Shown one piece after another: positions 1 through 64,000 of a stretch of DNA of 64,000 nt. Each line of letters begins with the position of its first letter. Positions within the stretch are counted from its first letter, which is position 1. The notes beneath the pieces were generated by a model. It had not been told where the DNA came from and made no database searches. It worked only from the letters and a program-made list of their open reading frames with translations. Source of the stretch: a virus; the IMG/VR virus record IMGVR_UViG_3300020455_000616. One strand, written 5' to 3'. The position numbers were made by a program, and so were the translations under genes.

Positions 1-1040
1 TCTAGTACTCCAGCCATTGACAATGCAGAAGCAACGTCGGCAGAACACATAACCACATTACCCTTTCCACGACGAGTTCTTTGTGCGATTGCGTTAGCAT
101 CACGCTCGATCTGGAATAAGAGACCTTTAAACTTCTCAACGGACCAACGACCATTACTGTCGATGTCTAAGTCAAAGACACCTGAAGTAGCAGTGTTAGC
201 AGCAGCACCTTGTTCAGCAACCTTGTAGATAGTTCTGATAACTTCTCTGTTAATCTCAGCAAGTATCTCAGTACTAAGGATGTTAGCAAGTTCTGCTTCA
301 GCGTTTAATCCGTGGATCGCCTTGAGGTCTTGAGCCAATTCTAAACTGTACTCTGCCTTTAGGGCTCTTGACTTGGCTTCAACGAGAACTTTCTCGATGC
401 TGAATGCCATTTCATTGAACTGGTCGCCAGCTCCTGATCCAAGGTTCTCACTGTCTCCAGTCTTCATACCCTGACCTACATTGTAGCCAGTAGAAGATGC
501 AGAACCAACAGGGTTAAGAAGTCCTGGGTTGCTACCTGCTTGTGAAGTAGTACCCATTCCAGCAACGCCGTCAGAGAATCCACCAGTCTCATCAAGACCA
601 TCGTCTTGTCCAGAGAATGCTGTATCTGCTTCGTTGTAGAATGCTTCTGTTCCGCTTTGGTTAGTGTAGCGTGAACGCATTGCGAAGATAAGTCCAGTAG
701 GACCACTCATTGGTTGTACGCCAGCAAGATCATATGCCACCAAGTTAGGCATTGCACGACGTATTAGACTGATTAGAACAGGGTCGAAACCAGCAACAGG
801 ACCTGCTGCAGCGGCATCGGCTCCGAATCCACCACCAGCACCTGCAGCGTTAGCAGCGTTGGTTGGTACAGCTTCGGTCAACATTCCGTTTGAGAATGCT
901 GATTGCTCTCTTAAAAATTTCTCTTGGTTTTCTAGCAAGACTGCGGTAACAGCTCTCTTATGAGAGTCTTCGATTTTCTCTAGACCGTCATAGTCGAGTA
1001 CTGGACCCCACTTTTCCTGCAGTGCTTCTGATTGAAACAT
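1..1040 (-). CDS. gp23: Major capsid protein, 5' part (runs off the window start)
   Basis: Not in the ORF track. Hand translation from ATG at 1040 gives MFQSEALQEKWGPVLDYDGLEKIEDSHKRAVTAVLLENQEKF...AGFDPVLISLIRRAMPNLVAYDLAGVQPMSGPTGLIFAMRSRY, the T4-like gp23 signature. It directly follows gp22. Confidence 0.97.
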   Translation of the reverse strand, partial: MFQSEALQEKWGPVLDYDGLEKIEDSHKRAVTAVLLENQEKFLREQSAFSNGMLTEAVPTNAANAAGAGGGFGADAAAAGPVAGFDPVLISLIRRAMPNLVAYDLAGVQPMSGPTGLIFAMRSRYTNQSGTEAFYNEADTAFSGQDDGLDETGGFSDGVAGMGTTSQAGSNPGLLNPVGSASSTGYNVGQGMKTGDSENLGSGAGDQFNEMAFSIEKVLVEAKSRALKAEYSLELAQDLKAIHGLNAEAELANILSTEILAEINREVIRTIYKVAEQGAAANTATSGVFDLDIDSNGRWSVEKFKGLLFQIERDANAIAQRTRRGKGNVVMCSADVASALSMAGVL

Positions 1041-1089
1041 TTGCTTGTTTACCTAAATGTGTTTTTTGTTTGAATTAATAATATTAAAT

Positions 1090-2319
1090 TCACTTCTTAG
1101 CTAATCCTGAAAGTGTCTTTAGATAGGCATTCATTGACTGTGAGCTATACTCATCAGCAACATCTACGCCCTCAGAAAGGGTTTCAGTTTTTGCCTGTGG
1201 AGAATTTCCTTTAGAAGGATAATAAGATTCCTTCAATGTCTCCAACTTCTCACGATATTCTGCGTCACTTTCAAACTCAACACTCTCTGCCAAGGAAGCA
1301 AGCTTCTCTTTTTGTGAAAGTGCCAAACCTTCAGACACTTCGGAGAATATCTCTTGAGCAACAGACTCAGCGAGTCTCTTATTCAATGTGATGTTCTTCT
1401 CGATCTGTTCGTTGAGTTTGGTTTCCATATCATCAAGTTTTTCTACCATATTCTCAAGGACATCATATTTATCTTCAGGGATTTGTACATAATGATCTTC
1501 AAAAAGCTTTTTCATGCCGCTTAAGAATGATTCAGTCATCTCTGCTTTAAGACCAGACTCGACTGCTAATTGGTTCTCTTGAACCCATTCATCAGCAACA
1601 TACTCAAGATAGGAATCAATTCGTTCTGTGATAGAACCACGAATTGCATCTACCTCTTCTACTAGTTTAGACTCGTAAGTCTCCTCGAAATTCTTTGTCA
1701 TCGCTTCTTTAACTTCAGATACTTTAGATCTGAGAGCGGCTTCAAAGATTGTACGAGCTTTAGATTGGAACTCTTCACTGAGTTCTTCTCCATCTAGAAG
1801 TGCAGCAACGTCTTCTTCAACGTCGATTAACTCTTCTTCTTCTGCTTCTGCTTCAGCAACTACTTCAGCAGATTCTTCTGCATCAGTTGCTTCTTCTTCA
1901 GCAACGACTTCTTCAGTCTCGGTTGACTCTTCTTCAGCAACAACTTCGTCTGTTGTTACTTCGTCTTCTGCGACAACTTCCTGATCGGCTTCGAGTTTCA
2001 CTTCTTCTTCCTCTGGAACATTGTTCAACTTTTTACCAACGCCAACATCAGCAGGTGATGATCCGTCTTTTTTACCTTTACGGTTAGTAACTACGTCCTT
2101 AACTTGCTTAAGTGTAGAACCAGGTGTTTTCAGCGCAGCTGAATTGTCATCAGGTTTGTAGTTAGTAGGTGAAGGACCGCCTAGGTCTTCCCATGACTGA
2201 GGTGTTCCCCCAGTGGTGAGCTTAGGCATTGGATCGCCAGCACTTGCGCCAGAATTGACCGCTGTCGAGGATTGCTTCGTGCCCGCTTCCATTTCCTGTA
2301 AGTTTTTGTCACTAGACAT
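1090..2319 (-). CDS. gp22: Prohead core scaffolding protein
   Basis: Acidic coiled-coil with FQSKARTIFEAAL and DSYLEYVADEWVQENQLAVESGLKAEMTESF motifs; lies between gp21 and gp23. Confidence 0.93.
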   Translation of the reverse strand: MSSDKNLQEMEAGTKQSSTAVNSGASAGDPMPKLTTGGTPQSWEDLGGPSPTNYKPDDNSAALKTPGSTLKQVKDVVTNRKGKKDGSSPADVGVGKKLNNVPEEEEVKLEADQEVVAEDEVTTDEVVAEEESTETEEVVAEEEATDAEESAEVVAEAEAEEEELIDVEEDVAALLDGEELSEEFQSKARTIFEAALRSKVSEVKEAMTKNFEETYESKLVEEVDAIRGSITERIDSYLEYVADEWVQENQLAVESGLKAEMTESFLSGMKKLFEDHYVQIPEDKYDVLENMVEKLDDMETKLNEQIEKNITLNKRLAESVAQEIFSEVSEGLALSQKEKLASLAESVEFESDAEYREKLETLKESYYPSKGNSPQAKTETLSEGVDVADEYSSQSMNAYLKTLSGLAKK

Positions 2320-2360
2320 TTGAGTTTTCTCCGAGTTTCTTATGAGTAGAAATCTATATT

Positions 2361-2368
2361 TATTTATA
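2361..2368 (-). promoter_or_regulatory. T4-type late promoter TATAAATA upstream of gp22
   Basis: Plus strand reads tatttata at 2361-2368. Confidence 0.75.
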
Positions 2369-2395
2369 CAATATTAAAATTTGTATGTATATATT

Positions 2396-3046
2396 CTATA
2401 GGGAGTTTAGGAAGTCTTGGAATAAACCAAGTTTTTGTTCTTCTAAATCTCTTGCCCTACTTGCACGTTCTATTTTAATTCGTGTTTGATTAGCGAGTCT
2501 TTCCTTTAGGAGTCCACCATCCCAAACCCACTCTTTTCCTTCCATAATACCTTGAACAAAGGCATCAGGTGCAGATGGATCAGCGACTATATCTGCAGCA
2601 GTAGCTAACATGAAGTCTTCACCGACTTCTTTATAACCCTTGGTATTATCCCTTAAAGAACCGATACCTCTAGAAGATACTCCTAAAGTTACCCCATCCT
2701 TCAATAGTGATTCTGCAATCTTACCCATAGGTGTAGATAAGATCTGAGCTTTACCAACGAAGTTTTTACCTTCTTGCCTAAGATCAGTGATCTTGTGTGA
2801 TACTCTGTCGAGGTTTACGGTAGGTCCATCTGGGTGACCTAATTCACCAAGAGCACGTCCTTTTTGAACGTAGTCCTTGTTATACCTGTTGACTTCCTTT
2901 TCCATTATGTTAAATGGATATAACCGACCATTGCGGTTTACCATTTCACTTTGAAGGAATACACCTTTTATAAAAAGATTCTTCTTACCACCAACCGTTT
3001 CAGTGATAATTTCAACAGATTCAATTTCTTCTCTTATGAGTTTCAT
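2396..3046 (-). CDS. gp21: Prohead core protease
   Basis: FIKGVFLQSEMVNRNGRLYP, GELGHP, LGVSSRGIGSL and DIVADPSAPDAFV motifs. Confidence 0.96.
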   Translation of the reverse strand: MKLIREEIESVEIITETVGGKKNLFIKGVFLQSEMVNRNGRLYPFNIMEKEVNRYNKDYVQKGRALGELGHPDGPTVNLDRVSHKITDLRQEGKNFVGKAQILSTPMGKIAESLLKDGVTLGVSSRGIGSLRDNTKGYKEVGEDFMLATAADIVADPSAPDAFVQGIMEGKEWVWDGGLLKERLANQTRIKIERASRARDLEEQKLGLFQDFLNSL

Positions 3047-3064
3047 CGGATCAATTAATCGCTT

Positions 3065-3078
3065 TATTTATTATTTAT
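3065..3078 (-). promoter_or_regulatory. Two tandem ATAAATA late-promoter motifs upstream of gp21
   Basis: tatttat at 3065-3071 and 3072-3078. Confidence 0.6.
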
Positions 3079-3082
3079 TGAT

Positions 3083-3274
3083 TTACTCTTCGCCAACCAC
3101 ATCAGCGGACTCTGATCCACCACTATTTACGAACGTAGTATTGATATCAGGTCTAAGATTTTCAATCTTTTCTGAAGATTTTGTGTAAAGGATGTCTTTG
3201 ATTTTATCAGTCACTTCTGCTGGTGACGCATCATTTACAACCATATCCAATAGTTCATCCATTGTCTTTAACAT
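3083..3274 (-). CDS. Small acidic hypothetical protein (possible head-core component)
   Basis: 63-aa ORF immediately upstream of gp21, with a CTAAATA motif just upstream; the start may be Met at 3262. Confidence 0.7.
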   Translation of the reverse strand: MLKTMDELLDMVVNDASPAEVTDKIKDILYTKSSEKIENLRPDINTTFVNSGGSESADVVGEE

Positions 3275-3287
3275 TAATTTACCTATC

Positions 3288-3302
3288 TATTTAGTCTAAA
3301 TA
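3288..3302. promoter_or_regulatory. Back-to-back divergent late-promoter motifs TATTTAG-T-CTAAATA
   Basis: Inverted repeat giving CTAAATA on both strands, between two divergently oriented ORFs. Confidence 0.65.
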
Positions 3303-3316
3303 TATCATGTGATATA

Positions 3317-3472
3317 ATGAATACGAACATGGGAAGCAAGAAACCTGATAAAATGTCTAAAATTGATACAGATTATCCTGGACCGTTTAACACACGTTCA
3401 GACAATGATGATGCAATAGCACATCTTGTCAATGATGGTAGATTCTACATTGAAGAAACAGAAGACGATTAA
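3317..3472 (+). CDS. 51-aa peptide (candidate radical SAM substrate/precursor), absent from the ORF track
   Basis: Hand translation: MNTNMGSKKPDKMSKIDTDYPGPFNTRSDNDDAIAHLVNDGRFYIEETEDD*. Its TAA overlaps the next ATG (TAATG at 3470-3474). An alternative start is Met at 3329. Confidence 0.7.
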   Translation: MNTNMGSKKPDKMSKIDTDYPGPFNTRSDNDDAIAHLVNDGRFYIEETEDD

Positions 3473-5205
3473 TGTCTAATAAAGTCTACTTATTTCAACC
3501 ACAACATGCAATATTCATTAAAGGTATAGAGAACTATTGGTTACCCTATGCTGCTGGATGTCTGTGGAGTTATGCATCTAAACATACTGAAGGTTTTGAA
3601 TTAGGTGAGATTATATTTAAAAGAGAAGATCCTTTTAAGATTTTAGATAGGATAGATGATCCAGTATTATGTGTATTCAGTACATACATTTGGAATGAGC
3701 AGTATAATTTATATCTTGCCAGACTAATTAAAAATAAATTTCCAGACTGTGTTATTGAATTTGGTGGACCTCAATCAACTAGAGGTTTAATAGAGAATGA
3801 TTTTATTGACTGTGTAATCTTAGGTGAAGGTGAAAAACCTATTGTTGATATTCTCAATAGAATTAAAAATTCATGTCACATAAAAGAGATTTATGAGAGA
3901 GAACAAATAAAGGAAGTTACGTATGAAAGTCCATATACTTCTGGTGTATTAGATAAAATCGTAAAAGATAATCCTAATTATCACTGGGCTACATTAGTAG
4001 AATCTACTAGAGGATGTCCTCATCACTGCACCTTTTGTGACTGGGGTACATGGATGGATAAGATTAAAAAATTTGATCTTACTCAAGTAGAAGCAGATAT
4101 TAACTGGATGTCTACTCATAAAGTAGGATTCCTAATGATGGCAGATGCAAACTTTGGAATATTTAAAGACAGGGATTTACTAATTGCAAGGATGCTTAGA
4201 AAGGCAGCAGACCATCCATTAGCAATTATAGATGATCTTACAGTACAATACACTAAAAATTCTACTGATGTTATCTTTGATATTAGTAAAGCATTAGGTC
4301 CATATGATAGAAGAGGGGTGACTATGAGTGTTCAAAGTATGAACTCACCAACTCTAAAAGCAATTAGAAGACAAAACAATACAATAGAAAAGGCAAAAAA
4401 ATTTGTTAAGAAGGCAAGAGAAAAAGGTGTTAATGTATATACAGAAATGATTCTTGGTCTTCCAGAAGAGACAGTAGAATCATGGAAAACTGGATTATGT
4501 GAGTTACTTGAGGCTGGTCAAGATAGCATTGACATATGGTTCTGTCAGGTATTTGGTAACACAGAATTAAATCTCAATAGAGAGAAGTATGGAATTAAAG
4601 TTGTTAATGCCACAGATTATGTCTCATTCACTAATAAAGAAGACTCTATTAAAGAAATAGTTGAGATTGTAAATCAAACAGATAGTATGACAACTGAGGA
4701 TATGATTGAATCATATCTATATGCTTGGATGGTTATAATGTTCCATATTAATGGATTTACTCATGTCTTATCTGAATACTCGAATTTATCATATAGAGAG
4801 TACTATGATAATATGTTTGAATGTCTAAGGAATGATACTGGTTTATTTGGAAATCATTTTAAGGAAATTAAAAAAAGAGTTACCACTTACCTAACTACGG
4901 GTCAGTTAATATCTGATAAAGATAAAGGTCATCTTTTAGAATTAAGTATGGGAACCGACTTTGATTTATTCTGGAATAATAAGACTGAAGTATTTGATTT
5001 TGTAAAATCTATTTTACCTGTATCTAAATCATTATTTGAACTACAACAAAAAACTGTTTATGATCCAAAAACAGAATATCCATTCACAATTATGCATGAT
5101 AAAGAGTTTTATATTATAGATAATCCTAGGAGTGATGAAGAACGTGATGATATATGGGTTCTTAAAAGAAAGAATCTTTTAAAAAACAAACTAATAAAAC
5201 CATGA
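3472..5205 (+). CDS. Cobalamin-binding-domain radical SAM protein (class B type), paralog 1
   Basis: CxxxCxxC motif (RGCPHHCTFCDWG); N-terminal B12-binding-like Rossmann segment (FSTYIWN...IEFGGPQ...ILGEGE); SAM-barrel motifs ADANFG, SVQS and MILGLPEET. Confidence 0.88.
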   Translation: MSNKVYLFQPQHAIFIKGIENYWLPYAAGCLWSYASKHTEGFELGEIIFKREDPFKILDRIDDPVLCVFSTYIWNEQYNLYLARLIKNKFPDCVIEFGGPQSTRGLIENDFIDCVILGEGEKPIVDILNRIKNSCHIKEIYEREQIKEVTYESPYTSGVLDKIVKDNPNYHWATLVESTRGCPHHCTFCDWGTWMDKIKKFDLTQVEADINWMSTHKVGFLMMADANFGIFKDRDLLIARMLRKAADHPLAIIDDLTVQYTKNSTDVIFDISKALGPYDRRGVTMSVQSMNSPTLKAIRRQNNTIEKAKKFVKKAREKGVNVYTEMILGLPEETVESWKTGLCELLEAGQDSIDIWFCQVFGNTELNLNREKYGIKVVNATDYVSFTNKEDSIKEIVEIVNQTDSMTTEDMIESYLYAWMVIMFHINGFTHVLSEYSNLSYREYYDNMFECLRNDTGLFGNHFKEIKKRVTTYLTTGQLISDKDKGHLLELSMGTDFDLFWNNKTEVFDFVKSILPVSKSLFELQQKTVYDPKTEYPFTIMHDKEFYIIDNPRSDEERDDIWVLKRKNLLKNKLIKP

Positions 5206-7043
5206 AGAACGTCTATATGTTCCAACCACAGTATGCTGTGGAAATAAGAAAAGAAGACACCTACTGGTTGCCTTATAGTGTAGGGTGTCTATGGAGTTAT
5301 TGTAGTCAGTTCAAAGATATTACAGATAACTTTGAATTAAAAGAGTTTATATTCAGAAGAGAAGATCCAGCAGATATATTAGATCGTTTAGATAATCCAG
5401 CAATATGTGCGTTTAGTTGTTATATTTGGAATGAACGCTATAATTTACATGTAGCTAAATTAATCAAAGAGAAGTATCCAGATTGTATTATTGAATTTGG
5501 TGGTCCTCAAGGAACAAAACATTTACTTGAGTATGACTTTATAGACACCATTATCATCTCTGAAGGTGAAGAGTCATTCTATGATCTTCTAATAAAAATT
5601 AAAAATAATGAAAGTATTGAACGACTCTATACTAAAGAGCGAATTGAAGTATTGGACTTCCCTAGTCCTTATCAAAGTGGTCTTTTTGATGATATCATTC
5701 AGAATAATCCTGATGTCATGTGGGCTATGACTATGGAAACTAATCGTGGTTGTCCACATATGTGTACGTACTGTGATTGGGGTGGAATGACATATCAGAA
5801 AATTAAAAAGTTTGACCTTGATAGAGTCAAACAGGACATTGAATGGGCAGGTAATCATAATGTTGGATTCATATTTAATGCTGATGCCAACTTTGGTATC
5901 TTTAGAGATAGAGATGTTGAGATTGCAAAGATGTTTAGAGAAGCAGCAGATAAAGGTAATTTAGAAGCAATCAATATACAGTACTCTAAGAACTCAACAG
6001 AAGTTGTTTTTGAGATTGCAAAAATAGTTGGTGACATTAGTAGAGGAGTCACTATAAGTGTTCAAAGTATGAATCAACCTACACTTAAGGCAATTAAAAG
6101 ACAGAATATGAAGGTTAATAAAATATCTGAACAGATAGAAAAAAGTAGAGAATATGGTGTTAAAACATATACTGAATTTATTTTAGGGTTACCTGAAGAG
6201 ACTTTAGATTCTTGGAAGGAAGGGTTCTCAAAGGTTCTTGAATGTGGTCAACATGAATCAATTGATATTTGGTTCTGTCAATTATTTGGTAACACAGAAC
6301 TCAATAGCAAACTATCAAGAGAAATGCATGGAATAAAAACTATCAAGTCAGAAGACTATGTTTCTTTTGGTAATGATAGAGATTATAACGGAGTAGTAGA
6401 GATAATAGAACTCATCTCTGAGACTAATACAATGACCAATGATGAATTGATTGAATCATACATGTATGGTTGGTTAATTGTTCAGTTCCATATTGCTGGT
6501 TATACTCAACTGATAGCAAAATACTTCCATTATAAGTTAGGAATATCTTATAGAAGATTCTATGATGCTTTATTTGATTATGTTAGAAGTAACAAAGGTA
6601 AACTAGGAGATCATTATAGAGAGATCTTTAATTCAGTTAATCATTACATGAAGACTGGAAAAATATTAGATACAGGTAAACATGGTCATACATTACATGC
6701 AGGAAGTTTTGCCTTTATGTTTAATAATAAAGAAGAGATCTTTTCAGAAGTAAAAAATATGATTAGAACATTACAACCAATGATTGAAGAATGGTGTGAT
6801 GTTAAATCTCCAATAGATGATAATATATTAGAAGCACAAAGATGCTTTATCTTTGATGAGAATATGACATACCCTCATACATTTAAATCCAACTATGATT
6901 TAAGTACATGGGAAGAGAAAGATATTGAATATCTTATTGATACTGAATTTAAAAATTTCGACAAAAATAACCCACATGAGGTCTTCATCTTAAGACGCAA
7001 AGGTCTACTTAAGAATCAGATGAAGGAACTATGTAAGGTTTAA
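5202..7043 (+). CDS. Cobalamin-binding-domain radical SAM protein, paralog 2
   Basis: RGCPHMCTYCDWG motif; same domain layout as paralog 1; ATGA overlap at 5202-5205. Confidence 0.88.
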   Translation: MKNVYMFQPQYAVEIRKEDTYWLPYSVGCLWSYCSQFKDITDNFELKEFIFRREDPADILDRLDNPAICAFSCYIWNERYNLHVAKLIKEKYPDCIIEFGGPQGTKHLLEYDFIDTIIISEGEESFYDLLIKIKNNESIERLYTKERIEVLDFPSPYQSGLFDDIIQNNPDVMWAMTMETNRGCPHMCTYCDWGGMTYQKIKKFDLDRVKQDIEWAGNHNVGFIFNADANFGIFRDRDVEIAKMFREAADKGNLEAINIQYSKNSTEVVFEIAKIVGDISRGVTISVQSMNQPTLKAIKRQNMKVNKISEQIEKSREYGVKTYTEFILGLPEETLDSWKEGFSKVLECGQHESIDIWFCQLFGNTELNSKLSREMHGIKTIKSEDYVSFGNDRDYNGVVEIIELISETNTMTNDELIESYMYGWLIVQFHIAGYTQLIAKYFHYKLGISYRRFYDALFDYVRSNKGKLGDHYREIFNSVNHYMKTGKILDTGKHGHTLHAGSFAFMFNNKEEIFSEVKNMIRTLQPMIEEWCDVKSPIDDNILEAQRCFIFDENMTYPHTFKSNYDLSTWEEKDIEYLIDTEFKNFDKNNPHEVFILRRKGLLKNQMKELCKV

Positions 7044-7656
7044 AGGATTCTATTGCCTCATCCCAAAGGATTCTGTGTTCGTAATCTTTATCCTTATCTA
7101 TTAAAGCAATAGTAATAGTAAATCTCTTGTCATCTGTAGGGTTATGAGAACTATGCAGAGGACCAACATTAATAAGACTAGAAGTACCAACATCAACTTC
7201 ATGTTCAAGAGTAGACTCTTCTGGTCTAGCAACTAATACTTTACCGTGATAGTGATCATCTGTTCTATCACCACCTGCTCGTGCATCTGTAGTACTAACT
7301 TCAAATGCTTTATCTGAAGACCACCATCTCATAGTACTTCCTTTAGCACCTATTTGATATATTATTTTTGCCCAAGACCAATCACCAATATTATCAGAAT
7401 GCACAATACCGTCCTCATGTGGAGGAGTATAAAAGAACTCTATCCAATGAGAACTATATCCCATGCTGTTTAACCACGGGAGAATTTTATCATTACCTAG
7501 ATCTTCAAATTGTAGTTGCTTATGGAATTGCAACCACCCCATACCTTTAGTTTTATATTTTGATACGTCTATGTTTGGAAGATAATCTGGTATATTTAAA
7601 AACCTATGAGCATTTTTCATCAAAGTCATGAATATTTTCTGAACCACCAACCGCAA
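7009..7656 (-). CDS. Cupin/double-stranded beta-helix protein, putative Fe(II) oxygenase
   Basis: H-x-D (GIVHSDN) plus distal His (GPLHSSHNP) and RFTITI strand. The real start is probably Met at 7620 (MKNAHR). Confidence 0.55.
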   Translation of the reverse strand: MRLVVQKIFMTLMKNAHRFLNIPDYLPNIDVSKYKTKGMGWLQFHKQLQFEDLGNDKILPWLNSMGYSSHWIEFFYTPPHEDGIVHSDNIGDWSWAKIIYQIGAKGSTMRWWSSDKAFEVSTTDARAGGDRTDDHYHGKVLVARPEESTLEHEVDVGTSSLINVGPLHSSHNPTDDKRFTITIALIDKDKDYEHRILWDEAIESFKPYIVPSSDS

Positions 7657-7969
7657 ATGGATTGTACTTGGAAGTTGCTATCTTGTACAACTTTTCATGA
7701 GTGCTTGGACCTTCATACTCTTGTCCATCTTCTTCATCAATAAACCAGTTTGTTTCTTCTTCTGATTTTGGGTTTTGTTCGATTAACATCATTTCAGTGT
7801 CTAACTCCAATCTACGTTCAGGTGGTGCATACTTATTCTCATTAGTTGCTATAGGCATACTATCATGAGGATGTGCAAGTTCGTTAATTACTCTATTCAT
7901 CCAGTCAGTGCTATCCTCATCTTTTTTTGATTTAAGAGAGAACCATTTTGATGGATTTAATGAGATCAT
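7604..7969 (-). CDS. Hypothetical protein
   Basis: 121-aa ORF starting 1 bp after the gp20 stop. Confidence 0.7.
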   Translation of the reverse strand: MISLNPSKWFSLKSKKDEDSTDWMNRVINELAHPHDSMPIATNENKYAPPERRLELDTEMMLIEQNPKSEEETNWFIDEEDGQEYEGPSTHEKLYKIATSKYNPFAVGGSENIHDFDEKCS

Positions 7970-7970
7970 A

Positions 7971-9623
7971 CTAGGTTAGCGTTGGTGCTTCAGGATCTAA
8001 GGGTGTTTTGCCAGATGCTCCATTAGTGTTATCTGGAGATTGACCTCCCATAGGTTCCATTGGTAATCCTGTCTCAGGATCAATAGGAGCCATTGGATCG
8101 GGTATAACACCCTGCTCAATCTCTTTTGCAATTAGTTTATCTTGCTCAATAATTTCCTCATCTGTTTGACGAAGGAACTTACGACGTACATAGTCCTGTG
8201 AATAATATTTACCAACATAAGGTTCTGCAGTCGCTGCAATATTAAGGCGTTCTGTCATTAACTCTGCTTCCTTCAGTTCGGAGAAGTGATTATCATATAA
8301 GAAGTCATATTGAATATGCTCCTCCATTTTATCCCAATCTTCTGGAGTTACAAGGTTCTTAAGTAAACACTGGGTCTTCAACATATCGTTGAACATCCTT
8401 GAGAATCTCTTACGTAATCTACCTACAAACTTAGTAAACTTAAGTTCATCTCTAAGGATCTCTGAGGATCTTCCTAGGTTAAACCCACCTTCACCACCTT
8501 GTCTTGACTCAGGCACGTTTAGAGATCTATACAACTTAGATTGGAAGTACTTAATATCTGCTAGTTCACCTAAGTTTTGTCCACCTGGTAGTGTAGTAAT
8601 CTCAGTTCCTCTACCTCCTTCTCTACGTGGTAACCAGAAGTCTTCCAACATAGACATAAACTTCTTGTCATCACGAATCTCTCCAGTACTTGCATCATAT
8701 ACCAACTTATTACGATAACGCATCATAACGTCACGTAGGTACTGCTCTGCCTTCATCTTAGGGAGATTACCAACATCAATGTAGAATATTCTTCTTTCAG
8801 GTGCTCTTGATAATCTGTAGATAACAAGAGAGTCCTCAATCATTCTTAATTGGTTGAGTGACTTAATTGCTTTGTGTAGATAGGATAATGTTGTTCCTTT
8901 ATTCCTATCAACCAATCCAGAGGTACAATATGAGATGGAATCTTTTGCAAACTTAACTCCACCACCAGATCCTTTACCTGGTTGTCCACCATAAGGTGCT
9001 ACATTTTGTTTTGGGTTATATACAAAATACTCTTTAATATTTGGGAATGGGGATGACATTGGATTGTCACGTCCATCATTCTGTTGTACACCACCACCTT
9101 TATCCTTCTTAGTTATTGATTCACGTACATAACGCATCTTCAATGCATCAATATACCTTAACTCCTGAATCCCATCATGTGGATTCTTTAAGTCAATTAC
9201 TTTATGGTAATATAATCTTCCATCAACATACCAATTTCTATAAATCTCATGACACTTTTTATCAAAGTCTAGAAGTTCAAGAACAGTTTTAAATTCTTCT
9301 CTTATCTTTTTCTTTAAACTATCTCCAGCATTTAAATTATCTAAATCTATCTGAACAGGACTATCGTTTAAATCACTAACTATTGCTTCATTGACAATAT
9401 CTTCAATCGCACCATCACATTCTGGATGTAATGCCATCTCTCTATATCTCTTGATGAGATCATATTCGGTTTTATAGACTCCTTCTATATCTACATAAGA
9501 ACCAAAAAATCCACTGGTTAAGTAATGATCAACTCCATCCTCATTTGATTGAGGTATGGGTGACACCACGCCAGGGGATTTTTTTTCGTTATCCTCAATA
9601 GAAAAGCCAAATAACTTCGCCAT
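7971..9623 (-). CDS. gp20: Portal vertex protein
   Basis: YRLSRAPERRIFYIDVGNLPKMKAEQYL and EDFWLPRREGGRGTEITTLPGG motifs. Confidence 0.98.
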   Translation of the reverse strand: MAKLFGFSIEDNEKKSPGVVSPIPQSNEDGVDHYLTSGFFGSYVDIEGVYKTEYDLIKRYREMALHPECDGAIEDIVNEAIVSDLNDSPVQIDLDNLNAGDSLKKKIREEFKTVLELLDFDKKCHEIYRNWYVDGRLYYHKVIDLKNPHDGIQELRYIDALKMRYVRESITKKDKGGGVQQNDGRDNPMSSPFPNIKEYFVYNPKQNVAPYGGQPGKGSGGGVKFAKDSISYCTSGLVDRNKGTTLSYLHKAIKSLNQLRMIEDSLVIYRLSRAPERRIFYIDVGNLPKMKAEQYLRDVMMRYRNKLVYDASTGEIRDDKKFMSMLEDFWLPRREGGRGTEITTLPGGQNLGELADIKYFQSKLYRSLNVPESRQGGEGGFNLGRSSEILRDELKFTKFVGRLRKRFSRMFNDMLKTQCLLKNLVTPEDWDKMEEHIQYDFLYDNHFSELKEAELMTERLNIAATAEPYVGKYYSQDYVRRKFLRQTDEEIIEQDKLIAKEIEQGVIPDPMAPIDPETGLPMEPMGGQSPDNTNGASGKTPLDPEAPTLT

Positions 9624-9647
9624 TATATTGTCTTAATACTGTGTATC

Positions 9648-9654
9648 TATTTAT
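9648..9654 (-). promoter_or_regulatory. Late promoter ATAAATA upstream of gp20
   Basis: tatttat at 9648-9654. Confidence 0.65.
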
Positions 9655-10256
9655 TATACCACAGGTGTACCTGTTTGGTCACCACCCTCTGCTTGCCAGT
9701 ACTGAACTTGGAATTCAACTGTATACTCTTCGATTGTATCAGATGTATCATATGATAGATCTATCTGAGATACATTCGTTGGGAATATATCGAAGAACTT
9801 GTAAGTTCTTAAAGGTAGTACGCTGTCTGCATCAGTGTTTTCTGTAGAGAATCTTGATTGTCCTCTACCTAACTGATAAACATAAGCATCGGTCATGTAT
9901 GAAGCAGGGTTTGTAGCACCAGTGTTGTTATCCAACTTACTGATCTGATTCATCCACTGCTCAAATGATGTTCTTAGTTTGAAGTCCTCATCATTGATGA
10001 TTGTAACAGTCCAAGTATCGAAGGTTCTGTCTCCAGCAACCTTTAAAATACGACCTCTGAACGGAACGTCAATTTGTGCAATATTAGAAGCAGGTAATGC
10101 TGCTGCCTTACACAAAAAACTGAAGGTATCATCATCCCATGCAATACTTCCTGCAGTAGGGAATGTTGGAATTGATACTTCAAATAGATTTGGTCTTGCT
10201 GCACCGCCTAAGAGTTTACTCTTAAAGTCGGAGATAGTCCTGATTTCTCTTGCCAT
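9654..10256 (-). CDS. gp19: Tail tube protein
   Basis: GGAARPNLFEV, FRGRILKVAGDRTFDTWTVTIINDEDF and IEEYTVEFQVQYW motifs. Confidence 0.96.
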   Translation of the reverse strand: MAREIRTISDFKSKLLGGAARPNLFEVSIPTFPTAGSIAWDDDTFSFLCKAAALPASNIAQIDVPFRGRILKVAGDRTFDTWTVTIINDEDFKLRTSFEQWMNQISKLDNNTGATNPASYMTDAYVYQLGRGQSRFSTENTDADSVLPLRTYKFFDIFPTNVSQIDLSYDTSDTIEEYTVEFQVQYWQAEGGDQTGTPVV

Positions 10257-10295
10257 TTTAGTTAGAATCCTCCTTAGTATTTAATCAATCAGTTA

Positions 10296-13091
10296 TCAAA
10301 CTCTACCAGCGACTTCTTCAAAGCTAACACCTGTACGTGTAGCAACGAAGGTCAGGGTGATGTAGTTGATCGACTTCGCAGGCTTCAGGAAGATGTCTGC
10401 TCGGAATTCATTATTATCAATTATGTCTGGAGTGTTGTTTGTCTCATCACAAATAACCAGATAATCGTAAATACCACGTTTTGCTTGAACATCACGTAGA
10501 TATGGTTCAACGATGTTAACGAAGTTTGCCCTCGTTACCTGATCGTTAAACTCAAAGAGTTGTGCCTGTGCTGCTCTTTCAAGTGCTTGCTCAACTGTCA
10601 AGAATAAACGACGAACGTTAATTCTATCAAATGCTGAAGCATATGCTAGTGCAGTCTTATCACCGAAGAGGATGATTCCAGTTCCAGGTGTATTAATTAT
10701 TGAGTTAATACGTGAGGAGTAAAGAATGTCTCTTTGTGCTTTCGTTGGGTTGTATGCAAGTTTGATTGCATTCTTAATTACGCCACGCTGCTGACCAGCA
10801 GGTGAGAACCAAGGATAAGCAACAAGGTTTGTACGACACATCAATCCAGCAATATCTGGGTTGCATGGAAGGTAACGGAACTTGTTGTTGAACCTATCGT
10901 AAGTATACTTGTAACCACTATCAAATATTGCATAAGAAGAAGAACTTAGTGGTCCGAAGAACTCAACTATGTTACTAGTTTGAACGATTGGGTCAGTAAT
11001 ATTAACTACTGTTCCTTTGTGTGGTGATATAACAGTCACACAATCTTTTCTAGACTCAGCAATACCAATTAGTTTGTTTGCTTTTGCCTGACTATCATTA
11101 AGAGAATTACAAGAAGGTCCCATTAATAGGTAATCTACTTGAACTTCGTCTTTATTATCAAAGAGGTTGTAAGCACCAATTAGATTTCCTAATTCTGCTT
11201 TAAGTCCACCAGCAGCAGTATAATTCTCACCATTTGTTAGTGAGTATGTAACTCCACCAATAGAACTGAAGGTGTTATCCTTAGCAACTCTGTTCCAGCG
11301 AGTGCTGTTTTGAGTTAATGAATACCATACTGTTGGTTGATCACCGTCTCCATATAGACTACCAGTAGTAGAAGGATTGAAGTAAGTTCCAGTAGGGAAT
11401 GTATTGTGGTAGGTATCGTTACCTTGACCTTGGTTAGCACCTGCGTAAATGTAATTAGAATAGTTGGCAAGATAAGACTTGTACCATGTCTTCTGTGGAG
11501 CATTTGCTTCAGATACAGCATCGGTTGCCTTAGAAAGGTTTAGATGCTTCTCTAGGATATTACCTCGGATACCAGTTAAAGTACCTGAATCGTCAACAAC
11601 GACAACGTGCATTTCATCATTTCTACCACCACGCTCTGCAGTGTAGTTTGATGTTCCTGGTTTTGGAGCAATGCTTCGCCAGAATACTTTAGAGTTATCT
11701 AATCCAAGTTCTTGTGAATTGTACCAATCATCAACACCAGCAACTAATACTCTGGAGTTTGTTCCTCCAACCTCTAGAACAACTTGGTCATCTCTAAGAG
11801 ATGCTGTGTTTAGTTTGATATCATCAGTAATTGATGTACCACCAATTCCTGCTCCGTTAATGGTAATTGTTGTTCCAACACCATATGCTTCACCAGGATT
11901 TGTTAGTGAGACGGTTCCAATACCACCACTTGCATCTCTGAAGACAGTGAATATTGCTCCAGTACCTTGAGCACTTGTACCTGATAGGTTAGTGTAAGTA
12001 CCACTAGAAGCAGATGGAACGCTAGTTGAAGATGTAAGTCCAACTGTGTTGATCTTACCTTGACTTAAATCAAAACCACCAACAGAAGTACCAGCAATGG
12101 AGACTGTATCTGTTACAGTGTATCCAACACCAGCATTTACAATGGTTGCAGAAGCAACACCACCAGTTGTACTATTTCTAGTAATAGTGAATGTAGCGTC
12201 AGAACCACCACCGTTAGTAGTACCACCAACTCCAACATAAGATTGGTCTTGCTGACCATTAATCTGAGATGAAGTGTTTATTCCTATAGTTGATATCGAG
12301 TCTTCTGGTGACATTACATCGCCGTCAGAGTCGAGAATTGTTAATCTTTGGTCTTTTAAGAACGAAGCATATGCACTATTTTCTGCATAGTTTACATATG
12401 TTTCTTTACCAGGTTCTGTGCCACCCGTAGAGACTCTGGATCGTATTTTGACCGTTAATGTACTAAGAGACGTTTCTGGAGCGTTAACTACTTGAGTAAC
12501 AACCCCTTTAAGATATCCATAGAATACAGAAGTGCTTCCTGCACCAGGAATTACTTGACCACTTATGTCAACCGTTACACCATATCCAACTGCTGCACCC
12601 ATATCGGTTACTGAAGTTGTTGCAATACCAATAACTTGATCTCCCAAGTCGTCAATATAGCAGACCTTCAGAGAGTTACCCCATCTTCCTGGGTTCTTTG
12701 CTGCATAAAGGAAGTTGGACGCTGCATCTATAAAATTAGTATTATAGTCGTCGAAGTTCTTTATCTTTGTGCTTGCTATTGCAGAAGTACCTACACCAAC
12801 GTTTGAGTTAGCTAAGTTATCGTCATCGGTTCGTATTACCTTAAGCACACCACCATAGGAGAGGTATTGTGATGCAGACATCCAGTATTCATACTGGGCA
12901 TCGTCATCATAAGGCTTACCGAATGTGGTAATCAGATCTTGCTCTGTGGCAATATTGATCGGTTCTAATACGGGACCAATTTCAAAAGGTCCAGCAATAC
13001 CTCCAATGTTGTCAAGAACGTTTTCCGCTCTACCTACCGTTAAGTCAACTTCTCTAGTCAGTACACCAGGAGATAATTGAGGAGTGGCCAT
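10296..13091 (-). CDS. gp18: Tail sheath protein with an internal insertion
   Basis: SPGVLTREVDLT N-terminus; WFSPAGQQRG, FDRINVRRLF and KPAKSINYITLTFVATRTG C-terminus. Confidence 0.96.
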   Translation of the reverse strand: MATPQLSPGVLTREVDLTVGRAENVLDNIGGIAGPFEIGPVLEPINIATEQDLITTFGKPYDDDAQYEYWMSASQYLSYGGVLKVIRTDDDNLANSNVGVGTSAIASTKIKNFDDYNTNFIDAASNFLYAAKNPGRWGNSLKVCYIDDLGDQVIGIATTSVTDMGAAVGYGVTVDISGQVIPGAGSTSVFYGYLKGVVTQVVNAPETSLSTLTVKIRSRVSTGGTEPGKETYVNYAENSAYASFLKDQRLTILDSDGDVMSPEDSISTIGINTSSQINGQQDQSYVGVGGTTNGGGSDATFTITRNSTTGGVASATIVNAGVGYTVTDTVSIAGTSVGGFDLSQGKINTVGLTSSTSVPSASSGTYTNLSGTSAQGTGAIFTVFRDASGGIGTVSLTNPGEAYGVGTTITINGAGIGGTSITDDIKLNTASLRDDQVVLEVGGTNSRVLVAGVDDWYNSQELGLDNSKVFWRSIAPKPGTSNYTAERGGRNDEMHVVVVDDSGTLTGIRGNILEKHLNLSKATDAVSEANAPQKTWYKSYLANYSNYIYAGANQGQGNDTYHNTFPTGTYFNPSTTGSLYGDGDQPTVWYSLTQNSTRWNRVAKDNTFSSIGGVTYSLTNGENYTAAGGLKAELGNLIGAYNLFDNKDEVQVDYLLMGPSCNSLNDSQAKANKLIGIAESRKDCVTVISPHKGTVVNITDPIVQTSNIVEFFGPLSSSSYAIFDSGYKYTYDRFNNKFRYLPCNPDIAGLMCRTNLVAYPWFSPAGQQRGVIKNAIKLAYNPTKAQRDILYSSRINSIINTPGTGIILFGDKTALAYASAFDRINVRRLFLTVEQALERAAQAQLFEFNDQVTRANFVNIVEPYLRDVQAKRGIYDYLVICDETNNTPDIIDNNEFRADIFLKPAKSINYITLTFVATRTGVSFEEVAGRV

Positions 13092-13130
13092 GTTCTATGT
13101 CTCCAAAAATTCTCAGTTTTGTTCTAGAGA

Positions 13131-13137
13131 TATTTAT
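13131..13137 (-). promoter_or_regulatory. Late promoter ATAAATA upstream of gp18
   Basis: tatttat at 13131-13137. Confidence 0.65.
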
Positions 13138-13162
13138 TAAAATATTTAATTTGAAGGGGTTA

Positions 13163-14815
13163 CTACCTATAATCCCACATGTATGACATATCACCATACT
13201 CATCGGTATACCACCTATCCCCTGTAGAGTCTACAAAACTATTCTCATCCAATCCATTCTCAATAAAACCAAATGGAGACATATCTTGTTCTATTTGATT
13301 TTTTTGCTCTTCATATAATCTCTTACGTACATCCTGATCAGTAATCTCCTTAAAATAGTCTTGTTCTACTAACCATGCATATATTACAAGACACATTGCT
13401 AGGTCATCATTACAACCATCCTCTGCTTCAAATGAATTCCTTTTCTCAATAAATGTAGTTAATTCACTGATAATGTCATAATCCTTAAAAGTAATTTTAT
13501 CCGCTTCAATCATAGTCTTTAGATTTAGACATCCAACCTTTTTAACAGTTTTAGACATCTTGACTCCAAGTTGAGTCTTTTTACCAGAGAATCCTTGACC
13601 TACAACTTGACCTGCTCTACCTCTCATAGAACACATAAGAACATTTTCATACTCTAAGTCGTAATTAAGGATAGATGCTACTTGATCTCCAACATCATTA
13701 ACTTCACATAAAATGTATGCCATATTATAATTCTTAGCAAGATCATGAATTATCGAGGGGAATAACATAGGTTTAATTTCATTATTCCTATACTTGCATA
13801 CTAATTGATGAGGGAAGGTTGTAATATCAATTACTGTGAATGCTGAATAATCATTTCCAACACCACGAGCAACGTCAACAGTAATCACATAATTATGATC
13901 TGGTTTAACATCTTCAAATACATCTAATCCTTTGTTACTAAGTTTTGGTGATTCATAAACTAAATTCCTTAATTTATTAGGACTAATCAAAGTATCAACA
14001 GATCCTAAAAATTCACATTCAAACTCAACACGGAACTGTTGTTCTGAAGTGTTTGCAATAGTTTGTTCCTTCCAAACCTCATCTCTTCCTGGTACATCCC
14101 ACCAATTAACCTCTGTAGGGATATATTCATTCTTCTTACGTTCAGCATCATGCCAAAGTTTATAAAAGTGATTCATCCCGTGAGGGGTAGAAACAATTAT
14201 AACTTTAGTTTTTTGACCAGATGATATAGTAGGATAAACAGAACTAAAGAACTGATCCGCTAAATGGTTTGCAACGAACGCAAATTCGTCTAAGAATATG
14301 ATGTTATAAGATCCACCACGGACTGCAGATGCAGATGTAGACGCAGCAATAATTTTAGAACCATTCTCTAATTCAAGAGATGCTTTGTTCCATGTTAAAA
14401 CTCCCTGCTGCAACCACCTTGGTAAGTTCTCATATGCAGTTTGAAGTCTATCTAATAAATCTTTTGCAGTTGATGCTTTGTTAGCAAGAATTGCTATATT
14501 AATATTATCATTGAATATTGCATAATGAAGAAGATATGATACTACGATTGTAGACTTACCTGACTGTCTAGGTAACTTACAAATATTAAATCTATGATGA
14601 TGGAATCTATCCAACATCTTCTCTTGGAAACTATATGGTTTAAATTGTTGTAAACCATAGTCCAGAGTAACTATGTTTATATACTTCTTTGCAAAATATA
14701 TTGGATCGTCTATACATTTAGAAAACTCAAGAACTTGCTCCTGAGTAAACTCCTGAGTAGTATTGGCTTTTTTTAATAAAGGATTACCGAGATAATGATC
14801 AACTTTAGTAGCCAT
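13163..14815 (-). CDS. gp17: Terminase large subunit
   Basis: Walker A PRQSGKST, Walker B IFLDEFAF, nuclease motifs VDVARG and DDLAMCL. Confidence 0.98.
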   Translation of the reverse strand: MATKVDHYLGNPLLKKANTTQEFTQEQVLEFSKCIDDPIYFAKKYINIVTLDYGLQQFKPYSFQEKMLDRFHHHRFNICKLPRQSGKSTIVVSYLLHYAIFNDNINIAILANKASTAKDLLDRLQTAYENLPRWLQQGVLTWNKASLELENGSKIIAASTSASAVRGGSYNIIFLDEFAFVANHLADQFFSSVYPTISSGQKTKVIIVSTPHGMNHFYKLWHDAERKKNEYIPTEVNWWDVPGRDEVWKEQTIANTSEQQFRVEFECEFLGSVDTLISPNKLRNLVYESPKLSNKGLDVFEDVKPDHNYVITVDVARGVGNDYSAFTVIDITTFPHQLVCKYRNNEIKPMLFPSIIHDLAKNYNMAYILCEVNDVGDQVASILNYDLEYENVLMCSMRGRAGQVVGQGFSGKKTQLGVKMSKTVKKVGCLNLKTMIEADKITFKDYDIISELTTFIEKRNSFEAEDGCNDDLAMCLVIYAWLVEQDYFKEITDQDVRKRLYEEQKNQIEQDMSPFGFIENGLDENSFVDSTGDRWYTDEYGDMSYMWDYR

Positions 14816-15091
14816 TTAATTGCCAGTATAACCTACCTTTGCTCCAAGAACATCTGCATTACCTGCAAATACTGTATGAGTTGGTAGTTTTTCTAATACG
14901 ACTGAACTATTACCATTGATTGTAAATGTACCAAGAGTAGTACCACCAGCAGTCTCTTGTACTGTAACCAAATAGTTAGTACCAGCAGCAGCGGTATTCA
15001 CAAGACGGACGACAGTTGCTTCGGTGAAACTAGTTCCTGCACCTGCACTTGTAGGGCATGGGATTTCAGTTCCTTTGATGTTAATTAACAT
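14816..15091 (-). CDS. Small beta-rich hypothetical protein, probably structural
   Basis: 91-aa ORF abutting gp17, with CTAAATA at 15115-15121 upstream. Confidence 0.7.
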   Translation of the reverse strand: MLINIKGTEIPCPTSAGAGTSFTEATVVRLVNTAAAGTNYLVTVQETAGGTTLGTFTINGNSSVVLEKLPTHTVFAGNADVLGAKVGYTGN

Positions 15092-15117
15092 GATACTTTA
15101 ATGTTCCGTAGTTGTAT

Positions 15118-17295
15118 TTAGGAGTTCTCGTCCCTATCTATGTCCTTATTTCTTTGTGCTTTTACCTTTTTAATATAATCATCTAAAGCCATTTTTGACT
15201 TTTTATCACTTGCTTTCATCTTGTCGAGATTTGCTCTCATAGCATCAGCAATTTTACCTTCATTCATAAATCCTGTTAAAGACTTAAGAAGTTGTTCCTT
15301 CTTCAAACCTTTAAAAGATCCTTTACCTTGTCTGATATTAGACTTACCATATGGATATCTTAATTCCATTTCTGGACTATCAGCAGACTTACGATATGAT
15401 GGTGGGTTTCCTCTTTTACCTGCTTTCTTTCTATCTCCAAAATTAGACTTATCTAATCTTCTACCATGCTTGTAAGCAAAACCTTTACTTACTTGACTAC
15501 TTGCCATGTCTTTTTGAGCATCAGACATACCAGCAGTATGTGATGCAAAACGGTTTTCATACTGAGGATGACCTTTTATGTTCTCCTCTCCACCATGCTT
15601 TTTAGCAAGAGCTTTTCTCTTCTTCTCATAATCAGGAGATTTGGTATTGTCATACTTTGCCTTTGCTTCATCAACTTTGTCTTTCTTGTGGCGATCATCC
15701 CCATATGTAATGCAAGGATTTTGACCACATCCACAATTTTTTTCACCCTTCCCTTCAGGTATAACATGTTCATGCATTTCAGTAACAAGAATTTCTAAAT
15801 CTTCTACAGGAACACCTTCAACAATATACTCTGCAAATTCAACATCATAATGAGCAACGTTACCATTCTCATCTAGGTCATGTGCTTCTGGAATACAATT
15901 TCCGATTCCATACTCTTCATGCTTTACCTTTGATGCACAGTTATGGTTTTTTGCTTTCTTTTCTCTTTTACTAATCTTACCATCTACATCACTCTTTTCA
16001 TACCACTTACCATCACCATCATCGTCTTGCCATCTTTTTCCTTCTTTTTGCACCTTAATGATTGGGTTCTGATCATTATCAAATTGTGCCATATTACTTG
16101 GCAATTCATACTTATCAAAGTATTGAACTTGACAACCAGGATATACCTTACATACTTCATCTTGAACATCTTTTCTCGTTGGCATAGTTGCCTGAGGGAA
16201 GAACATCTTAATGTTATACATCTTACCTCTCCAGTTCACACCAACCATGATGAGATTACCGAATTCTGATGGGAGCCTTACTGCTTCATCAACTGTCATT
16301 TGGAGTTCCTCCTTTTTAGTTTTCTTCTCAGGTAAACCTTTGTGCTTTGTAGATGCAAAATCCTTTGCATCTCCTTTACCAATTTCACTTGCAACTTTTG
16401 CTACTTCAGGGGAAGAAGCACCCTCACCCTTTTGTGCTGCACGAACCATACCAAAAAATCTTTGCTGTTTTTTAGAGACTGCATCTTCATCTATTCCTAG
16501 TTTCCGATCTATCTCTTTAGAGATGTCTTTTCTCTCTTTTGCCTTTGCTTTTGCTTTTGCTTGTTTAGCAGCAGTTTGTGCAAATTGTTTTCTTGATGCT
16601 GATTGAGATGCTTGTGACTTTTGAACAGATGAAGCAGCATTTGCTTTTTGCTTCTGAACATTTGCCATTCTCTTATCATCAAGAGCATATTCATTAACAT
16701 CTACATTACCTTGAGTATTTGTAGACTTATGAATAGTCTTATGTCTATGATCTCTTGCTGACTTAGTTGCTTTGAGTTCCTTATCCTTTTGAGAATAATT
16801 ATCCTCTTCACCAATCCATTGATCAGAAGCATGCATTTTAGGCATAACATCTTCTGGTCTGATTAAATCAATAATCTCAGCAAACTTCTTACCATCAGCG
16901 GTATGAAGTACTACGTTTTCAGTGCTCATTCCACCTGGATCAATTGCTTGATCTCCACCATCCTCTTGATCACCTTCAGGGTCATCTGGTACAAGACGAC
17001 CTTTAGAATTCATATGTGAACCTTTAGGAACCTTCTTGCATTTTTTATCAGTATAACAATAATACTGACCCTTACCACATGATTTATTCATGTGAGCCTC
17101 TTCAATCTCAGTAATAATTAAGTCCACAATTCTTAACCCCTCAATCTGTGGATTAGGAGGTAATTCAATTTTAGACTTCAGTTTGCTTTTCGCCACAGAA
17201 ACTTCATTAGGATTAGACGATTTAGTCATGTTCCTAATCTTAGACTGTTTAGAAGCAGCTTTATGAGATTTTTTGTCAATTGCAAAACTCGTCAT
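15118..17295 (-). CDS. Modular Lys-rich late protein, candidate internal head polyprotein (contains a DUF3008-like module)
   Basis: 725 aa; AVSKKQQRFFGMVRAAQKG module; own ATAAATA motif at 17315-17321. Confidence 0.75.
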   Translation of the reverse strand: MTSFAIDKKSHKAASKQSKIRNMTKSSNPNEVSVAKSKLKSKIELPPNPQIEGLRIVDLIITEIEEAHMNKSCGKGQYYCYTDKKCKKVPKGSHMNSKGRLVPDDPEGDQEDGGDQAIDPGGMSTENVVLHTADGKKFAEIIDLIRPEDVMPKMHASDQWIGEEDNYSQKDKELKATKSARDHRHKTIHKSTNTQGNVDVNEYALDDKRMANVQKQKANAASSVQKSQASQSASRKQFAQTAAKQAKAKAKAKERKDISKEIDRKLGIDEDAVSKKQQRFFGMVRAAQKGEGASSPEVAKVASEIGKGDAKDFASTKHKGLPEKKTKKEELQMTVDEAVRLPSEFGNLIMVGVNWRGKMYNIKMFFPQATMPTRKDVQDEVCKVYPGCQVQYFDKYELPSNMAQFDNDQNPIIKVQKEGKRWQDDDGDGKWYEKSDVDGKISKREKKAKNHNCASKVKHEEYGIGNCIPEAHDLDENGNVAHYDVEFAEYIVEGVPVEDLEILVTEMHEHVIPEGKGEKNCGCGQNPCITYGDDRHKKDKVDEAKAKYDNTKSPDYEKKRKALAKKHGGEENIKGHPQYENRFASHTAGMSDAQKDMASSQVSKGFAYKHGRRLDKSNFGDRKKAGKRGNPPSYRKSADSPEMELRYPYGKSNIRQGKGSFKGLKKEQLLKSLTGFMNEGKIADAMRANLDKMKASDKKSKMALDDYIKKVKAQRNKDIDRDENS

Positions 17296-17313
17296 TTTAA
17301 ACGCAGTTTTTTT

Positions 17314-17748
17314 CTATTTATCTTCTTTCTCAGTTCTATTTTTCTTTAGCAACTTAGATAGTTCTGCTGTCGAACCAAAGAACATTGCATTAGTGACATT
17401 AGTTGGACCTTTACTATTGTCTTCTTCTACTTCTTTTATCTTCTTCTGGAGATCCATTAATTTATCTGTGGTATCTGCAACAGACTTAATAAGTTGACCT
17501 ACAACTTCAAATGCTCTTGCTTGACCCTGATCTACAGCAATCTCTAATGCACTATCAAGTGCCTCTTGGCCCTTCTCTATAATACTGTAAAGATTGCCAC
17601 GAGTATACTCATAATCCTTATCAATATCAATCTCTTTTGATTTAGAGACTTTCTCAGGTTTCTTAGGTTCTTTTACTACTTCAGATTCTACAGGTTCTGC
17701 AGGTGTAATATCAAAAGTATCATTTAGATCTTCAAATTTGTCTTTCAT
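17314..17748 (-). CDS. gp16: Terminase small subunit
   Basis: DYEYTRGNLYSIIEKGQEAL, RAFEVVGQLIK and FFGSTAELSKLL motifs; follows gp15. Confidence 0.9.
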   Translation of the reverse strand: MKDKFEDLNDTFDITPAEPVESEVVKEPKKPEKVSKSKEIDIDKDYEYTRGNLYSIIEKGQEALDSALEIAVDQGQARAFEVVGQLIKSVADTTDKLMDLQKKIKEVEEDNSKGPTNVTNAMFFGSTAELSKLLKKNRTEKEDK

Positions 17749-17750
17749 AA

Positions 17751-18752
17751 TTAGTTTCCACTAAATCCAAAATCATCACCACCTTCTATTAGTGCATTAT
17801 CAGCAGACGTTATTCCCTTAACATCACTACCACGAACATGTTCAATAGCAGTTGTATTATAAGAAGCACGTTTTACACTTAACTTATTACCAGTAATAGA
17901 TTCAATATACATTGTCTCGTTATTAATATCAATAAATGTTAGTGCTGATAATCCTGCAGGATCATCTACTGGTATAACAGTAGAACTCGCAAGAACATCT
18001 TCTGCTAGATTTGCAATAACATCTCCAGTGTAGTTCTTTGTAGCAACTGGAGTAGCATATGTAATCTGACGACCTGTACCATATGCTGCACTTCTTTCTC
18101 CAGGTGTAATACCAACAGATACTTTTTTGATAAGATCTTTTGGTGCAACTGGAACTGGTCCGAACAGATATGTCTTAGCACTAAAGTTTAACTTATAAAG
18201 AAGAACTCTTCTCTCTGTATAGTCTCCTTCATAATTATCTTCAAAACCAACATTCTCTAAAGTAATCGGTATATCTTTCTTCTCTCCAATACTCTCTACT
18301 AAGTCAATAGTAACTGTATAATTTGGTTGAAAATATGGAAGTATCTGTTCTACAATCTGTAAAGCATCATCATTCAAAAGAGTCATTATATTTAACTCAA
18401 ATGTCATATTGTAAGGAACTGGCATGTAAACCTTACGAACATCTTTTTTATCAGTTTTGATAGAAGTAGTAAATGTTTGAGTAGCACCTAATTTTCTACT
18501 AGTATCATATTCAATACCAGTAAACTCAAAGGACATCCTAGGCAAACTCATAGATACTGGTTTATTCAGTTCTGGTTGCTGTTCGATCCTTGCTAAAAAC
18601 TTTTGTGTTGGCCCATACGCTAAAGGAACCTTAATAATAGCAGATGGATCATTAGGAGCAGCACCATCCCTATGGATAGTGATCCCGTTAAAAAGGGTTC
18701 CAAAAGCAATTACAGTCTTTCTAAAAATTTGATGGTAAAAATGGTCAAACAT
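17751..18752 (-). CDS. gp15: Tail sheath stabilizer/completion protein
   Basis: FYHQIFRKTVIAFGTLFN, KVPLAYGPTQKFLAR, LPRMSFE and EQILPYFQP motifs. Confidence 0.94.
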   Translation of the reverse strand: MFDHFYHQIFRKTVIAFGTLFNGITIHRDGAAPNDPSAIIKVPLAYGPTQKFLARIEQQPELNKPVSMSLPRMSFEFTGIEYDTSRKLGATQTFTTSIKTDKKDVRKVYMPVPYNMTFELNIMTLLNDDALQIVEQILPYFQPNYTVTIDLVESIGEKKDIPITLENVGFEDNYEGDYTERRVLLYKLNFSAKTYLFGPVPVAPKDLIKKVSVGITPGERSAAYGTGRQITYATPVATKNYTGDVIANLAEDVLASSTVIPVDDPAGLSALTFIDINNETMYIESITGNKLSVKRASYNTTAIEHVRGSDVKGITSADNALIEGGDDFGFSGN

Positions 18753-18754
18753 AA

Positions 18755-20164
18755 TTATACATTTCCAAATGGGTTACTTTCGCTAAAATCTAAAAGATTA
18801 TCTGCCTCAGACTCTATCGTAGTGTTCTGAGCAAATCCAGAATCTGGATTATCATCACTATTTAGATCACTTATAGCAAACTTTGTAGAAGTCTCTTGTC
18901 CGACAACATATTCACCTTTTTGGAAGGTTCCAACAATCTGCCCTACTCGTAACTCTCTAGTTACAGCATTCCAAGTCTTAACTTGTGCAGTTGCACTACT
19001 TGCCGTACCAACTATATCTTCTCCTCTATTAAATGAACCAGTTCCTCCAGTCTGTACTGGTGGTGCAATTAATATCTCTGGAACATCAGTATAGTACCCA
19101 CCACAAGATTCGTAAACAAGTGCTGTAACTGAACCTGCAGCAGACACAACAGCATGCACTACCGCTGGTATAGTTGTACTACCAATACCACTATACCCAT
19201 CAGGTGCAAATGCTACCGTTGGTATTCCAATATATCCACCACCACCATTAGTGATGGTAATGATACCACAAACACCGTCAGCAATATTTGCTACACCATA
19301 TGCTCCACTTCCAGTATCAGTCATAAAACCAACTCTAGGTGCAACAGTATATCCAGAACCTGGATTTGTTAGATCAACTGCTTGAACTCTTGATAGATCT
19401 TCATTTGGTTCACAAAAATCTACAAGTCCCGATATCATTGACGCTACACCAACTGCAGTTTGTCCTCCTATAGGAGCAGAAGAGAATGCAACTTGAGGTG
19501 CTTGAGTATATCCAGAACCTCTTCTAGATATCATAATATTGCGTACACCACCATTAACTAAAGTTGTTACAGCAGTTGCTTGTGTTGCTATTCCAGCAAG
19601 AGTAAATGATTGAATATAACCTTCTTCTTCTACGTTATCATCAATAAAGTCTATTCCAGTATCTACCTCTTCGTCGTTGTATATGAAGAGTTCACATCTT
19701 AATTCATAAACATAATTCTTCTTTAATTGATAGAATGGTTTTTCATGTTCAACATACTTAATCTCAAACAATCTATCACCTAATGGGAAGTATATTAAAT
19801 CACCCTCTTTAGGACGAGATGCTAACTTAACTCCCTTTAATGGTTCTATACGTTTTTGTATTTCTTCTTCATATCTCTCTCTAGAGATAATCAATGTTAG
19901 ATCATCTAACTCTTGAACACCGAACTTAGATAGAAGTGTTCCTGCTCCAGAGTATCCATCAAAAGTCTCAACATATCCTTCTATGGGGATAGCATTAGCA
20001 AAGTTTGATCTAGATACCTCTTCCATCACGGATTTTTCATTACCAAAAATTCTTGGTATGTAATAAACTTCCACACCAAACATCTTCAGTTGTTCATTTA
20101 TTAAATCCTGAACAAGATTCTGTTCTCCTTTAGATCCGTGTAGGAAAAATGGGTTAAGTGCCAT
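18755..20164 (-). CDS. gp14: Neck protein with C-terminal GSGY-type beta repeats
   Basis: DLINEQLKMFGVEVYYIPR, RPKEGDLIYFP and FEIKYVEHEKPFYQL motifs. Confidence 0.93.
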   Translation of the reverse strand: MALNPFFLHGSKGEQNLVQDLINEQLKMFGVEVYYIPRIFGNEKSVMEEVSRSNFANAIPIEGYVETFDGYSGAGTLLSKFGVQELDDLTLIISRERYEEEIQKRIEPLKGVKLASRPKEGDLIYFPLGDRLFEIKYVEHEKPFYQLKKNYVYELRCELFIYNDEEVDTGIDFIDDNVEEEGYIQSFTLAGIATQATAVTTLVNGGVRNIMISRRGSGYTQAPQVAFSSAPIGGQTAVGVASMISGLVDFCEPNEDLSRVQAVDLTNPGSGYTVAPRVGFMTDTGSGAYGVANIADGVCGIITITNGGGGYIGIPTVAFAPDGYSGIGSTTIPAVVHAVVSAAGSVTALVYESCGGYYTDVPEILIAPPVQTGGTGSFNRGEDIVGTASSATAQVKTWNAVTRELRVGQIVGTFQKGEYVVGQETSTKFAISDLNSDDNPDSGFAQNTTIESEADNLLDFSESNPFGNV

Positions 20165-20168
20165 GATC

Positions 20169-21023
20169 TTAACCTATCATATCCAACGGTGGCAATTCGT
20201 GAGTAGAAGACATTTTTTCAATAATAGCGTCTATTTCTCTTTGCCCATCGTCTTGTATTTGTCTTCCATTCATCTCAATACCACCTGGTAATTTGACTCC
20301 TTGGAATTTGCTTAAATTTATACCCCATTGCTTCTTGATTAATGCAGTCAAATAAGGTTTTAAAAATCTATCATTCCAAATTTGATCAGAAGTAGCAGGA
20401 TCAAGTGCCCTATAACAATCTAAAATTAAATAGTTACCTGGAACCTGTGTTCTCCAATCAATATCAAGATAAAGTCTATCTTCTCTCTGATTATATCTTA
20501 TTTGTTTTTGAGTTGATAATAACCAATCCAAATCTTCAAGATAACTCTTGGTCATTGAATATGTTAGTAATTCAGTTGATCCCAAATAATAAATGTCATT
20601 TAAAAATAACTGATACTTGATACTGAACATTCCAGCAGAAAGTCCACCACCACCTTCAAATTTAAAAATCTTTGATACACCCATAACTGAGGGTGGGACT
20701 TTTATATAATTACCATTCTCATACCAATTAAAAGTTACATTCCCTTGACCAGGAATATTATCTGTTACAGAAGTAGTAGCAATACCAACTTTACCTCCTT
20801 CATGTGGATACTCAACAGTACCCCTATCAATATCTTCTTGAGTTATTTTATACTTCAAGAATGCTTGAGTAGTACCATCAAAATGACGTTCATGGAATAA
20901 TTGAATAGCATCATCTACCAGATCGTCGATCTGTTCTTCTGCAACGTTGATTTCCAATACAGGAGAACCAAGTTGTCTCCTACAATAATCTATTAATCCT
21001 TGACGACTGGTTGGTTTGGCCAT
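20169..21023 (-). CDS. gp13: Neck protein
   Basis: LIDYCRRQLGSPVLEINV and KKQWGINLSKFQGVKLPGGIEMNG motifs. Confidence 0.94.
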   Translation of the reverse strand: MAKPTSRQGLIDYCRRQLGSPVLEINVAEEQIDDLVDDAIQLFHERHFDGTTQAFLKYKITQEDIDRGTVEYPHEGGKVGIATTSVTDNIPGQGNVTFNWYENGNYIKVPPSVMGVSKIFKFEGGGGLSAGMFSIKYQLFLNDIYYLGSTELLTYSMTKSYLEDLDWLLSTQKQIRYNQREDRLYLDIDWRTQVPGNYLILDCYRALDPATSDQIWNDRFLKPYLTALIKKQWGINLSKFQGVKLPGGIEMNGRQIQDDGQREIDAIIEKMSSTHELPPLDMIG

Positions 21024-21024
21024 T

Positions 21025-21255
21025 TTACTTATCTAACAATTGTCCTAACATAGATTTTATATCACTTAGATCAGACTTAAGCCCTTGAATATCTTGTTCA
21101 AGGGTTTGTACTTTGTCTATCTCTTTTGATTTTGCTCTCTTTAGGGCAAGGTATTGTTCATGTCCTTTTTTATCGTTATTGATAATGGCATTGGTCTTAG
21201 TATCCCTTACGAGATAACTATGACCTTCAACCTTTAAAAAACGTGGATTGTACAT
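21025..21255 (-). CDS. Hypothetical protein with C-terminal coiled coil
   Basis: 76 aa, LVRDTKTNAIIN motif, tightly packed between the VrlC-like gene and gp13. Confidence 0.75.
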   Translation of the reverse strand: MYNPRFLKVEGHSYLVRDTKTNAIINNDKKGHEQYLALKRAKSKEIDKVQTLEQDIQGLKSDLSDIKSMLGQLLDK

Positions 21256-21257
21256 AA

Positions 21258-24200
21258 TTACGCTAATGCAATTGCCCTTAAGTCACGTATCCTTGGTGGA
21301 TATGCTTGATCTGTTCCAGTTCCAACAATCTTAATACTGAAGTATCTAAACTCAGGAAGATCGTCAACACTAAATTCATAATCTGTGAACGGAAGATCAT
21401 CACTACCATGAGCAAGAACATCCGTCTTAGGAATTTTCTTATCAGGTAGTCCACTGTTCTTAGCAATATCTTTGATTGCACCATTGACATCCAAATTATC
21501 ATATCCAGGGAATGGATAGTAAATTGGGTCTGATTCTAAATCATTTGATATTGAATAGAAGCATCTCAGATCACTAGAAGTATTAGTATATGCTGCCATC
21601 AAGACTTTAATCGAAGTAGCAGAATTTTCTAGTGTAATTGGTTTATTAGCATAGATGAACGCTGTTGGATCTTCTACGATTGTCGATGCTCTAGAATCAC
21701 CAGCATAATCGGTAATTGGAGCATTAACTCTGTTACTAATAAGAACCATACCAACTCTATCCAAGTCAATGACTGGAGAGATATCGCTATCTGAGGAAGA
21801 TAATGTAAATGTTACTTCCATAGACTTGTTACCAGGACGACTGTCTAAACGCTCAAGTTCATTGACTCGTGAGGCAATCATTCTAGGTGCATCAAGGTAA
21901 GTATCTTCTTCAATATTGATTGGAGTTGCTTCAGTCTCAACAAAGGACTGTTCAATACCATCAATACTTGTGGCAGTAGTATTCTTCATCTCTGCCTTAA
22001 TATTAGTATCTGGTAGAACCATTGTTTGAACAACAGGTCTTATTGCTTCAAACTGGATGTTTTGAGTTGCATGCATCTCTTCACCACCAGCAGACTTGGA
22101 TTCATTGATAAACAATTTAGGGAACCCAATTCCAGTACTACGATCTGTTCCATCAAGAGATGGGTTGATCTTAATGAAGTAAGAATCAAGAGTAATAGAT
22201 CTTGCAGGAGTAGCATCTTGAAGATCATGTGTCTTGTTGATACGTCTTAAGGATATTCCATTAATCTCATACTTCTCAACTGGTGTTTTAGATGGATAAG
22301 TAAACGGAGTTGTTTGATCAATAGATCTAGTAATTCCTGTTAACTGACCAGCAGCAATTCCAGTGTAGGAGATGATTTCATCATTAACCCTAATATAGCC
22401 AGGGTTAGTAGCAGCAACACCAACATTCTCAAAGGATTCAAATCCTGAAGTATTAGCAATACCAATAGCAGCAGAACTAGAATTTGAGTACTCTGCGGAC
22501 AGAGTAGTTATTTTAGTATCAGACTGTACATCAGCAATAATAACTTTGTTAGTGTCTTGATGCATACCGTGGTTCTTATGGTTCACTTTAATATGCATAC
22601 CATCTTCTTCTAAAGTACTTAGTGCATAATCACTAATGTTTACATCAGAACCAAATCCAACGGATACCATAGTGGTAATTCCCGTAGAAGGACTAACATA
22701 TTGAAGTGGTTTTGTACTACTAATTTCAAAGTCACCTTGAATATCATCTAGAATTAATTCATTAATTCCAGTAACTGCACCTAATGATAGTTGCATGTTT
22801 CTACCCAACTGATCATTACCAATTGTAGGTATTGATAGAACATCACCAACTTGATATCCAGATCCACCAGCATTAATGGTTGCAGCAATAGCAACACCAT
22901 TTACACCGTTAGATGTACCAACTGTAATGTCTGCAGTTGCATTCTTACCATTTCCACTAAAGGAGTCTAAAGATACACCAGTAAAGGTAAACTGAGAACC
23001 ATTAGTAGGTGTGTATCCAATACCAGCATTAATAATACTTAGATCACCAGTTGCAGAACCACCAGCACCAACATAATTTGCAGATGCATTAGCATTTTTC
23101 TGAATAACTGTATTTCCAAGAACTAAACCACTTGTGTTTACAAGATCATCTGTTGTTACAATAAGTTTCTTAGAATTAAATTCTAGAGAATCTTTAACCA
23201 AAGTAGCAATTTGGTTATTACCTTTTGCTAGTTCTGGGTTGTAGAATGATATTGTTCCAGAGTTTGAAGTAAAGTCAGCATGGTAAAGACTAAACTTAAG
23301 ATCTTCATACTGACTTGGGTTCCATGTTGAACCATTCTGCGACTTGAATAGAGATCCAAGACTTGGTTGTGCGGATACAACAACCTGTCTAGATTCTGGT
23401 TGCAGAAGAGTTGTAATGTCAACTTCACCCATTCTGGAGATCCAAACTGTATATTCGTTAGACTGTGATAGTAAAACGATACAATGGTCTGTCTTAGGTT
23501 CTAAGTAAACAGGTGATGGGAACTTAACCGTAGTAGGTGTTCCAGCATCTGCTGACTCAAAAATGTCTTTTGCCTCTACAATTGTTTCACCAAAAGGATA
23601 AACCTCTTCTGAAGGAACACCAGCAACCATCGGTCTCAACTGTACCGTTACAGGTAGCAGTGGATCTTTTGTTCTAAAGAAGATGTCTACTTGAGTTACA
23701 AAGAATCCAGCATCATTTTGAACAGAGAATGACTGTGCAAGAGGATCTTTACCGCCCCTTGCTGGTCTCCTAGGAGGCGTTGGGGGTGGTGTTGGGATTG
23801 GGGGTGGTGGAGGTGGAGGAGGGGGTGGTACTGGCCTAGGTGGTCTAGGTGGTGGAACCGTAATTATTAGTATCGGTGGTCTAGGTCTAGGTGGTGGCTG
23901 TACTGGTGGCCTTGGTGGTGGCGTAGGGGGTGGTGGGGGAGGTGGAGGTGGAGGTGGTAATGGTACTCTCGTTGTCTCATTACTTGTACTTACTGATTGT
24001 GTAGATGTAACATCTGTAGCAGCACGAGTTTCAGAAGCATTTTGTACATCAAACCTAGGTCTTCTAGTAGATCTGATAGTCTCCTGCATATTATTAATTG
24101 TACCTTGAGCAAAGTATGACTCTTCACCAAATGTTCCAGTCATTCCACCAATAGTACTATTAGTAGCATTACTTGTTAATCTGAATAACTTAGTTCCAAC

Positions 24201-27200
24201 TTCAAATGATGGGTTAGAAGTAATATTTGGATTAGGAATGAAGAATGATCCAAGAACTGTTCCTACATGATCACTGAATAATCTTATATTAGTAATTTCT
24301 GCTTCACCAGTAGCACTTCTAAGTCTCATTCCTGCTCTTATAAAACCACTATAAAGACCCTGTGTTTGGTCTGCTAGTGATACTGTATCTACGTTAACAA
24401 GAACTGAAGAACTTGAATAAGTTGCAGGAACTGTATATGACTCATCATAAGGACTTGTTGTAAACACGTCAGTTGGTGAAGCAATTGGTCCTAACTTATG
24501 GTTAGATGTTGCTACTCTAAATGATACTCTAGGAGTTGCTGCATTAGTTGCTGTAACTGTACCTGCAGCCATTGTTCCGTTAACAAGTTGACCAATAGTA
24601 AATGTACCACTAATCATCTTAACTTCGATTAATTTTGGTACAACAAATGCATTTACATCTTGACCATCAAAGAATCCATAAAGTCTTGTTAATGGTTTGA
24701 ACTTACGTCCTGTAAATTCTATGTTTCTAGACCTCATAAATGCGATGACTGAGGTACTTACTACCTTGTCTCCTTCATTTACAGTATCTGTTTGCTCACT
24801 AATTCTAAGTCTTTCACCTGCTCTGGTTGATGTACCAGTTCTAGTAGTAGTTGTAGTAGTTGTAGTCTGGAATGAGTTTGTAGTTACAATCTGACTTCCA
24901 TTATTTCTAGAATTAGATCCTGTTTGTATTCTATTAGAAGTGTTAGTAGAACTAGATCCAGTCCATGTAGTATTCCATGTACCCCATCTAACAGGTCCTA
25001 AACCAGTTTGTGGATCATATCCATCAAATTCTAACTGTCTACGGGTTTGAGTATAGTTGTCAACTTCAATTCTTTGTGGTTGAAGTCTAACTTGGTCTAT
25101 CCATATATCAGATGATGGGAATAGTACAATGTTACCTGTGTAAGTAGTTACAAGATAAGGAGTAACATTCTCAACTCTAGTAGCAAATCCCTGTACAATT
25201 CTTGGTGCATCTTGGTAATCTAGGGTTAATAATTGACCAGTTCTCTTAATACCATTTCCTATTAAGTCAGTAACAAATCTAGGATCAGCAGTTGCTGAAG
25301 CAGTTGTTCCTATACCAATTAAAGATCTAGAACCAAGCAATAAATCAACTTCAGTTGTATAGTGTGTTGGTCTTAATTCAAGATTTGATGGGTCAACACT
25401 ATTAGTTACCTTACCAAGTTTTAATTGAGTTGCAGTTCCTGAGAAGTTATCAACGTAAATACCAGATTTAAATCGTGTTAAACCAGCATTATCAGGAATA
25501 AACAGACTCTCAGTATTAGACTCTAGAAGAGAGAGTGCAGTATAGTACTCTAAGTTCTGGATTCTATCTTCCAATAATGCAATATCTTGCATCCTATATC
25601 TCTTATGAGACTTAAGTAATACTTCTATGTTCTCAGTATTACAAATATATGGAGGTAATTTACATAAAGCAACTTCCAATGCATCCTCAATGGGAATAGG
25701 TGGAACTGGTGTATCAGCAGGAATACCTTTAATTAGTTGGAATTGACCATTCTTAGTTAAATATATTCTATCAATTCTTGGTTGATAGTATGAATATTGA
25801 ATATTAATTGACTCATCAGATGCTAAAATATTCTTAGCGGAGTTTGTAGCATCAGAAAATACTCTTGCATTAAATTCAAATGGAGATACCGCAGTTGAAT
25901 TTAAATCAAAATTAGTTACTCTTGGTCTAATATCAATAATATCACTTAATCTTGTACCTTCTTTGACATCAGGTAATACACAATAATCAATTTGATCATA
26001 TGATGAAACTGTTGTTATATCACCATCATCAGTAGATGCATATTCTGCAGATTCAAAAATAACTCTTAATTTTTTCCTAGGATCTTTAGAATTAGGTTTT
26101 CTAATAAGACGAGCATAGTCACAAATAGTTTCTCTTTGTCCACTATCTAAACTAAATCTATCCATAATATTATTGTCACCAGGATCAAAATCATTAATAG
26201 TAGCAACTATACCACTCTCAACAAATTCAATTTGCTCATTTAATTCAAATCTTAAATCACTTAAGTATACAAATGCTGCTTTGGCACTGTTAATTCTTTC
26301 AATATAAAGACCTATTGCACCTGTTGTTTTACCAACAAATTCTTCACCAGCAATTAAGTCATCAACACGTCCAGTTGGACCATTCATGTTGAATACAGTA
26401 ACAGATGGAATTAATGGATCTGCAATACCACCAGACTCAAATACACCATAAACTTTAGTTACATCTGGTTCTCCAAGACAAATATCAGTATCCTGAACTC
26501 TTAAACCATAACCATAATTACCATAAGTTAATCCATCATTTAATGAGGTTGTACCAACACCAGAAGTTACTAATTTAGACTTATTAACAATAATTGAGTT
26601 AGTTCTTATTCTATTTTTAACTTTATTCTTAATATTAATTTTATTAAGAGTAGCAACTAATCTTGCAGATCCTGCAGTAGCAGATAATCCAAATATTCTT
26701 AATTCTCTACCACCATTTGTAAAACGTAATTTATCTGGTGTTAATTCTTCAGTAACACCTGCATCATTAGTTAAAACATATCTTTCTTCATCATATGCTA
26801 AGAATGTTTCATTCTGTCCTGCTTGTATAGTATTAGTAGCATTAGCAGTAATAGTTACATCATATTCTTTTCTAATTGTTATATTAGACTCTGTTAAATC
26901 AACATTAGCAATCCATGATTTAGGTAGTGGTGTGTAGAGACTATTATCTGTAGATGATTGGAACTTAGATCCAATTAATTCAAAATCAACTGGTTGAGCT
27001 GCTGCAGCAGGAAGACCACCATCACAAACACCTGCAACTGTAGTTATACCTGCAATAATAATATTATTATCATCAGTATAACTATCAACTACAGCAAATG
27101 TTCTAACTGTTGTTCCACCTAATAAAGGATTAGTAAATGATACTAAATCACCTGCTTTTACTTTATTCCTAAAACCACCATTAGGAACTGTAACTGTTGA

Positions 27201-28952
27201 TATTCCAGGTGCTGTTCCAGACTTAGGAGTAATGTTTACATTACCGTAAGCAATCTTTGTAAATGGTTTAACATCAGCATTAAATGTACCAACACCAACT
27301 GAACTATGAATAGACTCAACTGCACCTATAGAATGTGCTGTTATTGCTGTTGCAATTCTATTATTATCTACACCATTAAAGATTAATTTTTCACCTGGTG
27401 TAAATGTTCCACTTGAGTTATATGCAGTTATAATCCCAGTAGTAGTCCCAAACCTTAAGTGTGCTGTTGAACCACTAGACTTACCTTTAATAAAAGTAGG
27501 TACAGTTAAAGTTACTGCTTGGTTTACTGTTATCTCAGTATATGGTTGAATATCATAAAGTGTTACATCAAACTCATTAGTTGCTGGAAGTGCTGAAGAA
27601 TATGATCCAGACTCTAATGCATAGTCATATACTCTAGCAACACCAATCTCTTTACCTGATGCAACATGATTATCAGCACCAATTCTAGAGTCTCTAAGAC
27701 TAATACTAGAAGTTGTTGTAAATCCTATTCTAGGACAACCATATGCTCTATTAACAGTTAGAGTTGGTCCTGTATAGTAGTTTACTGCTTGATTTTTTAA
27801 TACCTTTTTGACTCTTGTCTTCTCAAAATCTAGATATACAACATTTCTTACAGGAACTTCAAATCCTTTAATAAATGCTTTACCTGGAGATATTTTATAT
27901 GTACCTAAATCTGGACTTGGTGTGCTATTACCATAAGTTAATTGATTTATACCAAATACACCATTATTACCCTTGTTGTCATTTAATGACTCTTTTGCAG
28001 AAATTGTAAATGGTTTTACATAAAAATCACCAGCATGACTATATGTTCTTCTTGCTAATTCATTTCCAAGTTCATTATACTTAATCTTATCATCAATATG
28101 AGATACTGAACCTCCATTGATAACCATCAACTCAACAAAGTTCTCATTCTTGTCAGACTCTAAAGGTCTCTTACCTAATTTTACACTAATCTTTAATCTA
28201 TCTGCACCAGGAGCAGCAAAGTTATTAAATCCTTTAGCATTATCAGTTAAAGACTGATCTTTACTTGAAGTAATTATCTCTTCTGTAATCTCTAAACCAA
28301 CTCTATATGTTGGATTCTCATCATGAGGATCAAGAACCAACATTTCATCTTCGACTCTTACAAACTGTCCTCTTATAAAATATACACCCTCAGATATGAA
28401 TACTGCAGATCCAATTGATGTAGAATTAGTAGGAGCAGTTTTAGCACAACCTTGTCCTGCCTGTAAGGTTATCTGTGCTACTTCAGCTACTACATTTTCT
28501 TTAAGTAGTAAAGTCTCATTATCATCAAAAACATCTTTATCATTAATACCAGACCCAAGATAACTTATGAATAAAGTGACATATCCTCTTGGAGAGAAAA
28601 ATGGCTCCATATAATCTATAATCTTGGCTTTTACACCAGAATTAGATCCACTAACTACCTCATTTATTAAATTACTACAATAGTCTAATACGTTTGTACC
28701 TAAAAAACTCTCTTCAACTTCAACAGCAAACAAGTTGTTGTTATAGTTTATTTGACCTGGAATAACACAAGATCCTTCCTTAAACAGGTGAGTTCCTACT
28801 TGCTCTACCTGATTTTGAAGGATCGACTGTAATGTTGTTAATTCCCTAGCCTGAATTGGCAATCCTGGCTTGAATAATACCTTATGGAAATTCTTCTCTG
28901 CATCAAAATCGTCAAAATAAGGCGATACATTGAGATTAGTTTCTTGTGCCAT
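21258..28952 (-). CDS. Large structural baseplate/tail protein, VrlC-like (DUF4815-type)
   Basis: NLNVSPYFDDFD...FKPGLPIQARELTTLQSILQNQ N-terminus, APGADRLKI, RFKSGIYVDNF and DPLAQSF motifs. Confidence 0.85.
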   Translation of the reverse strand: MAQETNLNVSPYFDDFDAEKNFHKVLFKPGLPIQARELTTLQSILQNQVEQVGTHLFKEGSCVIPGQINYNNNLFAVEVEESFLGTNVLDYCSNLINEVVSGSNSGVKAKIIDYMEPFFSPRGYVTLFISYLGSGINDKDVFDDNETLLLKENVVAEVAQITLQAGQGCAKTAPTNSTSIGSAVFISEGVYFIRGQFVRVEDEMLVLDPHDENPTYRVGLEITEEIITSSKDQSLTDNAKGFNNFAAPGADRLKISVKLGKRPLESDKNENFVELMVINGGSVSHIDDKIKYNELGNELARRTYSHAGDFYVKPFTISAKESLNDNKGNNGVFGINQLTYGNSTPSPDLGTYKISPGKAFIKGFEVPVRNVVYLDFEKTRVKKVLKNQAVNYYTGPTLTVNRAYGCPRIGFTTTSSISLRDSRIGADNHVASGKEIGVARVYDYALESGSYSSALPATNEFDVTLYDIQPYTEITVNQAVTLTVPTFIKGKSSGSTAHLRFGTTTGIITAYNSSGTFTPGEKLIFNGVDNNRIATAITAHSIGAVESIHSSVGVGTFNADVKPFTKIAYGNVNITPKSGTAPGISTVTVPNGGFRNKVKAGDLVSFTNPLLGGTTVRTFAVVDSYTDDNNIIIAGITTVAGVCDGGLPAAAAQPVDFELIGSKFQSSTDNSLYTPLPKSWIANVDLTESNITIRKEYDVTITANATNTIQAGQNETFLAYDEERYVLTNDAGVTEELTPDKLRFTNGGRELRIFGLSATAGSARLVATLNKINIKNKVKNRIRTNSIIVNKSKLVTSGVGTTSLNDGLTYGNYGYGLRVQDTDICLGEPDVTKVYGVFESGGIADPLIPSVTVFNMNGPTGRVDDLIAGEEFVGKTTGAIGLYIERINSAKAAFVYLSDLRFELNEQIEFVESGIVATINDFDPGDNNIMDRFSLDSGQRETICDYARLIRKPNSKDPRKKLRVIFESAEYASTDDGDITTVSSYDQIDYCVLPDVKEGTRLSDIIDIRPRVTNFDLNSTAVSPFEFNARVFSDATNSAKNILASDESINIQYSYYQPRIDRIYLTKNGQFQLIKGIPADTPVPPIPIEDALEVALCKLPPYICNTENIEVLLKSHKRYRMQDIALLEDRIQNLEYYTALSLLESNTESLFIPDNAGLTRFKSGIYVDNFSGTATQLKLGKVTNSVDPSNLELRPTHYTTEVDLLLGSRSLIGIGTTASATADPRFVTDLIGNGIKRTGQLLTLDYQDAPRIVQGFATRVENVTPYLVTTYTGNIVLFPSSDIWIDQVRLQPQRIEVDNYTQTRRQLEFDGYDPQTGLGPVRWGTWNTTWTGSSSTNTSNRIQTGSNSRNNGSQIVTTNSFQTTTTTTTTRTGTSTRAGERLRISEQTDTVNEGDKVVSTSVIAFMRSRNIEFTGRKFKPLTRLYGFFDGQDVNAFVVPKLIEVKMISGTFTIGQLVNGTMAAGTVTATNAATPRVSFRVATSNHKLGPIASPTDVFTTSPYDESYTVPATYSSSSVLVNVDTVSLADQTQGLYSGFIRAGMRLRSATGEAEITNIRLFSDHVGTVLGSFFIPNPNITSNPSFEVGTKLFRLTSNATNSTIGGMTGTFGEESYFAQGTINNMQETIRSTRRPRFDVQNASETRAATDVTSTQSVSTSNETTRVPLPPPPPPPPPPPTPPPRPPVQPPPRPRPPILIITVPPPRPPRPVPPPPPPPPPPIPTPPPTPPRRPARGGKDPLAQSFSVQNDAGFFVTQVDIFFRTKDPLLPVTVQLRPMVAGVPSEEVYPFGETIVEAKDIFESADAGTPTTVKFPSPVYLEPKTDHCIVLLSQSNEYTVWISRMGEVDITTLLQPESRQVVVSAQPSLGSLFKSQNGSTWNPSQYEDLKFSLYHADFTSNSGTISFYNPELAKGNNQIATLVKDSLEFNSKKLIVTTDDLVNTSGLVLGNTVIQKNANASANYVGAGGSATGDLSIINAGIGYTPTNGSQFTFTGVSLDSFSGNGKNATADITVGTSNGVNGVAIAATINAGGSGYQVGDVLSIPTIGNDQLGRNMQLSLGAVTGINELILDDIQGDFEISSTKPLQYVSPSTGITTMVSVGFGSDVNISDYALSTLEEDGMHIKVNHKNHGMHQDTNKVIIADVQSDTKITTLSAEYSNSSSAAIGIANTSGFESFENVGVAATNPGYIRVNDEIISYTGIAAGQLTGITRSIDQTTPFTYPSKTPVEKYEINGISLRRINKTHDLQDATPARSITLDSYFIKINPSLDGTDRSTGIGFPKLFINESKSAGGEEMHATQNIQFEAIRPVVQTMVLPDTNIKAEMKNTTATSIDGIEQSFVETEATPINIEEDTYLDAPRMIASRVNELERLDSRPGNKSMEVTFTLSSSDSDISPVIDLDRVGMVLISNRVNAPITDYAGDSRASTIVEDPTAFIYANKPITLENSATSIKVLMAAYTNTSSDLRCFYSISNDLESDPIYYPFPGYDNLDVNGAIKDIAKNSGLPDKKIPKTDVLAHGSDDLPFTDYEFSVDDLPEFRYFSIKIVGTGTDQAYPPRIRDLRAIALA
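23755..23965 (-). repeat. Polyproline low-complexity segment within the VrlC-like protein
   Basis: Runs of 11 and 10 consecutive Pro codons plus PR/PT repeats, using mixed CCN codons. Confidence 0.9.
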
Positions 28953-28970
28953 ATCTTTTAAATGATTCCC

Positions 28971-30554
28971 TTAGAATTGCAAAATGACTTTAATGTCTTC
29001 TCGTTGATTAGCAGACCTAGTAATAGAAGGTCTATTGTCAACATAGAGGATAGTACCACTGTACTTTTCAACCTCTGGGTTCGCTACACCTTTAATAAAT
29101 GTTTGACCCAAGTAATATGTTTTATTATTTATGACGGTACTTATACCAGGATTACTGATTGATCCGAATCCGTTGTCTATATATAAGTCTTTCGTACCAC
29201 CTACAATCTTCAAGTTACCACCAGTAGCAGTAGTTCCTGTAAAATCGTTTAGTCCATATCCAAATGTAGGAGATGTTTTTTGCGTACCGTCAGTATTAAA
29301 TCCAACTAAAGATCTATCCTGCCAATATCTAAGAACACCTGTAGTTTTATCATAAGATACAACTCTTCCTACAGCAGTTTGTCCAGTTCCAACTTGCTGA
29401 GTAATATATGAATTTGATTCAAAAGTTGTAGTTTTATAGTCATCATCATTTGGAGATAATCCTTTTAAAATTATTCCGTTAACAGCACTTGCTCTATCAT
29501 CTGTAATTACAGAAGTAGATTCAAATGCTTGTGGATTTTCAACAATTCCAATTCTAGCAACCTTTGTTCCTGTAACAAAGTCTGGGTTTGAATCGTCATT
29601 TTCAATTCTAGAGAAGATTAGTACGTTTGATGCACCCAACTCTCTGTAAACGTCATATCCATGACCTCCTGCTGGAGGAATAATAATATTAAAGATTGGT
29701 GTAGTATTACCAACAGGAACATTACCTGCAACTAAATCAACTGATCCATAAGTATAACCACTACCACCATTTGAGATAGTAATTGATTCTACTTTAGAGT
29801 CATTGTTTATAACAATAGTACATTCAGCACCATATCCATCACCTTTAATTGGAACCCTTGTATATGTCGTGTTAGCAGGACCAACAAGATATCCCCTATT
29901 AGCAATAGTAGCAACCTTTATTTGACCACTTGTTTTAGCGTTATTCCTAATAGGTGTAAAATCACTGTTTGTCTCCCAATCTACAGGAAGAGGAATAAAG
30001 TTAAGAGAGTCAAATTTAATAATATCACTAGGACTAATTGTATAAAGATACTTCCAAATGTATCCATCACCAGAAGTACCAGCAACACGAGGTTCTAAAT
30101 CAGTGAATTTTGGTTCATCTAGAGATGGTTTACCATTTGGGTTTTCTGGATCAATACCATTATGCAAACAAATATAAACTCTAAATTCACTATTTACAAC
30201 ATAAAAGTTAGAAGAATATAAACTAGTCTTATTTGAGGAATCTGATAGATTATTCCTGTTTATGTCATGTCTATACATGTCATAGATTGTTGCAGATGCC
30301 CAACCCAACTTCCGAACAACGGGTCGAATGTCATCAGCAGAGATCTTCTTCATTGCGATCATAGTGTCCCAATAGAAGTTTTCGTCATCAAAACAATCCC
30401 TAGGAGCAGGAGGACTACTATCCCAGTCGGATTTGTTTTCTACAGCATTTGGGAGACCTATGAAGGTATAGTAAGAATCTGTCGAGGAACGAATCTTATC
30501 TATAAACGTTCTCGCATTCTTAATTCTCAACTGATCAGTTATAATCGCAGCCAT
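28971..30554 (-). CDS. gp8: Baseplate wedge subunit
   Basis: FYVVNSEFRVYICLHNG, DGYIWKYLYTI and NRPSITRSANQREDIKVILQF motifs; ATAAATA at 30582-30588. Confidence 0.9.
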   Translation of the reverse strand: MAAIITDQLRIKNARTFIDKIRSSTDSYYTFIGLPNAVENKSDWDSSPPAPRDCFDDENFYWDTMIAMKKISADDIRPVVRKLGWASATIYDMYRHDINRNNLSDSSNKTSLYSSNFYVVNSEFRVYICLHNGIDPENPNGKPSLDEPKFTDLEPRVAGTSGDGYIWKYLYTISPSDIIKFDSLNFIPLPVDWETNSDFTPIRNNAKTSGQIKVATIANRGYLVGPANTTYTRVPIKGDGYGAECTIVINNDSKVESITISNGGSGYTYGSVDLVAGNVPVGNTTPIFNIIIPPAGGHGYDVYRELGASNVLIFSRIENDDSNPDFVTGTKVARIGIVENPQAFESTSVITDDRASAVNGIILKGLSPNDDDYKTTTFESNSYITQQVGTGQTAVGRVVSYDKTTGVLRYWQDRSLVGFNTDGTQKTSPTFGYGLNDFTGTTATGGNLKIVGGTKDLYIDNGFGSISNPGISTVINNKTYYLGQTFIKGVANPEVEKYSGTILYVDNRPSITRSANQREDIKVILQF

Positions 30555-30587
30555 TTTTAGAATTTAAGATTTGCTATGTTTTATTTA

Positions 30588-33500
30588 TTATGAAATAATA
30601 TAACCCTTATAACGAAGTGGATTTTTTCTTCTTATAACTGGGTTAGATCCAATACCAGACTGACTGGTTCCATGAACTGCTTCAAATATTTGTTTTGTTC
30701 CTAATCTGATAGTTAGATTAACTTTACCCCAAGTATAATCACCATAACTTGCAGTTGTACCGTATCCAACTACATTTGTAAAGTTAGCAATCTTAGCAAC
30801 AACAGTTGTAACCGTAGTTGCAATACCAACAGAAGTTCCACTTATTTCGGGTGGAATGAACCTAGTATTATGAGAGTAGTGAGCAACTTCAAAAGTTGCA
30901 TCCATACAAGTAGTGCCAATTCCAAGAACAGAATTATCTGCTCTTAGTGTTGTTAAAGGACCATTGACACCTGTTCCTGTAACATTGAATAGATATCCAG
31001 TTTGAATTCCACTCTGTACTAAAGAGAATCCAGATTTTAATTTAGAATCCTGAGGTATATAGAAATCAAAGGTAATTCCAGTTGATGCAACACCGACAAT
31101 GGTAGTTGTACCAATACCAACAATTATTCCATAATCACCTTCAACAGTTGATTTTGGCACATCTTCAACTTTTCTTGTTGGTGGAGCAATCATAACTTCA
31201 GGTCCACTAATAGCACCAACAGTAAATTTAATTGGAGTTGTAAGTGCCCATCTTCTATTAGTAGTTCCTAATCCAACGTTATCATATACATCAACAGATA
31301 ATGTATCACCTGGTTGATAACCAGTTCCACCTTCAACAATTGATATAGCAGATACTTCATAATTTAAAGTGCTAATATCAATATTAATAGATGCACCTCT
31401 ACCAGATCCAGTTACACTATTTAATTTAGCACCCAACATTACATTGGTTGAAGCATCTAAGAATGGGAATCCAATACCATTCTGAGCAATACTAAGAGAA
31501 GTTAACGGTCCAAATATGTAACCAGTTCCACCCATACCAACAGAAATACCAGTAACAGTTCCACCTGCCCCAATAGTAGCAGTAGCAGTAGCAGCAGTTG
31601 CAACTCCTACAACATCAAATGGTTTTTGAACAGTAACTATTGGAGCAGCAGTGTATCCAAAACCAGGATTGGTAACGGTAATAGCACTAACAGCACCATT
31701 AGAGATGGTAGTTGTTGCAGTTGCATATTCAATATTTTCTTGGGTAATAAGTTCTACCTTCTCTCTATCTGCAGCTAACATCGCTTCTTTAGGATCATCA
31801 AATAGAGATCTCAAAGAATATACAAATACTGAACTAGAATTAACACCAATAGTCTCAAGAATGTTAGTTTGTGGGTTAATTACTGGTTCATAATAAACTC
31901 TATCTTTACCAACTTCATTAGTATCAATAATCTTATCAACATCTTGCTTAGACCAAGAAATTGGTCTTGTTAACAGTTCATTTGGTGTAACACCTTGACC
32001 CGCATAGTTATTAGTTGTAACAGAGTCTGCTGACTTAACATCCATAACAAGACGTTCATCTTGATTGAATGTAACATCAGTATCACTATAAAGTTGAACA
32101 TCATCACCCACTTTAAGTGTAGGTAATACATCAACTTCTCTAACATCAATACTTTGTGTACCAGTATACATTAAGACTTTACACTTATCTCCAGTTGTAG
32201 TAAATCCTGTTACACCACCCTTCGGTGCTTCTGAGAATCTAAGAGTACTACCTCCAGTAAAGGTATAACCTTCACCAGGAGTTTGTAGTATGTCATTAAC
32301 AAATACTAATAGGTTAGATTGCAAATTAATACCTGCGTTTGCTCTTGCAAAGAATGATATTCTGTCGCCATTAACTGATAATGGGAACAATCTTCTAGTT
32401 CCATTAAAGAATGGAGTAATGTCGTCAAGAACTAAGAAATCACCAACGTTCCAACCAGAGAACTTAGATGCATAAGTCTCATCAACAGTTAACTGGAATT
32501 CACTGTAAGATCCAACTCCAACAAATTGGTGGACATATCTCTTACCAATAGGAGCCATGCCAACATTCATTCTAATAGTTGTTGGAGTTGTAGAAGCAAT
32601 ACCAACACCACCATAAATTGGATCGGTTTTTCTTGGATATGCATTCTTAGAACCATAGTTATCACTAGAACATGTGAATATTAAAGATTCATTTGCAAGT
32701 CTAATTCTATCTCCTGTCTTCAAACTATGCTGTCCTACAGTAAGAATCATTTCACCAGTAAATCCATCATAATCAGCATCCATAACCTTAAATCTCTTCT
32801 CAGCAGGTGCTTTACCAATATTCAAACTAATTGTATTAGCAGTTGTTGCTCCAACTGATACTGCACTGTTGTAATAAGGATCTGAAGTTGTAATACCAGA
32901 CTTACCAACATCAATTGTAATTGTGGTTAAAGTAGTTGCTGCAATACCTATTGTTGCATTGTGTGCTGGATCTGTTGTACGTGGGTAAGGATGCTCTGTA
33001 CGATAATCATCCAAATCACAGGTAAATGTTATACCTCCTGTGATAATACCAACAGTATTAGAACCTGCAGTTAAATTGTGTTCTGGGAATGTTAAAACTA
33101 GATTACCAGTATTACCATCATAATAAGCAGCAGTTGGTGTTAATGCAGTTCCTACATTAGGTACAACAGATCCAGCAGCAGATCTTACAAATCTTGTTTC
33201 ATTTTTAGTAGAACGAGGATAACTATGTTCACTTGAGTAATCGTCCATCTCACATTTGAATGTAAGACCATTTTCACTTAAACGAATAGATTCACCTGCC
33301 TTTTGAAGACCGTTTGCAGATGCAGAGACAAATGTATGTGGATAGTTACCACCAGATCTTACTGCATTTGTTGCACTGCTAAGACCAGCAATAAATCTAT
33401 GATCAGAATCAGTACCAATACCAACAAATAATGTAATTGAGGTATCACCTACACCAGTAATAGGAGTACCAATTCCAGAAATAGGGTCAGTGCCTGGACG

Positions 33501-36500
33501 AGGATATTGATGAGCAGTTGCGTAATTATCTTGAGAACACTGGAAGTTAATACTATTGTCTGCAATTAAAATAGGTTCTCCTATATTGAGATCATGTTCA
33601 CCAATTGCAAGAGTCATATATCCAGTAGATGAATTGTATTCAGCACCTACAGGAGTGTAGTAAACAGTAACAGATGCACCAACCATAACATCAATGTTAT
33701 CTGTAGTAACACCAACAACAGGCAACCACTTATTACTGCTAGGATCAGTTGCTCTTGGATATGACTTCGCAGAAGCATTAGGATCTAAAGTACAAGTAAA
33801 GTTTACCGAATTATCAACAAATCTAACTCTATCACCAACAGTAATTGCATTAAGTGTTGTAATTCCTGCAAGAGTCAACGACATACCACCAGTACCAGCA
33901 TTATACAATGCATGAGTCACTGTATAGTCCTCAGAACCCTTTAATCCATGATCAGGGATCGTAAGTACCATTTCACCAGTTACTGGGTCATAGGTAGCAT
34001 TATTAACAGAATACCCAACAGTAGTGGATGCTCCAACATTAATAGTAATCGTATTTGTATCTTTTGCGGTAATTGCAGTTACACCATAACCAAGAACAGG
34101 ATCACCAGGTCTTGGATATGCATGATTAGTTGCATCACCATCCATCAAACACTTAAATGTAATTGCACCTGTTGAGAGTCCAACAGTTTGACTAGTTGTA
34201 TATGGATGACCAGCAATGGTTAAAACCATATCACCAGTAGATGCATCATATGTCGCATCAGTTGGTGTAAAGTTTCCAACACCAGTTACTGATACTCCAT
34301 TAGTTAAAGCACTTACAAAAGTATGAGCGTATGCACCACCACTAATAACAGCACTATTTGCTGCACCAACAAAGGTATGTGGATAGCGACCACCATAAAC
34401 TACTGGTTTAACAGCATTTGATGTCTTAGTAGCAAATGTTGGGATTCCAACAGTACCACCAATAGCAACAGTTAGAATATCATCTGAACCATATGCATAT
34501 CCAAATTTATTGATTTCAAAATTACTAACACCACTTACATTACTAACTTCAATATCAACAGTTGCACCAGTTCCTAATCCAGTTATTATATTGTCTTCAG
34601 AGTAAATTAATGGTATATCTTCATAACCAAGGGGAGAATCAACTCTAACTTTTATGTCTTGAGTAACTTCACCTGCTCTCTTATAGAAGTGTGCATAAGG
34701 AGAGATTCCAGAATCACACTCAAATGTATACTCATTAAGAATATTAGTTACCGCAGTTCCATCAAATGCAACGTCCTGAGTAGATGGACTGTTATTAACT
34801 GCTCTAGGTGCAAGAATAATCTCTTCTAGATAACCACCAGACTTATAATAAGTTGGTACATTAGCAACACCAACATTAATTTCAAACTCTGTATTTGAAT
34901 TAATTCTTGATACCTTAGTTCCCGCATAGATTGGGTCACCTGCTCTTGGATAACGATGTTTAGTAACATTACTATCTTGAGAACATGTGAATACTAAAGA
35001 TCCAGTAGCAACTTTAACACTAGTTCCTTTGCTTAGATGATGTGTACCTATACCTAATACTAAGTTACCAGTTGCGGGGTCATATGTTGCAGTAGATACA
35101 CCATAAGGAATAATAGTTGATATACCAACATCAACAGTAATAGTATCAGAAGTTGTTGATGCAACACCAATAGTCTTTCTGTAAATTGGATCAGTTCTAC
35201 GTGGATATACATGCTCACTACCATGTTTGTCCATATCACAAGACAACTTAATAGATTCTGTTGCGATTCCGATTGTATTTTGTGCTATCTTAATACCATT
35301 TGCTGCAGCAGCAAAGAATGCATGAACTGAAGTATTTGTAGAAGGAATAGATTCTAATACTTGAACTTCAAAAGTTGTTATTGAAGTTACATTTGCCTGT
35401 AACCAATTAGTTCCTGCAGGGTCTGCTGCTCTTGGATATTTGTGCTCTGAATTAAAACTATCTAATCCACACTTGAATGTTAAAGATTCGTCAGCAAACT
35501 TAATCCATTGTCCATTAGTTATATTGTGTCCACCAGATACTGTACAAGTTAAAATACCTGTATTACCATCATACGCTGCTCCTGTTGCAGTAGTAGTTGC
35601 TGCACCAGATAAGTTATGATTTGGAATTGTTAGTACAAGAGAACCGTCAGTAGCAGCATATGATACATTAGTTGGAGTATATTTGGTATTTGTTCCACCA
35701 ACACTAATCGAGTCTGTTTCAGCACTAACGAATAGATGATTATAAACACCACCAGTACGAAGAACAGATCTGCTTATTCCACCAGTAGTAGCAGATACAA
35801 ATGTATGAACACCCACGTTTGTAGATGGAATAGTATCTAAAACTTGAACATCAAAAGTATCTGTAGTGATATTAGTTGCTGCAATCCACTTATTATTGAT
35901 TGGATCAGTTGCTCTTGGATAAGCATGATTTGAACCATGACCATCTTGAACACAAGTAAATGTTATTGCACTTTGAGCAATTCCAACATAATCCCCATCT
36001 CTGAATGGATGATTAGCGATAGTAAGTGTCATTACACCTGTAGTGGGGTTATATGCCACTCCAGTAGGTGTAAAAGTATCTGCACCATCAAATGTATGCG
36101 TAAACTGGTGCTTAGGACCAGAAGGACCAACATCTAATGTAATTGTACCGTTATTATGTGTAAGACCGTTATTACTTGCTGATACAAATGTATGAGCATC
36201 TACATTAGTAGATGGAATAGTCTCTAGTACTTGTATCTTAAGGGTATTAACAGTTGTATTGGCAATTCCTACCCACTGACCATAAATTGGATCATTCTTT
36301 CTAGGATAAGAATGTGTTGAAGCATGATTGTTTTTAGCACATGTAAATGTTAATGATTTTTCAGCAAGTTTAACTTTATCACCAACATGGAATCCATGAT
36401 TATTGATAGTCAACGTCATAATACCCGTTGTTGGGTTATATGCTGCGTTACTTACTGTATGGTCAGTTCCATCCGCAATAATTGCAACAGAAGTATCTGT

Positions 36501-39500
36501 AATTGTATCTCTATTTCTAGGATAGGTATGAACTTCAGTACTCATACCACAAGTCATTCCTAATCCAGTTAATGCTATATCAGTACCAACTTTAAGTTTA
36601 TGACCAAGGATTACTTCACCACCACTTACATAAGAATGAGGAATTGTAGAAATTCCTGCTTGGAATGTAAGAGTGTACATATTTGGAGCATCTATGCAAG
36701 CAAAGGTATCTCCAGTTGGTGAATTCTGAGCATTGCCTGGGAATATGCTAGTAGTAATACCAACTTGAACAACACCTCCATTGTTCCATGTATGTCTTAT
36801 ACTTGATACACCAACATTAGTAGTGAATGAAGTTGCTGCTACACCAATTGTCTTAAATGAATATCCTTGTGATCCATCTGGGAAGACAGATGTAGTAATA
36901 CCAGCATTAACTGTACCACCAGACACATAGGTATGTGGTAATGTAGAAACACCTGCATTAAATGTAAATTGATTTGATGTAGGAACAGTAAGTGCTGTAA
37001 ATGTATATCCTTGAGTTCCATCTGGATATATTGAGTTACCAAATGCACAGTTGAGACCAATATTGTCTAATCTAACTTCACTACCAACTCCAATAACACC
37101 TGCAATAGATGTTGCAGTAGTTACAGTACATAAACCAGTTAAATTATCATATGTAAATCCATTAATACCAAATTGTTGACCATATCCTTCAGCACCACCA
37201 AGAGGACATGTAAAGTTTAATTGTCTTAGTTTAACATCCTCAGTTGCAGTTAAACCATGATTACCAACAGTAAATATTGTTGCAATACCAGTTGTTTGAT
37301 CGTATTGAGCACTATGTACTGCGAATGTTTGACCATAACCCACACAAGTTAAGGCAATTCCAGATAAAGCAAATGTTCTACCAACTGCAGTCTGTTTAAC
37401 AATATTATGAGGTAATGTCGTAGTAATAGTTGCAATACCAGTGGTATTTGTATAAATGAAGTCACTGATTGGAACAGAAGTTGAAGCAACAGATACTGTC
37501 ATAATACCAGTAGTATTATTGTATACTGCATTGGTAAGATCAATAGGTGCATAGTAATCACAAGTGAATGCTGCACCAACAACAGTAATCTCATCACCAA
37601 GGTCTAATCCATGCTTTTGAGTTGTTTGTATAGTGGTTATTCCAGTGATAGAACTATAACCAACGTTAATAATATTTCTTGGTTTATAGAATCTTGCAAC
37701 CCTATCTACAACTACATCAGTAACATGTCCACCAGTTATAGTTGCATTACCAACATAAGTGTAACTTGCTATTCCTACACTTCTAGTTTGAATGGCAACA
37801 CCAACTGTTTGTAATCCAGATCTATATCCAGATCCAGTAAGACCTATAGCAACTGCAGTAATAGTACCAGCACTTGATACAACAGCAGTACCACCTGCAG
37901 CAACTAATGGTTGGAATCCATATCCGTCTGTTGATCCAACACTAACGATAATTCCACCTCTTGGAACATCATTAACATTAATATCTTTATTAGAATCATA
38001 GTCAGATATCGTACCATTGAACCCTAGAAGCGTCTGTGTATTGCTATTGTGTTGTTCAATCTTATAATCACCTTGTATGGTAGTTATTTCATTACCAAGT
38101 CTCTGTGGACCTTGGAAGATATCATTTATAAGAACAATTGCATTACCTGCAGTAATAGTATCAATATCATTACCCTTATACTTTAATATAAAGGAAGTTG
38201 TTATTCCATTAAACTTACTTGATAGATCATCAAATACAAAGTTATTATCGTATGCTTTAACAAAACTAGTTGTGAATGCTTCATTAATTGCAGATCTTAA
38301 AAATACTCTTCCACTAAATCTACTGCTAGTTGTAAGTCCAGTATAATCAATCTCATTACTATCTGTAGCAGTTGTACCAAAACCAATTGGTTGATTACCC
38401 CATGCTGCTTCACTAAAATGAATATCATTCTCTACAATACTAAAGTTACCAACTAACTTTGTAATTGTAGATAATCCAGCATGAGTTGCTGCAGTACTAC
38501 CCATCCATGCTCTTCTTACAGTCAATAAATTATTAGTTTTATCAACACCAGCAACCAACATGGTTTCATCATTAACTTTGACTAAATCACCACTAAAGAT
38601 TGATGAAATACCACTTATACCAAATACAGTAGTACCAACACCAACACTAGATGAACCAACAGCAAAAGTATTACCAGTTGCTACAACAGGTGATTGAATT
38701 GTGCCATTAACTGTTAATAGTAATCTATTATTTGGATCTTTTCCTCTAAAGATATGAGTAGTTCCAATACCAACACTAGCAATACCAACAAATACAGGAT
38801 TAAACCTAAGTGAATCAGTAGCAGATACTGCAACCTGTACCTTTTGATTATCAAGTTTAATTACATGGAATGATCCTGGAAGTTTTGTAGTAGTTCCAAT
38901 TCCTGGTCCAAAGTCTGTAGAATCAATTACAATGGCATTTGCAAAGTCATTACCAGGTGGAATATATTCAATTTCTTCACCAGATACGAAGTAATGATTA
39001 ACAAGATTAATTGACTGTTCGTTAGTGTCTACAACAGTATCATCACTACCATCAAATGATTGTTCAAAAATTGGATCACCTGCACAGAATAAACCAAAAT
39101 CTCTTTTTACACCATCAAACTCAGCACTAAAATCGTCAATAGGAAGAACTCTGTTACCAATAAATTCTTGATATTTTGCTAAGAATGGTAATCCAAAGAG
39201 AATCTCATTAGATACCAATTTATTGTTTACAGTAATTGCCTTTTCTCTTGCAGTATCAAAGTCCTTAATCATGTTAAGGTCAACAACACTAGTTAAGTCA
39301 GATACTGCAATAAATGCATTTAAGTCTTGTGCTGTACCCATTCCAACGATAGATGGGTCATATGAATCTGCTAATAACTCACCAAACTTCTTATACCCAG
39401 TAGTATGGTTTAGATTACTTACATAAGCATTCCATTTTTCAAATGATATAGAAGATCTTACTGCATATGAGAAGTACTGATAATAATCATTATCATGCAT

Positions 39501-42500
39501 TCTTTGGAAGAATCTATTTAACTTACCAGTATCTTTTAAGAATCCCTTCTTAGTAATACTATTAGAACTAATTGAATATGTACCCTTAATTCCATCAACA
39601 GAAGATATCAATCCTTGGTTTTGAGTAGATTGACCAATAATTACATCACCTTTATTAAATTGATCTGCAGATCTTACTTTTAAGAACTCGTTCCTATTAT
39701 CATAGTCTTGAACTACACCACTATTATCAAGTTGGTTAGTAATAAACTCACCTTTTGCAAATGAATCCTTCTCAAGGAATACTTCAAATGTTGGGAAATA
39801 TGATTCTGGAGTTATAGTTCCAAATGATTCAAAACTATCAAATTCACCAGGTTGTTCACCAGGATTTAATAGTCCACTTAAACTATACTTAATTGTTGGG
39901 AAGTCACCACCAACATTAGCATCTGCTTCAGTAAGAGTGAATAACTTATATGCATAAGCAGCAGAGTTATATCCTCTACCAACTGAATTAAGAGTATTAG
40001 TATTCTCAACTAGTATTCTATTACCAACTTTATATGGATAAGCATCAATAGATGAGAATGTTACAGCAAATGCAACAGTAACATCTAAAGTAGAAGAGTC
40101 AAAAGTAATACTATCAATCCTTGTACCATTAGGATTATTAGTTGGCATTAAAACTGGAGTAACATTATACAAACCAGTTGTATTTCTAACAATTTCTACT
40201 TCAGTATCACCAACATCATATCTTAAGAATGCTTCAGTATTAACACGACCAGTAAATCCATCAACAACAACTATATCAGGTGTTAAGAAGTAATTAACGC
40301 CAGGATCTTTAACCTTAACACGTTCAAACTTAGATAGTGGTTCAATTTTATATGTTGCTGGTAATGAGGCAGCAGGTCTCAATGTATTGTCTGCAGGATA
40401 GTCAAATCCAATATCAGTCAATACTACCTCATTAAGTTTACCAATAGATCTACTTCTTGGGAGGAATAGTGCTCCTGTTCCTGCAGCACTAACAACTTTA
40501 GAGACATATGGAAGACTCTTATATCCAGCACCACCAGAATCTAATGCAATTGTACCAACAGGTCCAGTAGCAGTAGCAGATGTTGTTTGATAGATGATAG
40601 CTGCTTCACCTGTACTGTAAGATGGTCTTTCTGGAGTATCAAACAGAGTATAATTAAAGGTATTAGTAGTTAAACCACTAACAGTTGTTTTTGCATCATA
40701 TTTACTACTAACTATAGATAACCTGTTTGGATTAGTGATTTGGAAGGTATCACTAAGCATTTCAGTCTTAGAAGCAGCAGCACCAGAACTCTTAATTGGT
40801 TGTAGATTATAATAGAGATTATTTGGAGTACTCTTATCAATAATTAAAGTTAAGTTTGCATTTTGCTGTCCAATAGTACCATTTTTCTTTACATGGAAGT
40901 CTAAAACAATAGTTGATATACCAGCATTTGCTTCAGAAGTGAAATATAGATCAGTAAAGGCAGAATCTCTAAAGACATTAAAGTCAAAGGCAGATAGTCC
41001 ACTATTTGATAATGAAGAATCTGATAAGTCAAAAACAACAGTATTATTACGATATGCTTTAATTTCTGGGTTAATAGGACTAAATGTACCAAATGATGCT
41101 GAAGATATACCAACAATTTGGACTCCTTCATTAGATGTTATTTGTTTATAGTAATTGTTAGATAACTTAATTGTATTTTGGTCAATAACAATTACATAAT
41201 AGATTTGAGAATTATTAATTCCTCCAGTAGGACTAGATGAGTTATGAAGAACTTTAGTACCTGTTGTCCATCCATGATCTACAATAGTAAACCTATTATT
41301 ATCTGTATCAACATCCGCTTCAAGGAATCCTCTTGGATCAATTAATAATCTTCGATTACCATCATCATACTTAACAACAACAGTAGTTTGGATACCTGAA
41401 GTAACTGTTAAATCAACAAAATCACCCTCACTTAAATAATGAGATGCACCAGTACTAACAGTAGCAGTCTTCTTAAGAATATCTCCAGTAATGATGTTAT
41501 CATAAGCAGTTTTAAAACTATGTAATCTTCCAGTTCCTGGAGTATCAATAGTCAATAATCCCATAGATGCAGTAGTTCCAAGACCTACAAAATTACCTGT
41601 AGTTCCTATACCAATTTGGTTTGTTGATATACCAATAAAGTTTTCGTCATGTACTGCAGCATATAATGTTGTGTTATCAGTTAAGTAATAACTTGTTCCT
41701 GAAGCACTTACGTTTGGACCACTACTTCCAGCACCAACATTGTATATAATCTTCTCACCAGTTTTTAATCCATGACCAGGAATATAGAAGGAATCCTTAA
41801 TTGGACTAATCTTGTCAATACCTGCACCTGGATTTTGTAAATATGTCTTACCTACCTTTTTAGCAGATGCTAAAACTTGAGTATCATAAGTTGCAATATA
41901 AGGAGTCATAAACTCACTTTGCTCAACTTGTAAACCTGCAACATAGAATATAGGTCTACTGTTTAAAGTTGCTCTAATAGTAGTTCCTGATCCTACAGCA
42001 ACACCATCAGCACCAAACTTCATTCTATGAGGATTAGCATTAGTTGCTACAGTAAACTTGAATCTCTTCCAGTCTCTAGTAAGAGTTACTTTTTGATGAT
42101 AGTAAACATTTACACCAGTATCTTGAAGAATCATCCATACTTCTTCTCCACCTTGATCACCTTTTAAGAATGCAGATACTGTATGAACATTACCTGAAAG
42201 TGTAAATGTACCATTTTGTATTACGATGGTATCAGTAGCAGACGTTGTTGTAGCAATTCCAACTTTAGCAGCAGAAATATTACCATCTGGAGTCTTAGAA
42301 TGATAGAATGTTACTGTTCCTATTCCATTACCTGCAGTTGCTTTAGTCCATGTACCACCAGTAAGAGAAGGTGATACAGGATCAGAATAAACAACTAAGT
42401 TCTCACTTATAACTCCAGCTACCTCTTCAGGTTCAAAATAAAGTGTTCTATCAATTTTATATTGAGTTGTAGTTTGGAATCCAGTATTAATAGTAAATCT

Positions 42501-45500
42501 TCTTGGATCTTCACTTAAAATATCACCACTTAGATGAGAAGCAAAGGTTGAAACTCCAGTAATATCTCTTTGTACTCTAATTCTCTTAGATGAACTATCA
42601 ATATTCAATATTTTAACAATCTCAGAATTAATAATATAGAAGTCATTTACAACAGTAGTTGGGAAAGTTAAATCACCATCCACACTGAAATATGTCGTAA
42701 TGCCTGTAGATTGGGCAGTACCAACATTATTCCTTAAAACAAGTTGGTTAGTAGAGACACCAACAGTATAATTTTTAGATAACTCTGTAGATAATAAATT
42801 TAGATTCTGTAAATCTATAATATCACCAGCATTAAATTCATGAGAAACAGTTCCAAATCCAACAAATCTACCTTTACCTAAAGTTGGAGTAAACTGTATA
42901 TGATTAAATTTCTTAGTAGTATATGTAATATTAGTTACTTCTGGTCCTAAAATTTGCCCTATACGTGCATATGCGCCACCACCTTGAGTTCCTTCATCAT
43001 TAAAGAAGATATTATCAGAAATATTATACTTATCACCTGGTGCAATAATATTAAGTGAATCGACTGCTCCTGAAGATGCTGATACAACCTCAGTAAAACC
43101 TTCACTGAATACATTGGGTTGAAGGAATCCTTTATACCTAGAGTTTTTACCTCTAATACCATATTGACTGGTATAACGTATATAATTACCATCATTTAGA
43201 TTAGTAAAACTTAAAGTAGCAAATTGACTGAAATTATAAGTTTGAGGTAATCCTTTAAATTGAGGACCTATAGCATATGGGAATACTGGTTTTAGATACC
43301 CCGCAAATGGTCCTGCAACCTCTGCAGAAGCGTCAACTGTTAAGAAGTAAGCATATGTACCATTAGGGAATTCAGGGGTCTTACAGAAGCGTCCATTGAA
43401 CTCATCTAAATCACCTTTACCAACAAATTTATAATCTTCGATAAACATACCAGATCCATAACTTGGTGGTCTGATACCAGACACATCAACTCTTAATTCA
43501 TAACTGGTTTCTATTCTCTTAACTGCACCACCCTCTCTATCTGCATATCCATAAGGACCATAGATTGGGAATCCATCAAATGCCCATCCTATAATAGGAG
43601 AGTGGTATTTGTCTGTATTAGTTTCGTTTAATATGTCTGCTCTAAAAATTACACTTCCATCAATGTCAATTGAAGTTGATAGAACCTTTCTTCTAAGTTC
43701 TCTAGGAGCAAATGCATGTGTATACTCAATCTCTTTACTAGAATCAAGTGAAAGTGCCAATACACCATCATCTTGAGGTATTTCACCTGTTAACATCAAT
43801 TTTTGTACTAAGTTAATAGTCCAAGATTTAATTTGAGCATTAAATTTAGCACCACTACCAGTTGATATAACAAATAGATTTGTATTAGTGTTTTTATAAC
43901 CAAATCCACTATTAATAATTTTTACATCAACAAGTTTACCATCAACAATAATTGGATTTAAGATTGCACCATTACCATCACCAGTAATCTCAATAACTGG
44001 TGGAGAGTTATATCCAGATCCTGAATTATTGATAATAATATCAATAATCTTACCTTCAGATGATACTAGTGGACTTACTTGTGCATTTTCACCATTTATT
44101 AAACTAATTACAGGTTGTCTATTATAGTTAAGAATTTCAGCATCACCATAATTTTCACCATGAGAACTTAACGAGATAGATTCTATATCACCAGTAAATA
44201 CGGGATTAATTTTTGCTCTAAAGTCTTGTCCTGCAAAAGTTCCAACACCAATTGGTCCTTCAATCTTTACTTCAATTGGAGTGTATACTAGTTTGTGAAT
44301 TCCTGTTCCAGTATCTGGGAAATCAACAAATCTATTATTAACGTAATAGTAATCATCACCAAGACTATCACCAGTACTAACAATTCTTCTCTCAGCAAGT
44401 CTAATATTATCTTTATCTATTACATTGACTAAAAATTGTGTAGTTGAAGCAACACCAACAGGGAAAGAACCACCTTCATTAATGAATTGTACAAGTTCCC
44501 TATCTTTAAGACTATGATCCTGAATATTGAGTTTGTTATCAAATATATCTACCTTAGATGGTTGGAAATAAAGGGTTTTATTCCTATAGTCATAACCAGC
44601 ATTAACAACTTCAATAGAAGATATAACCTTTTTCTTCTCAAATGCTTCTATAGTTTGTAGACCAGAACCATATGTGGTTATTCCTACAGTATTAATTCCA
44701 ATAATAGCATCATCTATATTGGTATGAAGTTTAATTGATTTTTCATCTACAAGACTAGCAAAATAGATTGCTTGATTGGATAGTCCACCTAATACTGCTT
44801 GATCTTCAGATTTGTATATAACCTTCTCTTGAGGTCTTAATTTGTGGTATGTAGCAAACCCAATTACATTAGTGGCAAGATCTACATCAATATACTCTGC
44901 ACCTGCATTAAAATTAATCTTATGAGTAAGGTTGGATACATTACATTGCGCTTCTGCACCAGTACCTTGACCACCAGTAATAGTTACTTTTGGAGTTGTA
45001 ATATAATCAAAACCAGTTTCAATTACATCAATTCTCTTTAAAGACCCATTAATATTACATACACCAGTAGCACCTGTACCAACATTAGTAGTTCCTGCTC
45101 CAATACCATCTTCAATATGTAATGCTGGTGGATTAATTACATCATAATTTGAATCACCAGATGAAGTAACCTGAACCTCGTCAATTTGACCATAATATAC
45201 TAAATCACTAGATTTATAGTTTGTTAATTCAACTCCATTAACAAACATACCAGTTTGTCCAGGTGTTGTATCAACTTGTACTCCACCTAATTTTGGTTTA
45301 CTAAACTTTCTAACAAGATCCTGTCTTTTAAGAGATTTTCCTCTAAAATCAAGTAATTCAAGTTTATTATTTGTTACTGTACCAAAAACACTTATAAAAA
45401 TACCATTCCTAATATTTGATTTACTAGTAGCAAGACTAATTGTACTTGCATTTACCTTTTTAATAAAATACTGCCCTTCGGGTATATTAAGTGGAATATT

Positions 45501-47282
45501 ATTATTAGCACTATACCAAACAGGGTCACCAGTAAAGAATGGATTTGATCCAATTATTAACTGATCTCCATTAAACTGTCCACTAAACAACATTGATAGT
45601 GGTTTTGGATCTATTGGGGTATTAAAGTAATCAGGTAATGAAGGTGATACAGCATATGTGTTATCATCATCGTCAATATACATGTTCTGCATATTTGCAG
45701 ACATATTTGCCAATTCAGGAAGATTGACAGCAGCAACTTTTGATATCCCTCGTCTAATAATATATTTTACATTTACAATAGGAATATTAGCAGGTAAGTT
45801 AACATCAAAACTCTTATCATCCGCAACACCAAGAACACTAACATCATAAACAGTGCCATCATTAGCAGTTAGTGTACCAATGTCACCTAAAGTGAATACA
45901 TGAGAATCAAATGTCTCTACTCTATATTGAGCAGCACCATTAATGTTATTTGTTAGTTTTACTAATCCAGCAACATCATATTCTGGTGTAATATTTAAAA
46001 TCCAACTCTTAAGAATTTGATCTTCAGAATCATGACCAAGAGAGACTATTTCTACTTGATCTCCTTCTTGATAATAGTTAGATCCTTGTCTGTCAAAGGT
46101 TAATTGACCAAGAACACCACTTATTTTAACTCTTATCTCTTCACCAGCAGAATTAATAGTATATGCAAAATCTGGTGTCTCAACAGTCGTATCAACAGGG
46201 ATACTAATTGGAGAACTTAAACCAAAGAATTGAGTAGATGACTTAGATGTGTATGAAATCTCATAAGTAACTCCATCTACAACTACACTTAAAATGCCAG
46301 AATCAGGGAAACTAATAGTAGAATCAACATCTATCCAAACCTGATTTAAACCTACTGCTGCAGTAATTTTAGTTTTAGGATGTACTGAAAATTTAAACTG
46401 CTCAAGATCAGGGTTATAGTCTAAACTTAATCTGAAATATGATACTCCATCTTTAATTATCTCTTCTACTGAAGTAATAGAACCAGTTGCTTTTACAAGA
46501 TTAGGTGTCTCATCTTGGAAAAGAGTTCTATTTACTAAGTCATTTGGATCACCTTGTAATTGCTTAACAACTAAATCTCTAACAATTCTATAATCCGCAT
46601 CTGATGCTTGCAGTAAAAAGTCCCTTGGTTTAACAATTGATACATCAACACCAAAAATTACCTTAAAAAGTATGTCAAAGGATGATGTAGAACCTTTAGA
46701 AGAATAGAAATCTTTTAATCTAGATACAATATTCTTTTCATTTACTGCATCAAAGAATTTAACCTCTTCAAAACCAGGTGTATATTGCTTCTTAAACTTC
46801 TTATAAAACTCAAATAGGAATAATGCATGTAAATTATAAACAACCGTGTCAGAGGCGTGTGTAGACACCCCTGTTTGACTAAAAATAAGACTGTCGTCTT
46901 CTTGTCCCTTATAAGAGGTTATTCCACTAAATCCTCTTGAGCAATTAACAAAGGAGACAGGAGTTTTTGATTCATAACTGATAATCTCACTATCAATTTG
47001 AATTAAACCGTTATTATCAGGAAAACCTTGTGTATTATCTACTTCTATTGTATCAGAGAACAAATCACTACTAGATGTAGTATTTGTTGTATAGACTAAT
47101 TCAGATAAATTCTCTAACCTTACATATTGATCAATATTATTAAGTATATCAGTAGGACCAGCAGGAGACTCCAATGATCCATAGTAAGACCTAAGAAACC
47201 CCTGAAATTCAGGAAAATTATCTTTTACAAAATTGGGAAGATGATCCTGTACTAAATGACGGACCTTTACTCTATTATGCAT
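30588..47282 (-). CDS. gp7: Giant baseplate wedge initiator with repeat, YHYH and carbohydrate-binding-like domains
   Basis: 5564 aa between gp6 and gp8. N-terminus QDHLPNFVKDNFPEFQGFL...RLKDFYSSKGSTSSFDILFKVIF; later MHDNDYYQYFSYAVRS...NHTTGYKKFG motif. Confidence 0.85.
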   Translation of the reverse strand: MHNRVKVRHLVQDHLPNFVKDNFPEFQGFLRSYYGSLESPAGPTDILNNIDQYVRLENLSELVYTTNTTSSSDLFSDTIEVDNTQGFPDNNGLIQIDSEIISYESKTPVSFVNCSRGFSGITSYKGQEDDSLIFSQTGVSTHASDTVVYNLHALFLFEFYKKFKKQYTPGFEEVKFFDAVNEKNIVSRLKDFYSSKGSTSSFDILFKVIFGVDVSIVKPRDFLLQASDADYRIVRDLVVKQLQGDPNDLVNRTLFQDETPNLVKATGSITSVEEIIKDGVSYFRLSLDYNPDLEQFKFSVHPKTKITAAVGLNQVWIDVDSTISFPDSGILSVVVDGVTYEISYTSKSSTQFFGLSSPISIPVDTTVETPDFAYTINSAGEEIRVKISGVLGQLTFDRQGSNYYQEGDQVEIVSLGHDSEDQILKSWILNITPEYDVAGLVKLTNNINGAAQYRVETFDSHVFTLGDIGTLTANDGTVYDVSVLGVADDKSFDVNLPANIPIVNVKYIIRRGISKVAAVNLPELANMSANMQNMYIDDDDNTYAVSPSLPDYFNTPIDPKPLSMLFSGQFNGDQLIIGSNPFFTGDPVWYSANNNIPLNIPEGQYFIKKVNASTISLATSKSNIRNGIFISVFGTVTNNKLELLDFRGKSLKRQDLVRKFSKPKLGGVQVDTTPGQTGMFVNGVELTNYKSSDLVYYGQIDEVQVTSSGDSNYDVINPPALHIEDGIGAGTTNVGTGATGVCNINGSLKRIDVIETGFDYITTPKVTITGGQGTGAEAQCNVSNLTHKINFNAGAEYIDVDLATNVIGFATYHKLRPQEKVIYKSEDQAVLGGLSNQAIYFASLVDEKSIKLHTNIDDAIIGINTVGITTYGSGLQTIEAFEKKKVISSIEVVNAGYDYRNKTLYFQPSKVDIFDNKLNIQDHSLKDRELVQFINEGGSFPVGVASTTQFLVNVIDKDNIRLAERRIVSTGDSLGDDYYYVNNRFVDFPDTGTGIHKLVYTPIEVKIEGPIGVGTFAGQDFRAKINPVFTGDIESISLSSHGENYGDAEILNYNRQPVISLINGENAQVSPLVSSEGKIIDIIINNSGSGYNSPPVIEITGDGNGAILNPIIVDGKLVDVKIINSGFGYKNTNTNLFVISTGSGAKFNAQIKSWTINLVQKLMLTGEIPQDDGVLALSLDSSKEIEYTHAFAPRELRRKVLSTSIDIDGSVIFRADILNETNTDKYHSPIIGWAFDGFPIYGPYGYADREGGAVKRIETSYELRVDVSGIRPPSYGSGMFIEDYKFVGKGDLDEFNGRFCKTPEFPNGTYAYFLTVDASAEVAGPFAGYLKPVFPYAIGPQFKGLPQTYNFSQFATLSFTNLNDGNYIRYTSQYGIRGKNSRYKGFLQPNVFSEGFTEVVSASSGAVDSLNIIAPGDKYNISDNIFFNDEGTQGGGAYARIGQILGPEVTNITYTTKKFNHIQFTPTLGKGRFVGFGTVSHEFNAGDIIDLQNLNLLSTELSKNYTVGVSTNQLVLRNNVGTAQSTGITTYFSVDGDLTFPTTVVNDFYIINSEIVKILNIDSSSKRIRVQRDITGVSTFASHLSGDILSEDPRRFTINTGFQTTTQYKIDRTLYFEPEEVAGVISENLVVYSDPVSPSLTGGTWTKATAGNGIGTVTFYHSKTPDGNISAAKVGIATTTSATDTIVIQNGTFTLSGNVHTVSAFLKGDQGGEEVWMILQDTGVNVYYHQKVTLTRDWKRFKFTVATNANPHRMKFGADGVAVGSGTTIRATLNSRPIFYVAGLQVEQSEFMTPYIATYDTQVLASAKKVGKTYLQNPGAGIDKISPIKDSFYIPGHGLKTGEKIIYNVGAGSSGPNVSASGTSYYLTDNTTLYAAVHDENFIGISTNQIGIGTTGNFVGLGTTASMGLLTIDTPGTGRLHSFKTAYDNIITGDILKKTATVSTGASHYLSEGDFVDLTVTSGIQTTVVVKYDDGNRRLLIDPRGFLEADVDTDNNRFTIVDHGWTTGTKVLHNSSSPTGGINNSQIYYVIVIDQNTIKLSNNYYKQITSNEGVQIVGISSASFGTFSPINPEIKAYRNNTVVFDLSDSSLSNSGLSAFDFNVFRDSAFTDLYFTSEANAGISTIVLDFHVKKNGTIGQQNANLTLIIDKSTPNNLYYNLQPIKSSGAAASKTEMLSDTFQITNPNRLSIVSSKYDAKTTVSGLTTNTFNYTLFDTPERPSYSTGEAAIIYQTTSATATGPVGTIALDSGGAGYKSLPYVSKVVSAAGTGALFLPRSRSIGKLNEVVLTDIGFDYPADNTLRPAASLPATYKIEPLSKFERVKVKDPGVNYFLTPDIVVVDGFTGRVNTEAFLRYDVGDTEVEIVRNTTGLYNVTPVLMPTNNPNGTRIDSITFDSSTLDVTVAFAVTFSSIDAYPYKVGNRILVENTNTLNSVGRGYNSAAYAYKLFTLTEADANVGGDFPTIKYSLSGLLNPGEQPGEFDSFESFGTITPESYFPTFEVFLEKDSFAKGEFITNQLDNSGVVQDYDNRNEFLKVRSADQFNKGDVIIGQSTQNQGLISSVDGIKGTYSISSNSITKKGFLKDTGKLNRFFQRMHDNDYYQYFSYAVRSSISFEKWNAYVSNLNHTTGYKKFGELLADSYDPSIVGMGTAQDLNAFIAVSDLTSVVDLNMIKDFDTAREKAITVNNKLVSNEILFGLPFLAKYQEFIGNRVLPIDDFSAEFDGVKRDFGLFCAGDPIFEQSFDGSDDTVVDTNEQSINLVNHYFVSGEEIEYIPPGNDFANAIVIDSTDFGPGIGTTTKLPGSFHVIKLDNQKVQVAVSATDSLRFNPVFVGIASVGIGTTHIFRGKDPNNRLLLTVNGTIQSPVVATGNTFAVGSSSVGVGTTVFGISGISSIFSGDLVKVNDETMLVAGVDKTNNLLTVRRAWMGSTAATHAGLSTITKLVGNFSIVENDIHFSEAAWGNQPIGFGTTATDSNEIDYTGLTTSSRFSGRVFLRSAINEAFTTSFVKAYDNNFVFDDLSSKFNGITTSFILKYKGNDIDTITAGNAIVLINDIFQGPQRLGNEITTIQGDYKIEQHNSNTQTLLGFNGTISDYDSNKDINVNDVPRGGIIVSVGSTDGYGFQPLVAAGGTAVVSSAGTITAVAIGLTGSGYRSGLQTVGVAIQTRSVGIASYTYVGNATITGGHVTDVVVDRVARFYKPRNIINVGYSSITGITTIQTTQKHGLDLGDEITVVGAAFTCDYYAPIDLTNAVYNNTTGIMTVSVASTSVPISDFIYTNTTGIATITTTLPHNIVKQTAVGRTFALSGIALTCVGYGQTFAVHSAQYDQTTGIATIFTVGNHGLTATEDVKLRQLNFTCPLGGAEGYGQQFGINGFTYDNLTGLCTVTTATSIAGVIGVGSEVRLDNIGLNCAFGNSIYPDGTQGYTFTALTVPTSNQFTFNAGVSTLPHTYVSGGTVNAGITTSVFPDGSQGYSFKTIGVAATSFTTNVGVSSIRHTWNNGGVVQVGITTSIFPGNAQNSPTGDTFACIDAPNMYTLTFQAGISTIPHSYVSGGEVILGHKLKVGTDIALTGLGMTCGMSTEVHTYPRNRDTITDTSVAIIADGTDHTVSNAAYNPTTGIMTLTINNHGFHVGDKVKLAEKSLTFTCAKNNHASTHSYPRKNDPIYGQWVGIANTTVNTLKIQVLETIPSTNVDAHTFVSASNNGLTHNNGTITLDVGPSGPKHQFTHTFDGADTFTPTGVAYNPTTGVMTLTIANHPFRDGDYVGIAQSAITFTCVQDGHGSNHAYPRATDPINNKWIAATNITTDTFDVQVLDTIPSTNVGVHTFVSATTGGISRSVLRTGGVYNHLFVSAETDSISVGGTNTKYTPTNVSYAATDGSLVLTIPNHNLSGAATTTATGAAYDGNTGILTCTVSGGHNITNGQWIKFADESLTFKCGLDSFNSEHKYPRAADPAGTNWLQANVTSITTFEVQVLESIPSTNTSVHAFFAAAANGIKIAQNTIGIATESIKLSCDMDKHGSEHVYPRRTDPIYRKTIGVASTTSDTITVDVGISTIIPYGVSTATYDPATGNLVLGIGTHHLSKGTSVKVATGSLVFTCSQDSNVTKHRYPRAGDPIYAGTKVSRINSNTEFEINVGVANVPTYYKSGGYLEEIILAPRAVNNSPSTQDVAFDGTAVTNILNEYTFECDSGISPYAHFYKRAGEVTQDIKVRVDSPLGYEDIPLIYSEDNIITGLGTGATVDIEVSNVSGVSNFEINKFGYAYGSDDILTVAIGGTVGIPTFATKTSNAVKPVVYGGRYPHTFVGAANSAVISGGAYAHTFVSALTNGVSVTGVGNFTPTDATYDASTGDMVLTIAGHPYTTSQTVGLSTGAITFKCLMDGDATNHAYPRPGDPVLGYGVTAITAKDTNTITINVGASTTVGYSVNNATYDPVTGEMVLTIPDHGLKGSEDYTVTHALYNAGTGGMSLTLAGITTLNAITVGDRVRFVDNSVNFTCTLDPNASAKSYPRATDPSSNKWLPVVGVTTDNIDVMVGASVTVYYTPVGAEYNSSTGYMTLAIGEHDLNIGEPILIADNSINFQCSQDNYATAHQYPRPGTDPISGIGTPITGVGDTSITLFVGIGTDSDHRFIAGLSSATNAVRSGGNYPHTFVSASANGLQKAGESIRLSENGLTFKCEMDDYSSEHSYPRSTKNETRFVRSAAGSVVPNVGTALTPTAAYYDGNTGNLVLTFPEHNLTAGSNTVGIITGGITFTCDLDDYRTEHPYPRTTDPAHNATIGIAATTLTTITIDVGKSGITTSDPYYNSAVSVGATTANTISLNIGKAPAEKRFKVMDADYDGFTGEMILTVGQHSLKTGDRIRLANESLIFTCSSDNYGSKNAYPRKTDPIYGGVGIASTTPTTIRMNVGMAPIGKRYVHQFVGVGSYSEFQLTVDETYASKFSGWNVGDFLVLDDITPFFNGTRRLFPLSVNGDRISFFARANAGINLQSNLLVFVNDILQTPGEGYTFTGGSTLRFSEAPKGGVTGFTTTGDKCKVLMYTGTQSIDVREVDVLPTLKVGDDVQLYSDTDVTFNQDERLVMDVKSADSVTTNNYAGQGVTPNELLTRPISWSKQDVDKIIDTNEVGKDRVYYEPVINPQTNILETIGVNSSSVFVYSLRSLFDDPKEAMLAADREKVELITQENIEYATATTTISNGAVSAITVTNPGFGYTAAPIVTVQKPFDVVGVATAATATATIGAGGTVTGISVGMGGTGYIFGPLTSLSIAQNGIGFPFLDASTNVMLGAKLNSVTGSGRGASINIDISTLNYEVSAISIVEGGTGYQPGDTLSVDVYDNVGLGTTNRRWALTTPIKFTVGAISGPEVMIAPPTRKVEDVPKSTVEGDYGIIVGIGTTTIVGVASTGITFDFYIPQDSKLKSGFSLVQSGIQTGYLFNVTGTGVNGPLTTLRADNSVLGIGTTCMDATFEVAHYSHNTRFIPPEISGTSVGIATTVTTVVAKIANFTNVVGYGTTASYGDYTWGKVNLTIRLGTKQIFEAVHGTSQSGIGSNPVIRRKNPLRYKGYIIS
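32600..36570 (-). repeat. About 12 protein modules carrying C-x8-H-x-YPR-x2-DP
   Basis: Counted in the supplied translation, e.g. TFTCAKNNHASTHSYPRKNDP and TFTCVQDGHGSNHAYPRATDP; two copies lack the His. Confidence 0.85.
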
Positions 47283-47286
47283 ATCT

Positions 47287-49194
47287 TTATAGTCTTACGT
47301 AATCCCCGTTTAGGTAGCTAGACGATACTATATATCCCGATCCTGAGAGTTCTGCTCCAGAAGCAATTGAATCGGAAACCATTGTTAATGAAGAAGATTC
47401 AGAACTTAATTGTAAGTATAAATCTTGTTTTCCAATGATGTCATTGGACTTTGGTATGGCAGAGAATTCGATAATCTCATCACCAGATGCTTTTTTAGCA
47501 GTAGATATAATGTTAACTGCGTTAATTAGTACCTCACCCTTTACATAATCAATAGTACCAACATTTTTTCGTACAACTACAGGTTGCTGTTTAGCATCAA
47601 GTCTAATCATAACCATAGTTCCTGTTAAGAATCCTGCATCAGGTACATCAGTGAAGTAAACAGTTCCCGTTACACCACTAATACCAACACCAGAAGTCTT
47701 AATATTGTATCCTGAAGTATTCTTAATATGGAATTCATTACCAAAACATACTTCATATTCTGCAAATTGATTCATTAAGACCCTAAGATCTCTTCTAATT
47801 TGCACATTTGTAATGTTTGAAGTGATAGCACTACCAGAATCATCAATCAGTTTAAGGAATTTACTGTATTTAAATCTTGAACCATACTTATTTAAATCTG
47901 TAGACTTACTATACTTCTCAATATTAGAAGCAATTGTCTTTTTAAGTGTTGCTGCGTCACCAGTATTAGCATTATAATAGACAGCAGACTCATATTCAAT
48001 GTAAAGGTACTTCAAATCAATGAATTCAGGGATAATTCCTGCAACTGCATACTTCTTCAGAGCAATTTTTAGGTTATCTTTGATGTTATTTGGTAAATAT
48101 GTACCATTTTTAGGTTTAACTGTGATATAAACCTTACCAAATTGAGGTGGAGTTAACTCTTCACCACCAAAAACAGATACAGACTCGGTTTCTGGGAAGA
48201 TCTGAGGTAAAATAGTCTCATAATCAGTAGCAGTTACTGCTCTATTCTGGGAAGCATAGACTCTAGGAGCAAACTTCTTGATAGAAGAGATAGTTTCAAT
48301 GGCAGTACCACCACCTGATGCCTCATCAACCGTTATAATTGGAGAAGATACCTTAACACTGTTGCCATTATTGTCAAATAATCGCCCTACAAAGGTAAAA
48401 TCAGATACTCCATTAGCATCTTGTGCTGCTGTAGTGATATAAGAAGCAATAATATAGTTACCATCCTGTAATTTACGTCCAAAAACACCATCACCAAAGA
48501 ATAATTCATATTTTTGGTCTTGAATTTCATTCAAAAAGAAAACATCTTGAGTTGCATCAACTTCAGTGATGTTATTGACGTACTTATACTTCCTACTAAT
48601 GGAACTTGTCTTCGATTCTCTTACGTCTATTCTCAATAAGGTAGTATCTATAGCGTTGTTATTGAGAATGAACCTCTGATCCTTGTTTAAACTGTCATAG
48701 GTGAAGGATTCTGTAAGGTATATCCCTTCATAAACATCAATTCCTGAAAAAGTAGCAATTCCACCCGATACAGGGATTGTTATATCCTCTGGGATGGAGA
48801 AAGTAAAGGATTGAGTACCAAAATTTGATGAACTAGTACATACAATACCCTTCCTAAGAGTCAATGTAATAGGATTAGTCCCTAATGTTGCTGTAGAGAC
48901 GAAAAATGATATCTTTGCCTTCGCTGATATGGGTGATCTCGGTATATAACCAACATTTCTTGCTAATGATACGACATTTTCCCTTAAAGTCGCAGCATCA
49001 ATGAACACCTCATTCGCTAACATGTTAGCATTATAAGAGGAGATGTATGTATTGTATGCTAAGGTGTCTAAAAGGATAGAAAAGTTTGATCCATCAAAGT
49101 CAAAGTCTGTAAAGTCACTATTTGTACGTAGATAACTCTTAATTTGACTTTTTATTTGGTCAAAATCTAAATTTGAAAAATTTACTAACGCCAT
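47287..49194 (-). CDS. gp6: Baseplate wedge subunit
   Basis: LDFDQIKSQIKSYL, FTDFDFDGSNFSILLDTLAYNT and RAVTATDYE motifs. Confidence 0.96.
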   Translation of the reverse strand: MALVNFSNLDFDQIKSQIKSYLRTNSDFTDFDFDGSNFSILLDTLAYNTYISSYNANMLANEVFIDAATLRENVVSLARNVGYIPRSPISAKAKISFFVSTATLGTNPITLTLRKGIVCTSSSNFGTQSFTFSIPEDITIPVSGGIATFSGIDVYEGIYLTESFTYDSLNKDQRFILNNNAIDTTLLRIDVRESKTSSISRKYKYVNNITEVDATQDVFFLNEIQDQKYELFFGDGVFGRKLQDGNYIIASYITTAAQDANGVSDFTFVGRLFDNNGNSVKVSSPIITVDEASGGGTAIETISSIKKFAPRVYASQNRAVTATDYETILPQIFPETESVSVFGGEELTPPQFGKVYITVKPKNGTYLPNNIKDNLKIALKKYAVAGIIPEFIDLKYLYIEYESAVYYNANTGDAATLKKTIASNIEKYSKSTDLNKYGSRFKYSKFLKLIDDSGSAITSNITNVQIRRDLRVLMNQFAEYEVCFGNEFHIKNTSGYNIKTSGVGISGVTGTVYFTDVPDAGFLTGTMVMIRLDAKQQPVVVRKNVGTIDYVKGEVLINAVNIISTAKKASGDEIIEFSAIPKSNDIIGKQDLYLQLSSESSSLTMVSDSIASGAELSGSGYIVSSSYLNGDYVRL

Positions 49195-49197
49195 TAT

Positions 49198-49599
49198 TTA
49201 CCTAGTAGGAAGCAACACGAATTCTAACTGTTGCGGTTGTGCATCAATTCCAACTATTAGATAGATTACAGTTACATTCATTGCATTACCCCTAAAATCG
49301 GGTTCTACAGAGACTGTATCTACTTCTACTCGTGGTTCATAATTTTCTATTACAGTTTCAATCTCTCTTCTCAAGTTATCTGCTGTAAAGGTGTCAATTG
49401 TCTCAAAAAGGAGTCTGTTAACCGCACAACCAAGATCAGGATCAAATATTTTTTCCCCCTGTATAGTCAATACAAGGTTTTGAACGGAACGTGCAATAGC
49501 AGACTCATTCTTAAGTACCAAAAGGTCTTTAGTAATGGGATTCCTTTTTAAAGACAAACTAATATCTTTAAATCCAATGCTGGACCGCTCTAGAGGCAT
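49198..49599 (-). CDS. gp25: Baseplate wedge subunit (lysozyme-like fold)
   Basis: DISLSLKRNP...AIARSVQNLVLT...GEKIFDPDLG...IENYEPRV motifs; ATAAATA at 49602-49608. Confidence 0.93.
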   Translation of the reverse strand: MPLERSSIGFKDISLSLKRNPITKDLLVLKNESAIARSVQNLVLTIQGEKIFDPDLGCAVNRLLFETIDTFTADNLRREIETVIENYEPRVEVDTVSVEPDFRGNAMNVTVIYLIVGIDAQPQQLEFVLLPTR

Positions 49600-49621
49600 G
49601 ATATTTATTAGTTATTAATTA

Positions 49622-49789
49622 TTATTTAGCGACTTCCCAATCAGTTCCTACTTCGGTAGGATCATATAGTTCTTCTTTGTGTAAGTTTCGATTGCGTTTA
49701 GCAGTCTTATCCAAATACTTGTCTGAATCTGTTTCAGTTAAGAGACCGCTATCTTTAGCAGTATAATCAGGGTTTACCCAAATATCCAT
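49622..49789 (-). CDS. 55-aa hypothetical protein (not in the ORF track)
   Basis: Hand translation MDIWVNPDYTAKDSGLLTETDSDKYLDKTAKRNRNLHKEELYDPTEVGTDWEVAK*, downstream of a late promoter. Confidence 0.7.
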   Translation of the reverse strand: MDIWVNPDYTAKDSGLLTETDSDKYLDKTAKRNRNLHKEELYDPTEVGTDWEVAK

Positions 49790-49814
49790 GAGTTCGAGGG
49801 GGTTGGTCGTACTA

Positions 49815-49822
49815 TATTTATA
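49815..49822 (-). promoter_or_regulatory. Late promoter TATAAATA at the start of the structural cluster
   Basis: tatttata at 49815-49822, just downstream of a terminator. Confidence 0.8.
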
Positions 49823-49829
49823 CGGTAAT

Positions 49830-49854
49830 AAAAAAGCATCCGTGGAGGATGCTT
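49830..49854 (-). terminator. Rho-independent terminator
   Basis: Stem AAGCATCC/GGATGCTT followed by a T-run on the minus strand. Confidence 0.8.
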
Positions 49855-49893
49855 AAAGAAAACGAGCGATTGCGGCGGTTATGTCTTTTAAAT

Positions 49894-50046
49894 TTATTTG
49901 CCTTGTCCTTTATATCTCTTCTTGGCACTATTTCGAGACGTTGCGGCATATTTTGTATGCTTACCTCTTCCTTGACGAGACTTTTTCGGGGTAGTCTCTA
50001 CAAATTGGAATGATCCGAATTGTCCTGATTTAGTCTTGACTGGCAT
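49894..50046 (-). CDS. 50-aa highly basic protein (not in the ORF track)
   Basis: MPVKTKSGQFGSFQFVETTPKKSRQGRGKHTKYAATSRNSAKKRYKGQGK*; resembles a small basic ORF I recognise from cyanomyoviruses. Confidence 0.7.
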   Translation of the reverse strand: MPVKTKSGQFGSFQFVETTPKKSRQGRGKHTKYAATSRNSAKKRYKGQGK

Positions 50047-50048
50047 TA

Positions 50049-50219
50049 CTATCTCCGTTGTGGTTGTACATCAATTTTTTCTGGGTCTATATTGTTTACT
50101 GTGTCCGAGAAAAAGCGGTCTGCTAAGTCTTGTAGAACCTCGCCCAACTCATCTTCAGTGAGGCACTGATAAAGTACCTCGTTGTCATAGTATAGATTAT
50201 ATAAGGTTCCGTTGTTCAT
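50049..50219 (-). CDS. Hypothetical protein
   Basis: The start at 50219 (MNNGTLYNLYY) overlaps the upstream stop (TAATG); the track's longer start is unlikely. Confidence 0.7.
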   Translation of the reverse strand: MNNGTLYNLYYDNEVLYQCLTEDELGEVLQDLADRFFSDTVNNIDPEKIDVQPQRR

Positions 50220-51007
50220 TAGATGACCCTTGTCTTCTCGTGACCGACTCTGATACGAGGATCGCACCAAGTCTCAACGTCTGCTTCTTTGGCATCTAGA
50301 CAGAATGAGACATCTTCGCCACACATGTCTTGTACTTTACCAGACTCAAAGACTTGCATCTTAGGAGCAAACCAAGGATATTCGAGACGTTCAAAGACAC
50401 CCTTACGTATAAGAACCCAACCAAATCCTGTGTAATCGACAGTGAATGGTTTGCGACGTTTGCCCATAGACTCTACAGTCTCATGATTCATAACTCCACC
50501 GTTCTTACGGAAGTCATCTTCATCTAACCAGTGAGCAACTGAGGTAGTGTGTCCATCTTCAGTGGCATACCATCCAGCAGTAATCTCCTTCTCTGGTTGA
50601 GGAACTCCGTCTTTGTCTGGACCAGGTACTGCAAGATCACATAATTGCCAGAACTTCTCTGTGCTGAATACAATGTCACTATCAATCCATAACTGATAGT
50701 CATACTTAAGTTTACCATCCCAAGGTATCTGCTTAGGACCACGTAATACATTTGCTCCAAGACACTTGCAACGTGCAAAGTTAACCATAGAGGAGTAATC
50801 CTGTGATATCTGAATACTCATCTGGTTTTGTACAAGGTCAAAGCATAACTGAACAAAACTCTTTAGGAACTGATAAGAACATCCTCTACCAGGTAAGCAA
50901 AATACTATTGCTTTACCTCGCATACGTTCTTTGATCTCATCATAGTTCCATTCCTCTGCTTTTTTCTTAGTAGGCGCAGCAGCCTTTACCGTAAAACCTT
51001 TTGCCAT
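50219..51007 (-). CDS. Putative GT-A fold glycosyltransferase
   Basis: IVFCLPG first strand, DxD-type motif LWIDSDIVF, TGFGWVLIRKGVFE, GEDVSFC and RVGHEK. Confidence 0.7.
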   Translation of the reverse strand: MAKGFTVKAAAPTKKKAEEWNYDEIKERMRGKAIVFCLPGRGCSYQFLKSFVQLCFDLVQNQMSIQISQDYSSMVNFARCKCLGANVLRGPKQIPWDGKLKYDYQLWIDSDIVFSTEKFWQLCDLAVPGPDKDGVPQPEKEITAGWYATEDGHTTSVAHWLDEDDFRKNGGVMNHETVESMGKRRKPFTVDYTGFGWVLIRKGVFERLEYPWFAPKMQVFESGKVQDMCGEDVSFCLDAKEADVETWCDPRIRVGHEKTRVI

Positions 51008-51030
51008 TGTGGATAATTACCTTCAAGTCA

Positions 51031-51059
51031 ATTTTAACTGTATAAGTCTTATTTGTCAA
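51031..51059 (-). promoter_or_regulatory. Sigma70-type early promoter
   Basis: TTGACA-17 nt-TAAAAT upstream of the glycosyltransferase gene. Confidence 0.8.
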
Positions 51060-51229
51060 TAAGAACCTTCTATAAGTTCATCGTTTATCTCTTCCTCTAA
51101 TTCCTCATAGTCTAACTTATCTGGATGATCTTTAATTTCTTTCTCCCAGTGTTTATGGAATGTCTCTTCAGACACACAGGGGGCAATGCATGTTTCTTCG
51201 TCGTAGATATGATAGATTTTGTCAGTCAT
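51056..51229 (-). CDS. 57-aa acidic hypothetical protein (not in the ORF track)
   Basis: MTDKIYHIYDEETCIAPCVSEETFHKHWEKEIKDHPDKLDYEELEEEINDELIEGSY*. Confidence 0.65.
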   Translation of the reverse strand: MTDKIYHIYDEETCIAPCVSEETFHKHWEKEIKDHPDKLDYEELEEEINDELIEGSY

Positions 51230-51473
51230 AAGATGGAGTTATAAGTTCTCAGAACACATAGTATATATCGACCCTTTTGGGAGGATTTTTTCCCTGAGAA
51301 TTTTTTCATATACATTATAACACACACTCGAATTGTCACCTCTGTAGGTTAGGGTCTCTATCCATTTTTATTTCGCACGGCCGCTTCGCTAATCGGCACA
51401 CGCCCCTAAACCACTGTCAAATAAGACTACTGTCTGTAGGCATGTACTCACGAATGACTACTACGAATAGGCA

Positions 51474-51503
51474 TAAAAAAAACCCCTCCCGTTAGGGAGA
51501 GGC
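51474..51503 (-). terminator. Rho-independent terminator after the winged-helix-like ORF
   Basis: Minus strand CCTCTCCCTAACGGGAGGGG followed by 8 T. Confidence 0.7.
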
Positions 51504-51521
51504 GGTTGCACTCTTCGTGCA

Positions 51522-51770
51522 TTATGCCATAATCAGAGAAGCGAGTCTATCTCTTTTTCTGATTTGGCGAATTGACCAGAGATTACGCTTACCGTTTTTC
51601 TTAGTAGCGTGTAATACACCAGCGTCTTCAAGATCTACCATGAATCCATGAATAGTGCCTTTGTGACGTACTGGGTCTAATCCCATAGTGCGAACCAAAT
51701 CGCTACAAGTTAGTTTGCCATGTTTGATTAAACCTGATCTAATTTTGCAGCGAATGAGTGATGATAACAT
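51522..51770 (-). CDS. Small putative winged-helix DNA-binding protein
   Basis: TCSDLVRTMGL...GTIHGFMVDLEDAGVLHATKKNGKRNLWSI pattern (recognition helix plus wing). Confidence 0.5.
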   Translation of the reverse strand: MLSSLIRCKIRSGLIKHGKLTCSDLVRTMGLDPVRHKGTIHGFMVDLEDAGVLHATKKNGKRNLWSIRQIRKRDRLASLIMA

Positions 51771-51800
51771 AAGGAGCGACCTTGTGATGTGTACCCTTTT

Positions 51801-51833
51801 ATTATAACCAATAAAAAACCCCCTTAGTGGGGG
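51801..51833 (-). promoter_or_regulatory. Terminator/promoter junction
   Basis: CCCCC-ACTAA-GGGGG, then a T-run, then TATAAT at 51801-51806. Confidence 0.7.
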
Positions 51834-51856
51834 TGTTGCCTTATCGTAACATTTAG

Positions 51857-52489
51857 TTATATAAGGTTTTTATGTATCCTGCGATATGCGACCCACGTTA
51901 TCGCTTGAATTTCAGATGCTGTTAGGATTTCGCCTGTCTCACTTTCTGTGATACTTGAGATTTCCATTGCCGCTTTTCTGTAATCATCTTGAATCAATTT
52001 GTATGTTTTAGGAGTCATGTTTGGTACGTCGTTTAGGTTAGTAACAGTACCATTCCATACATTGTAAGCATGCCCATCTATAGTGCAATCAGTTGTTTTT
52101 CCGTTAGTGCTAATATTAGCATAAAAGGATTTTGTCTTTTGCCCTGATAGTATGCCCTTAAGGGTTTCGTCATCACTAACGTTTCCTTCAAGAATAGCAA
52201 TTGCTTTTAACTTTTGCTTACCATAAGTGCTAGGTTTGCACTCGGTTAAGTCTAAGTCATAAGAATTTGCCCTTAGCATCATTTCGGCATCTTCAACATT
52301 TCTATTCCATTTGTTGCTAGGACTTAAGGCACTGATAACGGCACTTACTGTATTAGAGTGAACACCGTATTTTTTGCCTAAAGTGCAAGCGATAGAATAA
52401 GCATTTGAATACCAATTTTTGCCTTTGACTCTATCTACCTTAGAAGAACTAAAGTACATAGCGATTATAGAATCAATGTGACGAGTCAT
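51857..52489 (-). CDS. Conserved phage hypothetical protein (possible DNA-acting helical fold)
   Basis: 210 aa with SALSPSNKW, KTKSFYANI, TIDGHAY and IQAITWV motifs. Confidence 0.7.
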   Translation of the reverse strand: MTRHIDSIIAMYFSSSKVDRVKGKNWYSNAYSIACTLGKKYGVHSNTVSAVISALSPSNKWNRNVEDAEMMLRANSYDLDLTECKPSTYGKQKLKAIAILEGNVSDDETLKGILSGQKTKSFYANISTNGKTTDCTIDGHAYNVWNGTVTNLNDVPNMTPKTYKLIQDDYRKAAMEISSITESETGEILTASEIQAITWVAYRRIHKNLI

Positions 52490-52562
52490 GATTTATTGCT
52501 TAACTATATTAATAATAACATAGCATAGGCACGTTTCCAGACTGTTAACAATACTGTAACAA

Positions 52563-52769
52563 TTAAAAAAGCGATAATTGCATAGTGGTATTTGCTTCTT
52601 TAATATCTGTTATAGTCTCATCATACCAACCGTAATCCGTCGTCATGTCTTCATGAATTCCAGAGTTAAAAAACTCAATTGCCTCTTCTTTGTTTTTTGC
52701 CCTTACGACATAATCACAATAAGTCCAGTGCTTTGCTTCAATATAGAAGTCTTTAGTATCTTCAATCAT
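52563..52769 (-). CDS. Hypothetical protein
   Basis: Likely start MIEDTKDF, with an ATGA overlap to the upstream ORF. Confidence 0.65.
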   Translation of the reverse strand: MIEDTKDFYIEAKHWTYCDYVVRAKNKEEAIEFFNSGIHEDMTTDYGWYDETITDIKEANTTMQLSLF

Positions 52770-52882
52770 AATCCGTACCTTACTGTATTTGCTGACCATT
52801 GTAAACCGTCGGCAACTGTATTTCTAGCAGTTGGATTTTGACATATGATAACCGCTATTAAAGCGATAAGAATTAATTTCAT
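52766..52882 (-). CDS. 38-aa protein with hydrophobic N-terminus
   Basis: MKLILIALIAVIICQNPTARNTVADGLQWSANTVRYGL*; follows a repeat cassette. Confidence 0.55.
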   Translation of the reverse strand: MKLILIALIAVIICQNPTARNTVADGLQWSANTVRYGL

Positions 52883-52883
52883 A

Positions 52884-52959
52884 GTGGGTGAATAGACTCT
52901 GACTTTATTCTAACATAAAAAAAAGACCCCTTAAGAGGTCTTAATAATATTGTTGTAAT
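52884..52959. repeat. 76-bp direct repeat, copy 1 (terminator + promoter + leader)
   Basis: 73 of 76 positions identical to 53069-53144 by manual alignment. Confidence 0.92.
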
Positions 52960-53068
52960 CGGTTAGAGTGTGGCGAGGATAAGGGCAGCGAGCGTAGTAT
53001 TTTACAGGGCATGTAGCGGGTATGCTCTTAAAGCATATATCAACTATTTGTTGTGATGTTAGTTGCAT
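52931..53068 (-). CDS. 45-aa Cys/Pro-containing peptide between the repeats
   Basis: MQLTSQQIVDICFKSIPATCPVKYYARCPYPRHTLTDYNNIIKTS*; its ATG occupies the same position after the repeat as the ATG at 52882. Confidence 0.45.
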   Translation of the reverse strand: MQLTSQQIVDICFKSIPATCPVKYYARCPYPRHTLTDYNNIIKTS

Positions 53069-53144
53069 GTGGGTGAATAGACTCTGACTTTATTTTAACA
53101 TAAAAAAAAGACCCCTTGCGAGGTCTTAATAATATTGTTGTAAT
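53069..53144. repeat. 76-bp direct repeat, copy 2
   Basis: See copy 1. Confidence 0.92.
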
Positions 53145-53236
53145 TAGTCTTGTGATACAATAGCGTCAAGTGTTACTAATAGTTCATGACCATTTTCACA
53201 TTCTGCTAGTAGATCAATCATTACATCAAATGCCAT
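53144..53236 (-). CDS. 30-aa acidic peptide
   Basis: MAFDVMIDLLAECENGHELLVTLDAIVSQD*, located between two terminator/promoter junctions. Confidence 0.45.
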   Translation of the reverse strand: MAFDVMIDLLAECENGHELLVTLDAIVSQD

Positions 53237-53258
53237 TTTAATAAATGCGAGGTTATAA

Positions 53259-53337
53259 TAAAAAAACGGGTAACTGTCACTCAAAGACATCTTACCCGTA
53301 ATAATTGGCAACTGTCACTCAAAGACATCTTACCAAT
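53259..53337 (-). other. Tandem RNA hairpins sharing an identical 25-nt core; the second ends in a U-run
   Basis: AACTGTCACTCAAAGACATCTTACC at 53272-53296 and 53310-53334; the outer stems differ but both pair. Confidence 0.8.
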
Positions 53338-53345
53338 AAAAAGAG

Positions 53346-53495
53346 TTAATCAATTAACTCTTCATACTCACGCCATTGTTTAGCGGAGATGTTTTCCCGT
53401 GGTGCGGATTCGTCAAGCGAGATTCCGAATAGTTCGGTATCATCGGCACTAACATCAAATAGAGATTCGTAGATCTCAGGAGTTAAAGCGTTCAT
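53346..53495 (-). CDS. 49-aa acidic hypothetical protein
   Basis: MNALTPEIYESLFDVSADDTELFGISLDESAPRENISAKQWREYEELID*. Confidence 0.6.
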   Translation of the reverse strand: MNALTPEIYESLFDVSADDTELFGISLDESAPRENISAKQWREYEELID

Positions 53496-53514
53496 AATAA
53501 AAAGCACCTCAAGA

Positions 53515-53544
53515 ATAATAAAACTAGGGAATTGCTTCCCTAGT
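53515..53544 (-). terminator. Terminator after the KTSC-like gene
   Basis: ACTAGGGA/TCCCTAGT stem followed by TTTTATT on the minus strand. Confidence 0.7.
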
Positions 53545-53555
53545 GGTATCCTATC

Positions 53556-53774
53556 TTAAACAGCAGTTAATGTGCCGCTTTTGATAGAATTGTTTACAAA
53601 CCTTCCAACTGATTCGTTAGAAGTAACAACTCTTGATAGAGCAGTTGCAAATGCGTTTAGGTCAGTTAAACCGTAGGTATAAGATCTACCACCGTTAAAA
53701 GTGACTTCAACTGTATCTGCTTTAGCACCTTCTTTGATTGATTCAATCGCTGTGCTTGTGAATGTTGGGAACAT
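53556..53774 (-). CDS. KTSC-like small domain protein
   Basis: STAIESI...VEVTFNGGRSYTY...SVGRFVNNSIK matches the KTSC pattern. Confidence 0.6.
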   Translation of the reverse strand: MFPTFTSTAIESIKEGAKADTVEVTFNGGRSYTYGLTDLNAFATALSRVVTSNESVGRFVNNSIKSGTLTAV

Positions 53775-53843
53775 AACAAAAAAATGTTTTTGGACAATTT
53801 AGGTTTTTTGAACGGGATGCCTAACCCCCGTTTGATATATTCT

Positions 53844-53872
53844 ATTATTGCATGAATTCAGGGATATGTCAA
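53844..53872 (-). promoter_or_regulatory. Sigma70-type early promoter
   Basis: TTGACA-17 nt-AATAAT. Confidence 0.65.
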
Positions 53873-53999
53873 CATGTGCATGTGACGATATTTGAACTGG
53901 AATGTTGAGGCACGGATAACCAACGAATCGGTTTTATAGTGGGTTATTTAAGACGAACCCCTAACCTGCCCCCTATATCTAGACAAAAGTATTTTTGTA

Positions 54000-54254
54000 C
54001 TAGGTATAACTAGCAGCATCCTTGGCAATCTCGTGCCTAGCATTGTCTAGCAATTCTTCAAATAATTCCTCATCGTATTCATCAATCAATTCTTTTAATT
54101 CGATTCCCGAACAATCTCTAGTATGGAAGTCCATCATGCTATCATAACAGTATTGATACATTGTCTTCCAGTCCATACCATCGAGGATAATCTCCGTGTA
54201 TTGTTCTGCAATACTCTCGAATTCATCAGATTTTAAATCGTTAGGATTTGTCAT
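54000..54254 (-). CDS. Acidic hypothetical protein
   Basis: ORF track; ATGA coupling to the upstream ORF. Confidence 0.7.
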   Translation of the reverse strand: MTNPNDLKSDEFESIAEQYTEIILDGMDWKTMYQYCYDSMMDFHTRDCSGIELKELIDEYDEELFEELLDNARHEIAKDAASYT

Positions 54255-54421
54255 TGTACCTCGATAGATTCAATAAATGTGTTACAATAAGTCTCAAGAC
54301 GTGACCTGACCAAATCCTTACTGTATGGGATTTTGTCATCATCTTCACCGACATAATAAAAAAATTGCCCTATGTTTGAGATCAAAGTCTCAAGAGCAAT
54401 CTCGTTCTTTGTGTAACTCAT
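54251..54421 (-). CDS. Hypothetical protein
   Basis: Likely start MSYTKNE at 54421 (ATGA overlap). Confidence 0.65.
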   Translation of the reverse strand: MSYTKNEIALETLISNIGQFFYYVGEDDDKIPYSKDLVRSRLETYCNTFIESIEVQ

Positions 54422-54585
54422 GCTAATAACACCTCCTCGATCTCCCATTCAGATACTGCTTCCGAGATAACTTCATAAGCATTGACGTTTTTATGGACGA
54501 GATCTCTTGCCTCCTCAGCGTCTGGTGCTGTTACGGCGACAGTAAAATAAACTGTCTCGCTGCACATGACATTAAATTCAGGCAT
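54418..54585 (-). CDS. 55-aa hypothetical protein (not in the ORF track)
   Basis: MPEFNVMCSETVYFTVAVTAPDAEEARDLVHKNVNAYEVISEAVSEWEIEEVLLA*. Confidence 0.65.
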   Translation of the reverse strand: MPEFNVMCSETVYFTVAVTAPDAEEARDLVHKNVNAYEVISEAVSEWEIEEVLLA

Positions 54586-54604
54586 TTAATCTCCGTGATA
54601 GTTT

Positions 54605-54800
54605 GGGGGGTGTGGAGTTCGACTTCAAAACTGTCTTTTCAGATGTCCTAGAACATCAGCAGTACAAGAGGTTCGACTTAAAGAGTTTTCCACAGCGTGA
54701 ATCAAAGATCATCTGAATTGTTTTACTCACCCGTGCCTTGCGTCTCACTCCACGATAAGTAGCAGATGTCTGACCGAAGTCTCAGGGATGCCAACTTATA
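54605..54800 (-). ncRNA. Candidate structured ncRNA (possibly manA-class)
   Basis: No credible ORF; TATAAT at 54806-54811; nested complementary segments and a UUCG hairpin. Confidence 0.55.
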
Positions 54801-54850
54801 CATGTATTATAACATAGAATAGAGACTATCTATGATATACTGGTCGAGAT

Positions 54851-55021
54851 TTAACAATCATTTAATGATTGACTGGTCGAGATTTGATCCTTGATACTAT
54901 AATAGATTTTGTACAGTGGATCATCCTTAAGATCAGGATCTTCACTAGATTCATCTATTATCCATTGATAACTATCAAGGATATCTTCAACCTCTGAATT
55001 GGTGAACTTAAGAACTACCAT
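54851..55021 (-). CDS. Hypothetical protein
   Basis: Likely start MVVLKF at 55021. Confidence 0.55.
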   Translation of the reverse strand: MVVLKFTNSEVEDILDSYQWIIDESSEDPDLKDDPLYKIYYSIKDQISTSQSLNDC

Positions 55022-55193
55022 TGACTTCACTAGTATCTTGAATGGTGAACTCAACACCCATATCAAGGTAAAAACCAATGTCCTCTAATTGACAGTTGGT
55101 TAATGTGTCATTCTTTAAGTAGTAGAATGTCACATCATCATCCCTATCGTACTTTGATAGGGATTCGATTAATTTTGATACCTTCATGACCAT
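55008..55193 (-). CDS. Hypothetical protein
   Basis: ORF track; tightly packed with its neighbours. Confidence 0.6.
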   Translation of the reverse strand: MVMKVSKLIESLSKYDRDDDVTFYYLKNDTLTNCQLEDIGFYLDMGVEFTIQDTSEVNGSS

Positions 55194-55423
55194 TGACCCA
55201 TGAGCAAACTCATGAATAAATTGTATTCTCTGTCAGTATAAGGTCTTCGGTCTTTAGGACTAAAATCCTGCCAGTCAGTGCCATCAATTTGGAATGATAG
55301 TTGACCATCTTTAACATACCACCAGAACTGATCATCATCAGATTCATAATGATGTACGTAACCATCATCACCTGTATGTGCGAGGTCGTTATCAAATACG
55401 TAATCAATCATCCAAGTCACCAT
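55184..55423 (-). CDS. Hypothetical protein
   Basis: ORF track; aromatic/acidic composition. Confidence 0.6.
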   Translation of the reverse strand: MVTWMIDYVFDNDLAHTGDDGYVHHYESDDDQFWWYVKDGQLSFQIDGTDWQDFSPKDRRPYTDREYNLFMSLLMGQWS

Positions 55424-55583
55424 AAAACGGGGTGAACTTATCCTGCTCCATGTGATATTTTGTCACTTGAGCGGTGCTCTCATATCCAGAATCCAAATAT
55501 GCTTGAATCTCTTCGCATAGTGAATGTGGATTAACGCCATCATCAGGAGCACATTCGATGATGCATGTGAATTTAAGTTCCAT
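55404..55583 (-). CDS. 59-aa hypothetical protein (not in the ORF track)
   Basis: MELKFTCIIECAPDDGVNPHSLCEEIQAYLDSGYESTAQVTKYHMEQDKFTPFYGDLDD*. Confidence 0.55.
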   Translation of the reverse strand: MELKFTCIIECAPDDGVNPHSLCEEIQAYLDSGYESTAQVTKYHMEQDKFTPFYGDLDD

Positions 55584-55640
55584 TAGATGTCATTCAGGGG
55601 AGATTGTCCCCTCCTGATCGGAGGGGTTTTGGATTGAGGT

Positions 55641-55778
55641 TTAGTTTGATGCAAAAACCTTCTCCCATAATGTATCAAATGCGTCTTGATCCATATGATC
55701 GGGGATGCCAACATCGCCAAGGAATGATAAACATTCTGCGAGGACGATATCTTCTGCATCGGTGAATTCGTAATTCAT
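55641..55778 (-). CDS. 45-aa acidic hypothetical protein
   Basis: MNYEFTDAEDIVLAECLSFLGDVGIPDHMDQDAFDTLWEKVFASN*, downstream of a TATAAT. Confidence 0.6.
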   Translation of the reverse strand: MNYEFTDAEDIVLAECLSFLGDVGIPDHMDQDAFDTLWEKVFASN

Positions 55779-55809
55779 TGAAGATGATTCCTCGGTTGTT
55801 TACTCTTCT

Positions 55810-55843
55810 ATTATACAATAAAAAAGTCCCCTTAGTGGGGACT
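55810..55843 (-). promoter_or_regulatory. Terminator/promoter junction
   Basis: AGTCCCC-ACTAA-GGGGACT, then a T-run, then TGTATAAT; same loop as the 51819-51833 hairpin. Confidence 0.75.
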
Positions 55844-55854
55844 GTAATAAAGAT

Positions 55855-56160
55855 TTAATGATTTGTAACCTTTGCTTCTTGCTGTTGTTTTAAAATGCAG
55901 AGGTGATGAATTGTGAATAGAATGTGGAAGTCCACATCTGACCAGTCATCCCACTCTCCAACATAACCAACAGTGTTTATGTCATATGCATCACCCTTAA
56001 CAAATGATGCAGCAGAACAAAAGTCGTCATTATCATCTAAGAAGAAGTGCATCCCAAAGACTTCGGAAGGCACTGGTTTATGAGATGGTTTGAGCATAGT
56101 CCCAAAGTTTGATAAAATTACGTAACCAAGCATCATGTTCAGGTAAAAAATCCTGCTCAT
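55855..56160 (-). CDS. Hypothetical protein (true start probably near 56072-56097)
   Basis: ORF track; the 5' part overlaps another ORF. Confidence 0.55.
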   Translation of the reverse strand: MSRIFYLNMMLGYVILSNFGTMLKPSHKPVPSEVFGMHFFLDDNDDFCSAASFVKGDAYDINTVGYVGEWDDWSDVDFHILFTIHHLCILKQQQEAKVTNH

Positions 56161-56257
56161 CTGCTGACACCATTGGCAGTTTATGCTTTATAACATAATC
56201 TGCATAGACTTCATGTAAGAAGTCTATCGCATCCATTTGCATTGTGAGTCCCTTCAT
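56078..56257 (-). CDS. 59-aa hypothetical protein
   Basis: MKGLTMQMDAIDFLHEVYADYVIKHKLPMVSADEQDFLPEHDAWLRNFIKLWDYAQTIS*. Confidence 0.55.
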   Translation of the reverse strand: MKGLTMQMDAIDFLHEVYADYVIKHKLPMVSADEQDFLPEHDAWLRNFIKLWDYAQTIS

Positions 56258-56385
56258 GACATAATCCTCTCAAAAAATGTGGTGATCTCAGGAGGTAAAT
56301 CCTCAATCATGCCATTATCTCTAAGAAGATCGTAGAGTTTGATGAGATGATATTGTTCATCCCATGTAATCTCATAGGTGTTCAT
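56254..56385 (-). CDS. 43-aa hypothetical protein
   Basis: MNTYEITWDEQYHLIKLYDLLRDNGMIEDLPPEITTFFERIMS*; ATGA overlaps at both ends. Confidence 0.6.
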   Translation of the reverse strand: MNTYEITWDEQYHLIKLYDLLRDNGMIEDLPPEITTFFERIMS

Positions 56386-56543
56386 AATTGGTTCTCCCAA
56401 ACTGTTGACTTAAAACGCTTAACTGCTTTATCCAGCAGTTTGATGTCTCCGTCGCAAATGTCAGCGGCAGACTCATCCTCTATGTGAGCGAATGAGTTGT
56501 TAATATCTCCGATGAGAGTTAACAGTGCTTCGTAGTTAGTCAT
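56382..56543 (-). CDS. 53-aa hypothetical protein
   Basis: MTNYEALLTLIGDINNSFAHIEDESAADICDGDIKLLDKAVKRFKSTVWENQL*; ATGA overlaps. Confidence 0.6.
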   Translation of the reverse strand: MTNYEALLTLIGDINNSFAHIEDESAADICDGDIKLLDKAVKRFKSTVWENQL

Positions 56544-56707
56544 GCTACGCAAAACTCCCTCATGTAGTAATCACATGTGAGTTCCAAGCGTTCTGCTTCT
56601 AACTCAACTTCAGCAAAGAAGGCATCCATTGCCTTCTTCTCATCTGGTAAATGCTTGTGGATGTTTGCCCAGTTGATCATTACCTTAGCAACATTTAAAT
56701 CTTCCAT
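56540..56707 (-). CDS. 55-aa hypothetical protein
   Basis: MEDLNVAKVMINWANIHKHLPDEKKAMDAFFAEVELEAERLELTCDYYMREFCVA*. Confidence 0.6.
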   Translation of the reverse strand: MEDLNVAKVMINWANIHKHLPDEKKAMDAFFAEVELEAERLELTCDYYMREFCVA

Positions 56708-56730
56708 AGTAAGAATTGTATGTTACTCCT

Positions 56731-56766
56731 ATATGATAACATAAAAAAAGCACCCCGAAGGGTGCT
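56731..56766 (-). promoter_or_regulatory. Terminator/promoter junction
   Basis: AGCACC stem, then a 7-T run, then ATGTTATCAT. Confidence 0.7.
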
Positions 56767-56788
56767 ATGATGAGATAGTAACAATTCG

Positions 56789-57202
56789 TTACGTAGGAAT
56801 TGCAACTCTGTTGTGCTGGCATGGTCGCTTAACTTCGGAGAATTGACCAAAATTATCAGTCTCCCAAGCATCCCATTTACCATCTCTGAAGAGATACGCA
56901 TATTCACCGTCACTCTGCCAGGATAAAAATTCATTGACAGTCTGGTGAAGTTCGGGTGGACAATTCTCACCACGTAAAGAATAATACTGAACGTGTTCAG
57001 GAACTTCCTTTAGATCCCAATTGTGAGTACTCATGCAAGATGACATGTCGCCACCGTCGATGAGTTCACTTGCTTTGTCATAAGAATTAAATGACTTAAC
57101 AAGTTTTTTGCCTAACCCTTCAGGGTATCCATCCCAATGGTGGTATGCGCTAAGTACGCTGCCATCTTCTAGTTGAAGACCAATTCTGGAACGGGTTCCC
57201 AT
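56789..57202 (-). CDS. Conserved phage protein of the H-W-D-G-Y-P family
   Basis: MGTRSRIG...AYHHWDGYPEGLG...ELIDGGDMSS...EYAYLF motifs. Confidence 0.75.
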   Translation of the reverse strand: MGTRSRIGLQLEDGSVLSAYHHWDGYPEGLGKKLVKSFNSYDKASELIDGGDMSSCMSTHNWDLKEVPEHVQYYSLRGENCPPELHQTVNEFLSWQSDGEYAYLFRDGKWDAWETDNFGQFSEVKRPCQHNRVAIPT

Positions 57203-57396
57203 AAGATTCAATTTTGTAGGTACGCTCTTATTATAGCAGCGGGGAACCTACATATGCTCACTCTTAATATAATTGTAATAAACTGAAATATTTAAATCCA
57301 CACAAAAAATTGTCACACTGTCGTGTGGCGATATTGTATTATATGGTACAATGATTGGTTATGTGGTGCGTCCATTCGACGTACCCTTGTGCCAAT

Positions 57397-57681
57397 TTAC
57401 CATTCTGGTTCTTCGTTAACATAGTTAACTGTAGGAGTAGGGATCTCTAGATCCTCTACGTACACTTCTACGTCCTCCGATTCTTGTAAATCGAAGACTT
57501 TAGTGTAGTCTACTTGGCGAGGGTCGAAGTCCCCCATCACACTCATGTCGAGTGTTACACGATAACGTTGCAAATGTACGTCATCATATGCTTTAGTTGA
57601 TCCCATAATGGTGGCAGCATGTGAGATATGATCATTATAACATAACCGCAGCACACTTGGCAAGGCGTGTGTGGTTCTCAT
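57397..57681 (-). CDS. Hypothetical protein (the start may be Met at 57609)
   Basis: ORF track; a TATAAT near 57633-57638 favours the shorter start. Confidence 0.6.
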   Translation of the reverse strand: MRTTHALPSVLRLCYNDHISHAATIMGSTKAYDDVHLQRYRVTLDMSVMGDFDPRQVDYTKVFDLQESEDVEVYVEDLEIPTPTVNYVNEEPEW

Positions 57682-57757
57682 AACATCTATTTAGTAATTG
57701 ATGTTACACTTTGTTATGATTGAATGACATAAGATGATTATAGCACATGACACACAT

Positions 57758-57916
57758 CTGGTCGAGACTTTATGAAGTAATATGACATGTGATACTAGTC
57801 GAGATTTCTGTGCGGTTATCCCTACTTGACTAATGATTGATTATTTTGGATATAATGACATGATATCTCGTCGAGATTTCTGTGATTTATGATGATATGA
57901 GGTCTCGTCGAGATTT
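57758..57916. repeat. Cluster of four GTCGAGA(T/C)TT motifs (iteron-like)
   Basis: Copies at 57761, 57798, 57870 and 57907; two more at 54843 and 54876. Confidence 0.8.
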
Positions 57917-58122
57917 GCTGACATCCCCTGTTATTTTTCTTCGCATCCCTTGACATTTTCGTGCGGTTGTGATAGGTCGCAGTCTAAGATCACAAGGATC
58001 TGACACCTATAAAATGATAGTAAAGGATAGTATCCTGAGAATGACTATCAATAAGCATACAAAACACGCATTTATATTTAAAATAACCTTTTTTATATAA
58101 AATAAATGTATTTCTGTATCAT

Positions 58123-58287
58123 TTAATACCTTTTGAACCTAATCTGTCTGTCTATACTATCTAACAATTCATCCATTGTTCGCAAGTCTATGTGTACTAA
58201 ATCTATGCCTTTATTCCACCTACTTTGCAATGGTGCTAACCCTCCTATAATTGGTGGTCTCCACCACATTGGTAGTCCATCATTCAT
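58123..58287 (-). CDS. 54-aa hypothetical protein
   Basis: MNDGLPMWWRPPIIGGLAPLQSRWNKGIDLVHIDLRTMDELLDSIDRQIRFKRY*. Confidence 0.5.
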   Translation of the reverse strand: MNDGLPMWWRPPIIGGLAPLQSRWNKGIDLVHIDLRTMDELLDSIDRQIRFKRY

Positions 58288-58311
58288 GCTGAATTCCCCT
58301 GTAAATGTCTC

Positions 58312-58491
58312 TCATTGACTTGCGATAAGTCCTACTATGAGTACCATGTAAATACTGTTCAAAAACAGTAAATTATATACGGTTTTCTTACTGATATTTA
58401 ACTTGTTCTTTAACCTGTATAATATCTGTACACACATCACCATAATGATGATGAATAACACTATGAGACTATCGGTTAATTCCCATATCAT
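58312..58491 (-). CDS. 59-aa two-TM membrane protein
   Basis: MIWELTDSLIVLFIIIMVMCVQILYRLKNKLNISKKTVYNLLFLNSIYMVLIVGLIASQ*; ATGA overlap. Confidence 0.55.
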   Translation of the reverse strand: MIWELTDSLIVLFIIIMVMCVQILYRLKNKLNISKKTVYNLLFLNSIYMVLIVGLIASQ

Positions 58492-59129
58492 ATGATATCA
58501 CCACTCACACATACTCTGTATAAGTTATGATTAGTTCTACTTGCATGTACTTCGTGCATCATTCGACTTGGGAAGAATAACATTGTATTCTCTGCACCAT
58601 CATGCATTTTTACATTTAACTTCTCTGGTAGTCCTATGATGTTACTATAGTGAAGTACAAAGTCACTACTCTCTGGATCTTCTAACTGTTCTACTTCATT
58701 GTTCGTTGGTACTTGTATCCATGCAGCAAAAGAGAATACACCATTGTGATAATGTGCAGGAGCATACTCATCTGGTGTGTTAATCCTTGCCCAGAATCTT
58801 TGCATCAGAGGTTTTTTATCTCCTTGTACCAAATGTTCAACTGCAAGATCAGACATGACACAATACTGAGTGATCACTGGTCTTATCACATCATTGAAGA
58901 ATTCATCATTCTCATCTACCAACTCCATCAAGTCATTGGTAAATGTTGGTTTACGATTGACAACTGCATCACCACTGAACTCTAATGTATTAATCCATTG
59001 CTTACCCATTGTGGGATGTACCTTCTCATTTGCTTTTTTGATATACTTGAATAAGAGTTTAACATGTTCATCACTGAGATCAACACTGAGTATCGGATAA
59101 TTTGGTACATCAAGTTTGCGTATCTTCAT
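58488..59129 (-). CDS. Putative 2OG-Fe(II) oxygenase
   Basis: WARIN...PAHYHNGVFSFAAWIQVP...FFPSRMMHEV...RVCVSGDI: HxH...H triad plus the 2OG-binding Arg. Confidence 0.8.
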   Translation of the reverse strand: MKIRKLDVPNYPILSVDLSDEHVKLLFKYIKKANEKVHPTMGKQWINTLEFSGDAVVNRKPTFTNDLMELVDENDEFFNDVIRPVITQYCVMSDLAVEHLVQGDKKPLMQRFWARINTPDEYAPAHYHNGVFSFAAWIQVPTNNEVEQLEDPESSDFVLHYSNIIGLPEKLNVKMHDGAENTMLFFPSRMMHEVHASRTNHNLYRVCVSGDII

Positions 59130-59509
59130 TATCTCTTATATGCTTTGATACTTGTAATCTTACCTTCTGTGTTAATATGAATTACATCGACCACTTCTAA
59201 TGACCATGTTAATGTCATCTGTGTATTACCATCATCATCTACTTCCTGCTTTGCTTCTGCGTTCTCTCCATCTATGACAATCTCACATGCAAACCAGTCC
59301 TTATCATTGCTATAAAAATATACTGGTTTAACTGTGATATACTTCACATTTGAGTATATGTCTTTAATTGCATCAAGTACATTCTCCTTACCTTCTACAT
59401 CAATGTTCCAATCACACAAATGAATATCTTCAGCAAATGACTCTGCCAACCCTTCAATATTCTGATTGCTAAAGTCTTTGAAGTACTGTAGCACTGTGTT
59501 AGTCATCAT
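59129..59509 (-). CDS. SnoaL/NTF2-like domain protein
   Basis: YFKDFSNQNIEGLAESFAEDIHLCDW...EGKENVL...VVDVIHINTEGKITSIKAY pattern. Confidence 0.75.
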   Translation of the reverse strand: MMTNTVLQYFKDFSNQNIEGLAESFAEDIHLCDWNIDVEGKENVLDAIKDIYSNVKYITVKPVYFYSNDKDWFACEIVIDGENAEAKQEVDDDGNTQMTLTWSLEVVDVIHINTEGKITSIKAYKR

Positions 59510-59652
59510 GATCTTCTCCTCCTACGTTTCTTTTTAAATAACCTTTGATAGATAGGTCTGACCAAAAACAGATCTATCAACTCATATAAAAATACAAATC
59601 CTAAGAATACTACCATTCCTACTATAACTATGTACTCAACGAGTTTCATCAT
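59506..59652 (-). CDS. 48-aa single-TM protein with polybasic tail (not in the ORF track)
   Basis: MMKLVEYIVIVGMVVFLGFVFLYELIDLFLVRPIYQRLFKKKRRRRRS*; ATGA overlap with the SnoaL-like gene. Confidence 0.6.
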   Translation of the reverse strand: MMKLVEYIVIVGMVVFLGFVFLYELIDLFLVRPIYQRLFKKKRRRRRS

Positions 59653-59929
59653 GATCTTCTACCTTTGTGAATGAACTATCATAGTTATGTCCTTTATGTG
59701 GCAACCATCCTGTGAATGTTGCTCTATGACTCTGTACACATATTGCTCCTGACCATGACACTGCACTAAGCGTCCCTCCACCATAGCAACTCTTTGTTTT
59801 TGTGAGATAATCTAACAAGTAATCCCATTCATCTGGGTTTATCTTGTGTTCTATCTCAACCAGTGCAATGATCCTATCCAAATCTTCTTTGGACATCAGT
59901 CGCATTACCTCTGATTTATCTCTGTTCAA
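59636..59929 (-). CDS. Hypothetical protein
   Basis: ORF track; downstream of a consensus promoter. Confidence 0.6.
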   Translation of the reverse strand: MNRDKSEVMRLMSKEDLDRIIALVEIEHKINPDEWDYLLDYLTKTKSCYGGGTLSAVSWSGAICVQSHRATFTGWLPHKGHNYDSSFTKVEDHDETR

Positions 59930-59950
59930 AGTCTCATACCCACTGCGTAT

Positions 59951-59978
59951 ATTATACTATCTCCTTCATTTTTGTCAA
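59951..59978 (-). promoter_or_regulatory. Consensus sigma70 promoter
   Basis: TTGACA-16 nt-TATAAT. Confidence 0.8.
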
Positions 59979-60054
59979 ACTTCCCTGTCGGGTCTTAAAG
60001 ATATTATAGAGTATCCCCAAGCAACCATACAAAGGTATGTATAACCCTGAGATT

Positions 60055-60312
60055 TTACACCTCTCGTAAACTGTACAGTTCAATGTACTGTTCGTAATGT
60101 TCGACCAATCCCTCTGTATCAGAGTGACTCATAATCCATGCATTGCTACACTCATAGACTGCTCGGTTATCCTCTCTGCCGACCTCATTGGCATGCTTGA
60201 GAAGTAAAATCAAACATTTTTGCCTGAGTTCTTCCTGTTCCTTAGTCCATTCATGTTGTGACATTAACATCCCTCCGACGAATGTACTCCATCCCACTCC
60301 TCTGTTACCCAA
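60055..60312 (-). CDS. Hypothetical protein (likely start MSQHEW)
   Basis: ORF track. Confidence 0.6.
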   Translation of the reverse strand: MGNRGVGWSTFVGGMLMSQHEWTKEQEELRQKCLILLLKHANEVGREDNRAVYECSNAWIMSHSDTEGLVEHYEQYIELYSLREV

Positions 60313-60617
60313 GGTGGGGTCTGGTCATTGTTAAAAATTGGCGTTTTCACATCCGTTTTCGGAGCGTTTTCTCTGAGTACTTCATCTAATCTATCTAAAT
60401 CTTTGCCGTTCTTTGCTTTTGCTGCTTTACTATGTCTCTTAATAACTGAATCAATTGGTTCGTTATTTGTATATGCTTCCTCTAAGACATAATCCAACTC
60501 TCTACTACCTGTGTATGTTGGAGTTGTTGGTTTATCTAAAATTGATAGTAATCTATCTAACTTAATGTTAATCGCTGCTAACTCCGAATCACTCATTGCC
60601 AGTCTCCTGTGTGTCAT
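60264..60617 (-). CDS. Hypothetical protein (likely start MSDSEL)
   Basis: ORF track. Confidence 0.65.
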   Translation of the reverse strand: MTHRRLAMSDSELAAINIKLDRLLSILDKPTTPTYTGSRELDYVLEEAYTNNEPIDSVIKRHSKAAKAKNGKDLDRLDEVLRENAPKTDVKTPIFNNDQTPPWVTEEWDGVHSSEGC

Positions 60618-60786
60618 GTGCTATATTTAGAGGATTCTCAGGAAGGGAGACTCTCATGTCCAATGTATATAAAATACGTCCAATCTGCCTATTGATCAGT
60701 GTAGTATTGTACTTGTTACCTAAATCGGTAAGTGCTTCTTCAATCAATTCAAATTGGTCTTGAGTTACAAACATGAGTTGCTCCAA
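60589..60786 (-). CDS. Hypothetical protein
   Basis: ORF track. Confidence 0.6.
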   Translation of the reverse strand: MEQLMFVTQDQFELIEEALTDLGNKYNTTLINRQIGRILYTLDMRVSLPENPLNIAHDTQETGNE

Positions 60787-60807
60787 ATAATTAAATGTTC
60801 AGGTGAG

Positions 60808-61059
60808 TTACTGCTCCCAGTACATAGCATTAAACTCTGCTATGTTAAGATAGTCATCATTATGACAATTTTGTAGAGAATCTACATCCTCTTCTCCATT
60901 ATCATTATATGGGATGAATACAAATTCTTCGCAGAAGTATTCAACTGCAATACCACCAAGTCGTTCACACGCTCGGAGCATATCACCTATCTCATGATCT
61001 TCCATACCACATATGTCAATGCAAAATGCGATATCACGTTCTAATTGAGTTTGAGACAT
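60808..61059 (-). CDS. Acidic hypothetical protein
   Basis: ORF track; ERLGGIAVEYFCEEF resembles ERLELTCDYYMREF in 56540-56707. Confidence 0.65.
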   Translation of the reverse strand: MSQTQLERDIAFCIDICGMEDHEIGDMLRACERLGGIAVEYFCEEFVFIPYNDNGEEDVDSLQNCHNDDYLNIAEFNAMYWEQ

Positions 61060-61077
61060 TGGATTTATGCAATGAAT

Positions 61078-61432
61078 AAAAAAAACAGCAAGGTCAAGAG
61101 GTGCTTCACCTGACTACATTAGACTTACAGGACGTAATTTCCCTGCTGAACAGAGACAACCATAGATCCTTGCAATGGACAGGTACTAACTCATGCTGCG
61201 GTTAGTGTGAGAGGAACGTGGGGCACTGATCTGGGTTTCACCCATGTTGCCCAAATTTACCCTATGGGAATCGCTTACACCTGAACCCCCAAACTTAATC
61301 GGGGCATAGGAACCACATAAGTTACCTCTGCGGTCATCAACTGGAGGGGAAGTCAATTACCTTAACGTCATGTCTCCGCTTCTCACCAAAAATGGAATGT
61401 CGGAGTAGTTAAGAACCTCACTTATGTTGATG
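61078..61432 (-). ncRNA. Candidate structured ncRNA of about 350 nt
   Basis: No minus-strand ORF longer than about 20 codons; TATAAT at 61438-61443; several stems; closing multi-stem followed by a U-run. Confidence 0.55.
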
Positions 61433-61437
61433 AACCT

Positions 61438-61475
61438 ATTATAACACAATAAAAAAGCATCCGTGAAGGATGCTT
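61438..61475 (-). promoter_or_regulatory. Terminator/promoter junction
   Basis: AAGCATCC/GGATGCTT stem (near-identical to 49834-49854), then a T-run, then TGTTATAAT. Confidence 0.75.
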
Positions 61476-61494
61476 AGGACAGTTTTATAATTGG

Positions 61495-62217
61495 TTACGG
61501 TGTGGGTGGTGTGTTAAAATTATATGGATGAAGTTTACCTGTATATTCAGGTTGTTCTCCTCCTGCTAATTCCTCTGGTGATACACCTCCAGTTCCATAC
61601 ATACCTGCTGGATTGCTCATAGAAGACGCTACAGCAACTGTTGATTCACCACTAACTCCAGTACTATATGTTCCGTAATACCCTGTAGGATTTGCTTCTG
61701 CTGATGGTACAGGAGGATTAGGATTAGTGAAGTCTGCTGTTGTAACTGGTTCAACATAATATGGTCCAGCAGCATCATGATCATAATATCCTGCTGGATA
61801 TGCGTCACTTGATGCTATACTGACCTCACCACACATTTTTGTATCAACATTAAATGTTTGTGCATCTGTATCTGCTATACTAACATGCACATCACTATGA
61901 CCATCAACAAAATATGCTGCTGTTGGATATGCTGCTGTATTACCAGCACCTGTTAATGTTATATCATCAGATGTAATGGTTACTGGATATGTACCTGTAG
62001 GTGCATCAAGCAGGTCAACTGCTCCACTAACCTTATCTACCTTTTGTCTATAATAGTCTAACTGACTATTCAATTCTGCTTTAAACTCATCAATAATAAC
62101 TTGTGCTGTTACTCCAGCATCACTCAAGTAGTCCGCAATAACAGATCTAAGTTTATCTCTTCTGTTATGTTCGTAATTTGACACTAACTGTTCCTCATTT
62201 GTCATGTTATCCACCAA
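61495..62217 (-). CDS. Hypothetical protein: N-terminal coiled coil plus low-complexity A/T/P/Y tail
   Basis: 240-aa ORF downstream of a consensus promoter. Confidence 0.7.
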   Translation of the reverse strand: MVDNMTNEEQLVSNYEHNRRDKLRSVIADYLSDAGVTAQVIIDEFKAELNSQLDYYRQKVDKVSGAVDLLDAPTGTYPVTITSDDITLTGAGNTAAYPTAAYFVDGHSDVHVSIADTDAQTFNVDTKMCGEVSIASSDAYPAGYYDHDAAGPYYVEPVTTADFTNPNPPVPSAEANPTGYYGTYSTGVSGESTVAVASSMSNPAGMYGTGGVSPEELAGGEQPEYTGKLHPYNFNTPPTP

Positions 62218-62231
62218 ATTAATACTAGGAC

Positions 62232-62260
62232 ATTATATAGACACTGGTGGAGTGTGTCAA
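62232..62260 (-). promoter_or_regulatory. Perfect consensus sigma70 promoter
   Basis: TTGACA-17 nt-TATAAT. Confidence 0.85.
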
Positions 62261-62273
62261 ATAATATTGTGTC

Positions 62274-62522
62274 CTAAAGTTGTTCTAATTCTTCAGCAAT
62301 AGCATATAATTCTTGTGTTGCTTTTAATGTAAGAGTATCACATTCATCAACTACTAATCTTATAAACTGTGCTAATGCCTTAGATCCTATTTTACTCTTA
62401 GGTAACTTAGTTGTACGTGATAACTCTCCAATGGTTCGCAAATAAGAATTCTGGAGAATCTCCGCTCTATGCATTTTTCCGTCCGATCCTAAACTCATGT
62501 TAATACACCAATGTAAACGCAC
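62274..62522 (-). CDS. Hypothetical protein (likely start MSLGSDG)
   Basis: ORF track. Confidence 0.5.
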   Translation of the reverse strand: MRLHWCINMSLGSDGKMHRAEILQNSYLRTIGELSRTTKLPKSKIGSKALAQFIRLVVDECDTLTLKATQELYAIAEELEQL

Positions 62523-63573
62523 GTTGGTCTGGATTATCTAATCCTACCCACTTATCATTTATAAAATGACCAGCAATGGTTGCAGTCTGGTCATAACCAT
62601 CCAAGTCCATTACTATTTGATCATCTATGCTATCTGCTACATGCGATCCTTGCATCCAATACTTAGGATACACTACCTTCTTGGTATTAGATAACTCAAC
62701 ACCCCAAACACTGAATGAACTGTTTGCCATTATATGATAGTCACACATGTGCATCATACACATATCATATGAATAGTTATACAAGTTATTTTTTATTTTA
62801 CGTTTACCAACTGCACTCATCTCCTTGACTATTTGTGATACTGGAACACCAGTTCTATCTGACATTATCTTCAACACCATCTTATAATAGAATCTACCTA
62901 TGCCACTCTCATCAACAATCTTTAACATCATCTGTGTCCAGTCACAGTTGACTACCTCATTGTTATTCTCAATGTCATGTACTAAATGGAATCGTGAACC
63001 AATAAACTTAGGATTATTCATTACATAATCCTTATCGTTAGTAAAGATTAGCACTGGTAAACCATCAGGCATTTGCTTTAGTGCATCCTCATAGTAATCA
63101 TCATCTATTAAGAACATGCCACTCTGTATATCCTCAAAATCTCCTCTTCTAACGTGCATAGAGATTACAGGAGTATCACCAAACTTATCCTCTTTAAACT
63201 TCTTACATGCGTCAGTTATCTCATCTCTAAATGTAAAATGCTGTTTAATATCTTTTATCTGTGTTGTGTCAATAGCATTAATTGGTGTGGGATATCCAAA
63301 CAAAGGAACATTATCCTCTACTCTTGCTAATACATCCTCAAACTGTTCATCATCTAAGAACTCTATTACCTTATCAATATTAACTTCTTTTGGATCTATC
63401 TCATCAAATACTAATGATTGGTATGTTGCTCTTAATGCTACTAGGTCATGCTTACCAACACCATACTTCAACCCTGAACGATTACATAATGCTCTCATCA
63501 TTGCATAACATGAGTGTTGATACCCAAGTCCAGTACCAGTCAATTGATGTTCTTCGTTTAATTTAAGTGCCAT
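62500..63573 (-). CDS. GT11-family glycosyltransferase (alpha-1,2-fucosyltransferase-like)
   Basis: ISMHVRRGDF motif, YYEDAL, IFTND, and IMANSSFSVWG...VVYPKYW. Confidence 0.85.
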   Translation of the reverse strand: MALKLNEEHQLTGTGLGYQHSCYAMMRALCNRSGLKYGVGKHDLVALRATYQSLVFDEIDPKEVNIDKVIEFLDDEQFEDVLARVEDNVPLFGYPTPINAIDTTQIKDIKQHFTFRDEITDACKKFKEDKFGDTPVISMHVRRGDFEDIQSGMFLIDDDYYEDALKQMPDGLPVLIFTNDKDYVMNNPKFIGSRFHLVHDIENNNEVVNCDWTQMMLKIVDESGIGRFYYKMVLKIMSDRTGVPVSQIVKEMSAVGKRKIKNNLYNYSYDMCMMHMCDYHIMANSSFSVWGVELSNTKKVVYPKYWMQGSHVADSIDDQIVMDLDGYDQTATIAGHFINDKWVGLDNPDQRAFTLVY

Positions 63574-63591
63574 AACAATATTTTTATGTAT

Positions 63592-64000
63592 TTAGAAGTA
63601 CAACTGCCAAACACCATCACATTTAACACCATGACCTTGAAGACTTACTCTCCTATCATTAAAGTCTGCATTATATGCTGGAGCAATTTGATGAACAAGT
63701 TTACCAATGAACCAAAACATCTCACCTGCTTTATATGGTACTACTGTTGGTTCATCATAATCACCCCACTTACTATAATCTAATTCCTTTATGTGCTTAG
63801 TGTATTTGTTATCAATCTCATACTGCTTCATTGACTCCTCTTCCCAAGTATTCAGACCACCACCATTCATAGGAACCTGAAGTGGTAGAGTAAATGATAG
63901 TGTATTCTCAAGATCTACTTCTTTAAAGTGACTCCATAAAAAGTCATGTTGCTCATGCTGTAAGTCAACATGTATAGTAGCACTTGGTTGCTCCATATAC
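63592..64000 (-). CDS. Putative 2OG-Fe(II) oxygenase, C-terminal part (probably extends beyond the window)
   Basis: IHVDLQ (HxD), SFTLPL, LVHQIAP and RRVSLQGHG; the frame is still open upstream of Met 63996. Confidence 0.7.
   Translation of the reverse strand, partial: YMEQPSATIHVDLQHEQHDFLWSHFKEVDLENTLSFTLPLQVPMNGGGLNTWEEESMKQYEIDNKYTKHIKELDYSKWGDYDEPTVVPYKAGEMFWFIGKLVHQIAPAYNADFNDRRVSLQGHGVKCDGVWQLYF

Follow-up and report, generated by a model that had tools for sequence, protein, structure and literature searches.

A candidate late cassette of cobalamin-type radical SAM methylases and an oxygenase among the head genes of a T4-like cyanophage

What do two radical SAM enzymes and an oxygenase act on when their genes stand in the middle of the head-assembly module of a marine T4-like cyanophage? 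The question arises from a 64-kb stretch of viral DNA (IMG/VR record IMGVR_UViG_3300020455_000616), here called the window, in which a plus-strand island interrupts head genes carried on the minus strand. The original prediction for this locus was a late-expressed system tailoring either a 51-aa peptide encoded in the island or a virion protein. We compared the cassette with 39 related loci (37 from IMG/VR and two from public assemblies, L038 and L039) and with characterized enzymes of similar class.

Layout of the cassette and its promoter region

The cassette lies between the genes of the prohead protease gp21 (2396-3046, minus strand; Peptidase_S77 in Pfam) and the portal protein gp20 (7971..9623, minus strand; Portal_T4, E 6e-195), where it had originally been placed, and is reversed relative to these flanking head genes. 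Four ORFs were confirmed: a small acidic protein of 51 aa (3317..3472, plus strand; 47 aa if counted from ATG 3329), the radical SAM proteins rSAM1 (577 aa; 3472..5205, plus strand) and rSAM2 (613 aa; 5202..7043, plus strand), and orf215 (7009..7656, minus strand), whose true start is probably ATG 7629 or 7620 rather than TTG 7656, giving a product of ~203 to 206 aa. A TAATG overlap (3470-3474) joins the small ORF to rSAM1 and an ATGA overlap (5202-5205) joins rSAM1 to rSAM2, while rSAM2 and orf215 converge and share 35 bp (7009-7043), all as previously described. The claim that the small ORF and the two radical SAM genes are the sole substantial plus-strand genes also held, the remaining plus-strand ORFs of ≥100 aa in the window being each nested in a longer minus-strand gene.

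The cassette is a 4.7-kb low-GC insertion (28 to 34% versus ~40% in the flanks), and the same site is empty in P-SSM2, where gp21, a 61-aa gene, and gp20 follow one another with nothing intervening. The left flank of the window's cassette also includes a conserved 63-aa gene, orf63 (3083-3274, minus strand). Next to gp20, a small protein gene, orf121 (7604..7969, minus strand; phrog_4639), belongs to the inserted block, though only in this clade; it is not present at the empty P-SSM2 site, and its homologues were found near DUF3310 genes on other contigs.

The minus strand has 19 copies of the late-box motif [AC]TAAATA, with boxes 9 to 48 nt before the starts of gp22, gp21, orf63, gp20, gp18, and others, and the plus strand has a single one in the whole 64 kb, at 3296, just upstream of the cassette. 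Because this sole plus-strand box adjoins the cassette, late expression, part of the original prediction, is supported, and the cassette is probably expressed late, as far as timing can be read from a promoter motif. The box belongs to a back-to-back pair of late-promoter-like elements (3288..3302; TATTTAG, one T, CTAAATA), in which TATTTAG is the minus-strand CTAAATA serving orf63 and the plus-strand CTAAATA serves the cassette. Of the 16 loci listed, 15 have the arrangement TATTTAG-N1-2-[CA][TA]TAAATA ahead of their first plus-strand gene. A putative extended -10-like element, TGATATAAT (3310..3318, plus strand), is kept in L001, L002, L006, and L010. It overlaps the initial ATG of the small ORF, and its use would move the start of translation to ATG 3329. 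The gene orf215 has no [AC]TAAATA late box of its own and is probably cotranscribed with gp20.

Predicted classes of the radical SAM proteins and the oxygenase

Two paralogous radical SAM proteins had been predicted, and profile searches bear this out. Both exceeded the Pfam Radical_SAM cutoff (PF04055; 62.6 and 52.6 bits versus 29.5) and carry the CxxxCxxC cluster motif (C-P-H-H-C-T-F-C in rSAM1 and C-P-H-M-C-T-Y-C in rSAM2). The predicted N-terminal B12-binding domain fared differently by method. The Pfam profile stayed below threshold (16.1 and 21.5 bits, under the cutoff of 32.1), but the domain is confirmed by homology to the cobalamin domain of TokK, since the N-terminal region aligns to the cobalamin-bound crystal structure from residue ~14 to 21 onward, and by a full-length fold match. 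TokK (7kdx) was matched with E values of 5.5e-76 (rSAM2) and 1.8e-56 (rSAM1), and CysS with 3.6e-43 and 3.4e-30. The AF2 model of rSAM2 (pLDDT 93) aligned with 7kdx_A in Foldseek over 679 columns, that is, at full length (TMq 0.87 and TMt 0.81); its TM was 0.87 to TokK and 0.75 to CysS, and ≤0.49 to the next cobalamin radical SAM structures (OxsB and TsrM). Sequence similarity between rSAM2 and TokK ends near residue 464, and the large C-terminal domain of TokK fold is matched structurally.

Residues W76 (in CYIWN) and W193 (in CDW) align with W76 and W215 of TokK, rSAM1 keeps YIWN and CDW, and among 86 homologues W76 is invariant and W193 nearly so. Trp76, at the lower corrin face, and Trp215, after the cluster motif, are reported to be common only to TokK, ThnK, and CysS (bioRxiv 10.1101/2021.07.10.451909). 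The E values to TokK, the TM of 0.87, and these signature tryptophans uphold the class B assignment, and both proteins are predicted cobalamin-class (class B) radical SAM enzymes of the TokK/ThnK/CysS structural subgroup. Arg280 of TokK, the anchor of the carbapenam carboxylate, aligns to Asn in rSAM2, which implies a substrate different from that of TokK and shows nothing more. Among NCBIfam models, both proteins scored best with the KedN5 family (NF033712; 143.7 and 179.1 bits), of which only profile positions ~17 to 403 of 624 were covered; with a curated cutoff of 700 bits, membership by the NCBI definition was rejected. Other NCBIfam models scored lower, namely the RiPP model rSAM_ocin_1 (35.8 to 35.9 bits versus a cutoff of 281.85), ApyD (34.8 bits versus 750), and glutamine methylase (only 32 to 35 bits).

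The HxD...H cupin gene seen earlier to converge on rSAM2 is present, and its product is, by motif and AF2 fold, a predicted DSBH Fe(II)/2OG-type oxygenase. Residues H77, D79, H159, and R169 (HxD...H...R) are invariant in 40 homologues of orf215. Its model (pLDDT 89) gave Z scores of 9.1 to 7v4p and 8.9 to proline 3-hydroxylase (1e5r), and the best 50 structure matches were mostly 2OG oxygenases or cupins. The Foldseek TM was just 0.3 to 0.38, so it has no close relative. The Pfam, NCBIfam, and PHROG libraries gave no match, and the nearest named Atlas clusters were Asp_Arg_Hydrox and 2OG-FeII_Oxy_3, with a score of only 0.89.

Related islands and the small ORF

In all 39 loci the cassette occupies one and the same site, and each has one to three radical SAM copies. 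The islands keep one core methylase and exchange one to two accessory paralogues, and the tree has one core clade and at least four accessory clades. Orthologues of rSAM2 (dN/dS 0.07) form one tight clade of 26 rows, with a core copy in all islands, and the copies in the upstream slot, such as rSAM1, fall into at least four divergent clades. The paralogues share 49 to 64% identity in the cofactor domains and 24 to 29% in the C-terminal domain. A tblastn search with rSAM2 and the oxygenase in 50,697 phage records found no cyanophage match. The partnership of the oxygenase with the radical SAM proteins appears loose, since five islands (L020-22, L029, and L032) are without it and paralogues at 44 to 48% identity were found without radical SAM genes.

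Could the 51-aa ORF be the precursor of a RiPP-like system, tailored by both methylases and the oxygenase? The TAATG overlap couples its translation to that of rSAM1, class B radical SAM enzymes methylate peptides in other systems, and a dN/dS of 0.05 versus L002 indicates a real gene under purifying selection. However, of the 11 closest islands with a visible upstream edge, 5 (L003-5, L009, and L011) are without the ORF and still have both enzymes; whether it is present does not depend on the rSAM1 allele; and every more distant island has a GT25 gene in its place. The ORF is a short representative of a phage/cyanophage DUF3310 protein family of 190 to 330 aa, in which 55 of the 60 loci with the core motif have no radical SAM gene within ~4 kb, and the motif also occurs elsewhere on the contig of L011. 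Pfam searches found no RRE or SPASM domain, and the rSAM_ocin_1 score (36 bits against a cutoff of 282) points the same way. We consider the RiPP reading largely refuted and very improbable; on its distribution, the 51-aa ORF is a putative optional passenger or bystander. No conserved peptide accompanies the enzymes in the gp20-gp21 interval, and the nearest characterized relatives (TokK, CysS, and the KedN5 family) are small-molecule methylases. This is the outcome that had been named beforehand as refuting, and the peptide had to be abandoned as the substrate.

Candidate substrates and known systems

Clues to the substrate come from gene neighborhoods. In 20 of 20 loci outside the window's clade with a visible upstream edge (18 from IMG/VR, plus L038 and L039), the operon opens with a GT25-like glycosyltransferase gene that overlaps the first radical SAM gene. 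This gene matched the glucosyltransferase phrog_2835 (E 2.8e-33), and tblastn with it retrieved 98 phage records, in many of which the annotation is GT25; Pfam GT25 gave only E 0.14. All six remote contexts contain NDP-sugar epimerase/dehydratase, DegT, NTP_transferase, GT2, or UDP-sugar dehydrogenase genes. Such sugar genes also lie within 10 kb in 39 of 80 cellular relatives, with 12 of 33 epimerase matches within 1 kb and DegT in 18 of 80, counts that are without a matched random-window control. Neither the window's own island nor its 64 kb contains a glycosyltransferase, so the sugar link rests on relatives.

Given the GT25 genes of the distant islands and the NDP-sugar, DegT, and glycosyltransferase neighbors of remote homologues, C-alkylation of a sugar or glycan is the best reading. 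We would give about an even chance to a late auxiliary cassette of two cobalamin radical SAM C-methyltransferases and an oxygenase with, to judge from neighboring genes, a sugar as the most likely substrate, which would be either nucleotide activated or already on a glycoconjugate.

Direct modification of a virion or prohead protein, in which the methylases would C-methylate side chains and the oxygenase hydroxylate them with no sugar involved, seems unlikely to us. Methyl-coenzyme M reductase methylases do C-methylate protein side chains, the fold neighbors of the oxygenase include protein hydroxylases (proline 3-hydroxylase, AspH, NO66/YcfD, and FIH), and the late-type promoter, the site between the portal and protease genes, and the lack of a glycosyltransferase in the window's island would all suit such a role; against the sugar reading, the position in the head module fits a protein target equally well. 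However, in both sequence and fold the enzymes are closest to proteins that act on small molecules, and protein or peptide methylases are far more distant (the glutamine methylase and rSAM_ocin_1 scores above; MgmA, TM 0.43 to the rSAM2 model). Moreover, the homologues neighbor NDP-sugar rather than structural genes, and the presence of the island is not matched by that of any candidate target protein.

It is also unlikely, in our estimate, that the substrate is a nucleotide or a non-glycan small molecule, for instance a secondary metabolite, a metabolite tethered to pantetheine or CoA, or a precursor for DNA/nucleotide hypermodification. The substrates of the solved relatives, TokK and CysS, are not sugars but small molecules tethered to pantetheine, bound in a channel that the cobalamin and C-terminal domains form, and the phage model has the same three-domain fold. 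Remote phage homologues also have GTP cyclohydrolase I, PTPS, HIT, PRA-PH, and nucleotidyltransferase genes close by, and phage glycosyltransferases are known to decorate DNA. On the other hand, no island holds a carrier protein, NRPS/PKS, beta-lactam, or other scaffold-building gene; two accounts of glycosylated phage DNA compared here name no radical SAM/B12 enzymes; and late promoter timing poorly suits DNA precursor synthesis.

Characterized members of the TokK/ThnK/CysS subgroup methylate an unactivated carbon one to three times in succession. Co(I) receives a methyl group from SAM, a 5'-deoxyadenosyl radical removes a hydrogen from the substrate, and the resulting substrate radical is methylated by methylcobalamin. 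Under the sugar reading, rSAM2 would be the conserved core C-methyltransferase and rSAM1 one of several interchangeable accessory paralogues with a diverged C-terminal domain, the domain that contacts the substrate in TokK. The oxygenase would probably hydroxylate the same substrate or its acceptor, if the enzymes indeed act jointly, and the product would be an unusual C-alkylated glycan made late in infection with host (pseudo)cobalamin. More speculatively, and with rather low probability, late B12-dependent radical alkylation may equip a glycan on the virion or a virion protein with methyl, ethyl, or isopropyl branches, a decoration diversified by swappable methylases in an arms race with the host. 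If so, virion maturation would have its first example of radical-SAM/cobalamin chemistry, and infection would place a new demand on (pseudo)cobalamin. To our knowledge, tailoring by B12 radical SAM methylases has so far not been described in phages.

Among known systems, the carbapenem C6 sequential methylases TokK and ThnK (7kdx and 7kdy) share with the phage enzymes the N-terminal Rossmann cobalamin domain, radical SAM core, and large C-terminal domain, as well as CxxxCxxC and the equivalents of Trp76 and Trp215. They differ in that Foldseek identity between TokK and rSAM2 is only 24%, Arg280 is replaced by Asn, and the C-terminal 150 residues are not alignable by sequence; carbapenem genes are not near the phage genes, which are duplicated and swapped. 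CysS, the iterative methylase of cystobactamid methoxy-to-alkoxy conversion (9n1b), belongs to the same subgroup (E 3.6e-43 and TM 0.75), but the phage locus is without the aromatic-acid or enediyne pathway context of CysS and KedN5 (NF033712). GenK and GenD1 of aminoglycoside pathways are class B radical SAM enzymes that catalyze cobalamin-dependent C-methylation of a sugar carbon. By description, this is the kind of chemistry that we propose for the phage enzymes, although their substrates are pseudo-oligosaccharide antibiotics and not phage products, and GenK is without the TokK-type tryptophans (bioRxiv 10.1101/2021.07.10.451909). Finally, in cyanomyovirus clusters such as that of Synechococcus phage S-SCSM2R (PQ898602), GT25 genes 26 to 37% identical to that of the related islands are interleaved with 2OG-Fe(II) oxygenases, a DegT-like aminotransferase, and another radical SAM protein; these clusters lie outside the structural module and have no TokK-type cobalamin enzyme.

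Insertion site and probable late promoters

The window spans the morphogenesis region of a T4-like cyanomyovirus, in which gp22 (scaffold), gp21 (protease), a 63-aa gene, the cassette, a 121-aa gene, gp20 (portal), gp19, and gp18 follow from left to right, the phage genes being on the minus strand. The three plus-strand ORFs on which the original prediction was built are real: a 51-aa ORF (3317-3472), rSAM1 (577 aa, 3472-5205), and rSAM2 (613 aa, 5202-7043) are linked by TAATG and ATGA overlaps and overlap, by 35 bp, a convergent ORF of 215 aa on the minus strand (7009-7656), referred to here as the oxygenase. They are also as exceptional as had been noticed, since all other plus-strand ORFs of ≥100 aa are nested within longer minus-strand genes. 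The 121-aa gene (7604-7969) forms the edge of the island on the gp20 side. The GC content of the cassette block was 28 to 34%, versus ca. 40% in its surroundings. At the equivalent site of Prochlorococcus phage P-SSM2 there are gp21, a 61-aa gene, and gp20, with nothing between them, and the block is likewise absent from a close single-cell virus record. Therefore, positions 3275 to 7970 are an insertion of ca. 4.7 kb. Elsewhere in the window, the tail/fibre part contains two giant minus-strand ORFs (21258-28952, 2564 aa, and 30588-47282, 5564 aa).

A back-to-back element, TATTTAG-N-CTAAATA (3288-3302), separates the cassette from the divergent 63-aa gene, and 15 of 16 related loci compared retain a variant of it. 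Across the 64-kb window, [AC]TAAATA was found 19 times on the minus strand, typically 9 to 48 nt upstream of where gp22, gp21, the 63-aa gene, gp20, gp18, and others start; the plus strand has a single copy, at 3296. These boxes match the core of T4-type late promoters (consensus TATAAATA), and the sole plus-strand copy makes the late expression proposed for the cassette probable and well supported. Having no box of their own and adjoining gp20, the oxygenase and 121-aa genes are probably carried on the gp20 late transcript. A putative extended -10-like sequence, TGATATAAT (3310-3318), could add sigma-70 transcription; scans for sigma-70 promoters and terminators performed no better than on shuffles. 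No cobalamin riboswitch or other RNA was detected at the Rfam gathering threshold over 2300-10300. The strongly strand-asymmetric heptamer [AC]TAAATA marks many structural-gene starts and can be used as a late-promoter map of the window.

Cobalamin radical SAM enzymes and oxygenase

Both rSAM1 and rSAM2 had been described as cobalamin-dependent radical SAM proteins. The radical SAM part was confirmed by Pfam (Radical_SAM) in both, while the B12-binding domain stayed under the Pfam cut-off, and it is the match to TokK, in sequence and fold, that supports the class. The top NCBIfam model for the two proteins was the KedN5 family (methylcobalamin-dependent C-methyltransferases), with scores far under the cut-off that place neither within it, and PHROGs gave no match for either. 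Among PDB sequences, rSAM2 matched TokK (E 5.5e-76 over residues 21-464) and CysS (3.6e-43), as did rSAM1 (1.8e-56 and 3.4e-30, respectively). An AlphaFold model of rSAM2 obtained from an 86-sequence alignment (pLDDT 93, pTM 0.92) superposed on TokK over its full length, including the C-terminal domain (TM 0.87), and reached a TM of 0.75 with CysS, whereas OxsB and TsrM, the closest cobalamin-dependent radical SAM structures after these two, gave just 0.47 to 0.49. TokK, ThnK, and CysS have in common Trp76, located beneath the corrin, and Trp215, which other characterised cobalamin methylases lack (bioRxiv 10.1101/2021.07.10.451909). Equivalents of both residues were found in rSAM1 and rSAM2; throughout the family, W76 does not vary and the second Trp does so very rarely. 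The two proteins are genuine members of the cobalamin class and belong structurally to the TokK/ThnK/CysS subgroup of sequential C-methylases, an assignment well supported for both class and fold. The substrate anchor of TokK, Arg280, is aligned with Asn in rSAM2, so the substrate differs from that of TokK. TokK binds cobalamin base-off and His-off (bioRxiv 10.1101/2021.07.10.451909) and, by analogy with this binding mode, host pseudocobalamin should work as a cofactor of the phage enzymes.

The oxygenase had no match in Pfam, NCBIfam, or PHROGs. Its prediction as an HxD...H cupin/oxygenase was nevertheless borne out, since H77, D79, H159, and R169 (HxD...H, then Arg ten residues on) are invariant in 40 homologues and the model folds as a double-stranded beta-helix (pLDDT 89). 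It most resembled, at Z 9.1, a non-heme hydroxylase from the pathway of a nucleoside antibiotic and, at Z 8.9, a proline 3-hydroxylase; most of the matches that followed were 2OG oxygenases, with some small cupins. Homologues start near ATG 7620 or 7629, so that the TTG at 7656 is probably not the true start. Paralogues with 44 to 48% identity occur elsewhere in cyanophages, in regions devoid of radical SAM genes, and five islands lack the gene; the link between oxygenase and methylases is thus frequent, not obligatory. By tblastn against 50,697 phage records, the oxygenase retrieved nothing and rSAM2 a single gut phage (24% identity), indicating that the isolates of that collection do not carry the cassette.

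Modular islands and their border genes

We collected 37 cassette loci by scanning IMG/VR and two more from assemblies. The cassette adjoins gp20 in every locus with a flanking gene, and gp21 is on the opposite side wherever that edge is visible. For one close orthologue, P0010 (71% identity), the assembly collection has index entries in 88 blocks, with contigs of up to 258 kb; this phage radiation is widespread in ocean and lake viromes. Each island has one to three methylase copies, the number rising to three in L016 and L028 by an extra paralogue upstream of a GT25-like glycosyltransferase gene. This third copy (L016:3851-5428 and L028:3739-5316) is highly divergent and C-terminally shorter (525 aa). 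In a methylase tree (quick IQ-TREE search, SH-aLRT support only), the copies adjoining the oxygenase or the portal formed a single tight clade of 26 rows, those in upstream positions split into at least four divergent clades, and all phage copies grouped together versus the remote outgroups. Paralogues of the same island shared 49 to 64% identity in the cofactor domains and just 24 to 29% in the last ca. 140 residues; in TokK, the C-terminal domain lines the substrate channel (bioRxiv 10.1101/2021.07.10.451909). The cassette is a conserved core step (rSAM2 here) with exchangeable accessory steps (such as rSAM1), and its modular diversification is well supported.

Compared with the related locus L002, the 51-aa ORF has 11 synonymous differences and 4 in non-synonymous codons (dN/dS 0.05). 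It is a real gene, and on this ratio we reject a decaying pseudogene, although its length is graded among islands (115, 66, 51, and 0 aa); nor is it a remnant of the GT25-like gene, to which it has no similarity. The original prediction took it for the peptide of a RiPP-like system, in which the enzymes would modify their small neighbor. However, within the window's own clade a small ORF is present (51-115 aa) in L001, L002, L006, L008, L010, and L013 and absent from L003-5, L009, and L011, and one and the same rSAM1 allele occurs with and without it. Besides, the conserved core of the ORF, YP.PF.T.SDNDD.IAH, lies inside the proteins of a cyanophage family of 190 to 330 aa that end in a DUF3310 domain (phrog_21972), and 55 of the 60 loci with this motif in IMG/VR have no radical SAM gene within ca. 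4 kb, one of them elsewhere on the contig of L011. The survey of gp20-gp21 islands thus uncoupled the small ORF from the enzymes; we reject the RiPP reading and regard a neighboring peptide as an extremely improbable substrate. Relatives of the 121-aa gene elsewhere adjoin DUF3310 genes, and homologues lie ca. 1.5 to 3 kb from full-length genes of the DUF3310 family in L056, L058, L071, L072, and L076. The 51-aa and 121-aa genes look like passengers acquired at the island borders, and both may come from one other cyanophage region.

Substrate and comparison with known systems

In all 20 loci outside the window's clade with a visible upstream edge (18 from IMG/VR plus L038 and L039), the operon opens with a gene of 300 to 318 aa overlapping the first methylase. 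This gene matches a PHROG glucosyltransferase family (E 2.8e-33) and 98 cyanophage records annotated as GT25 or glycosyltransferase. No such gene exists within the 64-kb window, and it is lost in the window's clade. For methylase homologues with 33 to 45% identity, sugar genes (NDP-sugar epimerase/dehydratase, short DegT aminotransferase, sugar nucleotidyltransferase, GT2, and UDP-sugar dehydrogenase) adjoin in the six contexts read, several of them with phage genes, and in two of the six a fused double methylase follows immediately behind a GT2 gene. These fusions (L042:10001-13852, 1283 aa; L048:10001-13816, 1271 aa) contain two full cobalamin radical SAM units per chain. L042 has five other radical SAM genes around its fusion, four of them matching a B12-binding domain, together with a DegT gene and a carbamoyltransferase, while the fusion of L048 adjoins ORFs of 1720 and >4309 aa.

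Among 600 matches listed from species-representative genomes, at least 498 were confirmed as cellular relatives, from many phyla and with 29 to 41% identity; no close relative from the presumed hosts was among the matches listed. Considering the best 80 of these at least 498, 39 had an epimerase/dehydratase, DegT, or GT2 match within 10 kb (raw count), with 12 of 33 epimerase matches within 1 kb, and DegT was present in 18 (raw count). A DegT gene in almost one of every four 20-kb windows well exceeds a genomic background of a few copies per genome. Nine neighbors were confirmed by Pfam. In a Haliscomenobacter MAG, an epimerase and short-DegT pair (L116:4385-5927) is 59% and 48% identical to the methylase-adjoining pair of L041 and L043, contigs carrying phage-type genes (with a family B DNA polymerase in L043); the likeness points to a mobile sugar-tailoring cassette common to both, or to a prophage. 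In Synechococcus phage S-SCSM2R (PQ898602, 224246-243052), an extended series of GT25 and GT2 glycosyltransferases is interspersed with 2OG oxygenases, an amidinotransferase, a small SPASM-type radical SAM, and a DegT-like aminotransferase that carries the annotation "AHBA synthase." This context looks like sugar tailoring; three of its genes were named "antibiotic synthesis genes" in the S-SCSM2R paper.

With these neighborhoods, we give a sugar or glycoconjugate substrate roughly an even chance. Another small molecule or a nucleotide is unlikely. Direct modification of a virion protein, the other target originally proposed for a cassette among head genes, is a little less likely still.

The papers searched on cyanophage radical SAM or cobalamin enzymes and on phage B12 radical SAM enzymes with sugars did not describe the cassette; one paper on pelagimyophages refers to "radical SAM cassettes," uncharacterised, within host-recognition clusters. 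Should the product be an alkylated sugar or a modified virion component, the cassette would reveal a new type of tailoring of phage surfaces or products. It would then place the many orphan 2OG oxygenases and GT25 genes found in cyanophages in a concrete substrate context and tie phage fitness to the host pseudocobalamin supply, with a bearing on the unexplained phage cobS genes. The swapped paralogues, with their divergent C-terminal domains, offer enzymologists a ready-made natural specificity series. To our knowledge, TokK, ThnK, and CysS form a small, chemically remarkable subgroup with antibiotic pathways as its sole known source; here, a phage-specific radiation of enzymes of this type occupies the best-conserved region of T4-like cyanophage genomes.
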